A stretch of DNA of 64,000 nucleotides from Chitinophagales bacterium (GTDB taxonomy: Bacteria; Bacteroidota; Bacteroidia; Chitinophagales; UBA8649): positions 138,655 through 202,654 of the forward strand of contig JACJYT010000003.1 of assembly GCA_020635975.1 (NCBI GenBank), written 5' to 3'. The notes below the pieces were generated by a model. It was given only the letters and a program-made list of their open reading frames with translations. It ran no database searches and was not told where the DNA came from. A program made the position numbers and the translations under genes. Below, in pieces: positions 1 to 64,000 of the stretch (position 1 is the first letter of the stretch; every line of letters starts with the position of its first letter).

Positions 1-2
1 AT

Positions 3-386
3 CCGCACGAGTTTAGCGGTGGGCAAAGACAACGTATTTGTATTGCAAGAGCTTTAGCTTTAAATCCTCGTTTTATTATTTGCGATGAATCTGTATCTGC
101 TTTAGATGTTTCCGTTCAAGCACAAGTACTTAACTTACTTCTTGGATTAAGAGAAGAGTTTGGTTTTACCTATATTTTTATCTCTCACGACTTATCGGTA
201 GTTAAATTTATGAGTGATAGAATGGTCGTTATGAATAAAGGTTTGATTGAAGAAATGGGCGTTGCAGACGATATTTATAACCATCCACAAAAAGCCTATA
301 CGCAAGGTTTAATTGGTGCTATTCCTAAAGGAGAGCTTAAAGATATTGAAGCCAGAATTGCAAAGTCAAAGAATTTGCAGGTTTAA
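3..386 (+). CDS. ABC transporter ATP-binding protein, C-terminal fragment (dipeptide/oligopeptide DppF/OppF type); 5' end is outside the window
   Basis: Hand translation of frame 3 gives [46 protein letters not shown]...[22 protein letters not shown]...[17 protein letters not shown]...KNLQV, with stop TAA at 384-386. The ABC signature, Walker B (IICDE), H-loop (SHD) and an Opp/Dpp-type C-terminal tail are all readable. It is absent from the ORF track because it has no in-window start. Confidence 0.85.
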
Positions 387-432
387 AAAGCCTTTTAAAA
401 TAGCTTTACAAATTTTTCTGTTGGCTTACTTT

Positions 433-2346
433 TTATTTAAACTTATCTACTAAATTTTTAGAGATCGTTAAAAAGTTGGCTTCCGTTACCATACCAATTA
501 CATGCTCCTCTTCATTTACTACAGGTAAACAACCAAATTGATGCGTCGTCATGATTTCCATGGCCTCACTAAATTTTGCACCAGGGTGAATGGTCATCGG
601 GTTTTTAATCATAATATCTTTAACCGTCACTGGCAAAGCTTCTCCTTGATGGAAATGCTTCATATAGGCCCTTAGCATAAGTCGGGAAGTAGCTAAGCCT
701 ACTAATTTACCTTCTTGGTTTTCTACTGCTACGTATCGAATCTTTTGCCAATCCATCATCTCACTTACTAATTCAACAATATCGTTTTCTTGAACGGTAA
801 AGATTTTACTTGTCATGAATTCCTCTACAAAGATTTCATTAGGTTTCCAATTCGGATTGTCGCTCAATTCGGCTAAATCCCAGTTATGTACAGGCATATT
901 ATCTTTTTGTTTTTTAATGGTCGAAGCAGTAATGGCCGCTAAGGCTTCTTCTTTATTTGCTTCTTTAAGTAGTTTGTTAAAGGATTTGAGTTGCCAATAA
1001 GAGCCAGTTTTTACTTTTCTAACCCTTTCTTCAATAATACTTAAGTATCGATCAATATCAGCTTTTTTCACTTTTTGCTGTTCAAGTCCTTCTTTGGCAA
1101 GAGGTAGTAATTCATTCAAAATAAGATCTCCTGCAGCGTAGCTCTTATGATCTAACCAAAATAATTTTGCATCTAAGCCATGTACCGAAGACTTTACAAA
1201 ATTAGATTTCGCTTCATCAAAATCCATGAGCTTCGTTATATCCCCATAATTCTGGTGCATTCCCACCATAAGTCCTAACCAAAGCGCAGCATTTGCCATT
1301 TCATCAGCAACTGTGGGTCCCGCAGGAAGTATTCTATTTTCTATTCTTAAATGTGCTTTGCCTTCACTTATACCGTAGCAGGCTCTATTCCATCTATAAA
1401 CAGTAGAATTATGTACCTTAAGGGCCATTAAATCTGGAGCTGTTTGCGATTTTAATTTTTCAAATACATTTTCATTTATTTCTGTATTGAGTAAGACTCT
1501 ATACTTTATAATATCTTCTTTATAAATTTCTAAAATAGATTTTTTTAACCAATCATCTCCAAAGGTTACCCGTGGACTCATTTCTCGTGCATGCTCCTTG
1601 TGACTTCTCGTGTCTACCGACTGAGAAAACAATGCAATTCTAGTTTCTTTCCATAAGCGTTTTCCGAAAAGAAGCGGAGAGTTAGTTGCCGATGAGAGCA
1701 CGGGAGCAGTAATTGCTTGCGATATGTTATACATATCTACAAATTCATCGGGTTTACATTGAAGATGCACTTGAAATCCTGTGTTTGCCGCTTCAATTAA
1801 TGGCGAATCATGTTCCGAAACCAACTCGTCTATACCGCTTATTTTTAATTCATAGTTTTTGCCTCTAAGTTTGTTAATCGAATCGCACAAAGCGTGATAT
1901 CTTTCATAAGGAGTAAGGTTCTCCATAGTAAAGTCAAACTTGCGTAGTGTGGGCAAAATACCACATAAAATTATTTGAAGATCTAAGGATTCTGCTGCGT
2001 TTTTCGCAATATTCAAACAAGAAAGAATTTCCTCCTCCATTTTGCTCAAGCAAGAGCCTGAAAAAATTTGTGGAGTGGCATTAATTTCCATATTGAAGCG
2101 GGCAAGTTCTGTAGTGAACATGGGATTTTTTCCCAAAATTTCCATCATTTCAATATTCTTTCCTGCAGCTTTAGCATACTTATCAACCAAGCAAAATTCT
2201 TGTTCTGCACCAATTCGAATTTTATCTATTTCAAACATGCCCGTGTGCAACATTTTGTTTAAGGCATGAATATCATTAAGCAAGTGCTTTTCAAATACTT
2301 GAAGTTGCTTATCGTTTTCATTAACACGAACTCTTGGGGCACTCAT
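433..2346 (-). CDS. Carboxylate-amine ligase (glutamate-cysteine ligase family 2-like) fused to a C-terminal tandem CBS pair
   Basis: 637-aa ORF. IGAEQEFCLVD near the N-terminus and HLRIENRILPAGPT later look GCS2/YbdK-like. The last ~140 aa carry two CBS motifs (YVAVENQEGKLVGLATSRLMLRAY; GCLPVVNEEEHVIGMVTEANFL). Confidence 0.7.
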   Translation of the reverse strand: MSAPRVRVNENDKQLQVFEKHLLNDIHALNKMLHTGMFEIDKIRIGAEQEFCLVDKYAKAAGKNIEMMEILGKNPMFTTELARFNMEINATPQIFSGSCLSKMEEEILSCLNIAKNAAESLDLQIILCGILPTLRKFDFTMENLTPYERYHALCDSINKLRGKNYELKISGIDELVSEHDSPLIEAANTGFQVHLQCKPDEFVDMYNISQAITAPVLSSATNSPLLFGKRLWKETRIALFSQSVDTRSHKEHAREMSPRVTFGDDWLKKSILEIYKEDIIKYRVLLNTEINENVFEKLKSQTAPDLMALKVHNSTVYRWNRACYGISEGKAHLRIENRILPAGPTVADEMANAALWLGLMVGMHQNYGDITKLMDFDEAKSNFVKSSVHGLDAKLFWLDHKSYAAGDLILNELLPLAKEGLEQQKVKKADIDRYLSIIEERVRKVKTGSYWQLKSFNKLLKEANKEEALAAITASTIKKQKDNMPVHNWDLAELSDNPNWKPNEIFVEEFMTSKIFTVQENDIVELVSEMMDWQKIRYVAVENQEGKLVGLATSRLMLRAYMKHFHQGEALPVTVKDIMIKNPMTIHPGAKFSEAMEIMTTHQFGCLPVVNEEEHVIGMVTEANFLTISKNLVDKFK

Positions 2347-2495
2347 ACTACAGATATTTTGATGAAAGTTAAGGAATTTAAGATTGTTTTAAATTGGAAT
2401 TCTAGCCTCGAGCTAAATATTATAGGACTAAATAAAAGTAAAAAACTAAATTTGTACATCAGCATCTCTTAGAGACATTAAAAATATTAATAATT

Positions 2496-3221
2496 ATGAA
2501 ATTCAAAGCTTTATTTGTTTTATTAATTCTACAACTTAGCTTGTTTGCACAATCTCCTTATAAATTATCGTATCCCGTAGACGTGCCTATATTGGGAGTT
2601 GCCATTGGCACTAGTATTGGTGGTTTTATTCATGAAAAAAAGAGAAGTGCCTTAAGCATAGACGATCTAGAAGGTTTAGATAGAAGTCAAATTTCGGTTT
2701 TTGATAGAAGTGCTACATATAATTGGAATCCTAAATTGGCTAAACTCAGTGATGCTCTAATGTATGGTGCTATGGCATCTCCTTTACTCTTTTTATCTGG
2801 TAAAGAAAGTAGAAAGGATTTTTGGCGAGTGGGTGCTATTTCTGCCGAGGTCTTTCTCTTGAATACAGGAATTACTTATCTAACCAAGGAATTAGTTCAA
2901 AGAAAACGTCCTTATGTTTATAATCCAGATGTTCCTTTGGAAAAGAAACTAGAGAAAGGAGCCACACAATCTTTTTTTAGTGGACATACCTCCACGATGG
3001 CTTCGATGAGTTTTTCTTTTGCTATGATGCATTCGCAGTATTATCCCGACTCGAATTTAAAACCTTTGGTATGGTTTGCAGCAGCAGTATTGCCAATGGC
3101 TATGGCGATATTGCGAGTTAGAGCCGGTAAGCATTATTGGACGGACGTCATGGTGGGCTATGGTGCAGGAGCTACCATAGGATTAGCTGTTCCACTATTG
3201 CATCAAATTAGAAAAAACTAG
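2496..3221 (+). CDS. PAP2-family phosphatase (membrane-associated)
   Basis: Signal-like N-terminus MKFKALFVLLILQLSLFAQ. All three PAP2 motifs are readable: KELVQRKRP (KX6RP), FFSGHTS (PSGH) and RVRAGKHYWTDV (SRX5HX3D). Confidence 0.85.
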   Translation: MKFKALFVLLILQLSLFAQSPYKLSYPVDVPILGVAIGTSIGGFIHEKKRSALSIDDLEGLDRSQISVFDRSATYNWNPKLAKLSDALMYGAMASPLLFLSGKESRKDFWRVGAISAEVFLLNTGITYLTKELVQRKRPYVYNPDVPLEKKLEKGATQSFFSGHTSTMASMSFSFAMMHSQYYPDSNLKPLVWFAAAVLPMAMAILRVRAGKHYWTDVMVGYGAGATIGLAVPLLHQIRKN

Positions 3222-3931
3222 TTCGTACTTTTTTGTCCGAGGTATTTATTTAACTGATAAACACCGAGATAAACAAAGGGCGTATCAAATAGGGCAATAA
3301 CTGCTTTGAAAACATATTGTCCTAGAATAATTTGTAAAGCTGCGGCCCAAGTAATAGCCTCAGAACTACCACTAAATTTTGGATACAGGATAAGCGCAAT
3401 AATTACTACAAGACTAGTGTCTATCAATTGACTTAATATGGTGGAACCATTATTTCGAAGCCATAAATGCTTGCCTTTCGTAAGTTTACGCCAAAATTCG
3501 AAAAGCTGTACATCTACGTATTGTGCACTTAAATAGGCGATCATAGAGCCAAATACTATTCCTGGTGCTAAACCGAAAACATTGGTATACGATTGACTGT
3601 CTACAGGTGAGTTTTCCCAAATTGGAAGTTGGATGCTAATCAGAATGATTCCTACGGTAAAGAGACTCACTATGAAGCCTGTTAGAACTAAAGATTTGGC
3701 TCTTTTTTCTCCGAATACTTCCGAGATTACATCAGTTACTAAGAAAGTTATTGGGTAAGCAATGATACCCGAAGATAGGGCCCAATCTATGCCCAAAATA
3801 GGTAGTTGTAAAGTGAAAAATCTACCCGCAATTAGATTGGTCAAGACCAAAGAAGCAATGAAGAAACCAGCTAAGATTAGAAATACTTTTTCCTTTTTGT
3901 CGAGGGCTTCGTCTCTTATTTGTTCTTGCAT
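3218..3931 (-). CDS. Queuosine-precursor transporter, YhhQ/DUF165 (VUT) family
   Basis: Polytopic membrane protein with YPITFLVTDVISEVFG and NNGSTILSQLIDT blocks typical of YhhQ-family proteins. Confidence 0.75.
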   Translation of the reverse strand: MQEQIRDEALDKKEKVFLILAGFFIASLVLTNLIAGRFFTLQLPILGIDWALSSGIIAYPITFLVTDVISEVFGEKRAKSLVLTGFIVSLFTVGIILISIQLPIWENSPVDSQSYTNVFGLAPGIVFGSMIAYLSAQYVDVQLFEFWRKLTKGKHLWLRNNGSTILSQLIDTSLVVIIALILYPKFSGSSEAITWAAALQIILGQYVFKAVIALFDTPFVYLGVYQLNKYLGQKSTN

Positions 3932-3941
3932 GCTTTATTTA

Positions 3942-4850
3942 TTAAAAATCATCAAAAGGGGCACTTTCCGAAGGACTCGTTTCATTGCTTTTAGCTCCAA
4001 GAGTATACCAAGTCCATTCGGCTAAAAATCTTTCTTCGATGATATTTAAATCCAATGCCGCTGATTTAGATATTTTTATGGAAATATTTTTTTCCGCATC
4101 TTTTTCTGGAACGCTTCCTACTACTTTTAAATAAATAACTTTGTTATTCATTAGGTTTCTTAGCTTAACAATTTGTCCGGCTGGAATGTTGTTCACCATG
4201 GCTAAATAAGCACCACTACTTGTGCCTTCTAAGTAGTTTCCAATGCCCTTGTCTTTTTTCAAAGTGTTTTCCTTTTTATTGTATGAATCGAACAATTGTT
4301 TATACAAGGCAACGTCTTCATTTACTACCTCCACTTGTGCAATCGTAGGATTAGACTTGCTAGGATTTGTTGGAGTGTCTATTTTTACACTTTCGGTTAT
4401 TGGAGCTTTTGGTGTATCTGTCTTTACTTGGTCAAAGAGTGCATTCTGATCTACAGTAAGCTTTTGTACTCTAAGTTCTTGACCAATACTGATATTTGGA
4501 TTAGCTAAATCATTCATTTGAATGATATCATCTACTTTTATTCCATACTGTTTAGCAATCGAGAAAAGTGTTTCTTTGCTTTGAACCACATGAATTTTGT
4601 AATCGCTAGCATCTACTTTAACTGCAGGTTTTTTAAGAAGAATTTGCAGGGCTTGTCCAGGTTTTATAATTAGGTCATCTCCAATTTCAGGATTGTTGGC
4701 TCTCAATTCAGCAATACTTAAATCATATTTCTTGGAAATGAAATACAAAGTTTGACCAGGCTCAACTTGATGAATGGTCATGTTTGTTTGTGCAAAAAGT
4801 CCAAAGGAAATAATGCAAAGCACAAATAATAAACTCAATTTTGCTTTCAT
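3942..4850 (-). CDS. Secreted LysM-domain peptidoglycan-binding protein, possibly with an RlpA-like DPBB C-terminal domain
   Basis: Signal peptide MKAKLSLLFVLCIISFGLFAQ. Two LysM repeats are visible (HQVEPGQTLYFISKKYDLSIAELRANNP...; HVVQSKETLFSIAKQYGIKVDDIIQMNDL...). The C-terminal block ...IPAGQIVKLRNLMNNKVIYLKVVGSVP...ISKSAALDL... resembles a double-psi beta-barrel. Confidence 0.75.
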   Translation of the reverse strand: MKAKLSLLFVLCIISFGLFAQTNMTIHQVEPGQTLYFISKKYDLSIAELRANNPEIGDDLIIKPGQALQILLKKPAVKVDASDYKIHVVQSKETLFSIAKQYGIKVDDIIQMNDLANPNISIGQELRVQKLTVDQNALFDQVKTDTPKAPITESVKIDTPTNPSKSNPTIAQVEVVNEDVALYKQLFDSYNKKENTLKKDKGIGNYLEGTSSGAYLAMVNNIPAGQIVKLRNLMNNKVIYLKVVGSVPEKDAEKNISIKISKSAALDLNIIEERFLAEWTWYTLGAKSNETSPSESAPFDDF

Positions 4851-4919
4851 AAACTCAATATTTATTTAATTTTGATTAAATATATCCCAATATCATACCA
4901 CTTCTTTAAAAGAGCACAA

Positions 4920-6338
4920 ATGAAATATCAACTCTACCTATTCTTAACGTATATTTTAATGAGCACCGTATATGTTCAGGCACAAAGTTCGGATACGATA
5001 AGAGCTATCGATACGCTTCCCATTTCCAAAATAGAAAAGAAGCAACATGTGGATCTAAGCAACAAAAAGGTATACCTATTTGAAATTCATGATGAAATTG
5101 GACCAGGCGCAACGAGAATCACGGAAAAAGCTATAGTTGCTGCTGAAGAAATGAATGCCGATTATATTCTCTTAGATTTAAATACTTTTGGTGGTCTCGT
5201 AACCGATGCAGATGCCATCCGTTCGGCTTTATTGGATACTAAAATTCCTACTTTGGTTTTTGTTAGAAATAATGCCGCAAGCGCTGGCGCTTTAATCTCG
5301 ATTGCATGTGATAGCATTTACATGAAAACTGGGAGTACCATTGGGGCCGCTGCTGTGGTATATGAGGATGGTTCTTATGCGGAAGAGAAATACCAAAGTT
5401 ATATGCGGAATAAAATGCGGGCTACAGCAGAGGCTACCAACAGAGATCCGGATATAGCGGAGGGAATGGTTAATCCGAAAGTGGTGATAGAGGGGGTAAC
5501 GGATGAGACGGAAATTATTACCTTTAGTGTTGATGAGGCCATCCAAAATGGCTATTGTAATGGGAAAGCGGAGAGTATTGAGGAAGTGTTGAAAATTGCT
5601 AAATTGAAAAATCCAGAAGTAATTAAGCATGAAGTTTCTGCAACAGAGAAGCTTATTCAACTTTTGGTTAAACCTTATGTTTCTGGTATTTTATTGATGA
5701 TTTTGATTGGAGGAATTTACTTTGAACTCCAAACTCCTGGAGTGGGTTTCCCTTTAGCAGCATCTATTTTTGCTGCAATTTTATATTTTGCTCCACATTA
5801 CCTTGAAGGCTTTGCCGCCCATTGGGAAATCCTTTTATTTATAGTCGGAATTGTGCTTCTTATGGCAGAAATTTTTGTCATACCTGGCTTTGGTGTAACA
5901 GGAATAGCGGGAATTGCGGCTATTATGATCAGTTTAGCATTGGCATTGATTAAGAATATTGATGGTTTTGATTTTGGCTTTGTGCCAGCAAAAGAAATTG
6001 GTATGGCTTTCTTGATGGTATCGGGCATTATGGTTTTTGGAGTTGTTCTATTACTTTTTGCAAGCAAGAATCTAGCAAGTACAGCAGCGTTTAAAAGATT
6101 GGCACTTTCTACCGAACAAAATAGAAATGATGGCTTTATCATTAGTGCCTATGCGGGCGAAAATATGGATGGTAAAGAAGCTTTTGTTGTAGCTGATTTA
6201 AGACCATCAGGAAAGATAGAAATTGATGGTGAGCAATTTGATGCTCAAAGTGATGGCGAATATTTAAGCAAGGGTACCAGAGTAATTGTAAAGAAAAGAC
6301 AAGGTGCTTATCTCATGGTAAAAGAAGTTCGAGCTTAA
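4920..6338 (+). CDS. NfeD-family membrane-bound ClpP-class serine protease
   Basis: The track ORF starts at a non-ATG codon (4872). ATG 4920 gives MKYQLYLFLTYILMSTVYVQA. It has a ClpP-like N-domain (NNAASAGALISIACD), a central block of TM helices and a C-terminal NfeD-like soluble domain (VADLRPSGKIEIDGEQFDAQSDGEYLSKGTRVIVKK). Confidence 0.75.
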   Translation: MKYQLYLFLTYILMSTVYVQAQSSDTIRAIDTLPISKIEKKQHVDLSNKKVYLFEIHDEIGPGATRITEKAIVAAEEMNADYILLDLNTFGGLVTDADAIRSALLDTKIPTLVFVRNNAASAGALISIACDSIYMKTGSTIGAAAVVYEDGSYAEEKYQSYMRNKMRATAEATNRDPDIAEGMVNPKVVIEGVTDETEIITFSVDEAIQNGYCNGKAESIEEVLKIAKLKNPEVIKHEVSATEKLIQLLVKPYVSGILLMILIGGIYFELQTPGVGFPLAASIFAAILYFAPHYLEGFAAHWEILLFIVGIVLLMAEIFVIPGFGVTGIAGIAAIMISLALALIKNIDGFDFGFVPAKEIGMAFLMVSGIMVFGVVLLLFASKNLASTAAFKRLALSTEQNRNDGFIISAYAGENMDGKEAFVVADLRPSGKIEIDGEQFDAQSDGEYLSKGTRVIVKKRQGAYLMVKEVRA

Positions 6339-6339
6339 G

Positions 6340-7074
6340 ATGAGGGTTCTTGGCGTGATACCTGCTCGAATGGCCTCAACTCGCTTTCCGGGCAAAGCCT
6401 TGGTAGATATTGCTGGCAAGAGCATGTTACAACGAGTTTTTGAGCAAGCAAGAAAGTCGCCTTTTTTAGACGAGATAATCATCGCTACAGATCACGAAGA
6501 TATTTTGCTGGCCGCAAAGTCTTTTGGAGCTAAGGTAATGATGACTTCTACGAAGCATCGAAATGGCACGGAACGTTGTGCTGAGGTAATAGCTAATTTG
6601 GAAAGCAATTTCGACATTTTAATCAATATACAAGGGGATGAACCCTTTTTTGATCCTCAAAATATTGAAAGTTTACTTAGCTGTTTTAAGCAAGAGGAAG
6701 TTCAAATTGCAAGTTTAGTAAAGCGCATTGAAAGGGAAGAGGATATTAGCAATCCAACGGTGGTTAAAGTGGTGTTTAATGAGAAAATGAAGGCCTTGTA
6801 TTTTTCTAGGGCAGCAATTCCTTTTGATAGAGAGAAAGTAGGTATTTCTTTTCATAAACATATAGGAATTTATGCCTTTAGAGCAGAACTTTTAAAAGAC
6901 TTAGTTGTTTTAAAACCAAGTCGTTTAGAAAGTATTGAGAACCTAGAGCAACTGCGATGGTTGGAAAATAATTATTCGATACACTTAGCTCTTACAGAAC
7001 ACGATAGTAACTCGGTAGATACGCCAGAGGATTTACTTGCTTTGAAGAAACAGTTTAAGTTGGCAGACGGATGA
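6340..7074 (+). CDS. kdsB: 3-deoxy-manno-octulosonate cytidylyltransferase (CMP-KDO synthetase)
   Basis: MRVLGVIPARMASTRFPGKALVDIAGKSMLQRV and IQGDEPF motifs, ~244 aa. It starts 1 nt after the NfeD stop. Confidence 0.9.
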   Translation: MRVLGVIPARMASTRFPGKALVDIAGKSMLQRVFEQARKSPFLDEIIIATDHEDILLAAKSFGAKVMMTSTKHRNGTERCAEVIANLESNFDILINIQGDEPFFDPQNIESLLSCFKQEEVQIASLVKRIEREEDISNPTVVKVVFNEKMKALYFSRAAIPFDREKVGISFHKHIGIYAFRAELLKDLVVLKPSRLESIENLEQLRWLENNYSIHLALTEHDSNSVDTPEDLLALKKQFKLADG

Positions 7075-7964
7075 ATATAAAAATTTGGATAGAAGCAGCA
7101 CGCTTAAGAACCTTACCCTTAGCTTTTGCAAGTATAATAGCTGGAACAGCTTGTGCCATTCATGCCCATAGTTTTTCTTGGGTGATTTTTGTATTGGCTC
7201 TACTTACAACCTTGTTGTTACAAGTCTTATCCAATTTTGCTAATGATTATGGGGATGCCCTATCTGGCAAGGATGATGCAGGCAGAATTGGTCCAAAAAG
7301 AGCAGTTTCTAGTGGTGAAATTAGCGCTTCTTCCATGAAAAAAGCCCTGATTTTATTTAGTTTTCTTTCTCTACTTAGCGGTATTGCTCTTTTATTTTTT
7401 GCATTCGAATCCTATTTATACATACTTCTCTTTTTAATCTTGGGCTTAGGTGCTATTGCTGCCGCAATTAAATATACAGTAGGTAAAAATCCTTATGGTT
7501 ATATGGGACTAGGTGATCTTTTTGTCTTTTTATTTTTTGGTTGGATTGGGGTAGGAGGTACTTATTTTTTGTTCTGTTCAAGCTTTGATCCTAATGTATT
7601 TTGGATTGCAAGTTCTTTCGGATTTTTATCTGTTGCTGTGCTCAATTTAAATAATATGAGAGATATTGAGAATGATGCTAAAACCGGAAAAAGAACTTTG
7701 GCTGTTAAGTTGGGCTTGCAAAGGGCAAAGCAGTATCATTATCTCTTAATTGTTTTTGCTTTTTTGTTTTTGATTTCATTTGCTTTGCTGAAGCAATTTG
7801 AGTTAAAGCAATATCTATTTTTGCTTTTGGCGCCATTCTTTGCTCAAATGTTAAAAGCCCTTATTCGAATTAATAAGCCCCTTGAATTTGATCCTTTTTT
7901 GAAAAAAACGGCTTTAGGTACTTTCCTATTAAGCATCTTGTTTTTAATTGCTAATCTTATGTAG
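7071..7964 (+). CDS. menA: 1,4-dihydroxy-2-naphthoate polyprenyltransferase (UbiA family)
   Basis: Polytopic membrane protein with NFANDYGDALSG (NxxxDxxxD) and a second Asp-rich motif NNMRDIENDAKTGKRT. ATGA overlap with the kdsB stop; followed by menC. Confidence 0.85.
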   Translation: MNIKIWIEAARLRTLPLAFASIIAGTACAIHAHSFSWVIFVLALLTTLLLQVLSNFANDYGDALSGKDDAGRIGPKRAVSSGEISASSMKKALILFSFLSLLSGIALLFFAFESYLYILLFLILGLGAIAAAIKYTVGKNPYGYMGLGDLFVFLFFGWIGVGGTYFLFCSSFDPNVFWIASSFGFLSVAVLNLNNMRDIENDAKTGKRTLAVKLGLQRAKQYHYLLIVFAFLFLISFALLKQFELKQYLFLLLAPFFAQMLKALIRINKPLEFDPFLKKTALGTFLLSILFLIANLM

Positions 7965-7965
7965 A

Positions 7966-8973
7966 ATGAAGGCTAGATTTGAAAAATATACCTTAGAATT
8001 TGTTCGTCCAAGTGGTACTTCCCGCGGTGTTTTATGGAATAAAAACACCTATTTTGTTTATGTTGCTAATGGAGAAAAGGAAGTTGTAGGAGAATGTGCC
8101 CTTTTCGAAGGTTTGAGTTCGGATGATCGACCAGAATATGAAGAAGTTTTACAAGAGGTCTGTACTAATATTAGTTATTATTTTTCTCATGGACTAGAAA
8201 GTTTAGCAGCCTATCCAAGCATAGTTTTTGGTTTAGAGCAAGCTTTTCTTCGTTTAAAAAATAAAAGTTCTCAATGCTACGATAATGCCTTTAGTAGAGG
8301 TGAAAGGGGTATTCCTATTAATGGGCTTATTTGGATGGGAACAGAAGAATTTATGCTTAGTCAGATTGAAGAAAAACTAGCAGAAGGCTTCACTTGTTTA
8401 AAGATGAAGATTGGTGCTATAGATTTTTTCAAAGAGTTTGAAATTTTGAAAAATTTGAGGAAGCGATTTCCAGTGGAAGAATTAGAACTTCGCGTGGATG
8501 CCAATGGAGCGTTTGATGTGAAGAATGCTTATAACCGCTTAGATGAGTTATCTAAGTTAGATTTACACTCTATTGAACAGGTAATTCGACCAAAGCAAAT
8601 AGACGCAATGGCACTTTTATGTAGAACCAGCCCTTTGGCAATTGCTCTAGATGAAGAACTCATTGGAGTAAATACAAGGCTTGAACGACAAAGCCTATTA
8701 GAACAGATTATGCCGCAATACATCGTACTAAAGCCTGCTTTAGTGGGTGGATTTAAGGCTTGTGACGAGTGGATAGAAATTGCAGAATCTTTAGGCATTT
8801 CTTGGTGGATAACATCTGCTTTAGAAAGTAATGTTGGCTTAGAAGCAATAGCGCAGTACACGGCAAGTAAAAATACTAGTGCTTTTCAAGGACTCGGTAC
8901 AGGTAAATTGTTCACTAATAATACACCCAGTGCATTGTTTATTAAAGAGGCGCAACTTTGGACAAAAGTCTAA
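7966..8973 (+). CDS. menC: o-succinylbenzoate synthase (enolase superfamily)
   Basis: KMKIG, LRVDANGAF, SIEQ and ALDEEL blocks, ~335 aa, directly downstream of menA. Start moved to ATG 7966, 2 nt after the menA stop; the track start at 7948 is non-ATG and overlaps menA. Confidence 0.8.
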   Translation: MKARFEKYTLEFVRPSGTSRGVLWNKNTYFVYVANGEKEVVGECALFEGLSSDDRPEYEEVLQEVCTNISYYFSHGLESLAAYPSIVFGLEQAFLRLKNKSSQCYDNAFSRGERGIPINGLIWMGTEEFMLSQIEEKLAEGFTCLKMKIGAIDFFKEFEILKNLRKRFPVEELELRVDANGAFDVKNAYNRLDELSKLDLHSIEQVIRPKQIDAMALLCRTSPLAIALDEELIGVNTRLERQSLLEQIMPQYIVLKPALVGGFKACDEWIEIAESLGISWWITSALESNVGLEAIAQYTASKNTSAFQGLGTGKLFTNNTPSALFIKEAQLWTKV

Positions 8974-8995
8974 TAGTTAGCTAGGATATGGAAAC

Positions 8996-9021
8996 AAAAA
9001 AAGGAGCCGAAGCTCCTTTTT
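8996..9021. terminator. Bidirectional intrinsic terminator between convergent menC and sucC
   Basis: A-run, then GGAGC-cgaa-GCTCC stem-loop (9003-9016), then T-run: aaaaaaaGGAGCcgaaGCTCCttttt. Confidence 0.7.
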
Positions 9022-9040
9022 GATTTATCATTAACTTAGA

Positions 9041-10231
9041 TTAGGCTAATACTTTAGCCACTTCATCGGCTGCTTCTTTTAATAAAATTACAGGAGTAAC
9101 TTTCAAGCCACTAGCATCTATAAGTTCTTTTCCTTCTTTTGCATTCGTTCCTTGTAAACGAACGATTAATGGAACTGGAATATCTCCAATAGATTTATAG
9201 GCATCTACAATACCTTGAGCAACTCTATCGCAACGAACAATACCTCCAAAGATATTAACTAAGATCGCTTTAACATTTTTGTCTTTTAAGATTATTCTAA
9301 ATGCAGTTTCCACTCTTTTTGCATCAGCTGTTCCACCAACATCTAAGAAATTTGCCGGTTCTCCACCGCTTAATTTAATCATATCCATAGTTGCCATAGC
9401 TAAGCCTGCTCCGTTAACCATACAGCCTACGTTTCCGTCAAGTTGAACGTAATTTAAACCAGCCTCACCAGCTTCAACTTCCGTAGCATCTTCTTCCAAA
9501 ACATCTCTCATTTCAGCTAAATCTGGGTGACGGAATAAAGAATTTCCATCTAAAGAAATTTTTCCATCTACTGCAATTACTTGATTATCCGAAGTTTTTA
9601 GGCATGGGTTAATTTCTACCATGCTTGCATCACTCTTGATATAGGTATCGTAAACTGCTTTTAAGAATTTAGTCATTTCTTTAAAAGCTTGTCCTTCAAG
9701 ACCTAAATTGAAGGCCATTTTGCGTAATTGATAGCCTTGTAAACCTAATAAAGGATCAATAAATTCTTTGTTTACTAAATGCGGAGTACTTTCTGCAACT
9801 TCTTCAATATCCATTCCTCCTTCTGTAGAATAAATGAAAACATTTTTACCTGTATTTCTATCTAATAGTAAAGACACATAGAACTCTTTTGGTTCAGAAT
9901 CACCTGGGTAGTATACGTCTTGAGCAACTAAAATTTTATGAACTACTTTACCTTGAGGTCCAGTTTGACGATTGATGATTTTCATTCCTAAAATCTCACC
10001 GGCTTTAGATTTTACCTCATCTAAGTTCTTCGCTAATTTAACACCACCAGCTTTTCCTCTACCACCTGCATGCACTTGTGCTTTTATAACGTGCCAAGAA
10101 GTACCTGTATCTGCTGTTAATTTCTTAGCAGCTTCTACGGCAGCATCTGCACTTTCTACCATGATGCCTTCTTGTATTTTGGCACCGAATTTCTTCATTA
10201 ATTCTTTTGCTTGATATTCGTGTAAATTCAT
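9041..10231 (-). CDS. sucC: Succinate--CoA ligase (ADP-forming) beta subunit
   Basis: MNLHEYQAKELMKKFG..., GCMVNGAGLAMATMD, VNIFGGIVRCD; 396 aa. Confidence 0.95.
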   Translation of the reverse strand: MNLHEYQAKELMKKFGAKIQEGIMVESADAAVEAAKKLTADTGTSWHVIKAQVHAGGRGKAGGVKLAKNLDEVKSKAGEILGMKIINRQTGPQGKVVHKILVAQDVYYPGDSEPKEFYVSLLLDRNTGKNVFIYSTEGGMDIEEVAESTPHLVNKEFIDPLLGLQGYQLRKMAFNLGLEGQAFKEMTKFLKAVYDTYIKSDASMVEINPCLKTSDNQVIAVDGKISLDGNSLFRHPDLAEMRDVLEEDATEVEAGEAGLNYVQLDGNVGCMVNGAGLAMATMDMIKLSGGEPANFLDVGGTADAKRVETAFRIILKDKNVKAILVNIFGGIVRCDRVAQGIVDAYKSIGDIPVPLIVRLQGTNAKEGKELIDASGLKVTPVILLKEAADEVAKVLA

Positions 10232-10362
10232 TAGTATCGCTATTTTAAAAATTCGGTCAAAAATACATCCTTACAGTTTTAAAAACAATCAATTGGAGCT
10301 ATTTATTCAAAGTATGTAGATTATTTTTAGAAACATTGGCGCATTGTACTTACTTTTGTGCT

Positions 10363-11013
10363 ATGCTAAAGGCAATCGGAATTACTAAGAAATATGGCGA
10401 ACTAAGCGTTCTAAATCAAGTTTCGCTTGAAGTTAAAAAGGCGGAAGTCGTTGCTATAGTTGGTCGATCGGGAGCAGGGAAGAGTACCTTATTGCACATA
10501 CTTGGCACTCTAGATACAGCCGATTCTGGCTCTTACCATATAGCTAATAAAGATGTCTTTGCTTTAGACCAAAGGGAGCTTGCAGCTTTTAGGAACAAGG
10601 AAATTGGTTTTATATTTCAGTTTCATCATTTACTTCCTGAGTTTACGGCTTTAGAGAATGTTTGTATACCGGCTTACATTCAAAATACGCCGAAGAAGCA
10701 GGCAGAAAGTAGAGCTAAAGAATTGTTGCATTTTTTAGGTTTATCGAGTAGAGCGAATCACAAGCCCTCTCAACTTTCTGGTGGAGAACAACAAAGAGTA
10801 GCGGTGGCACGAGCCTTAATGAACGAGCCAGCCATTATCATGGCAGATGAACCTTCGGGTAATCTCGACACCAAGAATTCAGAAGATTTACATCAATTAT
10901 TTTTTCAATTAAGAGACGAGTTTCAACAGAGCTTTATCATTGTAACCCACAATGAAAGTCTTGCTACCATGGCAGATAGAAAATTGCAGATGCAAGATGG
11001 TAGCTTCATCTAA
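10363..11013 (+). CDS. ABC transporter ATP-binding protein, LolD/MacB-type
   Basis: Walker [10 protein letters not shown], signature [15 protein letters not shown], Walker [16 protein letters not shown] 10363 ([12 protein letters not shown]) is preferred over the non-ATG track start at 10336. A TACTTTTG box (10351-10358) sits just upstream. Confidence 0.85.
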
Positions 11014-11022
11014 AATTATATT

Positions 11023-11985
11023 ATGAGTAAAAGAAATGATTTTTATTGGGTAGAAGAAAGAGAACCGCATTTAGAAAGACGTAGAGAAATTCTAAAAGCA
11101 CATCCCGAAGTGAAGCAATTATTTGGTAAGAATCCTTACTTACCTTGGTCGACGGTTATTTTGGTGAGTATTCAAGTTGCTGTTGGGATAAATATTCATA
11201 GAATTATGGATTTACCTTATAGTTGGATTTACTTTCTTTTATTGTCTTATTTTGTAGGTGCTACAATTTCTCATGCCTTATTCTTGGCAGTTCATGAAAT
11301 TACCCACGATTTAGCTTTCAAGAAAACGGCACACAATAATTTATTGGCTTACATTGCAAATATTCCGATTTTGTTGCCTTTTGCCATGTCTTTTAAAGAG
11401 TATCATGCCATGCATCATTGGGATCAGGGGGTAGATGGGATAGATGCCGATATACCTTTAGAAGGAGAGGCAAAGTTTTTTAGTGGTTTGTTGGGTAAAA
11501 TAGTTTGGTTTGTTCATCAGATAGTTTTTTATGCCGTGCGACCAATGTTTGTTCGACCGCTTAAGGTGAACAAATGGTTTGTTTACAATTTTATTTTTCA
11601 AGTCGGAGCTATGTTAATTATTCTTCCCTTTGCAGGCTGGTGGGGATTGGCATATTTTGTTTTGTCTTTGATTTTTGCGGGAGGCTTGCATCCAACATCT
11701 GGGCATTTTATTTCTGAGCATTATGTATTTCATGAAGGGCAAGAAACTTATTCTTATTATGGTCCTTTAAATATTTTGACTTTCAATGTTGGTTATCACA
11801 ATGAACATCATGATTTTCCGACAATTCCGGGAAACAAGTTGCCAGAACTTAAAAAGATGGCTCCAGAGTTTTATGATAATCTTCATTCTTATGACTCATG
11901 GACAGGTGTAATATTTAAATTTTTGTTCGATAAGAACATCTCTCTTTTCTCAAGAACGAAGAGAAAGAAAGTGGAAGAAGCCTAG
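11023..11985 (+). CDS. Sphingolipid delta-4 desaturase-like (DEGS1/Des1-type) membrane fatty-acid desaturase
   Basis: N-terminal DFYWVEEREPHLERRREILKAHPEVK (lipid-DES-like leader). Three His boxes: HEITHD, HAMHHW and FNVGYHNEHHDFPTIPGNKLP. The last is the block I remember as characteristic of eukaryotic dihydroceramide desaturases. Confidence 0.8.
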   Translation: MSKRNDFYWVEEREPHLERRREILKAHPEVKQLFGKNPYLPWSTVILVSIQVAVGINIHRIMDLPYSWIYFLLLSYFVGATISHALFLAVHEITHDLAFKKTAHNNLLAYIANIPILLPFAMSFKEYHAMHHWDQGVDGIDADIPLEGEAKFFSGLLGKIVWFVHQIVFYAVRPMFVRPLKVNKWFVYNFIFQVGAMLIILPFAGWWGLAYFVLSLIFAGGLHPTSGHFISEHYVFHEGQETYSYYGPLNILTFNVGYHNEHHDFPTIPGNKLPELKKMAPEFYDNLHSYDSWTGVIFKFLFDKNISLFSRTKRKKVEEA

Positions 11986-12896
11986 TCTTTTAATTTAATA
12001 TTAACCGGACTTACTCTTTTCTCTTTTTTTATTATAGGAAAAACCGCTCCGAAAAGAATATTGTGTTGAGAGAAGAAAAAGTGTTGACTAGCCTTATCTT
12101 CTTTGTATGGCGTGGTTTTTACATCGGGAAGATGAATGAAGCCTCCTTTTAATTCACTTTGAATATGAAAATAATTAAAGAAAGTTAGATTAACACCTAC
12201 TTTTAAAGTGGTTCCATAGCCTGCCAAATGGTATTTATCCCATTCTTCTCCACCCAATAGAACTACATCACTTCTAGGTACTAACGCGCCAAGGCTAATG
12301 CCTTCGCTTAGATTAATATCGAAAAATTTAGTTTTTAAAATTCTATCTACTCTGTTTATTTCAAAATGGACATAATTTAGACCATCGGTATGCTCATATT
12401 GCAGAAAAGAGGGGTAGAGGGTGATTTCGTCATCTTGATAGCTTCCATCAAATACGGTTGCTCCATCAATTTCGCCTTCTATGCTAACTTCTTGATAGTT
12501 TTCTACCACATATTTCATATGGTCTAAGCCAAAGGCAAGATTCCAATTGTGGTGGAAATAGTAGCCAATTTTAAGGTTGGTTTGCGGAATAGAAAGTCGA
12601 CTCGGATTTAAATAAACGGAGGCACTAAAAGGTGTATTTCTATCTTGCGCCTTAACATCGTACAAAGTGAAATCATGGTCTCTTCCCTTAAAGTGTATAT
12701 CCGATTTGGTATAATGGTCCCAATTCCAACCAACAAGTATGTACAACTTGCCTTTGTTTATTTTTTTATAATCGAAAGCAGGTAAAGCTTGCATGTCGGC
12801 AACTTGAGCTTGGAGCAGTACAAAGCTCAAAAAAACAAAGTGGAGCAAAAGAAGTTTTCTCATAGACATGACCGCTAAGTCTTGATATAATAACAA
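11982..12896 (-). CDS. Hypothetical outer-membrane beta-barrel-like protein
   Basis: The likely real start is the internal Met giving MRKLLLLHFVFLSFVLLQAQ (signal peptide). The sequence is aromatic-rich with an alternating hydrophobic pattern. No family recognised. Confidence 0.5.
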   Translation of the reverse strand: MLLYQDLAVMSMRKLLLLHFVFLSFVLLQAQVADMQALPAFDYKKINKGKLYILVGWNWDHYTKSDIHFKGRDHDFTLYDVKAQDRNTPFSASVYLNPSRLSIPQTNLKIGYYFHHNWNLAFGLDHMKYVVENYQEVSIEGEIDGATVFDGSYQDDEITLYPSFLQYEHTDGLNYVHFEINRVDRILKTKFFDINLSEGISLGALVPRSDVVLLGGEEWDKYHLAGYGTTLKVGVNLTFFNYFHIQSELKGGFIHLPDVKTTPYKEDKASQHFFFSQHNILFGAVFPIIKKEKRVSPVNIKLKD

Positions 12897-12961
12897 ATAT
12901 ATTCTTTTTAGATTAATAAAGAATAGTACGGCTAAAAGGATGGGCTTTTTATCTTTGTTAA

Positions 12962-13945
12962 ATGAATAGGAAGGTTTCTATACTGATGCCAGTTTATAAT
13001 GCTGCGCCTTTTCTAGTAGATTGTTTAAATTCTATTTTTTCTCAAGACTATGTGCATTGGGAGTTAGTGGCAGTGGACGATTTTTCAGAAGATAGGAGTT
13101 TAGAAATTTTAAAAGAAGCGGCTAAGAAAGAACCAAGACTTCGAGTGCTTCAGAATGAAAAAAAGGGGATTATTCCTGCCCTTCAATTGGCGTATTCTAA
13201 TTGCAATGGTGTATTTATTACACGGATGGATGCGGATGATTTAATGCCAAAAAGAAAGTTGAGCCTCTTGCTTTCTGCATTATTGGAGAAAGGTAGGGGC
13301 TATGTTAGTACCGGCTATGTAAAATATTTTGCCGAATTAGGCGTGTCTCAGGGTTATTTGGCTTATGAAAATTGGCTGAATCAGCTATGTGAGAAAAACT
13401 CGCATTTTGAGGAAATCTATAAAGAATGTGTAATTCCTTCTCCATGCTGGATGATGTATAGAGATGATTTTGAACAGATTGGAGCATTTGATTCTAGGAT
13501 CTATCCAGAGGATTATGAGCTTTGTTTCAGAATGTATGCTTTTGGCTTGCAGGTTCTAAGTCAAAAGGAAATTTGTCATTTGTGGCGTGATCATGCTAAG
13601 CGCTCCTCTCGAATAGATGAAAACTACAGCGATAATCGCTTTATTGACTTAAAAATTACTCAATTTTTAGCAATAGATTTCCGAGTCCAAAGGAGCTTGG
13701 TACTTTGGGGTGCGGGTAAAAAAGGGAAGTTATTGGCTCAAAAACTCATTCAAGAAGGAATTCCTTTTTTATGGATTTGTAATAATAAGAACAAAATTGG
13801 CAAAGAAATTTATCAGCAAGTAATGTTAGATGCAGCTACTTTGAACTTGGAGTCGAAGCAAATTATAGTTGCTGTAGCTTCACCTGAGGAAAAGAAAGAA
13901 ATTCAAGCTAAACTTGAAGGCCACTTGGCGTATTATTTTTGCTAG
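12962..13945 (+). CDS. Family 2 glycosyltransferase with a C-terminal Rossmann-like extension
   Basis: SILMPVYNAAPFL, AVDDFSED and RMDADD motifs (GT-A fold, DxD). The C-terminal LVLWGAGKKGKLLAQKL resembles a glycine-rich nucleotide-binding loop. Confidence 0.75.
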   Translation: MNRKVSILMPVYNAAPFLVDCLNSIFSQDYVHWELVAVDDFSEDRSLEILKEAAKKEPRLRVLQNEKKGIIPALQLAYSNCNGVFITRMDADDLMPKRKLSLLLSALLEKGRGYVSTGYVKYFAELGVSQGYLAYENWLNQLCEKNSHFEEIYKECVIPSPCWMMYRDDFEQIGAFDSRIYPEDYELCFRMYAFGLQVLSQKEICHLWRDHAKRSSRIDENYSDNRFIDLKITQFLAIDFRVQRSLVLWGAGKKGKLLAQKLIQEGIPFLWICNNKNKIGKEIYQQVMLDAATLNLESKQIIVAVASPEEKKEIQAKLEGHLAYYFC

Positions 13946-14083
13946 TGCTGCAAGAGGAGAGTGGTGGCTTGGGCTTCTAAAAGAAACGCGTAGTAGCTTT
14001 TGACTTGCTATAACTAAGATTTAAGTTGTGAGTTTCTTTCTAAGATTTGGTTTTTATGTTTGTTCTCCATTAGAAAATAGTTT

Positions 14084-14860
14084 CTAATATGGATAGGAGT
14101 AGCCATTCGGATAAACTTTTTCTAGAATTGGAAGCATTTCCGCTTTTGCAAGAGTTTTCATCTGTTCTAGTTGCTCCATATTGAATTCCTTAGGATCTAT
14201 AATTTTTGTCCAATATACATCAATGCTTCCTGGTCTTAAGGAAAGTAATTTTCTAGGCATAAGATCGGCCGCTCCTACAATGGTACAAACGGCAATAGGA
14301 ATTTGTAATTGAACACTTAAACTAAAGGCACCATCTTTAAATTCTTTAAGCAACTCTGAGGTGGTATTACAAGTTCCTTCAGGAAAAATTACCATGCTTG
14401 CCCCGTCTTTTAAATATTTAAACATGGTTTCCATGCTCCACTTTCTGCTTTCCTTTTGATCTCTTTGAACAGGTACATAAAGTTTTTTAAGTAAATATCC
14501 CAGTACTGGGTAGCGAAGTATTTCTGCTTTACCTATAAATTTTTTATAATTATTACTAGCAACAGCAGAAATGAGAGCATCTAAATAAGACATATGATTA
14601 CCCACTAAAATATATTGCTTCTTAGCATCTAGTAGTTCCATATTATGTACCTTAACTTTAATGCCCATTAGCACCAATACTATTTTACTAAAAATAACCG
14701 GAGCGAAATGCATTGCGCGATAAACTCCTTTGCTCGGAATGTTTACGCCAATTACTAAGATGGGAAAAACGATTATAAGTGCAACAACAAAGACTAGGCT
14801 GCACCAAAGGGTCCAGAATAAAACAAAAAGTTTATCTAAAATAGGGTTGCTGAGCTTCAA
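14084..14860 (-). CDS. 1-acyl-sn-glycerol-3-phosphate (lysophospholipid) acyltransferase, PlsC family
   Basis: N-terminal TM segment, NHMSYLD (HX4D) and FPEGT motifs. Confidence 0.8.
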   Translation of the reverse strand: MKLSNPILDKLFVLFWTLWCSLVFVVALIIVFPILVIGVNIPSKGVYRAMHFAPVIFSKIVLVLMGIKVKVHNMELLDAKKQYILVGNHMSYLDALISAVASNNYKKFIGKAEILRYPVLGYLLKKLYVPVQRDQKESRKWSMETMFKYLKDGASMVIFPEGTCNTTSELLKEFKDGAFSLSVQLQIPIAVCTIVGAADLMPRKLLSLRPGSIDVYWTKIIDPKEFNMEQLEQMKTLAKAEMLPILEKVYPNGYSYPY

Positions 14861-14886
14861 GTTAGGTAGATTGACTTGAAGTAAAT

Positions 14887-16386
14887 CTAACGAATTAACT
14901 TAATTTTTTCAACTATATCAAAAGATTGTCCGTCCTTGCCGCTAGCTTTTAAATGGAGTAGGAAAATACCACTGGCTAAATCTTTGTTTTTAAATTTCCC
15001 ATCCCAAGAATCTAAACTACTTCTTCCAATAAAAATTTCTTCGCCCCATTGACTGTAAATCTTGTATTCTAAGTCATTTATATCTCTAGTATAGACTTTG
15101 TAAAGATCATTTTGACCATCCTTATTGGGAGTAAAAGCCGTTGGAACATTTACCAGAGAGGAGTATATTCTATTTAATTGAAAGCTTAAGTTACTTGTAC
15201 AAGAATTGCTTAGGTCGCTTATAAGAAAGTAATAAGTTCCCTCATATTCAGCAAAAAGTTCTTCAGCTAAACAAGGAGCAAGACAAGTATCTCCATTAGG
15301 ATAAACAAGACTATAAGAAAAGGGATTGGTACCAATAATATCAAAAGTATAGGATTCTCCTGGATAAAGCTCTACGGAGTTTTGATAAAGACTAAAATTG
15401 CTTTTTGATATTTTATAGTATCGTTGAACTATGGAATCGCATAGGAAAGCATTTGGATTGGCAACTGGAATTTCTAGTAAGGTATCTTCATAAATCCAAA
15501 ATCCAAATTGAAATATGGAATCGCAACGCTCAATTGTATCGCTTCCAAAGCTTGGGGCTACCACTTCAAAAGTGAGACTTGAATCTATTGCACCCAAACA
15601 AGAATTTGGGTCGATTACGGTATAGCTAATGGTATAGTTACCCAATTTCCCTTGGGGATTAAAAAAGTTGGTATTTTCAATATCTCCTGACCAAGTTCCA
15701 CCTGACGTAGCATTGGCACTAAGAAAGTTGTTTAGGTTTAAAGGAGCTAGGTTATTACAAATTTTGCTAGGAAAGGTCCATGAAGCATTCAATCCATTAA
15801 AGATGGCATTACAGCCTGTATTGTAATAACTTGCTTGACCAGTTTCGTCATAATAGATGGCTGCTCCATCTCCACCAATAAGATCCGTAGGTAAATAGGA
15901 AACGGCTTGAACGCTCGTACAAGATGCATCCGAATAGCTTACTTGCAAGGTCCGAATGGAGGATGCTAAATTGCTGAAATGTCCGGAAGTATTTCCAGCA
16001 CATTGATAAGCAATATAGATAGTATCGGATAGACCTTCAAAAGAATTGGCATTAATAAGCATATTGGTAGAGCTTACAATTAAAAGTTTTTCTCCAGCTG
16101 GAACGATACCATTTGGTGCTTCAATCAAAAGTCCACAGCTCGATACTATGGTTTGATTTAGTGCTGCAGTTAGTTGGGCATCTGGGCACCATCCTAAGAA
16201 ATTATTGTTTGGCCAATCAAAAACTAGGTTGTTTAAATTTAAATCGGTATTTACTCGCAAGCTTACCATTTCATTTTCTCCTTCTGGATCTCCGCATGCA
16301 TCTGCTAAGATGCTTTCAACGCTAAAACATTGAGCAAAAACTCTGCCTAGAAAGAAGAAAGAAAAAAGTAAAAGAAAACTTCTCAT
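14887..16386 (-). CDS. Secreted protein with a type-B T9SS C-terminal sorting domain (gliding-motility-associated CTD)
   Basis: Signal peptide MRSFLLLFSFFFLGRVFAQ. C-terminus VPTAFTPNKDGQNDLYKVY...YSQWGEEIF...WDGKFKNKDLASGIFLLHLKASGKDGQSFDIVEKIKLIR. Confidence 0.8.
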   Translation of the reverse strand: MRSFLLLFSFFFLGRVFAQCFSVESILADACGDPEGENEMVSLRVNTDLNLNNLVFDWPNNNFLGWCPDAQLTAALNQTIVSSCGLLIEAPNGIVPAGEKLLIVSSTNMLINANSFEGLSDTIYIAYQCAGNTSGHFSNLASSIRTLQVSYSDASCTSVQAVSYLPTDLIGGDGAAIYYDETGQASYYNTGCNAIFNGLNASWTFPSKICNNLAPLNLNNFLSANATSGGTWSGDIENTNFFNPQGKLGNYTISYTVIDPNSCLGAIDSSLTFEVVAPSFGSDTIERCDSIFQFGFWIYEDTLLEIPVANPNAFLCDSIVQRYYKISKSNFSLYQNSVELYPGESYTFDIIGTNPFSYSLVYPNGDTCLAPCLAEELFAEYEGTYYFLISDLSNSCTSNLSFQLNRIYSSLVNVPTAFTPNKDGQNDLYKVYTRDINDLEYKIYSQWGEEIFIGRSSLDSWDGKFKNKDLASGIFLLHLKASGKDGQSFDIVEKIKLIR

Positions 16387-16428
16387 GAAGTGCTTTTCAT
16401 TTGAAATAGAAAATCACTACAAAGTTAA

Positions 16429-17457
16429 TTAGAATTTAGGGCAATTTAGATTTTCTCTATATCTACTTTTAGAGCTTGCTATCGTATAGATAAGGTATAA
16501 TTCAGGTCCACCCATAAAGTTGTGGGCATTTCTCAAATCTGAAGTAGTAATATCGTAGGCAAATCCGAAGTCAAAACTTTGGTATTCTGCTCTTATTCCT
16601 AAGATGAAGGCATCGCTTCCAAATTTATTCGCTTCGTAGGCAGAGAGTCTATACTGTCCGCCGGCATAGAGTGCAAAGTTCTTTCTTTCATTCAACATCA
16701 TCTTCACATAGGAGCCAAAATCTAATTCGGCGTGTGGACCTTGTTTTTGGAAAAGTAGGATAGGGATGATAGAGATTACGTCGTTTTTCAGATTAATTTT
16801 CGCGCTAAAATTAGCACTATATTTTCTGTAGAGGATGTCTTCATTGTTGTTACCAAAACTTACATTGGGTTGGGCTATATGAGATATTGCAAAGCCCGCA
16901 CTAACAGAATGTCTCTTATTAATGTTGGTGAAATAGTTAATTCCTGCACCAAAGTCTACAAAGGAAGTATTGTTATAATTGGCAAAGTCTATTGGGTCGG
17001 TATTATCGTTAATTTCAAATAGATTGCCATAAATCAAATTTTGTAGGTTAATTTGTTTGTTGTAGTACGCAGCTTGCATACCAAAACCTATATAATGTTT
17101 AACCTTCCTACCACCAAATTGTTGGTTGTAAGCTAAATTTAGATTGACCCCAGTATTCTTAAACTCACCTTCACCTTCTACATCTTGATAAAAGCCTAGT
17201 CCAGCACCTAGAAAATTTCCTTTTAGTTTGTTTCTAAACAAATTAGCATCGGCTGAAACAGCATAGGTAGCAAAGGTGGTGTATTTAAACCATTGGTTTC
17301 TATAGTTGGCGGCAAAGCGTATATTATCATCGAAAACTCCTGTTAGCGCAGGGTTTAAATTTAATGGTGATGCCCAATATTGTGAAAAATGGAAATCTTG
17401 AGCAAAAGCCAAACTCGAAAGGAGCAAGATATTTAGTGTTAGCAGCAATTTTTTCAT
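16429..17457 (-). CDS. PorP/SprF-family type IX secretion system outer-membrane protein
   Basis: MKKLLLTLNILLLSSLAFAQDFHFSQYWASPLNLNPALTG (the PorP/SprF N-terminal signature), ~340 aa with a beta-barrel-like pattern. It starts 9 nt after the giant adhesin stop. Confidence 0.85.
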   Translation of the reverse strand: MKKLLLTLNILLLSSLAFAQDFHFSQYWASPLNLNPALTGVFDDNIRFAANYRNQWFKYTTFATYAVSADANLFRNKLKGNFLGAGLGFYQDVEGEGEFKNTGVNLNLAYNQQFGGRKVKHYIGFGMQAAYYNKQINLQNLIYGNLFEINDNTDPIDFANYNNTSFVDFGAGINYFTNINKRHSVSAGFAISHIAQPNVSFGNNNEDILYRKYSANFSAKINLKNDVISIIPILLFQKQGPHAELDFGSYVKMMLNERKNFALYAGGQYRLSAYEANKFGSDAFILGIRAEYQSFDFGFAYDITTSDLRNAHNFMGGPELYLIYTIASSKSRYRENLNCPKF

Positions 17458-17466
17458 CTCAGTATT

Positions 17467-20400
17467 TTATCTAACTAGTTTAATGTTTTGTGTGATTTCA
17501 AATTTCTGTCCATCTATACCAACCGCTTGAATAACGGCTATGTAGATGCCACTTTCAACAGGAAGGTTTTTAAAGATTCCATCCCAACCATTTTCTAGAA
17601 CGGTAGTTTCATACATTTTACCTCCCCAACGATCAAAGATTTCGAGTTTATAGCTGCTAATATCCTTACCATAAGATCTGTAAATATCGTTTTGACCGTC
17701 TCCGTTTGGAGTGAAAATATTAGGAACATTAAGTTCAGAGTAAAACTCTAAATTAATTACCAAAGTATCTCTAAATATACAGGAACTAGAAGTATCTATA
17801 ATTGTGAAGTAATAGTAATTATCGAAAGTAGTAGGATATAGAGAATAAGACCCACAATTTCCTGGGCAGCTAGCACCTATATTAGATTCATAAGAGAATA
17901 TACTGTTAATGCTTTCATTTTCGATAATGAAGTTAACGCTATCACCGGGATAAGCAATGTAGCTATCTGGACTTACAGCATAAGCTGGAGCACTTGTAAT
18001 ATTATATACTATAATACTATCGCAAGATTGAGAATTTGGAATGCTTATACTGAAATTACTTACCGGTCCATCAACCATAGTGGTATTATCTGCAAGAAGG
18101 AAAGGGAAGTCGTAAGGACAAAGTTCTAAATCTAAAGTATCTGTGCTCGAATTGCTTATTGTCAAATCAATAATGTGTATGGAATCACAAGAATTAATCG
18201 TGTTGAGATTTAGAATAATCTGTTGAGAGCTGGTATAGCTTTGACCATTAATAGTGTATGATTCACATGCACTTATACTTTCAGAGCTAGTTGCTGAAGT
18301 ATGGATGACAAGATTAAAAGCAGTAATCGAATCACAGCCATTCGTTGCTCCACCTATGATAGTATCATTGAAACTAGTTGAAGCAAAATACCAAGTTCCG
18401 AGCACTTGTATAGAGTCGCAGGCACTTAAATTTGCTTGTCCTTGAGCTGTAGGAAGCAAAATTACGGTGTCGTAGTGCGTTGAATCGCAGCCCAAACTTG
18501 TAAGAAGGTTACTTACATTTATTCCAACATCTGCTGGATTACAAGAAGTAGAAGCGGAAGTGGTTACTACAGAATTATTGATCGTAATATTGAAAGTAGT
18601 AATCGAATCGCAGCCATTGCTAGCACCACCAACTAGAGTATCATTAATGCTAGTTGAAGCAAAGTACCAGGTGCTTAATACTTGAGCCGAATCACATTCT
18701 GTAATCGCCACAGTGGCAGAAGCAAAAGGTGCTAAGCTCACCGTATCGTAGTGGGTTGAATCGCAGCCCAAACTTGTAAGAAGGTTGGTAACATCAATAC
18801 CTACATCAGCTGGATTGCACGAAGTAGAAGCGGAGGTGGTCACTACAGAATTATTAATCGTAATATTTAAAGTAGTAATCGAATCGCAGCCATTACTAGC
18901 CCCACCAACGAGAGTATCGTTAAAGCTGGTAGAAGCAAAATACCAAGTACCTTGAACTAAGGCAGAGTCGCAAGCTGTTAAATCGGATACTGCAAAAGCC
19001 GTTGGCAGCAAGCTCACCGTATCGTAGTGGGTAGAATCACAGCCCAAACTAGTAAGTAAGTTGCTTACATTAATACCAACATCAGCTGGATTACAAGAGG
19101 TAGAAGCAGAGCTGGTTACTACAGAATTATTGATTGTAATATTGAAAGTAGTAATCGAATCGCAGCCATTGCTAGCACCCCCAACAAGGGTATCGTTAAA
19201 GCTAGTAGAAGCATAGTACCAAGAGCTTAATATTAGAGCCGAATCACATTCGGTAATCGCTACAGTGGCAGAAGCAAAAGGTGCTAAGCTCACCGTGTCG
19301 TAGTGGGTAGAATCGCAGCCTAAACTTGTGAGTAAGTTGCTTACATTAATACCAACATCAGCAGGATTACAAGAAGTAGAAGCAGAGCTAGTCACCACAG
19401 AATTATTAATCGTAATATTGAAAGTAGTAATCGAATCGCAGCCATTGCTAGCTCCACCAACTAGTGTATCGTTAAAGCTAGTAGAAGCATAGTACCAAGA
19501 GCTTAATACTTGTGCCGAATCACATTCGGTAAGATCCACAATAGCAGAAGCAAAAGGTGCTAAGCTCACCGTGTCGTAGTGGGTAGAATCGCAACCCAAA
19601 CTTGTAAGAAGGTTGGTAACATCAATACCAACATCAGCAGGATTACAAGAAGTAGAAGCGGAGCTGGTCACTACAGAATTATTGATCGTAATATTGAAAG
19701 TAGTGATTGAATCGCAGCCATTGCTAGCTCCACCAACAAGGGTATCGATAAAGCTAGTAGTGGCAAAATACCAAGTACCTTGAACTAAAGCAGAGTCGCA
19801 AGCCGTTAAATCACTTACTGCAAAAGCTGTTGGCAGCAAGCTCACCGTGTCGTAATGAGTCGAATCACAACCAAAAGAATTGATGAAATTAAATTCGAAA
19901 ACTCCTGTATCAGCAACACTACAAGAGAAGCTAGTAGAGAAGCTAGTATCTGTTGGATTAACTGTTAGATTTAAGACAATTATAGAGTCGCAGCCTAAAA
20001 CATTTTGAAGCGTATCATAGTAAATCCCAGAAACGTTTAGATTATTTCCTCCAAAAGTATAGAAAGCATTGGAACAGATATTTTGATTTATAGAATCCAA
20101 TTCTACAGGAGGAGGGTTTATACTAGATTGGGCTAAGAATGCCGCAAATCCTGGCGTAGAGAAAATTTCAAATACAAGGGAGTTGTTGCCAGCTTGCCAA
20201 TCATTACAAAGCGATACACTAACTATACTAGAACTTGAAAAACCTCCAGAGTTAGGCGTAAAATTGCCATATTGTGATTGAGGAATGCCGTTTACGTATA
20301 TTTCTGTTATAGTATTATCGGAGAACACATCTAGATTTAAACAAAAGCTGTTTAATACACAAGCTTCACAAGGAAGGTCAAAGTTTGCTTGATAATAAAA

Positions 20401-21954
20401 GCTTTGGTCTACAGAATGAGAACCAGTGCTGTTATGAGCAATCCATGTTGCATCAGCCCATGGACTATTATAATAAACAGCAGGTGTAGAGCTCATTACT
20501 ACGGCTGGGTTATATATTCCGTTTATTGTAGTTGACGAAACGGTCCATAATAAATCATTGCTTGCTCCAGGTAGTGTACTTCCACTTCCATTAGATCCAG
20601 TATTAAATGCTGTAGAACTAGGTGGACTAAGAGTTGAGCTGTTGATGGTGATATTGAAGGTAGTGATGGAATCGCAGCCATTACTTGCTCCACCAACAAG
20701 GGTATCGTTAAAGCTAGTAGAAGCATAGTACCAAGAGCTTAATACTTGGGCTGAATCACATCCTATGATATCCACAGTAGCAGAAGCAAAAGGTGCTAAG
20801 CTTACGGTATCGTAGTGGGTAGAATCGCAACCTAAGCTTGTAAGAAGGTTCGTAACATCAATACCTACATCAGCTGGGTTACAAGAAGTAGAAGCGGAGC
20901 TGGTCACTATAGAATTATTGATGGTAATATTGAAAGTAGTGATGGAATCACAGCCATTGCTAGCTCCACCAACGAGAGTATCATTAAAGCTAGTAGAAGC
21001 ATAGTACCAAGAGCTTAATACTTGCGCCGAATCACATTCAGTAATATCCACAGTAGCAGAAGCAAAAGGTGCTAAGCTTACCGTATCGTAGTGGGTAGAA
21101 TCGCAGCCCAAACTTGTAAGCAGGTTACTTACATTAATTCCAACATCTGCTGGATTACAAGAAGTAGAGGCGGAAGTAGTCACTACAGAATTATTGATGG
21201 TAATATTGAAAGTAGTGATGGAATCACAGCCATTGCTAGCTCCACCAACGAGAGTATCATTAAAGCTAGTTGAAGCAAAGTACCAAGAGCTTAATACTTG
21301 TGCTGAATCACATTCGGTAACATCCACAATAGCAGAAGCAAAAGGCGCTAAGCTTACCGTATCGTAGTGGGTAGAATCGCAGCCCAAACTTGTAAGCAGG
21401 TTGGTAACATTAATTCCAACATCTGCTGGATTACAAGAAGTAGAGGCGGAAGTAGTCACTACAGAATTAATGATGGTAATATTGAAAGTAGTGATTGAAT
21501 CGCAGCCATTGCTAGCTCCACCAACGAGAGTATCATTAAAGCTAGTTGAAGCATAGTACCAAGAGCTTAATATTTGTGCCGAATCACATTCGGTAACATC
21601 CACAATAGCGGAAGCAAAAGGCGCTAAGCTTACCGTGTCGTAGTGGGTCGAATCACAACCCAAACTTGTAAGAAGGTTCGTAACATCAATACCTACATCA
21701 GCAGGATTACAAGAAGTAGAAGCGGAGCTGGTCACTACAGAATTATTGATCGTGATGTTGAAAGTAGTAATCGAATCACAGCCATTGCTAGCTCCACCAA
21801 CGAGAGTATCGTTAAAGCTGGTAGAAGCCATTATCAGGATTACGAAAGTAGTAGTCGAATCAGCAAGCAGGTAGTCACAGTCACTACTTGTAAAGTAATT
21901 ATTAATCGTAAGTTGTACCATGATATAGAATCGAAGTAATCGAATCGCAGCCAT
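17467..21954 (-). CDS. C-terminal fragment of the giant adhesin: 5 + 6 tandem 92-aa units, a unique central module and the type-B T9SS CTD
   Basis: 1495-aa ORF. Its N-terminal ~40 aa are corrupted repeat, so it has no genuine start. The 92-aa unit is VSLAPFASAxVDxTECDSAQVLSSWYYASTSFNDTLVGGASNGCDSITTFNITINNSVVTSSASTSCNPADVGIxVTNLLTSLGCDSTHYDT. Confidence 0.75.
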   Translation of the reverse strand: MAAIRLLRFYIMVQLTINNYFTSSDCDYLLADSTTTFVILIMASTSFNDTLVGGASNGCDSITTFNITINNSVVTSSASTSCNPADVGIDVTNLLTSLGCDSTHYDTVSLAPFASAIVDVTECDSAQILSSWYYASTSFNDTLVGGASNGCDSITTFNITIINSVVTTSASTSCNPADVGINVTNLLTSLGCDSTHYDTVSLAPFASAIVDVTECDSAQVLSSWYFASTSFNDTLVGGASNGCDSITTFNITINNSVVTTSASTSCNPADVGINVSNLLTSLGCDSTHYDTVSLAPFASATVDITECDSAQVLSSWYYASTSFNDTLVGGASNGCDSITTFNITINNSIVTSSASTSCNPADVGIDVTNLLTSLGCDSTHYDTVSLAPFASATVDIIGCDSAQVLSSWYYASTSFNDTLVGGASNGCDSITTFNITINSSTLSPPSSTAFNTGSNGSGSTLPGASNDLLWTVSSTTINGIYNPAVVMSSTPAVYYNSPWADATWIAHNSTGSHSVDQSFYYQANFDLPCEACVLNSFCLNLDVFSDNTITEIYVNGIPQSQYGNFTPNSGGFSSSSIVSVSLCNDWQAGNNSLVFEIFSTPGFAAFLAQSSINPPPVELDSINQNICSNAFYTFGGNNLNVSGIYYDTLQNVLGCDSIIVLNLTVNPTDTSFSTSFSCSVADTGVFEFNFINSFGCDSTHYDTVSLLPTAFAVSDLTACDSALVQGTWYFATTSFIDTLVGGASNGCDSITTFNITINNSVVTSSASTSCNPADVGIDVTNLLTSLGCDSTHYDTVSLAPFASAIVDLTECDSAQVLSSWYYASTSFNDTLVGGASNGCDSITTFNITINNSVVTSSASTSCNPADVGINVSNLLTSLGCDSTHYDTVSLAPFASATVAITECDSALILSSWYYASTSFNDTLVGGASNGCDSITTFNITINNSVVTSSASTSCNPADVGINVSNLLTSLGCDSTHYDTVSLLPTAFAVSDLTACDSALVQGTWYFASTSFNDTLVGGASNGCDSITTLNITINNSVVTTSASTSCNPADVGIDVTNLLTSLGCDSTHYDTVSLAPFASATVAITECDSAQVLSTWYFASTSINDTLVGGASNGCDSITTFNITINNSVVTTSASTSCNPADVGINVSNLLTSLGCDSTHYDTVILLPTAQGQANLSACDSIQVLGTWYFASTSFNDTIIGGATNGCDSITAFNLVIHTSATSSESISACESYTINGQSYTSSQQIILNLNTINSCDSIHIIDLTISNSSTDTLDLELCPYDFPFLLADNTTMVDGPVSNFSISIPNSQSCDSIIVYNITSAPAYAVSPDSYIAYPGDSVNFIIENESINSIFSYESNIGASCPGNCGSYSLYPTTFDNYYYFTIIDTSSSCIFRDTLVINLEFYSELNVPNIFTPNGDGQNDIYRSYGKDISSYKLEIFDRWGGKMYETTVLENGWDGIFKNLPVESGIYIAVIQAVGIDGQKFEITQNIKLVR
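18300..19890 (-). repeat. Tandem array of ~6 units of a 276-bp (92-codon) coding repeat (C-proximal block)
   Basis: The string ggtgctaagctcaccgt recurs at ~18727 and ~19279 (2 x 276). Six WY[FY]A[ST]TSxxDT[LI][VI]GGA[ST]NGCDSIT motifs occur in the protein. Confidence 0.85.
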
Positions 21955-22500
21955 TGCTAGCTAACCAAGAGCTACTCCAGTAGAAGCAGAGTACCATCGT
22001 AGTGGGTCGAATCACAATCAGTAACCAAACAATAGTGTAAGTAAGTTGCTTACATTTATTCCAACATCAGCAGGATTAAAGGTAGAAGTAGAAGCAGAAG
22101 TCACTACAGAATTATTGATCGTACATATTGAAAGTAGAACATCTAGAATACAAGCCATTGCTAGTATCGTTAGCTGCAGTAAATGCTGTTCTCCACCAAA
22201 TAAGAGCCCATAGAATACTTCGAATCAATCAGAATCGCAACACCGTAAAGCAGAAGCAAAAGGTGCTAAACTCACCGTATCGTAGTGGGTAGAATCACAA
22301 GCTAAACTTGTAAGTAAGTTGCTTACATTTATTCCGACATCAGCAGGATTACATGAGGTAGAAGCAGAGCTAGTCACTACAGAATTATTGATCGTAATAT
22401 TGAAAGTAGTAATCGAATCGCAGCCATTGCTAGCTCCACCAACGAGAGTATCGTTAAAGCTGATAGAAGCAAAATACCAGGTTCCTTGAACTAAGGCAGA
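20640..22500 (-). repeat. Second block of the 276-bp repeat (5 intact units, then units that degrade into the ORF-free zone)
   Basis: There are five units in the ORF from 20640 to 21840. A further near-intact unit at ~22262-22500 lies inside the non-coding gap 21955-23027. Confidence 0.8.
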
Positions 22501-23027
22501 ATCGCAAGCTATGCAGTAAAGGTGCTAAGCGGATACCATCACAAATGTCGTATCACAACCCAAACTAATGGTATCAAGGTCGTACATCAATAGAATCATC
22601 AGGGCCCAAAGTAGTAAGCAGACTTAGTCACCACAGAATTAGCATCGTAATTATTGAAAGTATTAACGAATCATGCAGCCATTACAGCTCCAGTATCGAG
22701 TACGTTAACTCTAGTAATTATATGGTTGACTAAAGGTCAATGTAAGCTGTAAATGTCATCACAAAAGAATCACAATCACTAGCTGTAGTAAAGAATCTGT
22801 TCCCAAGTTAGAAGCATCGTACATTTGTACCAACATTGAAAACAAAAGAAGCACCATTAGCGGTAGTATCACTACCCGTAAATAATTGACTCTGTCAAGT
22901 AATCGTAAGATGCAGTAAATACTTCTGTTCCACCAATTAGAAGCATCGCTATAGTTAGACCGTTACAACAAAAAAGCACCGTTACAAATCGTAGAATATC
23001 GAACACTGTAAATTAATGGTGGCAAAG

Positions 23028-25475
23028 TCAGGTAGTACTTGTTTGATGAACTGAATCACAGCCAAAGTCATTAGTGAAGTTTGTAGTAACTAATCCAGTA
23101 TCCGCTGGATTACAAGATGTAAAGAAAGAAAAAGTAGTATCAATAATAGGTCTTTCTATTACATTAACCATCACTAGAGAATCACAACCATTAGCCGCAG
23201 TAAATACTTCCGTTCCACTTAAGTTAGAAGCATCATAAGTTGTTCCATTAAAGACAAAAGAAGCGCCATTGCAAATCGTAGTATCGAACACTCCCATAAT
23301 TAATGGTGACTCTGTCACTGTAACTGTCACCAAAGAATCACAACCATTAGCTGCCGTAAAGACTTCTGTTCCACTAAGGTTAGAAGCATCATAAGTGGTA
23401 CCATTGAAAACAAAAGAAGCACCGTTACAAATCGTAGTATCGAACACTCCCGTAATTAGAGGCGATTCCGTCACAGTAACTGTCACCAAAGAATCACAAC
23501 CATTAGCTGCAGTAAAGACTTCTGTTCCACTAAGGTTAGAAGCATCATAAGTGGTACCATTGAAAACAAAAGAAGCACCGTTACAAATCGTAGTATCGAA
23601 CACTCCCGTAATTAGAGGCGATTCCGTCACAGTAACTGTCACTACTGAATCACAGCCATTAGCTGCAGTGAAAACTTCCGTTCCACTAAGGTTAGAAGCA
23701 TCGTAAGTTGTGCCATTGAAAACAAAAGAAGCGCCATTACAAATCGTAGTATCGAACACTCCCGTAATTAATGGTGACTCTGTCACGGTAACCGTCACTA
23801 CTGAATCACAGCCATTAGCTGCAGTAAATACTTCTGTTCCACTAAGGTTAGAAGCATCATAAGTTGTACCATTAAAGACAAAAGAAGCACCGTTACAAAT
23901 CGTAGTATCGAACACTCCCGTAATTAATGGTGACTCTGTCACAGTAACTGTCACTAAAGAATCACAGCCACTAGCTGCAGTGAAAACTTCTGTTCCACTT
24001 AAGTTAGAAGCATCGTAAGTTGTACCATTGAAAACAAAAGAAGCGCCATTGCAAATCGTAGTATCGAACACTCCCGTAATTAGAGGCGACTCGGTCACAG
24101 TAACTGTCACTACAGAATCACAACCATTAGCTGCAGTAAAGACTTCTGTTCCACTTAGATTAGAAGCATCGTAAGTTGTACCATTGAAAACAAAAGAAGC
24201 ACCATTACAAATCGTAGTATCGAACACTCCCGTAATTAGAGGCGATTCCGTCACTGTAACTGTCACTACTGAATCACAACCATTAGCTGCAGTAAAAACT
24301 TCTGTTCCACTAAGGTTAGAAGCATCGTATGTTGTACCATTGAAAACAAAAGAAGCACCATTACAAATCGTAGTATCGAACACTCCCGTAATTAGAGGCG
24401 ATTCCGTCACAGTAACTGTCACTACTGAATCACAACCATTCGCAGCAGTAAATACTTCTGTTCCACTTAGATTTGAAGCATCGTAAGTTGTTCCATTAAA
24501 GACAAAAGAAGCTCCATTACAAATCGTAGTATCGAACACTCCCGTAATTAGAGGCGATTCCGTCACAGTAACTGTCACTACAGAATCACAGCCACTAGCC
24601 GCAGTAAATACTTCCGTTCCACTTAGATTAGAAGCATCGTAAGTTGTACCATTGAAAACAAAAGAAGCACCATTACAAATCGTAGTATCGAACACTCCCG
24701 TAATTAATGGTGACTCGGTCACGGTAACTGTCACTACAGAATCACAACCATTAGCTGCCGTAAAGACTTCTATTCCACTAAGGTTAGAAGCATCATAAGT
24801 GGTACCATTGAAGACAAAAGAAGCACCATTACAAATCGTAGTATCGAACACACCAGTAATTAATGGTGATTCTGTCACGGTAACTGTCACTACTGAATCA
24901 CAACCATTCGCAGCAGAAAAGACTTCTGTTCCACTTAGATTTGAAGCATCGTAAGTTGTTCCATTGAAAACAAAAGAAGCACCATTACAAATTGTCGTAT
25001 CGAACACACCAGTAATTAACGGCGACTCGGTCACGGTAACCGTCACTATAGAATCACAGCCATTAGCTGCAGTAAAGACTTCTGTTCCACTTAAGTTAGA
25101 AGCATCGTAAGTGGTTCCATTGAAAACAAAAGAAGCACCGTTACAAATTGTCGTATCGAACACTCCCGTAATTAGAGGAGATTCCGTCACTGTAACCGTC
25201 ACCAAAGAATCACAGCCATTAGTTGCAGTAAATACTTCCGTTCCACTTAGATTAGAAGCATCGTATGTTGTACCATTGAAAACAAAAGAAGCACCATTAC
25301 AAATCGTTGTATCAAACACACCAGTAATTAGTGGCAACTCGGTCACGGTAACTGTCACTACTGAATCACAACCATTAGCAGCAGTAAAGACTTCTGTTCC
25401 ACTTAGATTAGAAGCATCGTATGTTGTACCATTGAAAACAAAAGAAGCACCATTACAAATCGTAGTATCGAACAC
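23028..25475 (-). CDS. Internal fragment of the giant adhesin: ~15.5 tandem 52-aa units
   Basis: 815-aa ORF made almost entirely of ITGVFDTTICNGASFVFNGTTYDASNLSGTEVFTAANGCDSVVTVTVTESPL repeats. It ends in a transition motif (FFTSCNPADTGLVTTNFTNDFGCDSV) that matches the second half of the 92-aa unit. Confidence 0.7.
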   Translation of the reverse strand: MFDTTICNGASFVFNGTTYDASNLSGTEVFTAANGCDSVVTVTVTELPLITGVFDTTICNGASFVFNGTTYDASNLSGTEVFTATNGCDSLVTVTVTESPLITGVFDTTICNGASFVFNGTTYDASNLSGTEVFTAANGCDSIVTVTVTESPLITGVFDTTICNGASFVFNGTTYDASNLSGTEVFSAANGCDSVVTVTVTESPLITGVFDTTICNGASFVFNGTTYDASNLSGIEVFTAANGCDSVVTVTVTESPLITGVFDTTICNGASFVFNGTTYDASNLSGTEVFTAASGCDSVVTVTVTESPLITGVFDTTICNGASFVFNGTTYDASNLSGTEVFTAANGCDSVVTVTVTESPLITGVFDTTICNGASFVFNGTTYDASNLSGTEVFTAANGCDSVVTVTVTESPLITGVFDTTICNGASFVFNGTTYDASNLSGTEVFTAANGCDSVVTVTVTESPLITGVFDTTICNGASFVFNGTTYDASNLSGTEVFTAASGCDSLVTVTVTESPLITGVFDTTICNGASFVFNGTTYDASNLSGTEVFTAANGCDSVVTVTVTESPLITGVFDTTICNGASFVFNGTTYDASNLSGTEVFTAANGCDSVVTVTVTESPLITGVFDTTICNGASFVFNGTTYDASNLSGTEVFTAANGCDSLVTVTVTESPLITGVFDTTICNGASFVFNGTTYDASNLSGTEVFTAANGCDSLVTVTVTESPLIMGVFDTTICNGASFVFNGTTYDASNLSGTEVFTAANGCDSLVMVNVIERPIIDTTFSFFTSCNPADTGLVTTNFTNDFGCDSVHQTSTT

Positions 25476-27145
25476 TCCCGTAATTAATGGCGATTACAAA
25501 TAGTCGTATCGTCACGGTAACTGTCACTAAAGAATCACAACCATTAGCAGCAGTAAAGACTTCTGTTCCACTTAGGTTAGAAGCATCGTAAGTTGTACCA
25601 TTGAAAACAAAAGAAGCACCATTACAAATCGTAGTATCGAACACTCCCGTAATTAGAGGCGACTCGGTCACCGTAACTGTCACTACTGAATCACAGCCAC
25701 TAGCGGCAGTAAAGACTTCTGTTCCACTTAGATTAGAAGCATCGTATGTTGTACCATTGAAAACAAAAGAAGCACCATTACAAATCGTAGTATCGAACAC
25801 TCCCGTAATTAAAAGAAGTGAGAATCACAGCCACTAGCCGCAGTAAATACTTCCGTTCCACTTAGATTAGAAGCATCGTAAGTTGTGCCATTGAAAACAA
25901 AAGAAGCTCCATTACAAATCGTAGTATCGAACACTCCCGTAATTAATGGTGACTCTGTCACGGTAACTGTCACTAAAGAATCACAGCCATTAGCTGCAGT
26001 GAAAACTTCTGTTCCACTAAGGTTAGAAGCATCGTAAGTTGTACCATTGAAAACAAAAGAAGCACCGTTACAAATTGTCGTATCGAACACTCCAGTAATT
26101 AGAGGCGACTCGGTCACCGTAACTGTCACTACAGAATCACAGCCATTAGTTGCAGTAAATACTTCCGTTCCACTTAGATTAGAAGCATCGTATGTTGTAC
26201 CATTGAAAACAAAAGAAGCACCATTACAAATCGTTGTATCAAACACACCAGTAATTAGTGGCAACTCGGTCACGGTAACTGTCACTACTGAATCACAACC
26301 ATTAGCAGCAGTAAAGACCTCTGTTCCACTTAGATTAGAAGCATCGTATGTTGTGCCATTGAAAACAAAAGAAGCTCCATTACAAATCGTAGTATCGAAC
26401 ACTCCCGTAATTAATGGTGACTCTGTCACGGTAACTGTCACTACAGAATCACAGCCATTAGCTGCAGTAAAAACTTCTGTTCCACTAAGGTTAGAAGCAT
26501 CGTAAGTTGTACCATTGAAAACAAAAGAAGCACCATTACAAATCGTAGTATCAAACACACCAGTAATTAATGGTGACTCTGTCACGGTAACTGTCACTAC
26601 TGAATCACAACCATTAGCAGCAGTGAAAGACTTCTGTTCCACTTAGATTAGAAGCATCGTAAGTTGTACCATTGAAAACAAAAGAAGCACCATTACAAAT
26701 CGTTGTATTACCAGTAATTAAGTGGCGACTCGGTCACTGTAACTGTAGAATCACAGCCATTAGCTGCAGTAAAACTTCTGTTCCACTTAGATTAGAAGCA
26801 TCATAAGTTGTACCATTAAAGACAAAAGAAAAGTTACAAATCGTAGCGTAATTAGTGGCGACTCTGTCGTCACTACTGAATCACAGCCATTAGCTGCACT
26901 TCTGTTCCACTTAAGGTTAGAAGCATCATAAGTTGTACCATTAAAGACAAAAGAAGCACCGTTACAAATCGTAGTATCGAACACTCCCGTAATTAATGGT
27001 GACTCTGTCACCGTAACTGTTACTACTGAATCACAGCCATTAGCTGCAGTGAAAACTTCTGTTCCACTTAGATTTGAAGCGTCATAAGTGGTACCATTAA
27101 AGACAAAAGAAGCACCGTTACAAATTGTCGTATCGAAAATGGAAA
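23160..27145 (-). repeat. Tandem array of ~25 near-identical 156-bp (52-codon) coding repeats
   Basis: The period was verified by hand: ccattgaaaacaaaagaagcacc recurs every 156 nt (e.g. 23401 and 23557). The units differ at only a few codons (V/L, T/S/A, N/S, S/L). Confidence 0.9.
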
Positions 27146-30100
27146 CACTAGCCGTTAAAATTGTAAGATTAACATTTATAATGGAATCACAAGCATTAGA
27201 ACCGACCAAGACCTCCGTTCCACTTGTATTAAACTCATCATAAATGCTACCATTAATAACAATGAACTCACCTGCACAAATTGCAGTATCTAGAGTGCTA
27301 ATATTTGGAGGAAAGAAAGAAACGGTTACCGTAACTGTAGAATCACAACCTGTACTGGCTAGCAATACTTCTGTTCCACTTTGATTAAATTCGTCATAAA
27401 TTGTTCCATTAAAAACAAAAAAGTCTCCGCTACAAATTGTAGTATCTAAGGTGCCAAGACTAGGAGGGAAGATGGATACATTTATCGTGATTATAGAATC
27501 ACAACCATTGCTCGCTATAAAATATTCGGTACCATTTAAATTAAATTCGTCATAAATAGTTCCATTGAAAACAAAATTGTCTCCGCTGCATATAGTAGTA
27601 TCTAAGGTAGCATTAGATGCCGGATTTACTAATAAGTTGACATTGTTAGAATAGAGAATATCTCCACATTCATCATGCATCATTACCCTAAAGTCGGAAT
27701 TATTTAAGGCGAATGGTACATTGCTTAGAACCAAAACTGAGTCGTTTGTTCCACCATAGATTGCACTATTGCTAATATTCTCATAAATGCCTAAGCCAGG
27801 GTTATAAATTTGCCATTGATAATCCTCTATGCCATTAGTAATAACATAGAAGGAAGTGTCGCCATTTTCACAAATTTGGGCATTTATTGGATGAAGGATA
27901 ATGGATCCAGACTGATCCACAAAAATCATATTTTGAGAGATTAGCGTGTCACAACTTGTATTAAAAATGAGCAGTCGAATAGAATCTTCATCTAGAGAAA
28001 ATGGAGCACCATTTACCAGTAAAAAACTTGTTTGTGTTCCTGAATAAGGATAAGTTTCAGGAATATTTTGCCAACCAGAACCTTGGTTATCATTAAATTG
28101 CCATTGATAATTTTGATTTAGAGGAGCCGAGCCAGAACCTAAGGAAAAAATACCCCATTCACATATGTTAAGATTAACTAGTCCAGGTAGTGGGGTCAAA
28201 GAATTCACTCTTAGGGTAGCGTAAGCTGTATCCATCATATTACAGGAATCACTTAATAGAACTCGAAATTGTCTTCCATCATAAGAAGCATTCGTAAAGA
28301 GAACATTTAAAGTAGGCGTTGTAACTCCTGAATAAAAGCCGCCATTAGTCACATTTTGCCAAAATGACCCGTTGAATACTTGCCATTGATAGCTTACATC
28401 AGCTCCGCTTACATCGGCGGTGAAACTTACTAATTCTCCAGCGCAAATGGTATCATCTTCTAAAGGAGTATTGAATGATATAGCACTATAAACTTCATGA
28501 TTTAAATAAAAGGAGTCTGTACGAGTACAGGCATTATTGTCAATCACCGTTATATAATACCAACCATAACACAAAGAACTTGCAGTATCTCCTGAATTTA
28601 ATCCGCTTGTTGATCTAAATAAATTACCGGTGCTATCTCTCCATTCAAAACTAAAAGGTGCAGTTCCGTTGCCTAAGGCAGCCAAACTTCCATCGCAAGA
28701 ATTTGGACAAGAAGGCAAGCTTAGAGCATTAAAAGTTGGTGCTTCACAACAGGCTACACTTGCAAACAAGGAGTACACTGGGTCGAAGGTACATGCAAGA
28801 TCCACCCACGAGCCACTCTCTCCATCAGCAGTAGTATTTACTTCCACATTTAAGGATGCAGGTGTACCGAGACTACATTCATCCACGGTAATTTCCCAAC
28901 AAAATTCCCATTCGCAACCTAGAATAAAAGGGGCATCACCAAAATTGTTTCCTGGATCTGAATCTGTTACACCCAAACAGGCTGTAGGCGCAACGCCTAT
29001 ATCATCTCCACAGATGGATTCAAAGAAAAATCCCGGGCCATAGGAAGTGCCAGATACAGCTGCTGTTATTGGACTTGAATAGTAATCCCAATATCTATCA
29101 CCCAAGAGTTGAAAAGGATCGCAACTTGCAGGAATGGATGTTGGAGTGAAGGAACTTAGGTCCCATCCTGATCCAAAAGTAGGAATTACACCATGTAACC
29201 AATTAAAGGAAGTGGCATCCCAAGTTTCTACAGTAAAACAGAATTGAACTGTTTGTCCAGCTAGGTAGGTACCGTTTATTGGTGCTGGACTAGCAACTAA
29301 AGTCGAACTAACATTACAAGGATCACAGTCGATATAACTATAAAAATTCATTTGAAAATCACCTATATCTGTAGTGTCTTCTCCACTAATTTGCAAATAA
29401 TAAGTGCTTCCCACATTAACGGCCTGAAAACTAACATTCAAATAACCTGAACCACTAGTTCCAACAGCACAGCCTCTTCCTATCATAGTCCCACAACTGC
29501 TCCCTTCATAAAGTCCTAAATTGGGAGTGTTTAATCCAATGATCTCTATATCCATAGTGTTTGACGTGGCTACAAAACTATACCAAACATCAATTGCAGG
29601 AGCCGCCATGTCGCCACTAGGTGAGCAACCTAATAAGTAGGAATACGGATCTTCAGCACTAGCTCCAATATTACTTCCACAATATCGATCGATTACCGTA
29701 GTGGTACTTGGACAAGGGGGTGGAGTACTCAAACTTCCTAAATTACATGCATTGGCACAATCGTCTGGCGGACTTACACTACAACTTGGAGTGCTTCCAG
29801 TACAGGCACCAGGAGTAATACAACTGATGGTGGCATTCCAACCCGCAAGGGTATTAGATCCATCTGAGGTAAATTGAAAAGTTAAGCAACCGCTTGGATC
29901 GGTAGAACTAATAACACCGCCACCAGGAGCATCAAAAACGGTATTACCGCAATATGCACCTAAATAAGTAGCCGAAGTGGAATTTCCATCGTAGGCTTCC
30001 AGATAATCCCAACAGGTAGTTGCGCTTGCCGTTTCTAATTCAAACTGTGTAAATGTTAGTTGTATATTTTGTCCTGGGGTACTCGGACAAATGGTCCAAA

Positions 30101-30629
30101 CAATGTTTTCGTTGTCGCTGTAGTTTCCACTAGCTCCTGGACCAGTTCCACCGGTATCAAAAAATGATCCACTACAGCCTGTAATTGCTATGGGTGTTGG
30201 ACCAGAACCTAAGACTTGACGCCATTGCAAGGTCATACAGCTTGTATTATCCAAGCAAGGAAATTCCGAAACTAAAACGTGAACATTTCCAGTAAAGGTG
30301 GCTGTCCATGTAACCGTAGATTGTGTCCCACAATCATCGTCATTCCATGCATAGAAGGTGTTATGGGCTGCATTTGCTATGGTAATATAAGTATCAAAAT
30401 CGGTGTCGCCACAAGTGGTCCATTCATAGGTTTGCCCCATCGTTACAGCACAAATTGTATAGTCGCCACCATACATACAGGTACTAATGGTGGTAAAACT
30501 AGAGGAGCTTGTTGTATTGATCCCTAAGGGCCAATTGAAATTATTATTATTGCATTGCGCATTTGCTTTTCCAACAAATAAAAAAGACAAAAGAAGGCAT
30601 GACAAGGTAGTTAGTAAGTTTTTTTTCAT
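26787..30629 (-). CDS. N-terminal fragment of the giant adhesin: signal peptide, CUB-like domain, Cys-rich region, Ig-like YQWQ modules, first repeat units
   Basis: The CUB-like block reads CSGSFFDTGGTGPGASGNYSDNENIVWTICPSTPGQNIQLTFTQFELETASATTCWDYLEAYDGNSTSATYLGAYCG. Three Ig-like modules carry YQWQ motifs. It then runs into diverged and canonical 52-aa units. The last ~50 codons of the track ORF (26787-26940) are already frame-corrupted repeat. Confidence 0.75.
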   Translation of the reverse strand: MKKNLLTTLSCLLLSFLFVGKANAQCNNNNFNWPLGINTTSSSSFTTISTCMYGGDYTICAVTMGQTYEWTTCGDTDFDTYITIANAAHNTFYAWNDDDCGTQSTVTWTATFTGNVHVLVSEFPCLDNTSCMTLQWRQVLGSGPTPIAITGCSGSFFDTGGTGPGASGNYSDNENIVWTICPSTPGQNIQLTFTQFELETASATTCWDYLEAYDGNSTSATYLGAYCGNTVFDAPGGGVISSTDPSGCLTFQFTSDGSNTLAGWNATISCITPGACTGSTPSCSVSPPDDCANACNLGSLSTPPPCPSTTTVIDRYCGSNIGASAEDPYSYLLGCSPSGDMAAPAIDVWYSFVATSNTMDIEIIGLNTPNLGLYEGSSCGTMIGRGCAVGTSGSGYLNVSFQAVNVGSTYYLQISGEDTTDIGDFQMNFYSYIDCDPCNVSSTLVASPAPINGTYLAGQTVQFCFTVETWDATSFNWLHGVIPTFGSGWDLSSFTPTSIPASCDPFQLLGDRYWDYYSSPITAAVSGTSYGPGFFFESICGDDIGVAPTACLGVTDSDPGNNFGDAPFILGCEWEFCWEITVDECSLGTPASLNVEVNTTADGESGSWVDLACTFDPVYSLFASVACCEAPTFNALSLPSCPNSCDGSLAALGNGTAPFSFEWRDSTGNLFRSTSGLNSGDTASSLCYGWYYITVIDNNACTRTDSFYLNHEVYSAISFNTPLEDDTICAGELVSFTADVSGADVSYQWQVFNGSFWQNVTNGGFYSGVTTPTLNVLFTNASYDGRQFRVLLSDSCNMMDTAYATLRVNSLTPLPGLVNLNICEWGIFSLGSGSAPLNQNYQWQFNDNQGSGWQNIPETYPYSGTQTSFLLVNGAPFSLDEDSIRLLIFNTSCDTLISQNMIFVDQSGSIILHPINAQICENGDTSFYVITNGIEDYQWQIYNPGLGIYENISNSAIYGGTNDSVLVLSNVPFALNNSDFRVMMHDECGDILYSNNVNLLVNPASNATLDTTICSGDNFVFNGTIYDEFNLNGTEYFIASNGCDSIITINVSIFPPSLGTLDTTICSGDFFVFNGTIYDEFNQSGTEVLLASTGCDSTVTVTVSFFPPNISTLDTAICAGEFIVINGSIYDEFNTSGTEVLVGSNACDSIINVNLTILTASVSIFDTTICNGASFVFNGTTYDASNLSGTEVFTAANGCDSVVTVTVTESPLITGVFDTTICNGASFVFNGTTYDASNLKWNRSAANGCDSVVTTESPLITLRFVTFLLSLMVQLMMLLI
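27146..27610 (-). repeat. Three diverged founder-like copies of the 52-aa unit
   Basis: LDTTICSGDNFVFNGTIYDEFNLNGTEYFIASNGCDSIITINVSIFPPSLGT, a second copy with ...SGDFFVFNGTIYDEFNQSGTEVLLASTGCDSTVTVTVSFFPPNIST, and a third with ...AGEFIVINGSIYDEFNTSGTEVLVGSNACDSIINVNLTILTASVS. Confidence 0.8.
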
Positions 30630-30655
30630 AGGCCGCAAAGGAAATCACCTTTCTA

Positions 30656-30663
30656 CAAATTTA
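30656..30663 (-). promoter_or_regulatory. Candidate Bacteroidetes -7 box (TAAATTTG) for the giant adhesin
   Basis: The reverse complement of caaattta is TAAATTTG, which matches the TAnnTTTG consensus. It lies 27 nt upstream of ATG 30629. Confidence 0.35.
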
Positions 30664-30796
30664 TAAATAAAGGACTCAATTACAAGTCCTATTCAGATTT
30701 TTCTGAAATATACGATACTTTAGCGTGGATAGTTTTATCTCCTTGAAATTTTTCTTACCCCTTTCAATAAAATTTAAAAATTGACCTACAAATAGC

Positions 30797-30804
30797 TAAT
30801 TTTG
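30797..30804 (+). promoter_or_regulatory. Candidate -7 box (TAATTTTG) for the cystathionine beta-synthase gene
   Basis: Matches TAnnTTTG and lies 20 nt upstream of ATG 30824. A TTG at 30781 is a possible upstream element. Confidence 0.3.
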
Positions 30805-30823
30805 CAACTGAAAACCAAACATA

Positions 30824-32188
30824 ATGCATAAAGTTTACAATAATATACTAGAAACTATTGGTGATACACCTATGGTTAAGCTAAATTCTATAAGCAAAGA
30901 TTTTCCTGCCGATATCTACGTAAAAATAGAATCTGTGAATCCTGGTAATTCGGTAAAAGATAGAATGGCCTTGCGCATGCTAGAAGGAGCGGAGCAAGAG
31001 GGTCGAATCAAACCTGGCGGAACTATTGTTGAAGGCACTAGTGGAAACACTGGTATGGGCTTAGCCTTAGCTGCCATAGTAAAGGGGTATAAATGTATTT
31101 TTGTTACTACAGATAAACAATCTAAAGAAAAGGCCGATATTTTGAAAGCTGTCGGAGCAGAAGTAATTGTATGTCCAACCGATGTGGAAGCATCTGACCC
31201 AAGGTCGTATTATTCGGTTTCTGCTAGAGTGGCCTCTGAAATTCCAAATTCCTTTTATGTTAACCAATACGATAATCCTTACAATAGTTTGGCGCATTAT
31301 GAACAAACAGGACCAGAAATTTGGAAGCAAACGGATGGAAAAATCACACATTTTGTAGTAGGAGTGGGAACAGGAGGAACCATTTCTGGTACAGGCAAAT
31401 ATCTAAAAGAGCAAAATCCAAGGGTGAAAATTTATGGTATAGATACCTATGGTTCGGTATTGAAAAAATACCACGAAACTAGGATTTTCGATGAGAAGGA
31501 AATTTATCCCTACATTACCGAGGGTATTGGAGAAGATATCCTTCCAAAGAATGTAGACTTTGACGTAATTGATTACTTTGAGAAGGTTACCGATAAAGAT
31601 GGTGCTGTGATGACGCGAAGACTAGCCAAAGAGGAGGGGATATTTGCAGGTTATTCTGCGGGCAGTGCTATCGCTGGAGTACTTCAAATGAAGGATAAGT
31701 TTAAGAAAGGAGATATGGTAGTGGTGCTTTTGCACGACCATGGAAGTCGTTATGTAGGTAAAATTTTTAACGATGAGTGGATGCGCGAAAGAGGTTGGTT
31801 GGATAAGGAACCTACAGCTAAAACAATAATTGAAACGAAGAAAAATAAGGGATCGATTTCTGTAGATATTAATGAAAATATTGCAAGTGTTTTCAAAATA
31901 ATGAAGGAAACCGATATTTCTCAATTTCCAGTGCTTAAAGAAGGCGAAATTGTTGGGAGTATCACAGAAAGAAATATTCTTAGTGCTTTAGTAGATGGTG
32001 CCGATGCACATACCACAAGAGTTAGTGGCGTAATGTTACAATCTTTCCCTTATGTGGGCCTAAATGAAAAGGCAAGAGATATATCTAAATTAATAAGTAA
32101 ATCCAATTCTGCGGTATTGGTAAAAGATACTGCCGGACAGACACATATCATTACAGAATATGATCTGATTGATGCCATGGCGATCTAG
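30824..32188 (+). CDS. Cystathionine beta-synthase-type PLP enzyme (cysteine synthase fold plus C-terminal CBS pair)
   Basis: PLP-lysine block NPGNSVKDR, GTSGNTGMGLA, GVGTGGTISG. The C-terminal ~120 aa carry two CBS motifs (ISQFPVLKEGEIVGSITERNIL; SAVLVKDTAGQTHIITEYDLI). Confidence 0.85.
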   Translation: MHKVYNNILETIGDTPMVKLNSISKDFPADIYVKIESVNPGNSVKDRMALRMLEGAEQEGRIKPGGTIVEGTSGNTGMGLALAAIVKGYKCIFVTTDKQSKEKADILKAVGAEVIVCPTDVEASDPRSYYSVSARVASEIPNSFYVNQYDNPYNSLAHYEQTGPEIWKQTDGKITHFVVGVGTGGTISGTGKYLKEQNPRVKIYGIDTYGSVLKKYHETRIFDEKEIYPYITEGIGEDILPKNVDFDVIDYFEKVTDKDGAVMTRRLAKEEGIFAGYSAGSAIAGVLQMKDKFKKGDMVVVLLHDHGSRYVGKIFNDEWMRERGWLDKEPTAKTIIETKKNKGSISVDINENIASVFKIMKETDISQFPVLKEGEIVGSITERNILSALVDGADAHTTRVSGVMLQSFPYVGLNEKARDISKLISKSNSAVLVKDTAGQTHIITEYDLIDAMAI

Positions 32189-32347
32189 TGTTTCAGCTCT
32201 TGATTAGCTCGGATAGACTTTAAGTAATTGTTTGCAGATAGAACTATGTCTTGACCTTAGCGAAAATCATAAAAATATAGGGCTATATATTTTTTGAATA
32301 AATATATAATTGCTAGTTTTATCTTAAATAATACAATTATAAAAAAC

Positions 32348-32911
32348 ATGAAACACGCTATTTTAATCTTGTTTGTCTTTTTTAGTTTTGCTTTTCAACC
32401 CTGCTTTGCGCAGGATGATGAAATTTCTGAGGAAGAATTGGAGCTTCTAATGGAAGAATTCAGGTCAGATTTCAAAACCGTAGTAAAAGATTTTCCAAAT
32501 AATTTTCAAAATATAAAAGGGGCTAAAATTACAGATGAAGCTAATTATGAAAGTTTGATTCCATTAAATTTAGCAGAAGAAAGCTATTTGAGTCCAAGAA
32601 CTTTTACCGATGAGTTAGCCTTTGTTGCTGTTTGTGGGGAATTTGAGGATGAGGAAGTTGCCAAGAATGTTCACGCTCTGGTGAAGTATCTAATTGAAAC
32701 TACAAAATTTGATTTCTCTTTACTAAGTAAGCAAATAGACAATGAAAATGAAATGATGGATTATTGGCTAGTATGGGATTTGAATAGCGATAGATTTAGC
32801 AATATGGTAATTAAACTTCGACGTTTTAGTGTACCTACTTTTAATTTTGACCCTGGTATGCCTTCCGAAACCTATCATGTCGTTATTAATATTGAACGAA
32901 TTAAGTCTTAA
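32348..32911 (+). CDS. Hypothetical secreted acidic protein
   Basis: ATG 32348 gives MKHAILILFVFFSFAFQPCFAQ (signal peptide), followed by an acidic stretch DDEISEEELELLMEEF. No family recognised. Confidence 0.55.
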   Translation: MKHAILILFVFFSFAFQPCFAQDDEISEEELELLMEEFRSDFKTVVKDFPNNFQNIKGAKITDEANYESLIPLNLAEESYLSPRTFTDELAFVAVCGEFEDEEVAKNVHALVKYLIETTKFDFSLLSKQIDNENEMMDYWLVWDLNSDRFSNMVIKLRRFSVPTFNFDPGMPSETYHVVINIERIKS

Positions 32912-33072
32912 TTTTTCTTCAAAAAATCTTTCCCTAGTTTTATAGGAAAGATTTCATCTTTCAGAACAAAGTTTCTTATTTCTTGTTAAAAAAATTTAAG
33001 GCAGTTAAAAGCTATGCCTTTAAAATTTCATGGGCATGGTATTTTTATATCTTTACCCAGCAATATTTGTTT

Positions 33073-35517
33073 ATGAAAAAATTCTTGACCCTTCTTTGTG
33101 TCCTCCTTTTTGCAAAAGCCTTTTCCAATAAGCCTTCTTCCGAAATATACATGGATGTTCAAAAGATGTATTCCTTAAAGAAGGTCTTGTACATTGCCGC
33201 TCATCCCGACGATGAGAATACTCGTGCTTTAGCCTATTTTTCACTTCATGATAAGGCAGAAACGGCTTATTTTTCCTTGACAAGAGGAGATGGTGGACAA
33301 AATTTGATTGGTAAGGAATTAAGTGAAGACTTAGGTGTTTTGAGAACGCAAGAATTATTAAGTGCAAGATCTTTTGATGGTGCCGAGCAGTATTTTTCGA
33401 GAGCTGTTGATTTTGGTTTCTCGAAATCAGCAAAAGAAAGCTTGGAAAAATGGGGGGAAGAATTAATTCTATCGGATGTTGTTCTAATGATTCGAAAGTT
33501 TAAACCAGATGTTATTATAACGAGGTTCCCTCCAGATGAAAGAGCCGGACATGGTCATCACACGGCATCGGCTTTACTTGCCATAGAAGCTTTTAACTTA
33601 GCTGCAGATCCAAAATATTTACCAGAACAAGTTGCCTTGTACGGAACCTGGCAATGTACTTCTATTTACTGGAATTCTTCAACTTGGTCGAATCCCAATG
33701 TAGCAGAAGAAGCACAAAATAATCCGAACTATATCATTAAAAACATTGGTGGCTATGATCCTTTATTAGGGATGTCGTATAACGAAGTAGGAACCATTGC
33801 TAGAAGTCAACATAAATGCCAAGGCTTTGGTGCTATTGTAGAAAGAGGAGAACAAGTGGAGTATTTTGAGTACTTGGGAGGAAAGAAGTTGCAAAATGAT
33901 TTCTTTGAATACAACACTAAAACTTGGAAAAGCCTGGCAAATGAAAAGCTTCAACAAGCTATGGATGCTCTTTTGCAAAACTTCAATTTTGTTCATCCTG
34001 AAAAGAATGTAACAGCACTTCTTGGCATCAAAACTCAACTGGAATCTTTACCAAATAGTGCCTTCAAAGAAGAAAAGCTAAACCTATGTGTTCAAATAAT
34101 TCAAGCATGTTTAGGTTTGTATGCTGAAGTATTGAGTGATGATTTTGCTTATGCTCTAGGAGAAGAAATGACTTTAGAACTACAAGTGCTCAATCGCTCA
34201 GATATTCCTGTCACTCTTGTTTCGATAGATGGCAACATAGATAAAGCAATTCTCTTAAACAAGGATAAAACCTACAAGCAAAAAATAACTGTCAAGAATG
34301 AGGCAAGTCTTTCTACACCTTACTGGCTTACCCAGCCTTTTACCAATACTTTCACTGTAGAAGATGCCGATAATTTTTTAAGAGCAGAGAACAAGCCTAG
34401 CTTTACGCATGAGCTTAAACTAGAAGTAGGGGGTTCTCTACTAACATTGCAGCTTCCCGTAAAATATAAGTGGCGCGATCCAGCTTATGGCGAACGTGAA
34501 AGACCAACAGTAAGTACTCCAGATTACACGATTAATTTCGATGAAAAGTCCATTATTTTAAAAGCAGGAGAAACGAAAACACTAGCACTAAAACTGCACG
34601 CTTTTAAAGATAATTTAGATGAAAAGATAAGTCTTAAAGCTCCAGAAGCTTGGACCATATATCCATCGGAAATTCAGCTAGAAAGCACTAAGAAGCATCA
34701 AGAATTTTTTGTAAATGTGCAAATTCAAGCCTCAGAATCTAGTCGCCGGGGACAAGTACTTATTTTGAACAAAGATGGAGAAGAGCTAAAGAGCTATACA
34801 GAAATTGCCTACGACCATATCCCTACCCAAGTTATATTTAAGCCAGCAGTATTAGAGTGTATAAAATTAGATGCTCAAATAAAAAACGGTAAAATTGCTT
34901 ACATTCGAGGTGCCGAGGATGTGGTGCCAGAAGCCATTGCACAATTAGGTTTTGAAGTGGAGGTTTTTCAAGTTGCGGATTTAGCTACGCTCGATTTGAG
35001 TACTTACCAATCGGTGGTATTAGGAATTAGAATTTACAATGTAGCCAGCGAGTTAAGTAATTTCGACGAGAAACTTTTTGCCTATGTTAAGGATGGAGGG
35101 AATTTAGTAATGCAATACAACACGGCATCTAGATCTACCCCAAATTTAAAGTTCGGCGGACCACTGCCTTTTGAGTTATCGCGAAATAGAGTTACGGAAG
35201 AAGATGCGCCAGTTACTTTCTTAGCACCGTCTCATCCGATAATGAATTATCCCAACAAAATCACCCAAAAAGATTTTGACAATTGGGTACAAGAAAGAGG
35301 TTTGTATTTTGCTGCGAATTGGGATGAAAGATATAAAGCTTTATTTTCTTGGCAAGATGAAGGAGATAGTGCGCAAGAGGGGGCGCTTATTGTAGCCAAT
35401 TACGGAAAAGGAAGATTTGTCTACACTGGAATTTCCTTCTTTAGAGAACTACCCAATGGGGTAGAAGGAGCTTATCGTCTTTTTGCAAATTTATTAAGCT
35501 ATGAGCCAAAAAAATAA
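33073..35517 (+). CDS. Large PIG-L/LmbE-family deacetylase
   Basis: ATG 33073 gives MKKFLTLLCVLLFAKAFS. LYIAAHPDDEN and HGHHTAS are the LmbE/PIG-L zinc-site motifs. The long C-terminal extension has an unassigned fold. Confidence 0.75.
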   Translation: MKKFLTLLCVLLFAKAFSNKPSSEIYMDVQKMYSLKKVLYIAAHPDDENTRALAYFSLHDKAETAYFSLTRGDGGQNLIGKELSEDLGVLRTQELLSARSFDGAEQYFSRAVDFGFSKSAKESLEKWGEELILSDVVLMIRKFKPDVIITRFPPDERAGHGHHTASALLAIEAFNLAADPKYLPEQVALYGTWQCTSIYWNSSTWSNPNVAEEAQNNPNYIIKNIGGYDPLLGMSYNEVGTIARSQHKCQGFGAIVERGEQVEYFEYLGGKKLQNDFFEYNTKTWKSLANEKLQQAMDALLQNFNFVHPEKNVTALLGIKTQLESLPNSAFKEEKLNLCVQIIQACLGLYAEVLSDDFAYALGEEMTLELQVLNRSDIPVTLVSIDGNIDKAILLNKDKTYKQKITVKNEASLSTPYWLTQPFTNTFTVEDADNFLRAENKPSFTHELKLEVGGSLLTLQLPVKYKWRDPAYGERERPTVSTPDYTINFDEKSIILKAGETKTLALKLHAFKDNLDEKISLKAPEAWTIYPSEIQLESTKKHQEFFVNVQIQASESSRRGQVLILNKDGEELKSYTEIAYDHIPTQVIFKPAVLECIKLDAQIKNGKIAYIRGAEDVVPEAIAQLGFEVEVFQVADLATLDLSTYQSVVLGIRIYNVASELSNFDEKLFAYVKDGGNLVMQYNTASRSTPNLKFGGPLPFELSRNRVTEEDAPVTFLAPSHPIMNYPNKITQKDFDNWVQERGLYFAANWDERYKALFSWQDEGDSAQEGALIVANYGKGRFVYTGISFFRELPNGVEGAYRLFANLLSYEPKK

Positions 35518-35620
35518 GGAAGATAATACGAATTGGAAAGCTTGGTATTGGGGCTTGATTATCTTCTTGTTAGTCCAAATAGCAAGCTATTATTACATCA
35601 CAAAACTATTCGAAGCGTGA
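35501..35620 (+). CDS. Possible 39-aa single-pass membrane micro-protein, translationally coupled to the symporter
   Basis: Hand-found: ATG 35501 ... TGA 35618-35620 encodes MSQKNKEDNTNWKAWYWGLIIFLLVQIASYYYITKLFEA. It overlaps the last 17 nt of the deacetylase gene. Its TGA overlaps the symporter GTG start (GTGA). Confidence 0.35.
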   Translation: MSQKNKEDNTNWKAWYWGLIIFLLVQIASYYYITKLFEA

Positions 35621-37299
35621 ATTATATAGATTGGATAGTTTTAGTTGGAACTCTTTTGCTTATAGTTTTATATGGTGCATGGAAAACCAGAAAAAACAAA
35701 GATTTAGATTCTTATTTAAAAGGTAATGCCGAGAATTGGGCCACCATAGGCTTGTCGATTATGGCAACCCAAGCAAGCGCAATAACTTTTCTTTCCACTC
35801 CAGGACAAGCCTACGAAAGTGGTATGGGCTTCGTGCAGTTTTATTTTGGTTTACCGCTTGCCATGATTATTATCTCTATTTTTATATTACCCATTTATTA
35901 TAAGCTAAAGGTATTTACAGCCTATCAGTATTTAGAGCAACGATTTGATGTGAAGGTGAGGGCCTTTACAGCCTTTTTGTTTTTAGTTTCTCGTGGTTTA
36001 GCAGCAGGGATAACCATTTATGCGCCGGCCATTATTCTTTCTAGTTTGCTAGATTGGAACCTTCAATTAACTTGTTTGGTGGTTGGTGGACTAGTGATAA
36101 TTTATACCGTTTCGGGGGGTAGTAGAGCGGTTTCTTTAACACAAAAATGGCAGATGGCGGTAATCATGGCGGGGATGTTTGCTGCTTTTTATTTTGTTCT
36201 ACAAAGTTTTCCAGAACAAGTGGGTTTGAAGGAAGGAATCGATATTGCTGGTCGACTAGGAAAAATGAAGTTGATAGATTTATCGGTAGACCCTAAGAAT
36301 CGTTACACTTTGTTTTCGGGTTTAATCGGAGGCTTATTCTTGTTTGTTTCTTATTTCGGAACTGATCAGAGTCAGGTGCAAAGATATTTGGGAGGGAAAT
36401 CTTTAACTGAATCTCGTTTGGGTTTAATGTTTAACGGACTTTTAAAAATACCGATGCAGTTTTTTATCCTGCTCGTTGGCGCTATGGTATTTGTTTCTTT
36501 TCAGTTTAATAAACCACCTATTATTTTCAATACTTCTGCCACCAATGTAGAAACCCAAAAGCAGGCAGAATTAGTGGAGATAGAAAGTGCTTATAATGAG
36601 GTTTATCAAGAGAAAAGAGCAGCATTAAGTTCTTGGCTAGAAAATGGAACTCAAGATTTTGGCGTAATCAGCGCATTGCAAGAAGAACAAGATGCTTTGA
36701 GAAAAGATTATAAGGATAAAATGCTAAGTATGGATGCCAATTACGTGCAAAAAGATAGCGATTATATTTTTCTAACTTTTGTTTTGAATTTTCTCCCAAC
36801 TGGCTTAATTGGTTTGTTGTTAGCAGTTATATTCTCTGCAGCCATGTCTTCTACAGCGGGCGAGCTCAATGCACTTGCTTCTACTACTACCATAGATTAT
36901 TATAAGAAATTTTGGAGTAAGGGTGAGGATACTGCGAAGGATTTGAAAGTCAGTAAATGGCTTACGATAATTTGGGGTTTCTTGGCAATTTTAATTGCTT
37001 TAACAGCTGGCTTGTTCGAAAATTTGATTCAATTAGTGAACATTTTAGGTTCTCTCTTTTATGGAACCATTTTGGGTGTTTTCCTCTTAGCATTTTTCTT
37101 TAAAAAGGTAGGAGCAAAGGCAGCGTTTATAGGTGCTATTGTTGGACAAGTTTTTGTTCTTCTATTGCATTTATTAACAGTTATGAAATATATAGAGTTA
37201 AGCTATTTATTATATAACATTATTGCTAGTACGATAGTGGTATTAATAGGATTATTATTAGAAAATTTATTATTTAACACCAGTTTAAAAAACAAGTAA
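35617..37299 (+). CDS. Sodium:solute symporter (SSS family)
   Basis: ~13 TM helices with a typical SSS N-terminus after GTG 35617 (VNYIDWIVLVGTLLLIVLYGAWKTRKNKDLDSYLKG). The 28 codons upstream of it, from the track's TTG 35533, are not SSS-like. Confidence 0.8.
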   Translation: MNYIDWIVLVGTLLLIVLYGAWKTRKNKDLDSYLKGNAENWATIGLSIMATQASAITFLSTPGQAYESGMGFVQFYFGLPLAMIIISIFILPIYYKLKVFTAYQYLEQRFDVKVRAFTAFLFLVSRGLAAGITIYAPAIILSSLLDWNLQLTCLVVGGLVIIYTVSGGSRAVSLTQKWQMAVIMAGMFAAFYFVLQSFPEQVGLKEGIDIAGRLGKMKLIDLSVDPKNRYTLFSGLIGGLFLFVSYFGTDQSQVQRYLGGKSLTESRLGLMFNGLLKIPMQFFILLVGAMVFVSFQFNKPPIIFNTSATNVETQKQAELVEIESAYNEVYQEKRAALSSWLENGTQDFGVISALQEEQDALRKDYKDKMLSMDANYVQKDSDYIFLTFVLNFLPTGLIGLLLAVIFSAAMSSTAGELNALASTTTIDYYKKFWSKGEDTAKDLKVSKWLTIIWGFLAILIALTAGLFENLIQLVNILGSLFYGTILGVFLLAFFFKKVGAKAAFIGAIVGQVFVLLLHLLTVMKYIELSYLLYNIIASTIVVLIGLLLENLLFNTSLKNK

Positions 37300-37301
37300 A
37301 C

Positions 37302-38132
37302 ATGAAAAATTTATTATTAATTATTGCAACATTTTTGATGGCAATGAGCACGAGCGCTCAAACTTTACCCAAGCCTAGTCCACTAGGAAATAACAGCCAA
37401 GTAGTTGGTGTTACCACAGTTTCTTTTGAATATTCTCGTCCGGGAGTTAAGGATAGAGAGATTTTCGGTGGACTCTTAGCTTATGGAGAATTGTGGCGTT
37501 TTGGAGCCAATAGCGCAACCAAGTTTACCATAGATACGGATATCAAATTCGAAGAAGGAATCTTAGCGGCAGGAAGCTACGCTATGTTTGCCATTCCGAA
37601 TAAGGATATGTGGACTATCATTTTCAACAAAGACACTAAACAATCAGGTACAGAATCTTATTCGCAAGATTTGGATGCTCTAAGAGTTAAGGTAAAAGCT
37701 ATGGAAAATTCTTTTACAGAAACTTTTACTTTAGGAGTTGACAATGTTAGAAATGACGGAGCCTCTTTAGTGATGTTGTGGGATAAAACAAAGCTTGAAA
37801 TTCCTTTTACTGTTGAAACCAACAAACTTGCTGAATACAATATTCAGGAAGCAGAAAAACAAGGGGAGAATTTAGCAGATGTTTATGGTAATGCAGCTAA
37901 TTTCTACTATGGTACTTTAAAGGATTACAACAAGGCTTTAGCTTATGCGGATAAGTCTATAAAGTTAGGAGAGAACTATAGAAATGTGTTTATGAAAGCG
38001 AGAATTTTAAAGGAATTAGGCAACACGAAAGAAGCTACTACTTTAGCTACAAAGGCTTTAGACTTAGCAACGAAAGAAGATGCTAAAGGCTATATGAATT
38101 TTATTTCGGGCACTTTAGATTCTTGGAAATAG
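37302..38132 (+). CDS. DUF2911-type secreted protein with a TPR-like C-terminal tail
   Basis: Signal peptide MKNLLLIIATFLMAMSTSAQ. The YSRPGVKDREIFGGLLAYGELWRFGANSATKF block is typical of DUF2911. The C-terminal ~90 aa are helical and TPR-like. Confidence 0.65.
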   Translation: MKNLLLIIATFLMAMSTSAQTLPKPSPLGNNSQVVGVTTVSFEYSRPGVKDREIFGGLLAYGELWRFGANSATKFTIDTDIKFEEGILAAGSYAMFAIPNKDMWTIIFNKDTKQSGTESYSQDLDALRVKVKAMENSFTETFTLGVDNVRNDGASLVMLWDKTKLEIPFTVETNKLAEYNIQEAEKQGENLADVYGNAANFYYGTLKDYNKALAYADKSIKLGENYRNVFMKARILKELGNTKEATTLATKALDLATKEDAKGYMNFISGTLDSWK

Positions 38133-38142
38133 TTTTTGTTGA

Positions 38143-38206
38143 CTAGAGAATTAGAAAAATAGAGAAATAGAAAATTAGAGAGTTAGTTGATTAGTTGACT
38201 AGATTT
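38143..38206. repeat. 8-bp-phased TAGA array (WTAGARAA-like units)
   Basis: ctagagaa ttagaaaa atagagaa atagaaaa ttagagag ttagttga ttagttga ctagattt. It has the same unit type as the arrays at 51.5-52.1 kb. Confidence 0.8.
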
Positions 38207-38210
38207 CTCA

Positions 38211-38240
38211 CGTCAGGGTCTCTCAAAAAGGACCCTGATG
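38211..38240. repeat. Conserved 30-nt hairpin module (copy 1)
   Basis: cgTCAGGGTCtctcaaaaagGACCCTGAtg. A near-identical copy lies at 51999-52028. Confidence 0.8.
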
Positions 38241-38343
38241 ATACGTGAAAACCAAAAATGAATTTAAGAAACGAAATTTAATTTTTATGAAGGTAGTCCG
38301 ATCTAAAAGCGAAGCGCTCTAAATTCTATTAGTCAATGAGTCT

Positions 38344-38385
38344 AAAAAAAAAGAGGGCTAGGATATACCTAGCCCTCTTTTTTTG
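38344..38385. terminator. Bidirectional intrinsic terminator between DUF2911 (+) and DUF2779 (-)
   Basis: A8, then AGAGGGCTAGG-atata-CCTAGCCCTCT (11-bp perfect stem, 38352-38378), then T6. Confidence 0.85.
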
Positions 38386-38449
38386 TCGAATAGTCGAATA
38401 GTCGACTAATCGACAAGTCGACCAATCGAATCATCCCAAAATCGACCTC
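38386..38449. repeat. 8-bp-phased TCGA array running into the 3' end of the DUF2779 gene
   Basis: TCGA occurs at 38386, 38394, 38402, 38410, 38418, 38426, (38434 degenerate) and 38442, a strict period of 8. The gene's stop is at 38431-38433. Confidence 0.8.
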
Positions 38450-39897
38450 AATTTCTCCAAAATAACCACCATTGCCCAAGTATCTCGCTCACAATATTTA
38501 AGGAGATCTTTTGTAGTGGCCTCATAATCGCCCATAAATCGACCTTCAAACATAGCGAAGAAAGTGTTGCTCGCTGTTCCTCCATCTGCTATGTTCAAAT
38601 CATTGTACGACAATTCAGGAGCAAGGGCTGGTAAGACATATTTAATCGAGTAACTTCCCATCATCTCTTTCTTGTAATAAGCTTGTTCTTGAAAAGGTTT
38701 CATCAAGTCGACGATACGAGCTACTAAGGCAAGTAAAGCTTCCGCTAAATCGGGAAATAGTGTTGCCAATTCTCTAATTCTGCCAATCTCGAAGGTTTTA
38801 TTATATACCACAATACTGCCCTTTCCTTGGCAATCTTCCAACATCTTTTCTGCAAAGGCTCTTCTAGGATCTTTGCCATCCATCTCCGCTAAAAATTCTT
38901 TGTGTTCGCATGGTCCACCAGGCTCGTTTTGAATATGCAAGGAATATTGAAACACGCTTTGGTCATAAGAGCGCGTACCATCAAACAAGGGTAGGGGTGA
39001 CATGAAAGTTTCGAAGTCGAGGAAGTAGAGAGGATAGTTAAGTTGGTCGAGGAAATTTTGAATCTTTGCTTTATCTATAGTTTCTCTTCCATGTTTTTCT
39101 CCTTTCACCTGATTTAGCTGAGCCTTGCTTAAAGGATAATCATCGGGAATGTCCTTGATATCTATAATGTCTTGATTGTATAGATCCCAAGCCTTAGCAG
39201 CGATTCTTGTAAGATTAAATACAGAATAGTTGGGTACGTGCGACCAGCAATGCGCCATAAAATCGCAAGGGTAGGGGGTTGCGCAATGTGGACCTATAGC
39301 CACTTCTGGTGCACTTTCCATTGCTTGTACTTCCTTCAATTCTTCAATTAGCTGAGGGATTTCTTCGCTTACAATCATTATTTCTTCAGTAATTTCACTT
39401 TTCGAGAAAAGTTCTTGAATATCTAACTCACCTTGCCGAACATAGTCGCGATTCAGATGCACAATAAATACCTCACCAATTGTTAATCCGCAGCCTTCAG
39501 CAACATATTTTTGCACCGCTGCGTCCGAGATATGAGGATCTTTTACTTTTGTCGTGCTTTTTACTTCATAAATATTCCATACGCCATCTTCTTTAGCTAG
39601 GATATCGATAGCAACCAATACATCATCAAAAATAAAAGTTGCTTCATAAATCACTTCTAAACCTTGTTCAATCAGTTCATGAGTTCTAGCCACGCATTGT
39701 CTATTCGGATAGTCCTGTCCTTCCGTAGCATCCATCCCACCTGGAAACAATTCTTGGGCTAGTAAGCCAATATCCGTCCCTGCCTGAAAAATTGCTTCTT
39801 GTCCGGCACTAATTTCTCTTAACTCAGGTTGGTGTTTATAAAGCCATAAGCTTTTGTGACACTGCTTGCCACGCATAATTCTTGATTTTGATAACAT
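38431..39897 (-). CDS. DUF2779-family protein: PD-(D/E)xK (Cas4/RecB-like, 4-Cys) N-domain plus RNase H-like/exonuclease-like C-domain
   Basis: N-terminus MLSKSRIMRGKQCHKSLWL. Nuclease core AIDIL...NIYEVKST...QKYV. Cys cluster C13 plus HCATPYPCDFMAHCW. C-domain YFLDFETF...SVFQYSLH...KYCERDTWAMVVILEKL. Confidence 0.7.
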   Translation of the reverse strand: MLSKSRIMRGKQCHKSLWLYKHQPELREISAGQEAIFQAGTDIGLLAQELFPGGMDATEGQDYPNRQCVARTHELIEQGLEVIYEATFIFDDVLVAIDILAKEDGVWNIYEVKSTTKVKDPHISDAAVQKYVAEGCGLTIGEVFIVHLNRDYVRQGELDIQELFSKSEITEEIMIVSEEIPQLIEELKEVQAMESAPEVAIGPHCATPYPCDFMAHCWSHVPNYSVFNLTRIAAKAWDLYNQDIIDIKDIPDDYPLSKAQLNQVKGEKHGRETIDKAKIQNFLDQLNYPLYFLDFETFMSPLPLFDGTRSYDQSVFQYSLHIQNEPGGPCEHKEFLAEMDGKDPRRAFAEKMLEDCQGKGSIVVYNKTFEIGRIRELATLFPDLAEALLALVARIVDLMKPFQEQAYYKKEMMGSYSIKYVLPALAPELSYNDLNIADGGTASNTFFAMFEGRFMGDYEATTKDLLKYCERDTWAMVVILEKLRSILG

Positions 39898-40224
39898 AGG
39901 GTTGGATATTTTTATTATAAAGGTAAGAGAGGTAAACGGAAGGTATTTGCGTTTGGCTATTAACTGATTGGTATTTTGTCTTTAGCTGATTATATAATTC
40001 ATTGATCGATTGGAAATTATATTAATATTATTGATCTTCAAGGTCACCAAGTAAATTAATAAAATTAAGCCATATTTGACTTTGAAATTTATATAGTAGC
40101 GCACTAATTTAGATAACTAGAAGACAAGATATTGAGAGGTTTACTATGTCATCCTCGTTTTTTTTTGAAAAGTATAAAAGCACTTTGATATGTATAAAAA
40201 AATATACTATATTTAGACTCTGTT

Positions 40225-40491
40225 ATGAGAAAATCTATTCGTAGTATACTTTTATTGCTTTTAGTAATTTTCATTGAAAATTCAAGTGTTCTGCCTAATC
40301 CTATATTAGTTAGTTCTATTGTAGAAAGCACTAGATATAACAATGTTTTAATTTGTATAAGTTCTACTGCTTCAAAATATCATGCCTATCAATGTTGGGG
40401 GTTAGATAAATGTACCCACGATATTCAGACTGTTAGCCTTAGTGTTGCCCAAAGTAAGGGTTATTCTGCTTGTAGGATTTGTTATAAGTAG
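40225..40491 (+). CDS. Small secreted protein with a C-terminal Cys/His motif (KYH-x3-C-x2-L-x2-C ... GYSACRIC)
   Basis: 88 aa. The hydrophobic leader is MRKSIRSILLLLLVIFI. The C-terminal half is NVLICISSTASKYHAYQCWGLDKCTHDIQTVSLSVAQSKGYSACRICYK. A degenerate paralog lies at 50101-50304 (-). Confidence 0.5.
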   Translation: MRKSIRSILLLLLVIFIENSSVLPNPILVSSIVESTRYNNVLICISSTASKYHAYQCWGLDKCTHDIQTVSLSVAQSKGYSACRICYK

Positions 40492-41216
40492 ATTCTTCAT
40501 GATTTTTACAATTTTATTTTTTCAATTATCGCTCAGAGTTATGAGCTTGGTAATAGGTTTTAACACACTATATTTTTTGAAGAACTTAGATCAAACATGT
40601 AGTAATTGGAAATTAAACGATTATTGAAATCAGATTATGTTACCTTCTGTAATTAGTTTCTCAACTTGGAGGAAGTTTTGATGTTTTCCTTGTATATCTG
40701 CAGCTAATAAAGTATGAAAAATATTAACGGATATAACATTGAAACGGACAGTTGAATTCCTAGTAATAGTATGATTTGGAAAACATACAACGAAATATAC
40801 AGATTCTGTATGATAGATATTTACGTTATTGGTTCTAATAGGTGGTTTTTGTAATATTTTAATGGTAATAATCTTAAGAAAAAGTAGATGAGGATGATTT
40901 TAAAGGAAGTAAAGTTGGTAAATATACATTAATTTATTATTGATTTTCAATCAACTTATTTTGAAATTTAAGGGGCGTTTTAAAAAGAAGAATATATAGA
41001 GTGAGAGGCTTATAATATTCCAAGCTAAGTTGTTCATATTAGGGAGAGGTAAACAGAAAGAATCCCGACGTTCCGATATGTTCTATTTTAGAGGCATGAA
41101 AAGTACATGAAATTAGTAATAAGCGAATTTTCTTAATAAATTATATTTTTATAGTAGTTCATAAAATAGAATGGCAATTGAAAGATTTAATACTCTATAT
41201 TATAATCATTTAAAGT

Positions 41217-42308
41217 TTATATCAAAGGACTCAACGGATTTCCCTGAAACTGTTTACATTTTGTTTGTTTTTTACTCCTTTTTTTCAGGTTAGTTTGGGT
41301 GTCAAAAATTACATTCATTGATATTTCTCCAGTTCCACGACTTCTGAAATTTAGACCGCCCACACTAAAATCATAACTTGCCCCAATTTGATATCTCGTA
41401 TTGGAAGAGCCAAATTTACCGGTATGACCAGCTAAAAATATTAAACTATTAGTATTACTTAACTCAAATTTGGTTGTTTGGTAATATAAACCCCAATACA
41501 ATGGTTTAGAATAATTTATTGTTTGAGCATAGAAGTATCTGTTTACTACGTACATATTAAATCCCACGGTATAAGTGTTAAAAGGATTTTGATTTTCAAT
41601 TAATATTTTAGGATTTATGTAAAGTTTATCTTTTTTAACTTTAAAACTTATGCTTCCAAAAGTGCTGTATTTAATGGGTAATGACTCTTGAAGATTATTT
41701 AGTGAAATATTAGGCTTAGTTAAATGGTCGGCTGCAAAAGAAAATTCTGTGGAAATAGATTTGCTGATATTACCTTTCAAAACAATACCAGTATTGATGT
41801 CTAGGTAGCTCTTTCTTCCATTTATTTGAGGGATAAAAGAGCTAGGAGTGTTAAGGTAGCCTTGGGTTGCAGAAATCTGATCAGAAAATGTTAATCGATT
41901 AAAGTCTACGCCAAGTTGGTTGTAGGCTACACCAGTTCCAAAATAGATATTTAAATTTTCGGTTTGTAAAGGCATATGCCAAGAATAGCTAAATCCAAAA
42001 TGGTTGTGTTTATAAAACCCTTCACCTTTGTAACTTTGAAAGGCATTAAAGCCAATTCCACCTACAAGTACATTCCCAAATCTTTTATTTAATGATAGAT
42101 TATAAGAACTGATGGCGCCAGGGATAGTTTTGCCGGGCACATTGAACCATTGATTTCTATAATTACCTCCTATTACTAAATCGCTTGCACTTCCGGCATA
42201 TGCGGGGTTTAAATAGAGAGGATTTAAATCAAATTGAGAGAATCTGATATCTTGCCCGAATACAACACTCATAATAAAGACGAATATATTTGTTAAAAAA
42301 TTTCTCAT
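41217..42308 (-). CDS. PorP/SprF-family type IX secretion system outer-membrane protein
   Basis: MRNFLTNIFVFIMSVVFGQDIRFSQFDLNPLYLNPAYAGS. Its ATG overlaps the adhesin TGA (ATGA at 42305-42308). Confidence 0.85.
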   Translation of the reverse strand: MRNFLTNIFVFIMSVVFGQDIRFSQFDLNPLYLNPAYAGSASDLVIGGNYRNQWFNVPGKTIPGAISSYNLSLNKRFGNVLVGGIGFNAFQSYKGEGFYKHNHFGFSYSWHMPLQTENLNIYFGTGVAYNQLGVDFNRLTFSDQISATQGYLNTPSSFIPQINGRKSYLDINTGIVLKGNISKSISTEFSFAADHLTKPNISLNNLQESLPIKYSTFGSISFKVKKDKLYINPKILIENQNPFNTYTVGFNMYVVNRYFYAQTINYSKPLYWGLYYQTTKFELSNTNSLIFLAGHTGKFGSSNTRYQIGASYDFSVGGLNFRSRGTGEISMNVIFDTQTNLKKRSKKQTKCKQFQGNPLSPLI

Positions 42309-45300
42309 CTAATTATCGTTATAGTTCCAATATTTTTCAATTTATTGTCGTATGCTTTACCTTTCCAAACTTCGTCATTAAGAAAAATGGCATCAATTTC
42401 CCAGACATAAACACCTTGAGGCATTTCTTTACCTGTTTCGAAATGAATTCCATTCCAAAATTCTGCAGGAGTATCATTTGCTAACTTATTAGATCTCCAA
42501 ATCAATTCTCCCCAAGTATCATATATGCTTACTTCATATTGTTTTAAACAAGTTCCTTTAGGTTGGAATTTTCTAACTTCGTCCGATCCAATATCTGGAC
42601 TCATGGCATTAGGAACAAAAAGGCCATTTTCAGCGTACTCTAAAACAATTTCAGTATCTAAGGTATCTAAACATCCTTCTGAACTTGCTGTTGAAAGAGT
42701 TACATTAAAGACTCCATCACTAGGGAATGTATGAATTGGATTGAAATCACTACTAGTGTATCCATCTCCGAACGTCCAATTAGCGTATTGCGCATTAATT
42801 GAGTTATTTATAAAGACAATTTCTATTTCGCCGTAACATTCCGGTTCGCTTTCTTCATATTCGAACATCGATACAGCATCTTCTAAAACTATAATTTGAA
42901 TAGAATCTGAGTCAAAACTGCAAGAATCGGATGAATAGATGTATTGATAAATTGTATAAATTCCAGATTCATTAAACTCTATTTGAAAAATTGAATCCAT
43001 ATTATTAGCACTTATTATATTGTTTCCGAGGTCGTAATATGTATAGGCTTGTCCTACAGAATTATTAATAATTTGAAAGGGGGTGTTGGGGCAAGATTGA
43101 AGTGGATAAACATCTAATTCTGCATTAACAGTGTTAGGGAATACTGAAATAGTTAGGTTGGAAGTATCCAATCCGCACTCATTAAAACTTAGTAATTGAA
43201 CTTCATATTCAATATTAAAATCGTCATTATTGATAAATACATGCGAAAATTCATTTAAACCTATTATGGTTTCACTGAAACCATCTCCGTAATTCGCAAT
43301 AACAGAATCAATATTTGAAAAAGTAGTATTTGTAAAAGTTACGTTTAGCGGGGAGCAGCCATCAGATTGATTTACAGAAAAGTTGGATAATGGCGAAGAT
43401 AAAACCCAAACAGTATCCCTATGTATCGCTATTTCTTGACAAATAGGACTTTGAACCCATAACGTAATAACGTAAAAGGTATCGGCACCATTAGTAGCAG
43501 CTTCATATACATATGGATTAGGTGGTATTGCATTGGTTAGAAAGGGATCGCCATTTCCAAAATCCCAAACATAATCAAAAGCTAAGCTAGGATTACTTGG
43601 CGCATAATTAATTACAACTTCTAAAGGACCACAACCAATCTTAGGATTAACTATAAAGTTAGCATCTGGACTTAAGGCAATCTCAATATTGCCAAAGGAA
43701 CTATCTAAACAACCAAACTCATTTTCTGCAATTAGCTGTATTGTGTAATTACCAGAATTAATATAAGTATGGCTTGGATTTTCACCTGAACCAATAGAGC
43801 CATCTCCAAAATCCCAATTATAGCTTACTCCATCTATTGTATCTAAAATAAACAATACAATAGAATCAGGACATGATACATTAGGATTTGAAAAAATTAC
43901 TGAGGGAAGGGGATGAATGATAAGGTCTATTGTCGTGTCATTTGAGCAACTATTATTATCTAAAACAGATAGGTTTACAGAATAACTCCCTACAGAGTTA
44001 AATAAGTATGAAGGGTTTTGCAAAGTTGCAGATCCAACGCCATCTCCAAAATCCCATTCCCAGATTTCCAAACTAGCATTGTTTGAGCTTGTCAAATCTG
44101 TAAAAAAAGTAGAATCACCAATACATGTTAAAGAATTTTCAAAATTTACATTTGGAATCGGATTGGTTATATAGACTGTTGTATCGCAGTTTAAACATGT
44201 GCCAGTCCCAATACAGTATACCATAGAATATGTTCCTGCGCCGACATTTTGTGGATTGAAGTTGGTGCCCGAAACGCCCGGGCCACTCCAAGTTCCACCA
44301 GAAGGAGTAGGAGTTTGCTGGGAATTTAAATCGACTATACCATCATTAACGCATAGTTGATAATCAGGACCCGCATCCGCAAAAATGGGATTAATAACAC
44401 TTACGATTAAGGAATCAGAATTCACACATCCATTAACATCTGTGAATGTATAAGTAAGCGTAAAATTTCCCGTACCATTCGGAGTAAAAACTCCGGAAGG
44501 ACTTACATTAGGACCGCTCCAAACACCCGATCCGCCAGATGAGAGACTTGGACTAAATCCGCTTAAAGTTACCGGAATGGGTTGATTACATACGCTAATG
44601 TTAGGACCTGCCTCAACAATAGGTAAAGGATTTACAGTAATGGTAACGGTTGAACTATTTTGACAAGCATTATTATCAATAACAGTAACTGTATAGGTAG
44701 TAGTCGTTGTAGGCGAAGCAATCGGATTACTTATATTTGTTTGATTCAATCCAGTGGCAGGGCTCCAAGAATAAGAAACACCACCATTAGCACTTAGCGT
44801 TGTACTAGACCCAATGCAAATAGCTGTATTGGGAGAAGTTACAATAGTTGGTAAAGGATGAACAACAACTTGAACAACATCATTTGAAGCACAAGTACCT
44901 GAGCCAACAGAGTATGTTAAGGTATGCGTTCCAGGTCCAGCGATTTGGGGATTGAAGTTAGCACCCGAAACACCCGGGCCACTCCAAGTTCCACCAGAAG
45001 GAGTAGGAGCTTGTTGTGTGTTTAGATTTACTAGCCCAGCATTGCCGCAAAGATTGAAATCTGGCCCCGCATTAGCTGGAGTTGGATTAATAACGGTAAC
45101 GATTAAAGAATCAGAGTTTACACAATTATTTAAGTTGGTAAAGGTATAGGTGAGCGTAAAATTTCCCGTACCATTCGGAGTAAAAACTCCGGAAGGACTT
45201 ACATTAGGACCGCTCCAAACACCCGATCCGCCAGATGAGAGACTTGGACTAAATCCGCTTAAAGTTTCAGGAATGGGTTGATTACATACGCTAATGTTAG

Positions 45301-48300
45301 GACCTGCCTCAACAATAGGTAAAGGATTTACAGTAATGGTAACGGTTGAACTATTTTGACAAGCATTATTATCAATAACAGTAACTGTATAGGTAGTAGT
45401 CGTTGTAGGCGAAGCAATCGGATTACTTATATTTGTTTGATTCAATCCAGTGGCAGGGCTCCAAGAATAAGAAACACCACCATTAGCACTTAGCGTTGTA
45501 CTAGACCCAATGCAAATAGCTGTATTGGGAGAAGTTACAATAGTTGGTAAAGGATGAACAACAACTTGAACAACATCATTTGAAGCACAAGTACCTGAGC
45601 CAACAGAGTATGTTAAGGTATGCGTTCCAGGTCCAGCGATTTGGGGATTGAAGTTAGCACCCGAAACACCCGGGCCACTCCAAGTTCCACCAGAAGGAGT
45701 AGGAGCTTGTTGTGTGTTTAGATTTACTAGCCCAGCATTGCCGCAAAGATTGAAATCTGGCCCCGCATTAGCTGGAGTTGGATTAATAACGGTAACGATT
45801 AAAGAATCAGAGTTTACACAATTATTTAAGTTGGTAAAGGTATAGGTGAGCGTAAAATTTCCCGTACCATTCGGAGTAAAAACTCCGGAAGGACTTACAT
45901 TAGGACCGCTCCAAACACCCGATCCGCCAGATGAGAGACTTGGACTAAATCCGCTTAAAGTTTCAGGAATGGGTTGATTACATACGCTAATGTTAGGACC
46001 TGCCTCAACAATAGGTAAAGGATTTACAGTAATGGTAACGGTTGAACTATTTTGACAAGCATTATTATCAATAACAGTAACTGTATAGGTAGTAGTCGTT
46101 GTAGGCGAAGCAATCGGATTACTTATATTTGTTTGATTCAATCCAGTGGCAGGGCTCCAAGAATAAGAAACACCACCATTAGCACTTAGCGTTGTACTAG
46201 ACCCAATGCAAATAGCTGTATTGGGAGAAGTTACAATAGTTGGTAAAGGATGAACAACAACTTGAACAACATCATTTGAAGCACAAGTACCTGAGCCAAC
46301 AGAGTATGTTAAGGTATGCGTTCCAGGTCCAGCGATTTGGGGATTGAAGTTAGCACCCGAAACACCCGGGCCACTCCAAGTTCCACCAGAAGGAGTAGGA
46401 GCTTGTTGTGTGTTTAGATTTACTAGCCCAGCATTGCCGCAAAGATTGAAATCTGGCCCCGCATTAGCTGGAGTTGGATTAATAACGGTAACGATTAAAG
46501 AATCAGAGTTTACACAATTATTTAAGTTGGTAAAGGTATAGGTGAGCGTAAAATTTCCCGTACCATTCGGAGTAAAAACTCCGGTAGGACTTACATTAGG
46601 ACCGCTCCAAATACCCGTTCCACCAGATGAGAGACCTGGGCTAAATCCACTTAAAGTTACCGGAATGGGTTGATTACAAACGCTGATATTTGGTCCTGCT
46701 TCAACAATAGGTAAAGGATTTACAGTAATGGTAAGGGTTGAACTATTTTGACAAGCATTATTATCAATAACAGTAACTGTATAGGTAGTAGTTGTTGTAG
46801 GCGAAGCAATTGGATTACTTATATTTGTTTGATTCAATTCAGTAGCAGGGCTCCAAGAATAAGAAACACCACCATTAGCACTTAGCGTTGTACTAGACCC
46901 AATACAAATAGCTGTATTGGGAGAAGTTACAATAGATGGTAAAGGATATACAATTACTAGAATTGTGTCGAAAGTAGCACAAGTACCTGAGCCAACAGAG
47001 TATGTTAAAGTATGCGTTCCAGGTCCAGCGATTTGTGGATTGAAGTTAGCACCCGAAACACCTGGGCCACTCCAAGTTCCACCAGAAGGAGTAGGAGTTT
47101 GCTGGGAATTTAAATCGACTATACCATCATTAACGCATAGTTGATAATCAGGACCCGCATCCGCAAAAATGGGATTAATAACACTTACGATTAAGGAATC
47201 AGAATTCACACATCCATTAACATCTGTGAATGTATAAGTAAGCGTAAAATTTCCCGTACCATTCGGAGTAAAAACTCCGGTAGGACTTACATTAGGACCA
47301 CTCCAAACACCAGTTCCACCAGATGAGAGACCTGGGCTAAATCCACTTAAAGTTATCGGAATAGGTTGATTACAAACGCTGATATCTGGTCCTGCTTCAA
47401 CAATAGGTAGGGGATTAACCGTAATTGTACCAGAGGATATTGCTGGCGGACATCCACCTAGTGTTGTTACTGTATAATTAAATATACCTATTGAAGTGGG
47501 AGTACCAGCTATTGTAGCCACATTTCCCAACCAAACTCCTGTAACCCCAGGTGGTAGACCAGTAAAAGTAACTCCTGTTGCTCCTATTGTGGCTAAAGTG
47601 ATGACACTCATTTGAGAATTTATACAAAGAATTCGATTTACACCTGTTGCTATTGTATTTGAGGGGTTAACCGTAACTGTATAATTTATTGGTGTACCAA
47701 TACAGCCAGCAAAAGTTGGGGTAACTGTAATTGTTGATATAATCGGACTAGTACTTGAATTTGTAGCATTGAAAGAAGGAATACTCGAATTTCCACTCGC
47801 AGCTAAACCAATTGCAGGATTTGAATTAGTCCATGTAAACGTTGCTCCTGAAGGTGAACTAACAAATGTATTTGCAGGAACTAAATTACCAGGGCAAAAT
47901 ATTAAGTTGGGTTCTGCAACAATTGTTGGTGAGGGATTAATAGTAAAAGTAGAATTGGCGTTTGTTGTTCCACACTCATTTGTAACTGCAACAGAAATAG
48001 TATTTGATCCAACACCTGTATAAGAAACATTTCCAGGATTTGGAATGGTTGAGGATGTTGGCGTTCCCCCTGGGAAAGACCATAAGTAAGTTAAAGGTGA
48101 AGTCCCACAATTAGTTACAGTTGCAGTTGGTAAGGTTGTTGCAGGACTTGAACAAGAGCTAATAGGGGAAACATTTAGGTTAACATTTGGAGATTTTTTA
48201 ACAGTAACAACACGATTGGTAGTAAAGGTGCCACACTTATTAGTCAGTGAAAGCGTTATTGTATAAGTTCCGGGATTGTTGAAAACAAAGGAAGGGTTTA

Positions 48301-49984
48301 TAGAGGACGCATTTGTTCCATTTGTAAAGCTCCAAGAGGCGGTAGTACCACAGTTAGTTGCAGAATAAGTTACAGTCCAATTTAAGGTTGGTGGAGTGCA
48401 ATTACTAATTGTACCTAAATTATTCGTCGTATTTACATTTAATGGAATACAACCATTATTGTTATTGACAGTAAAGGAAGGTGTTGGAGGTGATTGAATA
48501 CAAACAACTTTAGTAATAGTATCGATTCCACAACTATTTCTTACTAACATAGAAACATTATAAGTGCCAGGGGAAGAAAACTGAACACCCAAACTATTTG
48601 AACCCCAGGTGGATGGATTATTTGAAGGGTTAGAATTACCTAAAGATCCGTTTGTAATCGTCCATCCCAAAGATGGAGAAATTGTCCAATTACTTATTGT
48701 TACAGAATCACAAACTCCAAAAGCATTAACAGAAGCTCCAGCAGTTGAAGTATTTGTGAATGTTATAGTGTTATTGACACATGCTATTGTATCTGGAGAT
48801 ATTAAAAAATTAGCACTGGGTTTGATAGAAGTTGTTATCGGTTCAATAGTAGATACTGAAAATCCACAAGGGTTTTCAGCTCTAATTCTAACATAAAATG
48901 CATTTGGAGTACTCGCTCCTGTTGCACCACAAGATGTTTCTGTAAATAAATGGGTATAACTTGATGGGGGTGGATGATTATATGTTATTGAGGGTGAGTT
49001 AGTATTTGTACTCACAATATAAATTGTCCCAGGAGGGTTTGTTGAAGTTCCTGTAATTGGGAAAGTTAACGAATTTGGCATACAAATTCCAACTGTACCT
49101 CCAGGGTTACCTAAACCTACGGCTGGATTGCTACCACTATAAACAGTATATGTTTGTGTTGATTCACATAGATTTTGTCCAGTGACTGTAAGGGTGATTG
49201 TAAAATAACCTAGACTATTGTAGGTATGCGATGTTGTAGCATTCAAGCCCCAATTAGATGAATTGAAATTTGGCGTGCCATCGCCCCAATTAATCGTGTA
49301 ACTAGTATTGGTTGCTGTTGTAGAAGAAATATTTGTTACCTCAAGGTTGAAGTTACCTCCTATACAATTAGTGAATGGTGTGCTACTTGTGTAATCCGCA
49401 ATTGAAGCATCAGGTCTTTGCTTTATGGAAATATTTTGAGAAATTGATCCAATACAACCAAAATTATTTGTAGTTATCAAACTTACATTAAAATTTTGAT
49501 TACTACTTCCAATAGCTGAGTTAAAAACATGACTCGGGTTTTGTAAATTTGACGTGTTATTTCCACCTGAACTTGGATCTCCAAAATTCCAAGCATAAGT
49601 TAAACCACTCCCTGTTGATGTACTTAAAAATGAAATAGGTAGATTAGAACAAGGTTGAGAAGGTGATGAATTAAAACTTGCTGTTGGCAATGGATTAACT
49701 GTTATGGTAACAAATGCAGTATCCATTAAGCCATTTGTGCAAGTTTTTATAACCCTGTAGATTGTTGTTGTTGTTGGAGAAGCTACAACTGTGCTTCCTA
49801 CTGTAGTGTTTAATCCAGTTGAAGGAGACCATGTAAATGTACCTGCATTGTTAGAAGCAATTAAGGTTACAGAACTCCCGGCACAAATTGAAGGGGCCGA
49901 TGGATTAATGGACACGGTACATTGAGCATTAACTTGAAAAGTAATTACTAAGGCAAAAAACGTAATAAATAAAGTTAATCTCAT
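42305..49984 (-). CDS. Giant (~2560 aa) PKD/Ig-like repeat adhesin with a type-B T9SS C-terminal sorting domain
   Basis: ATG 49984 gives MRLTLFITFFALVITFQVNAQ; the track start at 49999 is TTG. Many PKD-like modules carry WNFGDG/WDFGDG/INWGDG motifs. There are 4.66 units of a 232-aa repeat. C-terminus VPNAMSPDIGSDEVRKFQPKG...IYDTWGELIW...WNGIHFETGKEMPQGVYVWEIDAIF...IGTITIIR. Confidence 0.85.
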   Translation of the reverse strand: MRLTLFITFFALVITFQVNAQCTVSINPSAPSICAGSSVTLIASNNAGTFTWSPSTGLNTTVGSTVVASPTTTTIYRVIKTCTNGLMDTAFVTITVNPLPTASFNSSPSQPCSNLPISFLSTSTGSGLTYAWNFGDPSSGGNNTSNLQNPSHVFNSAIGSSNQNFNVSLITTNNFGCIGSISQNISIKQRPDASIADYTSSTPFTNCIGGNFNLEVTNISSTTATNTSYTINWGDGTPNFNSSNWGLNATTSHTYNSLGYFTITLTVTGQNLCESTQTYTVYSGSNPAVGLGNPGGTVGICMPNSLTFPITGTSTNPPGTIYIVSTNTNSPSITYNHPPPSSYTHLFTETSCGATGASTPNAFYVRIRAENPCGFSVSTIEPITTSIKPSANFLISPDTIACVNNTITFTNTSTAGASVNAFGVCDSVTISNWTISPSLGWTITNGSLGNSNPSNNPSTWGSNSLGVQFSSPGTYNVSMLVRNSCGIDTITKVVCIQSPPTPSFTVNNNNGCIPLNVNTTNNLGTISNCTPPTLNWTVTYSATNCGTTASWSFTNGTNASSINPSFVFNNPGTYTITLSLTNKCGTFTTNRVVTVKKSPNVNLNVSPISSCSSPATTLPTATVTNCGTSPLTYLWSFPGGTPTSSTIPNPGNVSYTGVGSNTISVAVTNECGTTNANSTFTINPSPTIVAEPNLIFCPGNLVPANTFVSSPSGATFTWTNSNPAIGLAASGNSSIPSFNATNSSTSPIISTITVTPTFAGCIGTPINYTVTVNPSNTIATGVNRILCINSQMSVITLATIGATGVTFTGLPPGVTGVWLGNVATIAGTPTSIGIFNYTVTTLGGCPPAISSGTITVNPLPIVEAGPDISVCNQPIPITLSGFSPGLSSGGTGVWSGPNVSPTGVFTPNGTGNFTLTYTFTDVNGCVNSDSLIVSVINPIFADAGPDYQLCVNDGIVDLNSQQTPTPSGGTWSGPGVSGANFNPQIAGPGTHTLTYSVGSGTCATFDTILVIVYPLPSIVTSPNTAICIGSSTTLSANGGVSYSWSPATELNQTNISNPIASPTTTTTYTVTVIDNNACQNSSTLTITVNPLPIVEAGPNISVCNQPIPVTLSGFSPGLSSGGTGIWSGPNVSPTGVFTPNGTGNFTLTYTFTNLNNCVNSDSLIVTVINPTPANAGPDFNLCGNAGLVNLNTQQAPTPSGGTWSGPGVSGANFNPQIAGPGTHTLTYSVGSGTCASNDVVQVVVHPLPTIVTSPNTAICIGSSTTLSANGGVSYSWSPATGLNQTNISNPIASPTTTTTYTVTVIDNNACQNSSTVTITVNPLPIVEAGPNISVCNQPIPETLSGFSPSLSSGGSGVWSGPNVSPSGVFTPNGTGNFTLTYTFTNLNNCVNSDSLIVTVINPTPANAGPDFNLCGNAGLVNLNTQQAPTPSGGTWSGPGVSGANFNPQIAGPGTHTLTYSVGSGTCASNDVVQVVVHPLPTIVTSPNTAICIGSSTTLSANGGVSYSWSPATGLNQTNISNPIASPTTTTTYTVTVIDNNACQNSSTVTITVNPLPIVEAGPNISVCNQPIPETLSGFSPSLSSGGSGVWSGPNVSPSGVFTPNGTGNFTLTYTFTNLNNCVNSDSLIVTVINPTPANAGPDFNLCGNAGLVNLNTQQAPTPSGGTWSGPGVSGANFNPQIAGPGTHTLTYSVGSGTCASNDVVQVVVHPLPTIVTSPNTAICIGSSTTLSANGGVSYSWSPATGLNQTNISNPIASPTTTTTYTVTVIDNNACQNSSTVTITVNPLPIVEAGPNISVCNQPIPVTLSGFSPSLSSGGSGVWSGPNVSPSGVFTPNGTGNFTLTYTFTDVNGCVNSDSLIVSVINPIFADAGPDYQLCVNDGIVDLNSQQTPTPSGGTWSGPGVSGTNFNPQNVGAGTYSMVYCIGTGTCLNCDTTVYITNPIPNVNFENSLTCIGDSTFFTDLTSSNNASLEIWEWDFGDGVGSATLQNPSYLFNSVGSYSVNLSVLDNNSCSNDTTIDLIIHPLPSVIFSNPNVSCPDSIVLFILDTIDGVSYNWDFGDGSIGSGENPSHTYINSGNYTIQLIAENEFGCLDSSFGNIEIALSPDANFIVNPKIGCGPLEVVINYAPSNPSLAFDYVWDFGNGDPFLTNAIPPNPYVYEAATNGADTFYVITLWVQSPICQEIAIHRDTVWVLSSPLSNFSVNQSDGCSPLNVTFTNTTFSNIDSVIANYGDGFSETIIGLNEFSHVFINNDDFNIEYEVQLLSFNECGLDTSNLTISVFPNTVNAELDVYPLQSCPNTPFQIINNSVGQAYTYYDLGNNIISANNMDSIFQIEFNESGIYTIYQYIYSSDSCSFDSDSIQIIVLEDAVSMFEYEESEPECYGEIEIVFINNSINAQYANWTFGDGYTSSDFNPIHTFPSDGVFNVTLSTASSEGCLDTLDTEIVLEYAENGLFVPNAMSPDIGSDEVRKFQPKGTCLKQYEVSIYDTWGELIWRSNKLANDTPAEFWNGIHFETGKEMPQGVYVWEIDAIFLNDEVWKGKAYDNKLKNIGTITIIR
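44170..47415 (-). repeat. 4.66 tandem units of a 696-bp (232-codon) coding repeat; three units (44461-46548) are identical or differ by ~2 nt
   Basis: The plus-strand shadow ORFs at 44952, 45648 and 46344 have identical 65-aa translations spaced exactly 696 nt apart. By hand comparison, 45157-45852 and 45853-46548 show no difference. 44461-45156 differs only at ~44569-44572. The flanking units are ~90% identical. Confidence 0.9.
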
Positions 49985-50013
49985 TAGTTCAGTATACAAT
50001 TTTAATAGTTCAA

Positions 50014-50021
50014 CAAAAATA
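50014..50021 (-). promoter_or_regulatory. Candidate -7 box (TATTTTTG) for the second giant adhesin
   Basis: The reverse complement of caaaaata matches TAnnTTTG. It lies 30 nt upstream of ATG 49984. Confidence 0.35.
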
Positions 50022-50100
50022 AAATCAAATTAACTTTTATTACAATTAATTCAAAAAAAAGATAATTAATAATTTTTCTTTTATTCACTTTGTTTTAACC

Positions 50101-50304
50101 TTAAACCCTAGATGATACTGGAAATTTTATTAAATTATTCCAAACAATAGCCACATGAGAGTATACTTTACATTCTGCCATAGCTACAGTAACAGAAATA
50201 TCTCCATGTTTACAACTTTTTAAACCCAACAAATAATAAGAATGATACTTTGGTGCGGTGTTGTTAATGCAAATTAAAACATTAGAATATTTGCTAGCAA
50301 TACT
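50101..50304 (-). pseudogene. Degenerate paralog of the 40225-40491 small Cys/His protein (frameshifted; metal-site Cys lost)
   Basis: Hand translation (minus strand): SIASKYSNVLICINNTAPKYHSYYLLGLKSCKHGDISVTVAMAECKVYSHVAIVWNNLIKFPVSSRV*. It aligns to RYNNVLICISSTASKYHAYQCWGLDKCTHDIQTVSLSVAQSKGYSACRICYK and shares the 14-mer aatgttttaatttg. A hydrophobic leader (LFGLFLEFLLVLLFLILF) sits in another frame at ~50305-50395. No start codon is in frame. Confidence 0.55.
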
Positions 50305-50430
50305 TTAACTTTTCCTATTGAAAAAAGAATTAAAAAGAGTAATACTAATAAAAATTCAAGAAACAAACCAAACAAAGGTGAAGTTATTAAAAAATATTTA
50401 ATTTGATGTTTTATGACCCAAAAATTTTCT

Positions 50431-50589
50431 TTAGATGTTGTTTATTTTGCCATCAATGATTTGCAAATAGCTGTTTGATATTTGAGTTGAATCTGTTCCT
50501 TTATGGAGATATTTTCTTATACATTTAATTCCATTTTCCACACCTCCTTTTTCACAGCTATAATAGGGATTTGCAAAATACCAATCGCA
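50431..50589 (-). mobile_element. IS30-family transposase C-terminal remnant
   Basis: Hand translation (minus strand): CDWYFANPYYSCEKGGVENGIKCIRKYLHKGTDSTQISNSYLQIIDGKINNI*. It follows the IS30 C-terminal pattern YFaxPxxxWqrGtnENtNGllRqYfPKgtdlsxxsxxxlxxvxxxlNxRPRk. An in-frame stop lies immediately upstream. Sequence up to ~50830 shows only weak, multi-frame resemblance. Confidence 0.5.
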
Positions 50590-50860
50590 GTTTTATTTCT
50601 TGGCTAATGCTTAATGCAAAGCTCGTGCTCTCAGTCTTCTTCATCCATCCTCACCCATACCTCCCTGCCACTTCCTCCAAATGCACTAACGAAGGTTTCG
50701 TAATAAGCTTGGTATAGATATTTGGAAAGACCTTATCTACTCCGTAAGTGCTTATATTTTCTAGCTTGTACATACCTTGTAATTTCTTGCAGGTCATGAA
50801 AATATCAGCATGGAGTATTAGGAAGCCACTTTTATTTATGCTTCGGATTTTTATTTAAAA

Positions 50861-51511
50861 CTACTCCTCAGTTTCAAACTTCTCCAACTCCTCACTCAAT
50901 CTAGCTTCAAAAGCATCGGTTAGTTCAGAATTGATGTCAATTTTATTGCCTGCCACGCTGGCATCTTGAAAAACTGGGATAAGCGCTTCTATTTCTTCCC
51001 ATTCTAAACCTATGAATTTTAAATAGGCGAGAACCTCAAAATTGTGTTCGCACATGCGGTGGTCATAGTTCATCATGCTAGGAAAAAACTTGGCTTTTTC
51101 CACTTGTTCCCAAAAGGCTTTTTCTTGGGTGTTTTTCATTTTTTTTAGCTCGGCGAAATTTGCATAGGCATTCTTCCAATCCTTTTTTTCGGATAAGTAA
51201 ACTAGTAAGAATATCAGTCCGATTATTGCCACTAAAACTCCGGCTAAGATGCCAATGCCCTTCCAACTAAATTCCATGAAGGTATAGCCCAAGGTTCCGA
51301 GTACCCCAAGAATCCACATTGGTAAAAAGAACAATCGACCTTTCAAGCCACCAAGTTCACATAGTCCGGCAACGAAAGAGCCTATGGCTAGCAGTATTAT
51401 TTGTCCTACGGCACCATTAGCAAAATCATCTGGCATCAGCCAATAAATGGGTCCAACAATAATCGCTATAATGAGTCCTACAGCTATAGCGTAAAAATTA
51501 AATATAATCAT
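50861..51511 (-). CDS. Hypothetical membrane protein (4 TM N-domain plus acidic cytoplasmic C-domain)
   Basis: 216 aa with a clear ATG. Hydrophobic N-terminal ~110 aa, then a soluble tail ending EELEKFETEE. No family recognised. Confidence 0.55.
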   Translation of the reverse strand: MIIFNFYAIAVGLIIAIIVGPIYWLMPDDFANGAVGQIILLAIGSFVAGLCELGGLKGRLFFLPMWILGVLGTLGYTFMEFSWKGIGILAGVLVAIIGLIFLLVYLSEKKDWKNAYANFAELKKMKNTQEKAFWEQVEKAKFFPSMMNYDHRMCEHNFEVLAYLKFIGLEWEEIEALIPVFQDASVAGNKIDINSELTDAFEARLSEELEKFETEE

Positions 51512-51537
51512 GGTTTAAAGATAATAAATTAGATACT

Positions 51538-51601
51538 TAGAGAAATAGAGAAATAGAGAATTAGAAAATTAGAAAATTAGAAAATTAGAAAAATAGATGA
51601 T
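51538..51601. repeat. 8-bp-phased TAGA array (8 units in perfect phase)
   Basis: TAGA occurs at 51538, 51546, 51554, 51562, 51570, 51578, 51586 and 51594: ttagagaa atagagaa atagagaa ttagaaaa x4 atagatga. Confidence 0.9.
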
Positions 51602-51703
51602 TGGTTTATCAGATTAGAACGAGCTCAAAAGGATTTTACCTTAGACAAGTTCTGAAAATAGCAAAGTTCCCCTCCCCGTGGAGAGGGGCCAGGGGTGAGG
51701 CTC
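51586..51703. repeat. 118-bp intergenic repeat unit, copy 1 (GC-rich hairpin core CCCCTC...GAGGGG...GGGGTGAGG)
   Basis: tagaaaaatagatgattggtttatcagattagaacgagctcaaaaggattttaccttagacaagttctgaaaatagcaaagttcccctccccgtggagaggggccaggggtgaggctc. There are ~6 mismatches to copy 2, which lies 286 nt downstream. Confidence 0.9.
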
Positions 51704-51765
51704 TTTGTAGATAATTAGAAAAATAGAGAAATAGAGAATTAGAGAATTAGATTATCAAATTATAC
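51704..51765. repeat. 8-bp-phased TAGA array between the two 118-bp units
   Basis: tagataat tagaaaaa tagagaaa tagagaat tagagaat tagattat. Confidence 0.8.
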
Positions 51766-51793
51766 AAGCACGAGTAAATATATCGAAGACCAT

Positions 51794-51831
51794 TCTCCTC
51801 ACCTGTGATGGGGGGGAGTTAGAGGGGGGGA
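51794..51831. repeat. Inverted, diverged variant of the GC-rich core carrying two G7 homopolymer tracts
   Basis: ttctCCTCACCtgtgatGGGGGGGagttagaGGGGGGGac. CCTCACC is the reverse complement of the GGTGAGG in the 118-bp units. The G7 tracts are at 51810-51816 and 51824-51830. Confidence 0.7.
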
Positions 51832-51871
51832 CAGTTGACAGCTTTATTAGAGAAATAGAAAATTAGAAAAT

Positions 51872-51989
51872 TAGAAAAATAGATGATTGGCTTAGCAGAT
51901 TAGAACGAGCTCAAAAGGATTTTACCTTAGACAAGTTCTGAAAATAGCAAAGTTCCCCTCTACGTGGAGAGGGGCTAGGGGTGAGGCAC
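51872..51989. repeat. 118-bp intergenic repeat unit, copy 2
   Basis: tagaaaaatagatgattggcttagcagattagaacgagctc...gttcccctctacgtggagaggggctaggggtgaggcac. It is preceded by its own TAGA array (51848-51886). Confidence 0.9.
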
Positions 51990-51998
51990 TTTATCCCT

Positions 51999-52028
51999 CA
52001 TCAGGGTCTCTCAAAGAGGACCCTGATG
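51999..52028. repeat. Conserved 30-nt hairpin module (copy 2)
   Basis: CATCAGGGTCtCTCaaaGAGGACCCTGATG: a 10-bp outer stem, a 3-bp inner stem and a triloop. It matches 38211-38240 except for ~2 nt. Confidence 0.85.
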
Positions 52029-52129
52029 CTTATTAGCGGACTAGTTTACTAGAGAATTAGAAAAAAACTAGATTGTTTTATCTCAAAGCGTAGCGTTCTA
52101 AAAATCTTTGTCTCTCTAAGTCTATTATT

Positions 52130-53566
52130 CTAGTAAATGGCCGAACCCACGAGATAAGCATAGCTGTCTTGGAATTGAAGTTTTTTAATCACTTCGTATT
52201 TTTTCAATAATTCAGATGCTTGGTTTTCATCAAAAACCAGAATATAATCTCCTGGATTTAGCTTTTGTAAACTAGAAAGCAGTTCAATTTGGTAGTTATA
52301 TTTTTCTTTATATAGTAGACAATAGTATTCAACATTCGGAGCGTAGGATCCTTCGCTTACATCTACTAATTTTATGTTTTTGATTTCGGGAAAGGATTCT
52401 TTTGACCTTTTTAAGAGCTGACAAAGCTCATTAATTGGACTAGGTTCTTGAACGAGGTAAACAGATTTTATAGCTGCAACATAAGGCGGAATTAATATTG
52501 CTAAATACAAAAAAAACTGCTTGGTATAAGAAGCTTTTAGCTCTACAGATGCTAAGCTTTTCAAGCTATAGTGAATTCCATAAGCACTAGCTAAGGTTAA
52601 AAATGGATAAACAGGAGCAGCATACCAAATGAGTTTGGTTTGCGCTGCGGATAGTATCGTTAAAATGACTATGGCTTCTAATATCACAAGCAGTATGAAC
52701 TTTGGTTTTTCACTTTGAAAAATGGAGTAAATAAAGAATAACAAGAAGATTAAAGGGAAACTTTCCTCGAAAAAAATTCTTTGCAGATAAAAAAGGAAAT
52801 TCCCTTCATGCATAATCACATGACTGATGCGTTTTACATTTCCTAAATGCCGAGCACCATTGAAATAGCTTAATAAAACGATGACTAGTATCACGCTTAA
52901 ACCCAACCAAAATGTCTTAGCTTTTATTAGCTGCTTAATTTTTTTACTACTAAAAGCAAAAAGGATTAAAGCCGGAAAACACAGGAAAATAGAAACACTT
53001 TTTGTAAAAAAAGCCATAGTAAAAAATACTAGACTTAAGATTAAATTCTTTTGTTTTTGATCTTCAATATAGAAATAGGCTTGAACAACGAACAAGAAAC
53101 AAAATAAAGCGAAAGGAATATCTTGATTAGCAGATCTTCCCATATGCGCACTAAGCATGGCTGGGGTACTTACCAAAAGTATAGATGCAATAATGCCTAT
53201 GGAATAAGATTGCAATATTTTTTTTGAATAGTAAACAAGACTGAAGCATAGGGCGATAAAACTAAGACTTGTTGGAAGCCGCAGGGCTAATTCATTATAG
53301 CCAAATAGCTTCATGAATCCAGCTTGCACGTAGCTCATTAATGCTGGTTTACTGTTGTGCACTTCTGTTAAGCCAGGGAGCTGCGAAAAATCTTTTATCG
53401 GTACGCCATGTTCTGCAATATAGTAGGCTCTAATGGCAAAAAGTGCTTCATCCCAAGAGTCTATGCTTAGATAATCTAGTTGCATAAATAAGGGAATGGA
53501 AAAGACAATCAACAAGCCAAAAACGGCAAGACTAAAATTGAGCTTATCTTGATGCGAAGAGTTCAA
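52130..53566 (-). CDS. Polytopic membrane glycosyltransferase, ArnT/PMT (GT39/GT83)-like
   Basis: 478 aa with ~11-12 TM helices. The first loop contains DSWDEALFAIRAYYIAEHG (a DE-type motif as in ArnT/PMT-family enzymes). A soluble C-terminal ~90 aa follows. The start codon is TTG in the track; no nearby ATG. Confidence 0.5.
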   Translation of the reverse strand: MNSSHQDKLNFSLAVFGLLIVFSIPLFMQLDYLSIDSWDEALFAIRAYYIAEHGVPIKDFSQLPGLTEVHNSKPALMSYVQAGFMKLFGYNELALRLPTSLSFIALCFSLVYYSKKILQSYSIGIIASILLVSTPAMLSAHMGRSANQDIPFALFCFLFVVQAYFYIEDQKQKNLILSLVFFTMAFFTKSVSIFLCFPALILFAFSSKKIKQLIKAKTFWLGLSVILVIVLLSYFNGARHLGNVKRISHVIMHEGNFLFYLQRIFFEESFPLIFLLFFIYSIFQSEKPKFILLVILEAIVILTILSAAQTKLIWYAAPVYPFLTLASAYGIHYSLKSLASVELKASYTKQFFLYLAILIPPYVAAIKSVYLVQEPSPINELCQLLKRSKESFPEIKNIKLVDVSEGSYAPNVEYYCLLYKEKYNYQIELLSSLQKLNPGDYILVFDENQASELLKKYEVIKKLQFQDSYAYLVGSAIY

Positions 53567-53651
53567 ATATTAAATTTTTACAAGCTGCAATTTAGGTAAA
53601 ATTAGTTTAGTAGAGAATCAGATGACTTGAGAAATAAAAAATCAGCTTGTT

Positions 53652-54380
53652 TTAAGAATTTCGTAATAAAACATCTAATTTTTGCTCAATACGTTCTAAA
53701 TTAGTATGTTGTGGGTGGTTGAAAGAAATAAAAGCTTCAAACTCCCATAATTCTAATACATCTTCTTTGAAAATGGAATATGGTAAATATTCTGGATTGT
53801 CTGAAATAAGTAAAACTTGTTTTCCCTTATCTTTTATGCGTTTAAATACAATGCCATCCTGCTGAGTAACTAGAATGTGTGCTTTTTTGTAGTTTAATTG
53901 CTTGTAGTTTTCTACATAAGAGCAGAGCACAATAGAACCTGGCTCTATAGGTAACATAGAGTAGCCCTCAATTTCAAAAGCACGATATGTTTTTGTGCTT
54001 AAATGGGGTATTGAAATAGCTGGTAATGTAGCTAAATATTCCAAATCAGCATAGCCTGCGGTGTAACCTGCTTGTGCTTTTTGCTGTACTAATTCTATAT
54101 TTTCTTTATTTTCCTTATTAACGGTGATTGCTAATATTTTGGTGTGTCTGTTTTTAATAAGTGTATAGGATTCTTGTTGTAAGTCTTTTTTAAGCAGATC
54201 GTCAATGGATATAGAAAATACTTCACTCAGAGCAATTAATTGACTGAAAGAAGCTTCTGATTTTTCGCGCTCAAAATCGGTAATGGCAGATCGTTTTACT
54301 TCAATTTTTTTAGCTAAAACTTCTTGCGACCATTTATTTTTTCTACGTAAAAATTTAAGATTTAATGCAAATGTTTTCAT
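53652..54380 (-). CDS. HTH-XRE / peptidase S24 (LexA/CI-like) self-cleaving repressor
   Basis: ATG 54380 gives MKTFALNLKFLRRKNKWSQEVLAKKIEVKRSAITDFEREKSEASFSQLIALSEVFSISIDDLL (XRE helix-turn-helix). A candidate Ala-Gly cleavage site lies in KAQAGYTAGY. The S24 Ser is in EGYSMLP and the Lys in IVFKRIK. The 78-codon upstream extension in the track overlaps the dinB start and promoter and is not protein-like. Confidence 0.8.
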   Translation of the reverse strand: MKTFALNLKFLRRKNKWSQEVLAKKIEVKRSAITDFEREKSEASFSQLIALSEVFSISIDDLLKKDLQQESYTLIKNRHTKILAITVNKENKENIELVQQKAQAGYTAGYADLEYLATLPAISIPHLSTKTYRAFEIEGYSMLPIEPGSIVLCSYVENYKQLNYKKAHILVTQQDGIVFKRIKDKGKQVLLISDNPEYLPYSIFKEDVLELWEFEAFISFNHPQHTNLERIEQKLDVLLRNS

Positions 54381-54404
54381 AAAATACTTGTATATTGGTC
54401 GGCT

Positions 54405-54436
54405 TTTTCCACAAATAAAAGTGGTAAAATTCCACA
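54405..54436. promoter_or_regulatory. Candidate operator in the divergent repressor/dinB intergenic region
   Basis: TTTCCAC-aaataaaa-GTGGTAA imperfect palindrome (CCAC 54409-54412, GTGG 54421-54424), followed by a direct repeat of TTCCACA at 54430-54436. Flanking -7-like boxes are TATATTTG (minus strand, 54445-54452) and TATATTGG (plus strand, 54391-54398). Confidence 0.3.
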
Positions 54437-54457
54437 TTTTAACGCAAATATACGGAA

Positions 54458-55684
54458 ATGATTGAAAATAGCAAACGAACAATACTACATATGGATTTAG
54501 ATACTTTTTATGTATCGGTAGAACGACTTCTAGACAGTTCGTTAAACGGGAAACCCATCCTCTTGGGAGGCACAAGTGATAGAGGTGTGGTGGCATCTTG
54601 CAGTTATGAAGCACGTAATTTTGGTGTACATAGTGGCATGCCCATGCGGATGGCTAGAGAATTATGTCCAGAAGCTATAGTTATAAGGGGTGAAGCAAGT
54701 GTTTATACCCAGTATTCAAAAATGGTGTCAGAAATTGTTAAAGAGCGAGTACCCATTTTTGAAAAAGCGAGTATTGATGAGTTTTATGCGGATTTAAGTG
54801 GTATGGATAAATTTTTTGCTTGCTATACCTATGCTTCTGAGATACGAAAGACCATTTTAAAAGAAACAGGTTTGCCTATATCGTTTGGTTTGTCCGTTAA
54901 TAAAACGGTATCGAAAATTGCTACGGGCGAAGCAAAACCTAATAATCAGATAAAAATTGATTTTGGAATGGAAAAAGCTTTTCTAGCACCTTTAAGTGTT
55001 AAAAAAATTCCGATGGTAGGCGATAAGATGTTCCAGTCCTTATGCAATTTAGGTGTTAAACACATTCAAAAAATACAAGAAATGCCTATGGAGATGATGG
55101 AGCATGTATTTGGTAAAAATGGTGTGCTTGTGTGGAATAAAGCCAATGGTATTGATAATACACCCGTAGTGCAGTTTCATGAGCGTAAGTCTATTTCTAC
55201 AGAGCGTACTTTCGATAGAGATACTATAGATGTAGTTAAGTTGCAAACCCTTGTTGCGGCTATGGCAGAAAATTTGGCGTTTCAATTGCGTAGGGGTAAT
55301 AAATTGTGTGCTAATGTTTCTGTTAAAATCCGTTACTCTGATTTTCAGACTTATAGCAAGCAAATAAAAATTCCTTATACCTCTGCCGACCACCTACTGA
55401 TTCCTTATGTAGTGGATCTGTTTAAGCAATTGTATAATAGGCGGATGTTGGTTCGCTTGGTGGGAGTGCGTTTTAATGATTTGGTATCTGGTAATTATCA
55501 AATTAATTTGTTTGATGATTCAACGGAGCGCATTAGCCTCTATAAAGCTATGGATAAACTGCGTGAAAAATATGGTGCAAATAAGCTAACGCGGGCTTCT
55601 TTGTTAGAATGTAGAACCATAAGATCTTTTTCTAATCCGTTTAATGGTGAACCGCCCGTAGTACTGGCACATAGAAAAGCATAG
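54458..55684 (+). CDS. dinB: Y-family DNA polymerase (DinB/Pol IV-like, catalytic residues intact)
   Basis: ILHMDLDTFYVSVERL, SIDEFYADLSG and SVNKTVSKIATGEAKP motifs; 408 aa. Its stop TAG (55682-55684) abuts the ATG of the next gene. Confidence 0.85.
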   Translation: MIENSKRTILHMDLDTFYVSVERLLDSSLNGKPILLGGTSDRGVVASCSYEARNFGVHSGMPMRMARELCPEAIVIRGEASVYTQYSKMVSEIVKERVPIFEKASIDEFYADLSGMDKFFACYTYASEIRKTILKETGLPISFGLSVNKTVSKIATGEAKPNNQIKIDFGMEKAFLAPLSVKKIPMVGDKMFQSLCNLGVKHIQKIQEMPMEMMEHVFGKNGVLVWNKANGIDNTPVVQFHERKSISTERTFDRDTIDVVKLQTLVAAMAENLAFQLRRGNKLCANVSVKIRYSDFQTYSKQIKIPYTSADHLLIPYVVDLFKQLYNRRMLVRLVGVRFNDLVSGNYQINLFDDSTERISLYKAMDKLREKYGANKLTRASLLECRTIRSFSNPFNGEPPVVLAHRKA

Positions 55685-58672
55685 ATGTATCTTAATTGTC
55701 ATACCTATTACTCCATGCGTTACGGCTCATTTAGCGAGAAAACCCTATTAGAGTTGGCTCAACAAAATGGTATACGCAGTATAGCTCTCACCGATATCAA
55801 CAATACCTCTGCTTGTTTGAACTTTATACAATTAGCGCAAAAACAAGGAATAAAACCCATTGTAGGTATTGATTTTAGAAATGGAAACGAGCAGCAATAT
55901 ATCGGTATTGCTCAAAATAATGAGGGCTTTTTAGAACTTAATAATCATCTATCTCAGCACTTACATAATGAATTACTATTTGATTATTTGGCCCCCAATT
56001 TCAACCATGTTTTTGTAGTTTATCCCTTTAAAAAAGCAGAACAAATTTTGCAAAAAAATCTTTTAAAGCCTTACGAATTTATTGGAGTAAAACCCGAAGA
56101 ATTAAATAAAATCCCTTTTTCGATACTAAAAAAGTACCCTCATAAATGTGTGGTGCAACAAATAGTAAGTTTTAGAAACAAACGAGATTTTAATACCCAT
56201 CGTTTGCTACGCTCTATAGATAAAAATACCTTATTAAGTAAGCTGCCTAAAAATGAAGAGGCCGATGAACATGAGGTGATGTATCCTGTTCAGCAATTGA
56301 AATACCTATATAAAGATTATCCGCAAATAATTTATAATACTGAGAAATTATTAGATGAATGCAATATTTATTTTGATTTTTCGAAAGACAGGAAATCACA
56401 AAACTTAGAAACTTATACAGGGAGTATTGGTGAAGATGTTCGGATGTTGAAGCAATTATGTTATAAAGGTCTGCCCTATCGTTATGGAAATTCAATACCT
56501 GAAACTATATACAATCGCCTAGAAAAGGAGTTAGAAATTGTTCAAAAAATGGGATTTGTGTCTTATTTTCTGACTAATTGGGATATCGTAAATTATGCAC
56601 AATCAAAAAACTATTTTTATGTGGGGCGTGGTAGTGGAGCGAACAGTATTATAGCATATTTGTTAAAAATAACGGATGTGGATCCCATAGAACTTGATTT
56701 GTTTTTTGAACGTTTTATCAATTTGTTTCGTACTAATCCACCCGATTTCGATCTTGATTTTTCCTGGCGAGACAGAGAGGATCTTACTCGTTATATTTTT
56801 GAACGTTTTAATAATGTAGCCTTGTTGGCTACTTATAATACCTTTCAGTATAAGGCTGCCGTGCGAGAATTAGGAAAAGTGTTTGGTTTACCTAAACAAG
56901 AAATAGATAAGTTGTGCGATGGGAAATATGATGTTAGCAAATTGGATCAACTTAGTGTTTTTGTATTGAGCTATGCTCGTCAACTTCATGAAATGCCTAA
57001 CTATTTAAGTATACATGCTGGTGGTATCCTAATTGCTGAAAAACCCATTCACTACTTTTCAGCTACCAATATGCCACCTAAAGGATTTTCTACTACACAA
57101 TTTGATATGGTAATAGCTGAAGATGTTGGTTTATTTAAGTATGATATTTTGGGGCAGCGGGGTTTGGCTAAAATTAAAGAAACCTTATCCATTATTACCT
57201 ACAATCAGCCTAATAATCCACCTGAGGATATTCATAATATTAATCATTTTAAAACCGATAAAAACATTAATAATCTGATAAAAGAAGCACAATGTATTGG
57301 TTGCTTTTATGTGGAATCTCCCGCAATGCGCATGTTGCTTAAAAAACTTCGGGTAGATAATTACTTAGGATTGGTGGCAGCAAGTTCTATTATACGTCCT
57401 GGTGTGGCAAAAAGTGGTATGATGCGCGAGTATATTTTACGTCTTAGAGAAACTGAAAGGGTTAAAAAACGCGCACATCCAATTATGTTAAGTATCATGC
57501 CAGATACTTTTGGAATAATGGTTTATCAAGAGGATGTAATAAAGGTAGCACATTACTTTGCTGGATTAACACTAGGGGAGGCAGATGTATTAAGGCGGGG
57601 AATGAGTGGTAAATATCGTTCAAGAGAGGAGTTTGAAAAAGTAAAACAAACTTATTTCAATAATTGTAAGGAAAAAGGGTATGATGATAAAAGCATACAA
57701 GAGATATGGTTTCAAATTGAAAGTTTTGCAGGCTATGCTTTTGCTAAGGGGCACTCGGCTTCGTATGCGGTAGAGAGTTATCAGGCCTTGTATTTAAAAA
57801 CTTATTACCCCTTAGAATATATGGTAGCTATTATTAATAATGGCGGTGGTTTTTACCAAACTGAATTATATATACATGAAGCACGCATGTTAGGTGCTAC
57901 TATTCATGCACCGCATATTAATATTAGTCGAAGCGAAACTATTATAAAGGGAAAGGATATTTATTTAGGTTTATCTTGGCTGAGGGGCTTGGATACCAGT
58001 TTAGCTAGAAAAATTGTGCGTGATCGTGAAGAATTTGGTTTTTATGAAAGTTTGGAGAATTTTGTTGATCGGATATCTATAGGTATGGAGCATTTGGCAA
58101 TATTAGTACGTATTGGTGCTTTTGATTGTACGGGCATACACAAGAGAAGTCTGCTATGGAAAGCACATGTTTTATGGCATTCTACACCTAAGCTATACCG
58201 CCAGACCTCTTTGTTTAAAGCAGAATCAAAACAGTTTTCCTTGCCAAGTTTAACATCTACAGATTTAGAAGATGTTTTTGACCAAATTGAATTACTAGGC
58301 TTTACCTTGGGAAATCCTTTTGATTTATTAGAGACATTACCTAAAAATAAGATTTTGGCTAAAGATTTTCCATCTTGTTTAAATAGAACGATTGCGATTT
58401 ACGGATACTTTGTGGCAGTAAAAAATACACCTACAAGTGGTGGTGAACGGATGAATTTTGGTACTTTTTTAGATCAGACAGGACAATTTATTGATACCAT
58501 CCATTTCCCCAATAGTGCTAAAAGATATCCGTTTAGAGGAAGAGGAGTTTACTTATTAATCGGCAAAGTTACCGAAGAGTTTGGTTTCTATACACTTGAA
58601 GTGAGTGAAATGGAAAAATGTGCGTATGTGCCAGATGCAAGATATCGTGTAAATAGTAAAGACTGGTATTAG
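55685..58672 (+). CDS. dnaE2: Error-prone DNA polymerase III alpha-like subunit (DnaE2-type)
   Basis: PHP N-terminus MYLNCHTYYSMRYGSFS, polymerase core (FDLDFSWRDRE, SIHAGGILI, DILGQRGL, AASSIIRPG, KGHSASYA). At ~995 aa with no tau-binding C-terminal extension it is shorter than replicative DnaE. Operonic with the Y-family polymerase. Confidence 0.85.
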   Translation: MYLNCHTYYSMRYGSFSEKTLLELAQQNGIRSIALTDINNTSACLNFIQLAQKQGIKPIVGIDFRNGNEQQYIGIAQNNEGFLELNNHLSQHLHNELLFDYLAPNFNHVFVVYPFKKAEQILQKNLLKPYEFIGVKPEELNKIPFSILKKYPHKCVVQQIVSFRNKRDFNTHRLLRSIDKNTLLSKLPKNEEADEHEVMYPVQQLKYLYKDYPQIIYNTEKLLDECNIYFDFSKDRKSQNLETYTGSIGEDVRMLKQLCYKGLPYRYGNSIPETIYNRLEKELEIVQKMGFVSYFLTNWDIVNYAQSKNYFYVGRGSGANSIIAYLLKITDVDPIELDLFFERFINLFRTNPPDFDLDFSWRDREDLTRYIFERFNNVALLATYNTFQYKAAVRELGKVFGLPKQEIDKLCDGKYDVSKLDQLSVFVLSYARQLHEMPNYLSIHAGGILIAEKPIHYFSATNMPPKGFSTTQFDMVIAEDVGLFKYDILGQRGLAKIKETLSIITYNQPNNPPEDIHNINHFKTDKNINNLIKEAQCIGCFYVESPAMRMLLKKLRVDNYLGLVAASSIIRPGVAKSGMMREYILRLRETERVKKRAHPIMLSIMPDTFGIMVYQEDVIKVAHYFAGLTLGEADVLRRGMSGKYRSREEFEKVKQTYFNNCKEKGYDDKSIQEIWFQIESFAGYAFAKGHSASYAVESYQALYLKTYYPLEYMVAIINNGGGFYQTELYIHEARMLGATIHAPHINISRSETIIKGKDIYLGLSWLRGLDTSLARKIVRDREEFGFYESLENFVDRISIGMEHLAILVRIGAFDCTGIHKRSLLWKAHVLWHSTPKLYRQTSLFKAESKQFSLPSLTSTDLEDVFDQIELLGFTLGNPFDLLETLPKNKILAKDFPSCLNRTIAIYGYFVAVKNTPTSGGERMNFGTFLDQTGQFIDTIHFPNSAKRYPFRGRGVYLLIGKVTEEFGFYTLEVSEMEKCAYVPDARYRVNSKDWY

Positions 58673-58850
58673 ATTAAAACTTATGCATACCTTACAATTC
58701 TTTATGGCATGAAGACGAAAGAATCTTCATTCAGACTAGTTTAATGGATAGGATATTTTTATACATGATAAGAACAATTCTCTAGAAATAGAATTTGCTT
58801 TCTTCATTTATCTACTAGTTTAAAGAATAGTCTACTGTCAAATTGTAGAT

Positions 58851-60167
58851 TTATTGCTCCCAAACATATTCCTGCCCATCAAATTTCAAAAAATCTTCTG
58901 ATGTAGATACTCTTTCTTCTGTTACGCATTCTCCATTTTCTATAAGGAAAACAGAGGATTCTGTAATGCTCGTTTTTACAAGAATATCACGCAGACCATA
59001 ACTCTTGTCTTCCTGCATCTGCAAGATTCTTTTTTCTTCGTAGTATTCCTCCTCGCATTCTGCATCAATGTTGCCACTAAAGTACTTACTATCTAAATGG
59101 TCCAGAATTTTCTCTAGCTTATTTCCTTTTTTTCTAAATAGAGATAAGATTTCATTATTTATCGGATTGACTCGAGATTGCCCTACGAAAGAGGTCCTAA
59201 TTCCAAAAGCAGTCTCTTTTTCGTTTAGAGTATAAGGAGCTGTATCGATGGTGATTTTCCGTAATTCAATAGCATCAGAAATCCATTCGCAAATATCGGT
59301 TTCGGCGAAATATTTATGACTTATTACACCACTATGTGGGTGTACTAGAACGATATGTGCGCTCAAATCAAACATAAACTCATCTTCATAAACTAGTTCG
59401 GGAATGACAACAATTAGGGTGTCATTAGCTTTGTTTAATTCCTTGCTAGTAATCAATTCTGGTTTTACATCCAAGAGATGCAAGTCCAATTGATCCATCA
59501 CGTCTACTACTGCATAAAAATTTTCAATCTCCTTATTCAGGTTGATGCTTCTAATCTTCTCTATTTTTCCATGGGGATCGAAGCTAAAGATTTCTTGATT
59601 TACTTCTAAGTTGTTCCACCAAGAGGCGTGATTTACCTTAAGGATGTACTCGCTAATCTTGGCTTCCACTCTGCTCATCGATTCGGCTATTTCATCATAG
59701 GCTACTAGCTCCCAATCAATAATTTCGCCATCTAAAGTGTAGTTGATTAAAAGCGACTCTTGCTCGTTTTGGTTCTTTCTTACACAAACTACTAGACTTG
59801 CGTAGTTTGGACTTAGCATTAATCGGTACATCGAAAGCGCTCTCATTTTGTTTTTGAAAAAATCGGGATAGATCTTATCTAGGCTTAGGATACGGGCATC
59901 TATATTCTCGATATCGTCTGGGTCTATAAAGCTATCAATAGAAGTATTATCAATAAGAGGCAGCTCTTTCGCATAAGTAGAACGATAGTATTCTTCAAAT
60001 GTCCACAAACTAGCTTCTTCATAAAGCAAGTCGTTTTCTAATTGCGTGGCTTCCAGCAGGTCTAGCTCCTTGTTCTTGTTAGAAGAACTTGTGCCATCGC
60101 TTTGGCAAGCAAAGAGTAGTAGAAAGAAGCAGCTTAGCTTAAGGGGAAGTAGTTGAGATGAAAGCAT
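58851..60167 (-). CDS. Hypothetical lipoprotein
   Basis: MLSSQLLPLKLSCFFLLLFACQSDG (lipobox-like LFAC). 438 aa, acidic, no family recognised. Confidence 0.5.
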   Translation of the reverse strand: MLSSQLLPLKLSCFFLLLFACQSDGTSSSNKNKELDLLEATQLENDLLYEEASLWTFEEYYRSTYAKELPLIDNTSIDSFIDPDDIENIDARILSLDKIYPDFFKNKMRALSMYRLMLSPNYASLVVCVRKNQNEQESLLINYTLDGEIIDWELVAYDEIAESMSRVEAKISEYILKVNHASWWNNLEVNQEIFSFDPHGKIEKIRSINLNKEIENFYAVVDVMDQLDLHLLDVKPELITSKELNKANDTLIVVIPELVYEDEFMFDLSAHIVLVHPHSGVISHKYFAETDICEWISDAIELRKITIDTAPYTLNEKETAFGIRTSFVGQSRVNPINNEILSLFRKKGNKLEKILDHLDSKYFSGNIDAECEEEYYEEKRILQMQEDKSYGLRDILVKTSITESSVFLIENGECVTEERVSTSEDFLKFDGQEYVWEQ

Positions 60168-60571
60168 ATTAAATTATGGTTGAGGCATCAAATATACTTA
60201 TTTTGAATATAGTACTTGGTAGTTGGGGGCTAGTTTATCTTCGCACTCTTTAAAGTTTCGCTTATCTTGTCCGAACAAAAGAAAGCTTTAATTGGAATTT
60301 CCTTGTGGTTGGTATTATCACCGCACCACTTTCCTCGCTCTCCGTAGCCTGAGCGCAGCGGTAGCCAAGGATTACTTAATTAATGTAGTGTGCAGCTCTA
60401 ATTTTAAGTGCTGTCAGGTCCTACGACCTGACATTTAAAAAAAGTCTATTCATTTGACAAGCTATAAATTTTTCTAATAAAAAAGTTTACCTTGTTGTTC
60501 TAATTTTTAAACCTTAAAAACTGATTTTAATAGGTCGGGAGGAAGTTCCCGACCGCACGGAAAAAATAATA

Positions 60572-61237
60572 ATGACAAAATATTTTTTAATTTTATTGGG
60601 GTTGACCATACTCCAAAGTTGTTTTACTAAAAAAAACAATAAAGAACTAGAAGTAATGTATTTAAATTCGGAGTATGAGGAAATCACCAAAATTGTAAAT
60701 CCCAAGGATAATTTATATTTATATGTTTTCTCATTTTCCAAAGTAAACAAGTTGGAGTTTGACACTGCTGGGCTTAACACGATCTCTTTTATGCTTAGAT
60801 TTAATAATTTTGAATGTAAAAATTCGCGATATTTTTTAGATGAGTTTGGAACGGATATAGATCAATTTGATTTTACTCTATACAATTCCAATACTCTTAC
60901 CGAAATTGCAATGGATTATGAACTTATACTTGAATGTGACTTACTATTGAAAGATATATTTCTACGTGAGGCTGTCAAGCAAAGCGCAGATAATATTTTT
61001 GCACGTAAAGAGTTAGTTAATCTTGCCATTTTAAGCGGCAAGTATGAAGAAGCGTTAATAATATTAAAAGATTATGATGAGACCTTTAAGAATTCCGATT
61101 ATTACGTAAACGTAATGTCTTATTGTAGTGATAAAATAGATGGTTCAATTTCATCTAATAGTAGTTGTGAGGAGTTGTTAAAAAGCAACGTTTTCGAAAA
61201 AAAGGTTGATGTCGAAGGTTACACCAAATTTTGGTAA
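60572..61237 (+). CDS. Hypothetical lipoprotein (possible immunity-type protein)
   Basis: MTKYFLILLGLTILQSCF (lipobox). 221 aa with a helical C-terminal half. It is followed immediately by the 41-bp cassette-boundary repeat. Confidence 0.45.
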   Translation: MTKYFLILLGLTILQSCFTKKNNKELEVMYLNSEYEEITKIVNPKDNLYLYVFSFSKVNKLEFDTAGLNTISFMLRFNNFECKNSRYFLDEFGTDIDQFDFTLYNSNTLTEIAMDYELILECDLLLKDIFLREAVKQSADNIFARKELVNLAILSGKYEEALIILKDYDETFKNSDYYVNVMSYCSDKIDGSISSNSSCEELLKSNVFEKKVDVEGYTKFW

Positions 61238-61246
61238 ATAATTTGA

Positions 61247-61287
61247 GTAATGGTCCAAATGGCACTTTTGGATAAAATTAAAGTACC
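61247..61287. repeat. 41-bp direct repeat, copy 1 (cassette boundary)
   Basis: gtaatggtccaaatggcacttttggataaaattaaagtacc. It contains the small hairpin TCCAAA-tggcact-TTTGGA and starts 10 nt after the stop of 60572-61237. Confidence 0.85.
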
Positions 61288-61436
61288 TTAAGGTATAGTA
61301 ATAACCCCACTCTGCGTAGCTTACCCCCAATCCTGTCCGAACGCTTTCAGCTTCGGACTATTATGCAAGTAGCATTTGCTACAATTTTGAAATCAATTTC
61401 TCTCACTTAAATTAAATATTTTCCTATCTTTATTTA

Positions 61437-62351
61437 GTGCAAAATTCATCCTTTTTTATATCCAATTTTAGCTCTATAAATTACCATTCGTTTGGGATGG
61501 TAATGCCAGGACGCTCTTACACCAGTAGTGGCGGGGATTATAGGTTCGGCTTCCAAGGTCAAGAAGAAGATAGTGAGACAGGACTTGTGAGTTATAAGTA
61601 CAGATTGGAAGATCCTAGACTAGGTAGGTTCTTTTCTGTTGATCCATTAGCTTGGAAATATAATTTTTATAGCCCATATGCTTTTAGCGGGAATAGGTTA
61701 ATAGATGCAGTTGAATTGGAGGGGTTGGAACCAGAAGGATATATGTATAGATTTGCTGTTTCAGTAGATGCATTACTCTCGTATGGACTCCAATTAGGTT
61801 TGGATGGGGGTAAAATTGGTGTTCCATTTTCTCTTTCAGGCGGATTAGGAGTTGCAGATGCAAGTTTAGGAGGAGAATTTACCCTTATGTACGCTAAATA
61901 TGATAATGAAACTCAAAAATTAGTAATTTATTTACCGTTTGAGGATAATGTTTATGCCGATTATATAGTTTATGAGTATTTTTGGAATTGGGCATTCGGG
62001 GTCTACGGTAATGGGCAAGAAATTTCTGTTCATGACGCAAGAATTCAATATAGGGGAGACAATGAAGTAAATAGGGAAAGGACTTTTACAGAAACCACTA
62101 ATATCGGACCTGTATATGTTGAAGAGTCTAATAACAATGAGAATGTATTTTTTGAATTGGGTCTTGGAGCTAAGGCATTACGAGTTGGGATTGGGGGCGT
62201 TGGGATTGAAGTTAATGTTAAAGTTGATTTAATAAAAGAGGATGAAATTGGAAGTAAGTTTAAGAGAAATAAAATTGAGGTGAGAATTCCGAGGGAAAGA
62301 GATCCTGTTGATTTACCAAAACCAGATTATGGAGAAGATAAAGGAAAATAG
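61437..62351 (+). CDS. Orphan Rhs/YD core-tip plus novel C-terminal toxin domain (no Rhs body upstream)
   Basis: The ORF opens right after stop codons, directly inside the conserved end of the RHS repeat-associated core: NYHSFGMVMPGRSYTSSGGDYRFGFQGQEEDSETGLVSYKYRLEDPRLGRFFSVDPLAWKYNFYSPYAFSGNRLIDAVELEGLEP. A ~210-aa Gly-rich unique tail follows (GLQLGLDGGKIGVPFSLSGGLGVADASLGG...GLGAKALRVGIGGVGIEV). The track start is GTG; an internal Met (MVMPGR) is possible. Confidence 0.7.
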   Translation: MQNSSFFISNFSSINYHSFGMVMPGRSYTSSGGDYRFGFQGQEEDSETGLVSYKYRLEDPRLGRFFSVDPLAWKYNFYSPYAFSGNRLIDAVELEGLEPEGYMYRFAVSVDALLSYGLQLGLDGGKIGVPFSLSGGLGVADASLGGEFTLMYAKYDNETQKLVIYLPFEDNVYADYIVYEYFWNWAFGVYGNGQEISVHDARIQYRGDNEVNRERTFTETTNIGPVYVEESNNNENVFFELGLGAKALRVGIGGVGIEVNVKVDLIKEDEIGSKFKRNKIEVRIPRERDPVDLPKPDYGEDKGK

Positions 62352-62697
62352 TTCAAAGTTATCAAATAGTATATTAAGATTAAGAAGGTTGGATGTGTTT
62401 TATACAATATCATTAGTGATTTTTGTTATGTATTTAATGTTTATGTTCTATAGTTATATTTTCCAGCTGGATATCGTTTTAGATTTGATGAAAAATGGAA
62501 TTAGTGAGGCAAACAGTACTCTATTCTTCTTTAATTTGATTGGGGTAATAAATATTTTGGTTACTTGGTTGTTGTCTCTGTTTATTTGGAAAAAATTTCA
62601 ATTTCCAAATTCCTATTTGATTCTATTGCTATTTTTCAATATTTATTATTCTTACTTTTTTTACTTTACAAAAGTTAGACAAAAGATAAAAAAGTAG
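62329..62697 (+). CDS. Small multi-pass membrane protein, candidate cognate immunity protein
   Basis: ATG 62329 (MEKIKENSSKL...) overlaps the toxin ORF end by 23 nt. There are 3-4 predicted TM helices (VFYTISLVIFVMYLMFMFYSYIF; LFFFNLIGVINILVTWLLSLFIW; YLILLLFFNIYYSYFFYF). Confidence 0.5.
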   Translation: MEKIKENSSKLSNSILRLRRLDVFYTISLVIFVMYLMFMFYSYIFQLDIVLDLMKNGISEANSTLFFFNLIGVINILVTWLLSLFIWKKFQFPNSYLILLLFFNIYYSYFFYFTKVRQKIKK

Positions 62698-62710
62698 AAA
62701 CCTACCGTCG

Positions 62711-62752
62711 GTAATGGTCCAAATGGCACTTTTGGAATAAAATTAAAGTACC
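62711..62752. repeat. 42-bp direct repeat, copy 2 (cassette boundary)
   Basis: gtaatggtccaaatggcacttttggaataaaattaaagtacc. It is identical to copy 1 except for one extra A, and starts 14 nt after the stop of 62329-62697. Confidence 0.85.
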
Positions 62753-62953
62753 AGGTAGAGCTAGCTTTCGTGCTTTTAGCAGATAAATTTTATTTCACCT
62801 TAAGCTTCTTGGTAGACGACCAATGATTCATCCATTGGCTATAAGTAACTTCTCCAGAACCTCCACTGATTCGATTTTTCTCCATCCCTTGAAACCCTCC
62901 ATCCCATGGAAGGCGGGACTATAGCTGGCAATTTAAAAGTGCAACTTGCAATG

Positions 62954-63379
62954 CTAATTTTTTATTTCCCAGCAAACACTTTTAATTAAAGTGTCTTGTT
63001 TATAAAAAACATCATCTATGGTAATTCTGTTGTCTTCAATCTTAATCAATGGCGAATCAAGAAAAATTTGGTTATCTTTTCCTGAAATAAAATACACTAC
63101 GTATCTATCTCCAACTTGGATTACTCCTTCAGTTTTACTATCTAGTAAAACAGCATCACTAAAGCAGTCTTCGACAATTGTATCAAAATACCAATATGAA
63201 GCTTTATAGCCTCGTTTTGTCCAGAATATTTGCTTGATTTCTGCTTCTGTACGAATTCCATTTAAAAGCAAGTGTTCAATTCGTTTATCTGCATATTTAT
63301 CTATACAAATAAAAAACAATATCCAAAACAAGAAAAACAATACTGCTTGAATGACTTTTTTCTGAAAAGCAACTTTCAC
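62954..63379 (-). CDS. Hypothetical membrane-anchored protein (immunity-type candidate)
   Basis: GTG start overlapping the upstream TGA (GTGA at 63376-63379). N-terminal TM segment VIQAVLFFLFWILFFICI. 141 aa. Confidence 0.45.
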   Translation of the reverse strand: MKVAFQKKVIQAVLFFLFWILFFICIDKYADKRIEHLLLNGIRTEAEIKQIFWTKRGYKASYWYFDTIVEDCFSDAVLLDSKTEGVIQVGDRYVVYFISGKDNQIFLDSPLIKIEDNRITIDDVFYKQDTLIKSVCWEIKN

Positions 63380-63876
63380 AGAATTATCATTTTATTCAAA
63401 AATTCCAAATAAGCATTTTTATACAAATTAAAATCATCTTTTAAGCAAATAAATATTATCGCATAATCAGAATAAGTTCCTTTTGTATAAAAGTTGTATC
63501 CTTTAAGCTCCAAGCCATCCTGAACTTTCTCATATTCCCAAACCATTCCTTCTATATTACAAAATTTCTCTGGATAGGACAGGTTAATACTACAATCCTT
63601 ACAATCATTTAGATAGAATGTTTCAACTTTTTCATTGTAACTTCCGCTATAATCATCAAGCATAACTTTGTATATGCTAATTGCGTATTTCAACCTACCT
63701 TCAAAATCTGTTAGAAAAAAAGATTCTGCAAAGCGATCAATATCTTCGTTTTTAATTACATAATTAGCTCCTTTTTCGACCACACAAACATATTCATTTG
63801 AATCAGGGATGTGAAAACCTTTTTCTTGAGATAGTCCAAAAATTGGAAGTAGACATAGTATTAAGATAATTCTCAT
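63376..63876 (-). CDS. Hypothetical secreted protein (immunity-type candidate)
   Basis: Signal peptide MRIILILCLLPIFGLSQ. 166 aa. It lies 10 nt downstream of a truncated ORF that runs off the window end. Confidence 0.45.
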   Translation of the reverse strand: MRIILILCLLPIFGLSQEKGFHIPDSNEYVCVVEKGANYVIKNEDIDRFAESFFLTDFEGRLKYAISIYKVMLDDYSGSYNEKVETFYLNDCKDCSINLSYPEKFCNIEGMVWEYEKVQDGLELKGYNFYTKGTYSDYAIIFICLKDDFNLYKNAYLEFLNKMIIL

Positions 63877-63886
63877 CGTATAATTA

Positions 63887-64000
63887 TTATTTTTTTACTT
63901 CACCTTCAAAAACTCCAGTATAAGTTCCATTTTCTCCTTTTTGATTATACCAAGTTTGTCCAGTACTTTTCTGAGTGATCGAGACCTGAACCTGATTGAC
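63887..64000 (-). CDS. 3' end of a gene extending beyond the window (possible toxin C-terminus)
   Basis: Hand translation (minus strand, in frame from nt 64000): VNQVQVSITQKSTGQTWYNQKGENGTYTGVFEGEVKK, stop TAA 63887-63889. Its position directly upstream of two small signal/TM proteins suggests a toxin-immunity arrangement, but the 37 aa are uninformative. Confidence 0.3.
   Translation of the reverse strand, partial: VNQVQVSITQKSTGQTWYNQKGENGTYTGVFEGEVKK

Follow-up and report, generated by a model that had tools for sequence, protein, structure and literature searches.

Several giant surface proteins of bacteria are built around long runs of repeated domains. The SprB/SprF system of Flavobacterium johnsoniae combines a Sec signal peptide, a very large repetitive body and a C-terminal domain (CTD) of type B with a PorP/SprF-family gene directly downstream and has no PorE-like neighbour (PMC9143113). 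Anchoring of type-B CTD cargo of the T9SS (type IX secretion system) by cognate PorP-like proteins has been described (PMC9143113). GhpA, the grappling hook protein of Aureispira, is a giant cargo of the T9SS whose stem consists of 52 Ig-like repeats, and a PorP homologue is encoded downstream (bioRxiv 10.1101/2024.01.29.577165). The 'periscope' surface proteins, with their tandem Rib or SasG-type arrays, form rods of tandem, nearly identical small beta domains. Here we describe a locus of the same general kind whose reading frame is broken four times within its repeats. We put the probability at roughly 85% that it represents one intact gene of ~4,390 codons for a secreted surface protein, corrupted by errors of a long-read or hybrid consensus.

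Organization of the locus

The analysed window is a stretch of 64,000 nt from a metagenome-assembled genome, a wastewater-type Bacteroidota bin, and matches MCB9256064.1 (H6579_02930, Chitinophagales bacterium). On its minus strand, five ORFs cover 11,970 of the 13,172 nt (91%) at positions 17467-30638:

26787-30638, minus strand, ORF 1, 1283 aa
25809-26642, minus strand, ORF 2, 277 aa
25453-25800, minus strand, ORF 3, 115 aa
23028-25475, minus strand, ORF 4, 815 aa
17467-21954, minus strand, ORF 5, 1495 aa
17467..30629, minus strand, the whole inferred gene of ~4,390 codons, from the ORF layout and the single-polypeptide homologue P0009

Judging from its sequence, the locus is one real gene, not five, as a preliminary description of this DNA had proposed. 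A signal peptide, a type-B CTD and a downstream PorP/SprF gene each occur once, the repeat units run on across the breaks, and the homologue P0009 (1493 aa) carries the same N-terminal module and a type-B CTD in one polypeptide. Translation truly starts from the ATG at 30629, so that the protein begins with MKKNLLTTLSCLLLSFLFVGKANA followed by QC. The inferred order of parts is a signal peptide, an N-terminal module, the 52-aa array, a transition, a 92-aa array, a central domain, a second 92-aa array and a C-terminal region with the type-B CTD:

30558..30629, minus strand, predicted Sec signal peptide MKKNLLTTLSCLLLSFLFVGKANA, judged by eye from the sequence
29829..30128, minus strand, CUB domain (PF00431, 47.3 bits against a cutoff of 21.4)
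23200..27605, minus strand, 156-nt (52-aa) array of ~29 units
23034..23195, minus strand, unique transition from the 52-aa to the 92-aa arrays, nearly identical in the window and in the sister bin L003 (see below)
20642..21954, minus strand, clean part of the first 276-nt array
20080..20640, minus strand, central non-repeat domain without a family match
18470..19775, minus strand, second 276-nt array, 4.7 units
17524..17730, minus strand, T9SS type-B C-terminal sorting domain, with profile matches above cutoffs
16429..17457, minus strand, cognate PorP/SprF-family outer-membrane protein gene (TIGR03519, 181.6 bits against a cutoff of 90.55)

The CUB region also matches neuropilin and PCPE CUB domains among PDB chains (E 1e-10). 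The sorting domain lies at residues 1409-1477 of the last ORF and nowhere else among the five pieces (PF13585, 54.9 bits against 27; TIGR04131, 47.4 against 35; curated cutoffs). Thus, the signal peptide is found solely at the 30.6 kb end and the sorting domain solely at the 17.5 kb end, just as first noted.

Five independent, separately expressed genes would be hardly credible. The public record does have separate protein entries for, at least, the first and the last piece, but the inner pieces begin within repeat units at GTG or TTG and have neither a signal peptide nor a CTD, and the N-terminal piece, as a protein of T9SS type, would lack a sorting domain. A promoter and terminator scan of the locus showed no enrichment, with 40 promoter-like sites against 51 expected under a sigma-70 model that is ill-suited to Bacteroidota.

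The PorP/SprF gene starts 9 nt downstream of the adhesin gene and is followed by another gene for a type-B CTD protein and then by an acyltransferase gene; no PorE-like gene was found among these next genes. The sequencing runs SRR12358675 and SRR12358676 contain a PorP/SprF gene identical to this one. The window also contains a second giant type-B-CTD gene (42305-49999) with its own PorP/SprF gene. It has no breaks and no high-identity DNA repeats and serves as an internal control.

The closest homologues, P0002 and P0003 (47-50% identity), are located at contig ends, so that they provide no intact orthologue for comparison. When species-representative genomes were searched with the 1000 N-terminal residues, no orthologue appeared; a single distant locus matched, at 37% identity over 60 residues. 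An exact 29-mer of the conserved transition piece had 0 matches in JGI metagenome contigs, and a protein search with six canonical units gave a best match of ~61-64% identity and no near-identical short-read fragments. Exact-protein look-ups of P0001 and of the ORFs at 25453-25800 and 25809-26642 returned no record, which is uninformative on short-read support.

Repeat arrays and selection

In the 156-nt array, units 1-4 are naturally divergent and 18 units are free of indels. Modelling of three 52-aa units with AF2 gave an all-beta structure (pLDDT 95.5). The 276-nt (92-aa) unit forms the arrays at 22720-20642 and 19775-18470.

The units neighbouring the breaks had been described as ~95-100% identical. 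This holds for the protein (~97% among clean 156-nt units) but not for the DNA, which is 85-97% (mean 90%) identical. Clean units differ from the consensus in 177 synonymous and 14 nonsynonymous codons. At least 18 tandem 52-aa modules have thus kept ~97% protein identity while their DNA drifted to ~90%, nearly all of it synonymously. Near-uniform protein with synonymous DNA drift points to strong selection on every module and suggests that the gene was functional until very recently and perhaps still is.

Distribution and spectrum of the lesions

In this assembly the frame from the signal peptide to the CTD is interrupted four times. Every break sits within the 156-nt or the 276-nt tandem array, in agreement with the preliminary description, and the ~7.7 kb of unique coding sequence of the gene is free of lesions:

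26625..26914, minus strand, lesion cluster 1, 13 gap events (each 1-13 nt long) with a net change of -42 nt
25813..25820, minus strand, lesion 2a, net -22 nt, with 7 garbled nt left over
25494..25509, minus strand, lesion 2b, a 16-nt repeat-derived insert ATACGACTATTTGTAA in place of GAG, net +13 nt
21955..23033, minus strand, lesion zone 3, two degraded 156-type units, then degraded 276-type units

The stop that ends ORF 1 is located inside lesion cluster 1. Lesions 2a and 2b sum to -9 nt and restore the frame, a 1-in-3 coincidence. In zone 3, the two degraded 156-type units (23015-22740) are positioned past the 156-to-276 transition, and within the 725 aligned nt of the stretch at 22720-21955 (22.7-22.0 kb) there are 54 gap events, mostly of 1-2 nt, or 7% per base. 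Across the lesion-bearing units, 42 of the 50 mismatches fall at third codon positions.

These data refine what had been read from the sequence at first sight. The indel-dense mosaics are evident in cluster 1 and at 22720-21955, and the ~17-nt piece seen as re-inserted at 25480-25510 corresponds to the insert of lesion 2b. A loss at ~25805-25825 is confirmed in the assembled sequence, its size being a net 22 nt rather than the ~30 nt originally given. The ORFs were also called contiguous, which is true of the first three junctions but not of the fourth (21955-23027), a stretch of 1,073 nt with nothing longer than ORFs of 37-50 aa.

Short direct repeats (for example GTGAC or TACG) border some of the larger deletions (5-13 nt), and deletions of this size could also arise in vivo. 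Long exact matches between units that end at lesion edges were discarded as evidence, as any indel necessarily ends an exact match.

Comparison with independent assemblies

The same locus is present in L003 (GCA_041392415.1), a bin obtained independently from a strain with ~98% identity. The flanks of the locus differ at 161 of 7,397 positions, with no indels, and the unique sequence towards the N- and C-terminal ends of the gene (about 3.7 kb and 3 kb), taken in steps of 200 nt, is for the most part 100% identical in L003. No small indels separate the two assemblies in about 14 kb of aligned non-repeat sequence.

The arrays present a different picture. In L003, the N-terminal ORF (1389 aa) runs unbroken through the place of lesion cluster 1, and the gene splits into 12 mini-ORFs over 5249-9997 of the L003 locus, where the window is clean. 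This comparison with a related genome, which the preliminary description had recommended, thus shows each assembly to be broken in its own places. L003 is noisier than the window across the remainder of the array, with one stretch of 2,730 nt holding 94 gap events and another of 1,528 nt holding 32, and is structured differently at zone 3. The clean L003 counterpart directly contradicts lesion cluster 1 only. Unit-by-unit mapping of the L003 array onto that of the window gave no collinear one-to-one match (best 0.88-0.96 identity). Since the synonymous unit signatures are not collinear, lesions 2a and 2b and zone 3 lack a position-by-position check against L003, and a combined repaired array sequence could not be derived from the two assemblies.

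The suggestion that the arrays had collapsed and that the true copy numbers were larger finds no support in the total lengths, which agree within 60 nt (13,172 nt in the window and 13,112 nt in L003). The length is divided differently between the two arrays, the 156-to-276 transition being placed about 580 nt apart. Apparent copies number about 28-30 in the window and about 24 in L003 for the 52-aa module, and about 7.5 and about 11 for the 92-aa module.

None of the short-read contigs L004-L006 of the same organism (99.8-99.9% identity) extends past the array edge at 18508, which is where L004 stops.

Origin of the breaks

From gene anatomy, the error spectrum, the pattern of selection and the disagreement of two independent assemblies, we infer that the metagenome assembly introduced the four interruptions as sequence errors. 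The lesions are confined to near-identical repeats, with clean unique sequence around them, they are dominated by indels, and the independent assembly is broken elsewhere. The route to such errors would presumably be as follows. The arrays may have been spannable by long reads only, and a low-accuracy long-read consensus or mis-polished sequence could have been left where short reads were not uniquely placeable or the graph path was unclean. Dense indels of 1-13 nt and one local structural mis-join beside pristine units would be the outcome. For data of this type, residual errors are acknowledged to persist once short reads have been used for polishing (PMC8518188). The frameshift-riddled repeats of other long-read and hybrid metagenome assemblies resemble those seen here in that indel errors are limited to sequence beyond the reach of short-read polishing and differ between assemblies.

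Genuine recent pseudogenization or recombinational scrambling in this strain, with real and inactivating indels and misplaced 156-type units, appears improbable. Surface adhesins are frequently lost or varied, some of the deletions lie between direct repeats (GTGAC...GTGAC, TACG...TACG) as slippage would leave them, and the structure at 23015-22740 is unlike that of the sister strain. On the other hand, the lesions occur in the arrays alone and spare the unique coding sequence (about 7.7 kb, with 100% identity between the two strains), a gap event every 13 nt combined with third-position-biased substitutions is not an evolutionary spectrum, recombination between repeats should yield changes of unit size (156 or 276 nt) rather than indels of 1-2 nt, and L003 shows a different set of lesions. 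Relaxed selection and gene-wide lesions, as expected of a pseudogene, are not seen (177 synonymous against 14 nonsynonymous differences; 42/50 at third positions). Very unlikely, too, is a variable-length, rapidly recombining T9SS surface filament whose array make-up differs between ~98%-identical strains and which was recently switched off here by repeat-associated scrambling. The initial preference for misassembly over decay or real scrambling is thus upheld by the breaks lying elsewhere in L003, by the dominance of indels and by substitutions that are still coding-like.

A possible but doubtful variant is that the assembly merged co-existing strains whose arrays differed in repeat copy number or unit order, and that the consensus failed where reads of several haplotypes piled up. 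The source is a metagenome bin, in which array variants are plausible, and the two assemblies differ in their unit signatures and place the transition ~580 nt apart. Raw long-read error is the better match for the spectrum of zone 3, where indels are mostly of 1-2 nt and amount to 7% per base, although telling haplotype merging from plain long-read consensus error takes the reads themselves.

The locus is most likely intact in the organism. The ~4,390-residue protein would be exported by Sec and then through the T9SS via its type-B CTD, and its anchor on the outer membrane would be the PorP/SprF-family protein whose gene lies 9 nt downstream. Tandem all-beta modules, about 29 of 52 aa and about 12 of 92 aa, would make up its rod. 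In long-read and hybrid bins, the giant repeat-rich surface-protein genes of Bacteroidota are the likeliest to appear as several 'hypothetical proteins' or to be taken for pseudogenes, which skews pseudogene counts, catalogues of T9SS cargo and protein-size statistics.

Relation to known surface proteins

The gene beneath the breaks is, by its predicted architecture, an ordinary new member of the class of giant type-B-CTD adhesins. It shares with SprB all of the features listed at the outset. Unlike SprB, it has an N-terminal CUB domain and its own repeat modules of 52 and 92 aa, which belong to no Pfam family; a profile search of every piece (E <= 0.01) found no match to the SprB repeats (PF13573), which some homologues of the N-terminal module do have. 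The best structural matches of the modelled 52-aa modules are stem and neck fragments of GhpA (Foldseek E 1e-4, probability 1.0), but with TM scores of 0.30-0.34 and 18-20% identity, and no GhpA entry appeared in a phmmer search of PDB chains. In contrast to GhpA, the adhesin gene is followed by PorP/SprF without a subsequent PorE-like gene. Rib tandems also appear among the structural matches of the 52-aa modules. As in the 'periscope' proteins, the rod would be made of tandem small beta domains, and the apparent copy number differs between two strains, a difference that may itself be an assembly error. Unlike in those proteins, the units are only ~90% identical as DNA, and their differences are almost all synonymous.

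Gene organization

An ORF scan places five minus-strand open reading frames at 17467-30638, followed by a PorP/SprF-family gene:

26787-30638, minus, N-terminal ORF, 1283 aa
25809-26642, minus, inner ORF, 277 aa
25453-25800, minus, inner ORF, 115 aa
23028-25475, minus, inner ORF, 815 aa
17467-21954, minus, last ORF, 1495 aa
16429-17457, minus, PorP/SprF-family gene, 9 nt downstream of the last ORF (TIGR03519, 181.6 bits against 90.55)

The five ORFs cover 11,970 of the 13,172 nt, in frames 0, 0, 2, 0 and, after a 1,073-nt stretch that holds nothing longer than ORFs of 37-50 aa, 2. The ATG at 30629 is the true start and opens a classic signal peptide (MKKNLLTTLSCLLLSFLFVGKANA, followed by QC) and a CUB domain (PF00431, 47.3 bits), the latter backed by PDB chains of neuropilin and PCPE CUB. 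The sole sorting signal is a type-B T9SS C-terminal domain (CTD) in the last ORF (aa 1409-1477; PF13585, 54.9 bits against a cutoff of 27; TIGR04131, 47.4 against 35). The inner ORFs start at GTG or TTG codons inside repeat units and lack both signal peptide and CTD. A 1493-aa homologue (P0009) aligns with the first 815 residues of the N-terminal ORF and, through its own C-terminal end, with the CTD of the last ORF, so that both ends normally belong to one polypeptide, and the pieces are rightly read as a single gene. Promoter-like sites showed no enrichment under the model used, which suits Bacteroidota poorly.

Immediately downstream of the PorP/SprF gene, a second protein, small at 499 aa (14887-16386, minus), also has a type-B CTD, which places that gene between two type-B cargos. 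Outside the organism itself, the N-terminal module has its nearest homologues in ENA ERZ1699363 and Logan ERR4592243 (47-50% identity), and both are at contig ends; in the latter, a PorP/SprF gene is upstream of the big gene, not downstream.

Repeat arrays and lesions

The arrays and the lesions within them are as follows:

27605-23200, minus, 156-nt (52-aa) unit, ~29 copies
22720-20642, minus, 276-nt (92-aa) unit, first array
19775-18470, minus, 276-nt (92-aa) unit, second array
26625-26914, minus, cluster 1: 13 gap events of 1-13 nt each, net -42 nt
25813-25820, minus, lesion 2a: net loss of 22 nt
25494-25509, minus, lesion 2b: GAG replaced by a 16-nt repeat-like insert, net +13 nt
21955-23033, minus, zone 3: begins right after a unique transition piece (23034-23195)

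Eighteen 156-nt units, all within 23465-26576, are free of indels, with mean identities of 90% (DNA) and 97% (protein). Their 194 base changes relative to the consensus include 170 at third codon positions, and the codon differences divide into 177 synonymous and 14 nonsynonymous, which puts every 52-aa module under strong purifying selection. Synonymous divergence this pure among adjacent modules (23465-26576) is unusual. The arrays do not consist of young copies with identical DNA; the 95-100% identity given for clean units in the preliminary description does not hold at the DNA level, where it is 85-97%.

Lesions 2a and 2b sum to -9 nt. Zone 3 comprises first a pair of degraded 156-type units (23015-22740) and next a run of 276-type units that are likewise degraded; it shows 54 gap events in 725 aligned nt, mostly of 1-2 nt. 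Mismatches fall at third codon positions in 42 of 50 cases in the lesion-bearing 156-nt units and in 59 of 96 in zone 3, and this excess makes the sequence beneath the lesions look like ordinary selected coding units with indels superimposed. Apart from small corrections, repeats and lesions are as first described; a piece is indeed missing at lesion 2a, although it measures 22 nt rather than ~30.

Comparison with a sister strain

A second bin, from a different strain, shares this locus and its neighbouring genes (L003; GCA_041392415.1, contig JAWKMD010000038.1). Its downstream flank differs from the window by 161 substitutions and 0 indels over 7,397 nt. Inside the gene, the majority of 200-nt segments are 100% identical in the unique ~3.7 kb at the N-terminal end and the unique ~3 kb at the C-terminal end, and exact matches extend over 2,228 and 1,921 nt. 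Outside the repeats, ~14 kb could be aligned across both bins, and small indels were absent from it.

The break positions differ between the assemblies. Both are identical as far as 26941 (4774 in L003), and the first ORF of L003 (1389 aa) has ~3.4 canonical units (4713-5248) without any indel where the window has cluster 1, the only lesion directly contradicted by clean homologous sequence. L003 is split into 12 mini-ORFs at 5249-9997, with 94 gap events in 2,730 nt and 32 in 1,528 nt, and the region of 15 perfect units in the window falls within this broken part. The transition piece at the array junction is common to both, with the window placing it ~580 nt farther from the start codon, and is followed by immediate divergence: next in L003 comes a divergent leading 276-type unit missing from the window, and next in the window come two degraded 156-type units missing from L003. 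Synonymous signatures of array units gave no one-to-one match between the two.

The differing breaks and the indel-dense lesions bear out the suspicion of misassembly, and we put the probability that the shattering of the gene is an assembly artefact at about 0.85. Collapse of the arrays had also been suggested; total collapse is unlikely because the locus lengths (13,112 nt in L003, 13,172 nt in the window) agree within 60 nt.

L003 also lacks (at ~545) 52 nt of the window (31167-31218) inside a cystathionine-beta-synthase-like gene (30824-32188, 454 aa, PALP+CBS) that is intact in the window and split in L003; this may be a genuine deletion or one more assembly error.

Probable origin of the lesions

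The N-terminal ORF is 100% identical to MCB9256064.1, 'MAG: hypothetical protein H6579_02930 [Chitinophagales bacterium]', on a 463,433-bp contig; by this label the window comes from a metagenome-assembled genome. Three contigs of this organism built from short reads (Logan SRR12358675, Logan SRR12358676 and GCA_020436235.1) are 99.8-99.9% identical and gapless; the longest (L004) gets no further than the edge of the second 276-nt array (18508), and the remaining two end before it (18202 and 18124). Long reads must have taken the 463-kb contig across ~7 kb of arrays. One indel event per 13 nt is impossible from a short-read graph and is near raw long-read error. Unicycler uses long-read consensus for bridges where the short-read graph offers no fitting path, and such a fallback would leave pristine stretches alternating with indel-rich ones. 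The consecutive runs SRR12358675/SRR12358676 and the locus-tag era point to a possible origin in the Hong Kong Shatin activated-sludge study, in which Nanopore reads (mean accuracy 86.7%) were assembled with Flye and bins were each re-assembled by Unicycler with Illumina reads (PMC8518188 and supplement).

As an internal control, the other giant type-B-CTD gene (42305-49999, minus, 2564 aa; six PKD stretches, Ig_7 and CHU_C) is unbroken and has no high-identity DNA tandem repeats. It has its own PorP/SprF gene (41217-42308, minus); the lowest GC in the window (40001-42000, 0.288 versus ~0.36 elsewhere) lies upstream of and across the latter. Intergenic 8-nt tandem-repeat runs (TAGAGAAT / AAATTAGA) at 51526-52070 and 38144-38431 flank a ~110-nt module in two copies (51590-51700 and 51885-51990), and a hairpin, CAGGGTCTCTCAAA.AGGACCCTGAT, is common to 38216 and 52003; together these look like a small dispersed intergenic repeat element.

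Predicted structure and relation to known adhesins

Three 52-aa units, modelled with AlphaFold2 from 60 homologues, gave a confident all-beta fold (pLDDT 95.5); every unit has a conserved Cys...GCDS pair. The top structural matches were to the Ig-like stem and neck repeats of the grappling-hook protein GhpA from Aureispira (E 1e-4, probability 1.0, TM 0.30-0.34), to titin Ig tandems and to Rib tandems; there was no sequence-level match to GhpA. SprB (PMC9143113) and GhpA (bioRxiv 10.1101/2024.01.29.577165) are likewise giant cargos of the T9SS whose genes have a PorP-like gene downstream; by analogy, the protein is probably a long surface filament or adhesin anchored via its cognate PorP/SprF protein. 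With PF13573 repeats absent, it is no SprB orthologue, and whereas GhpA has a PorE partner, the present locus is without one. Though very large, the gene is a routine representative of the type-B-CTD adhesins.
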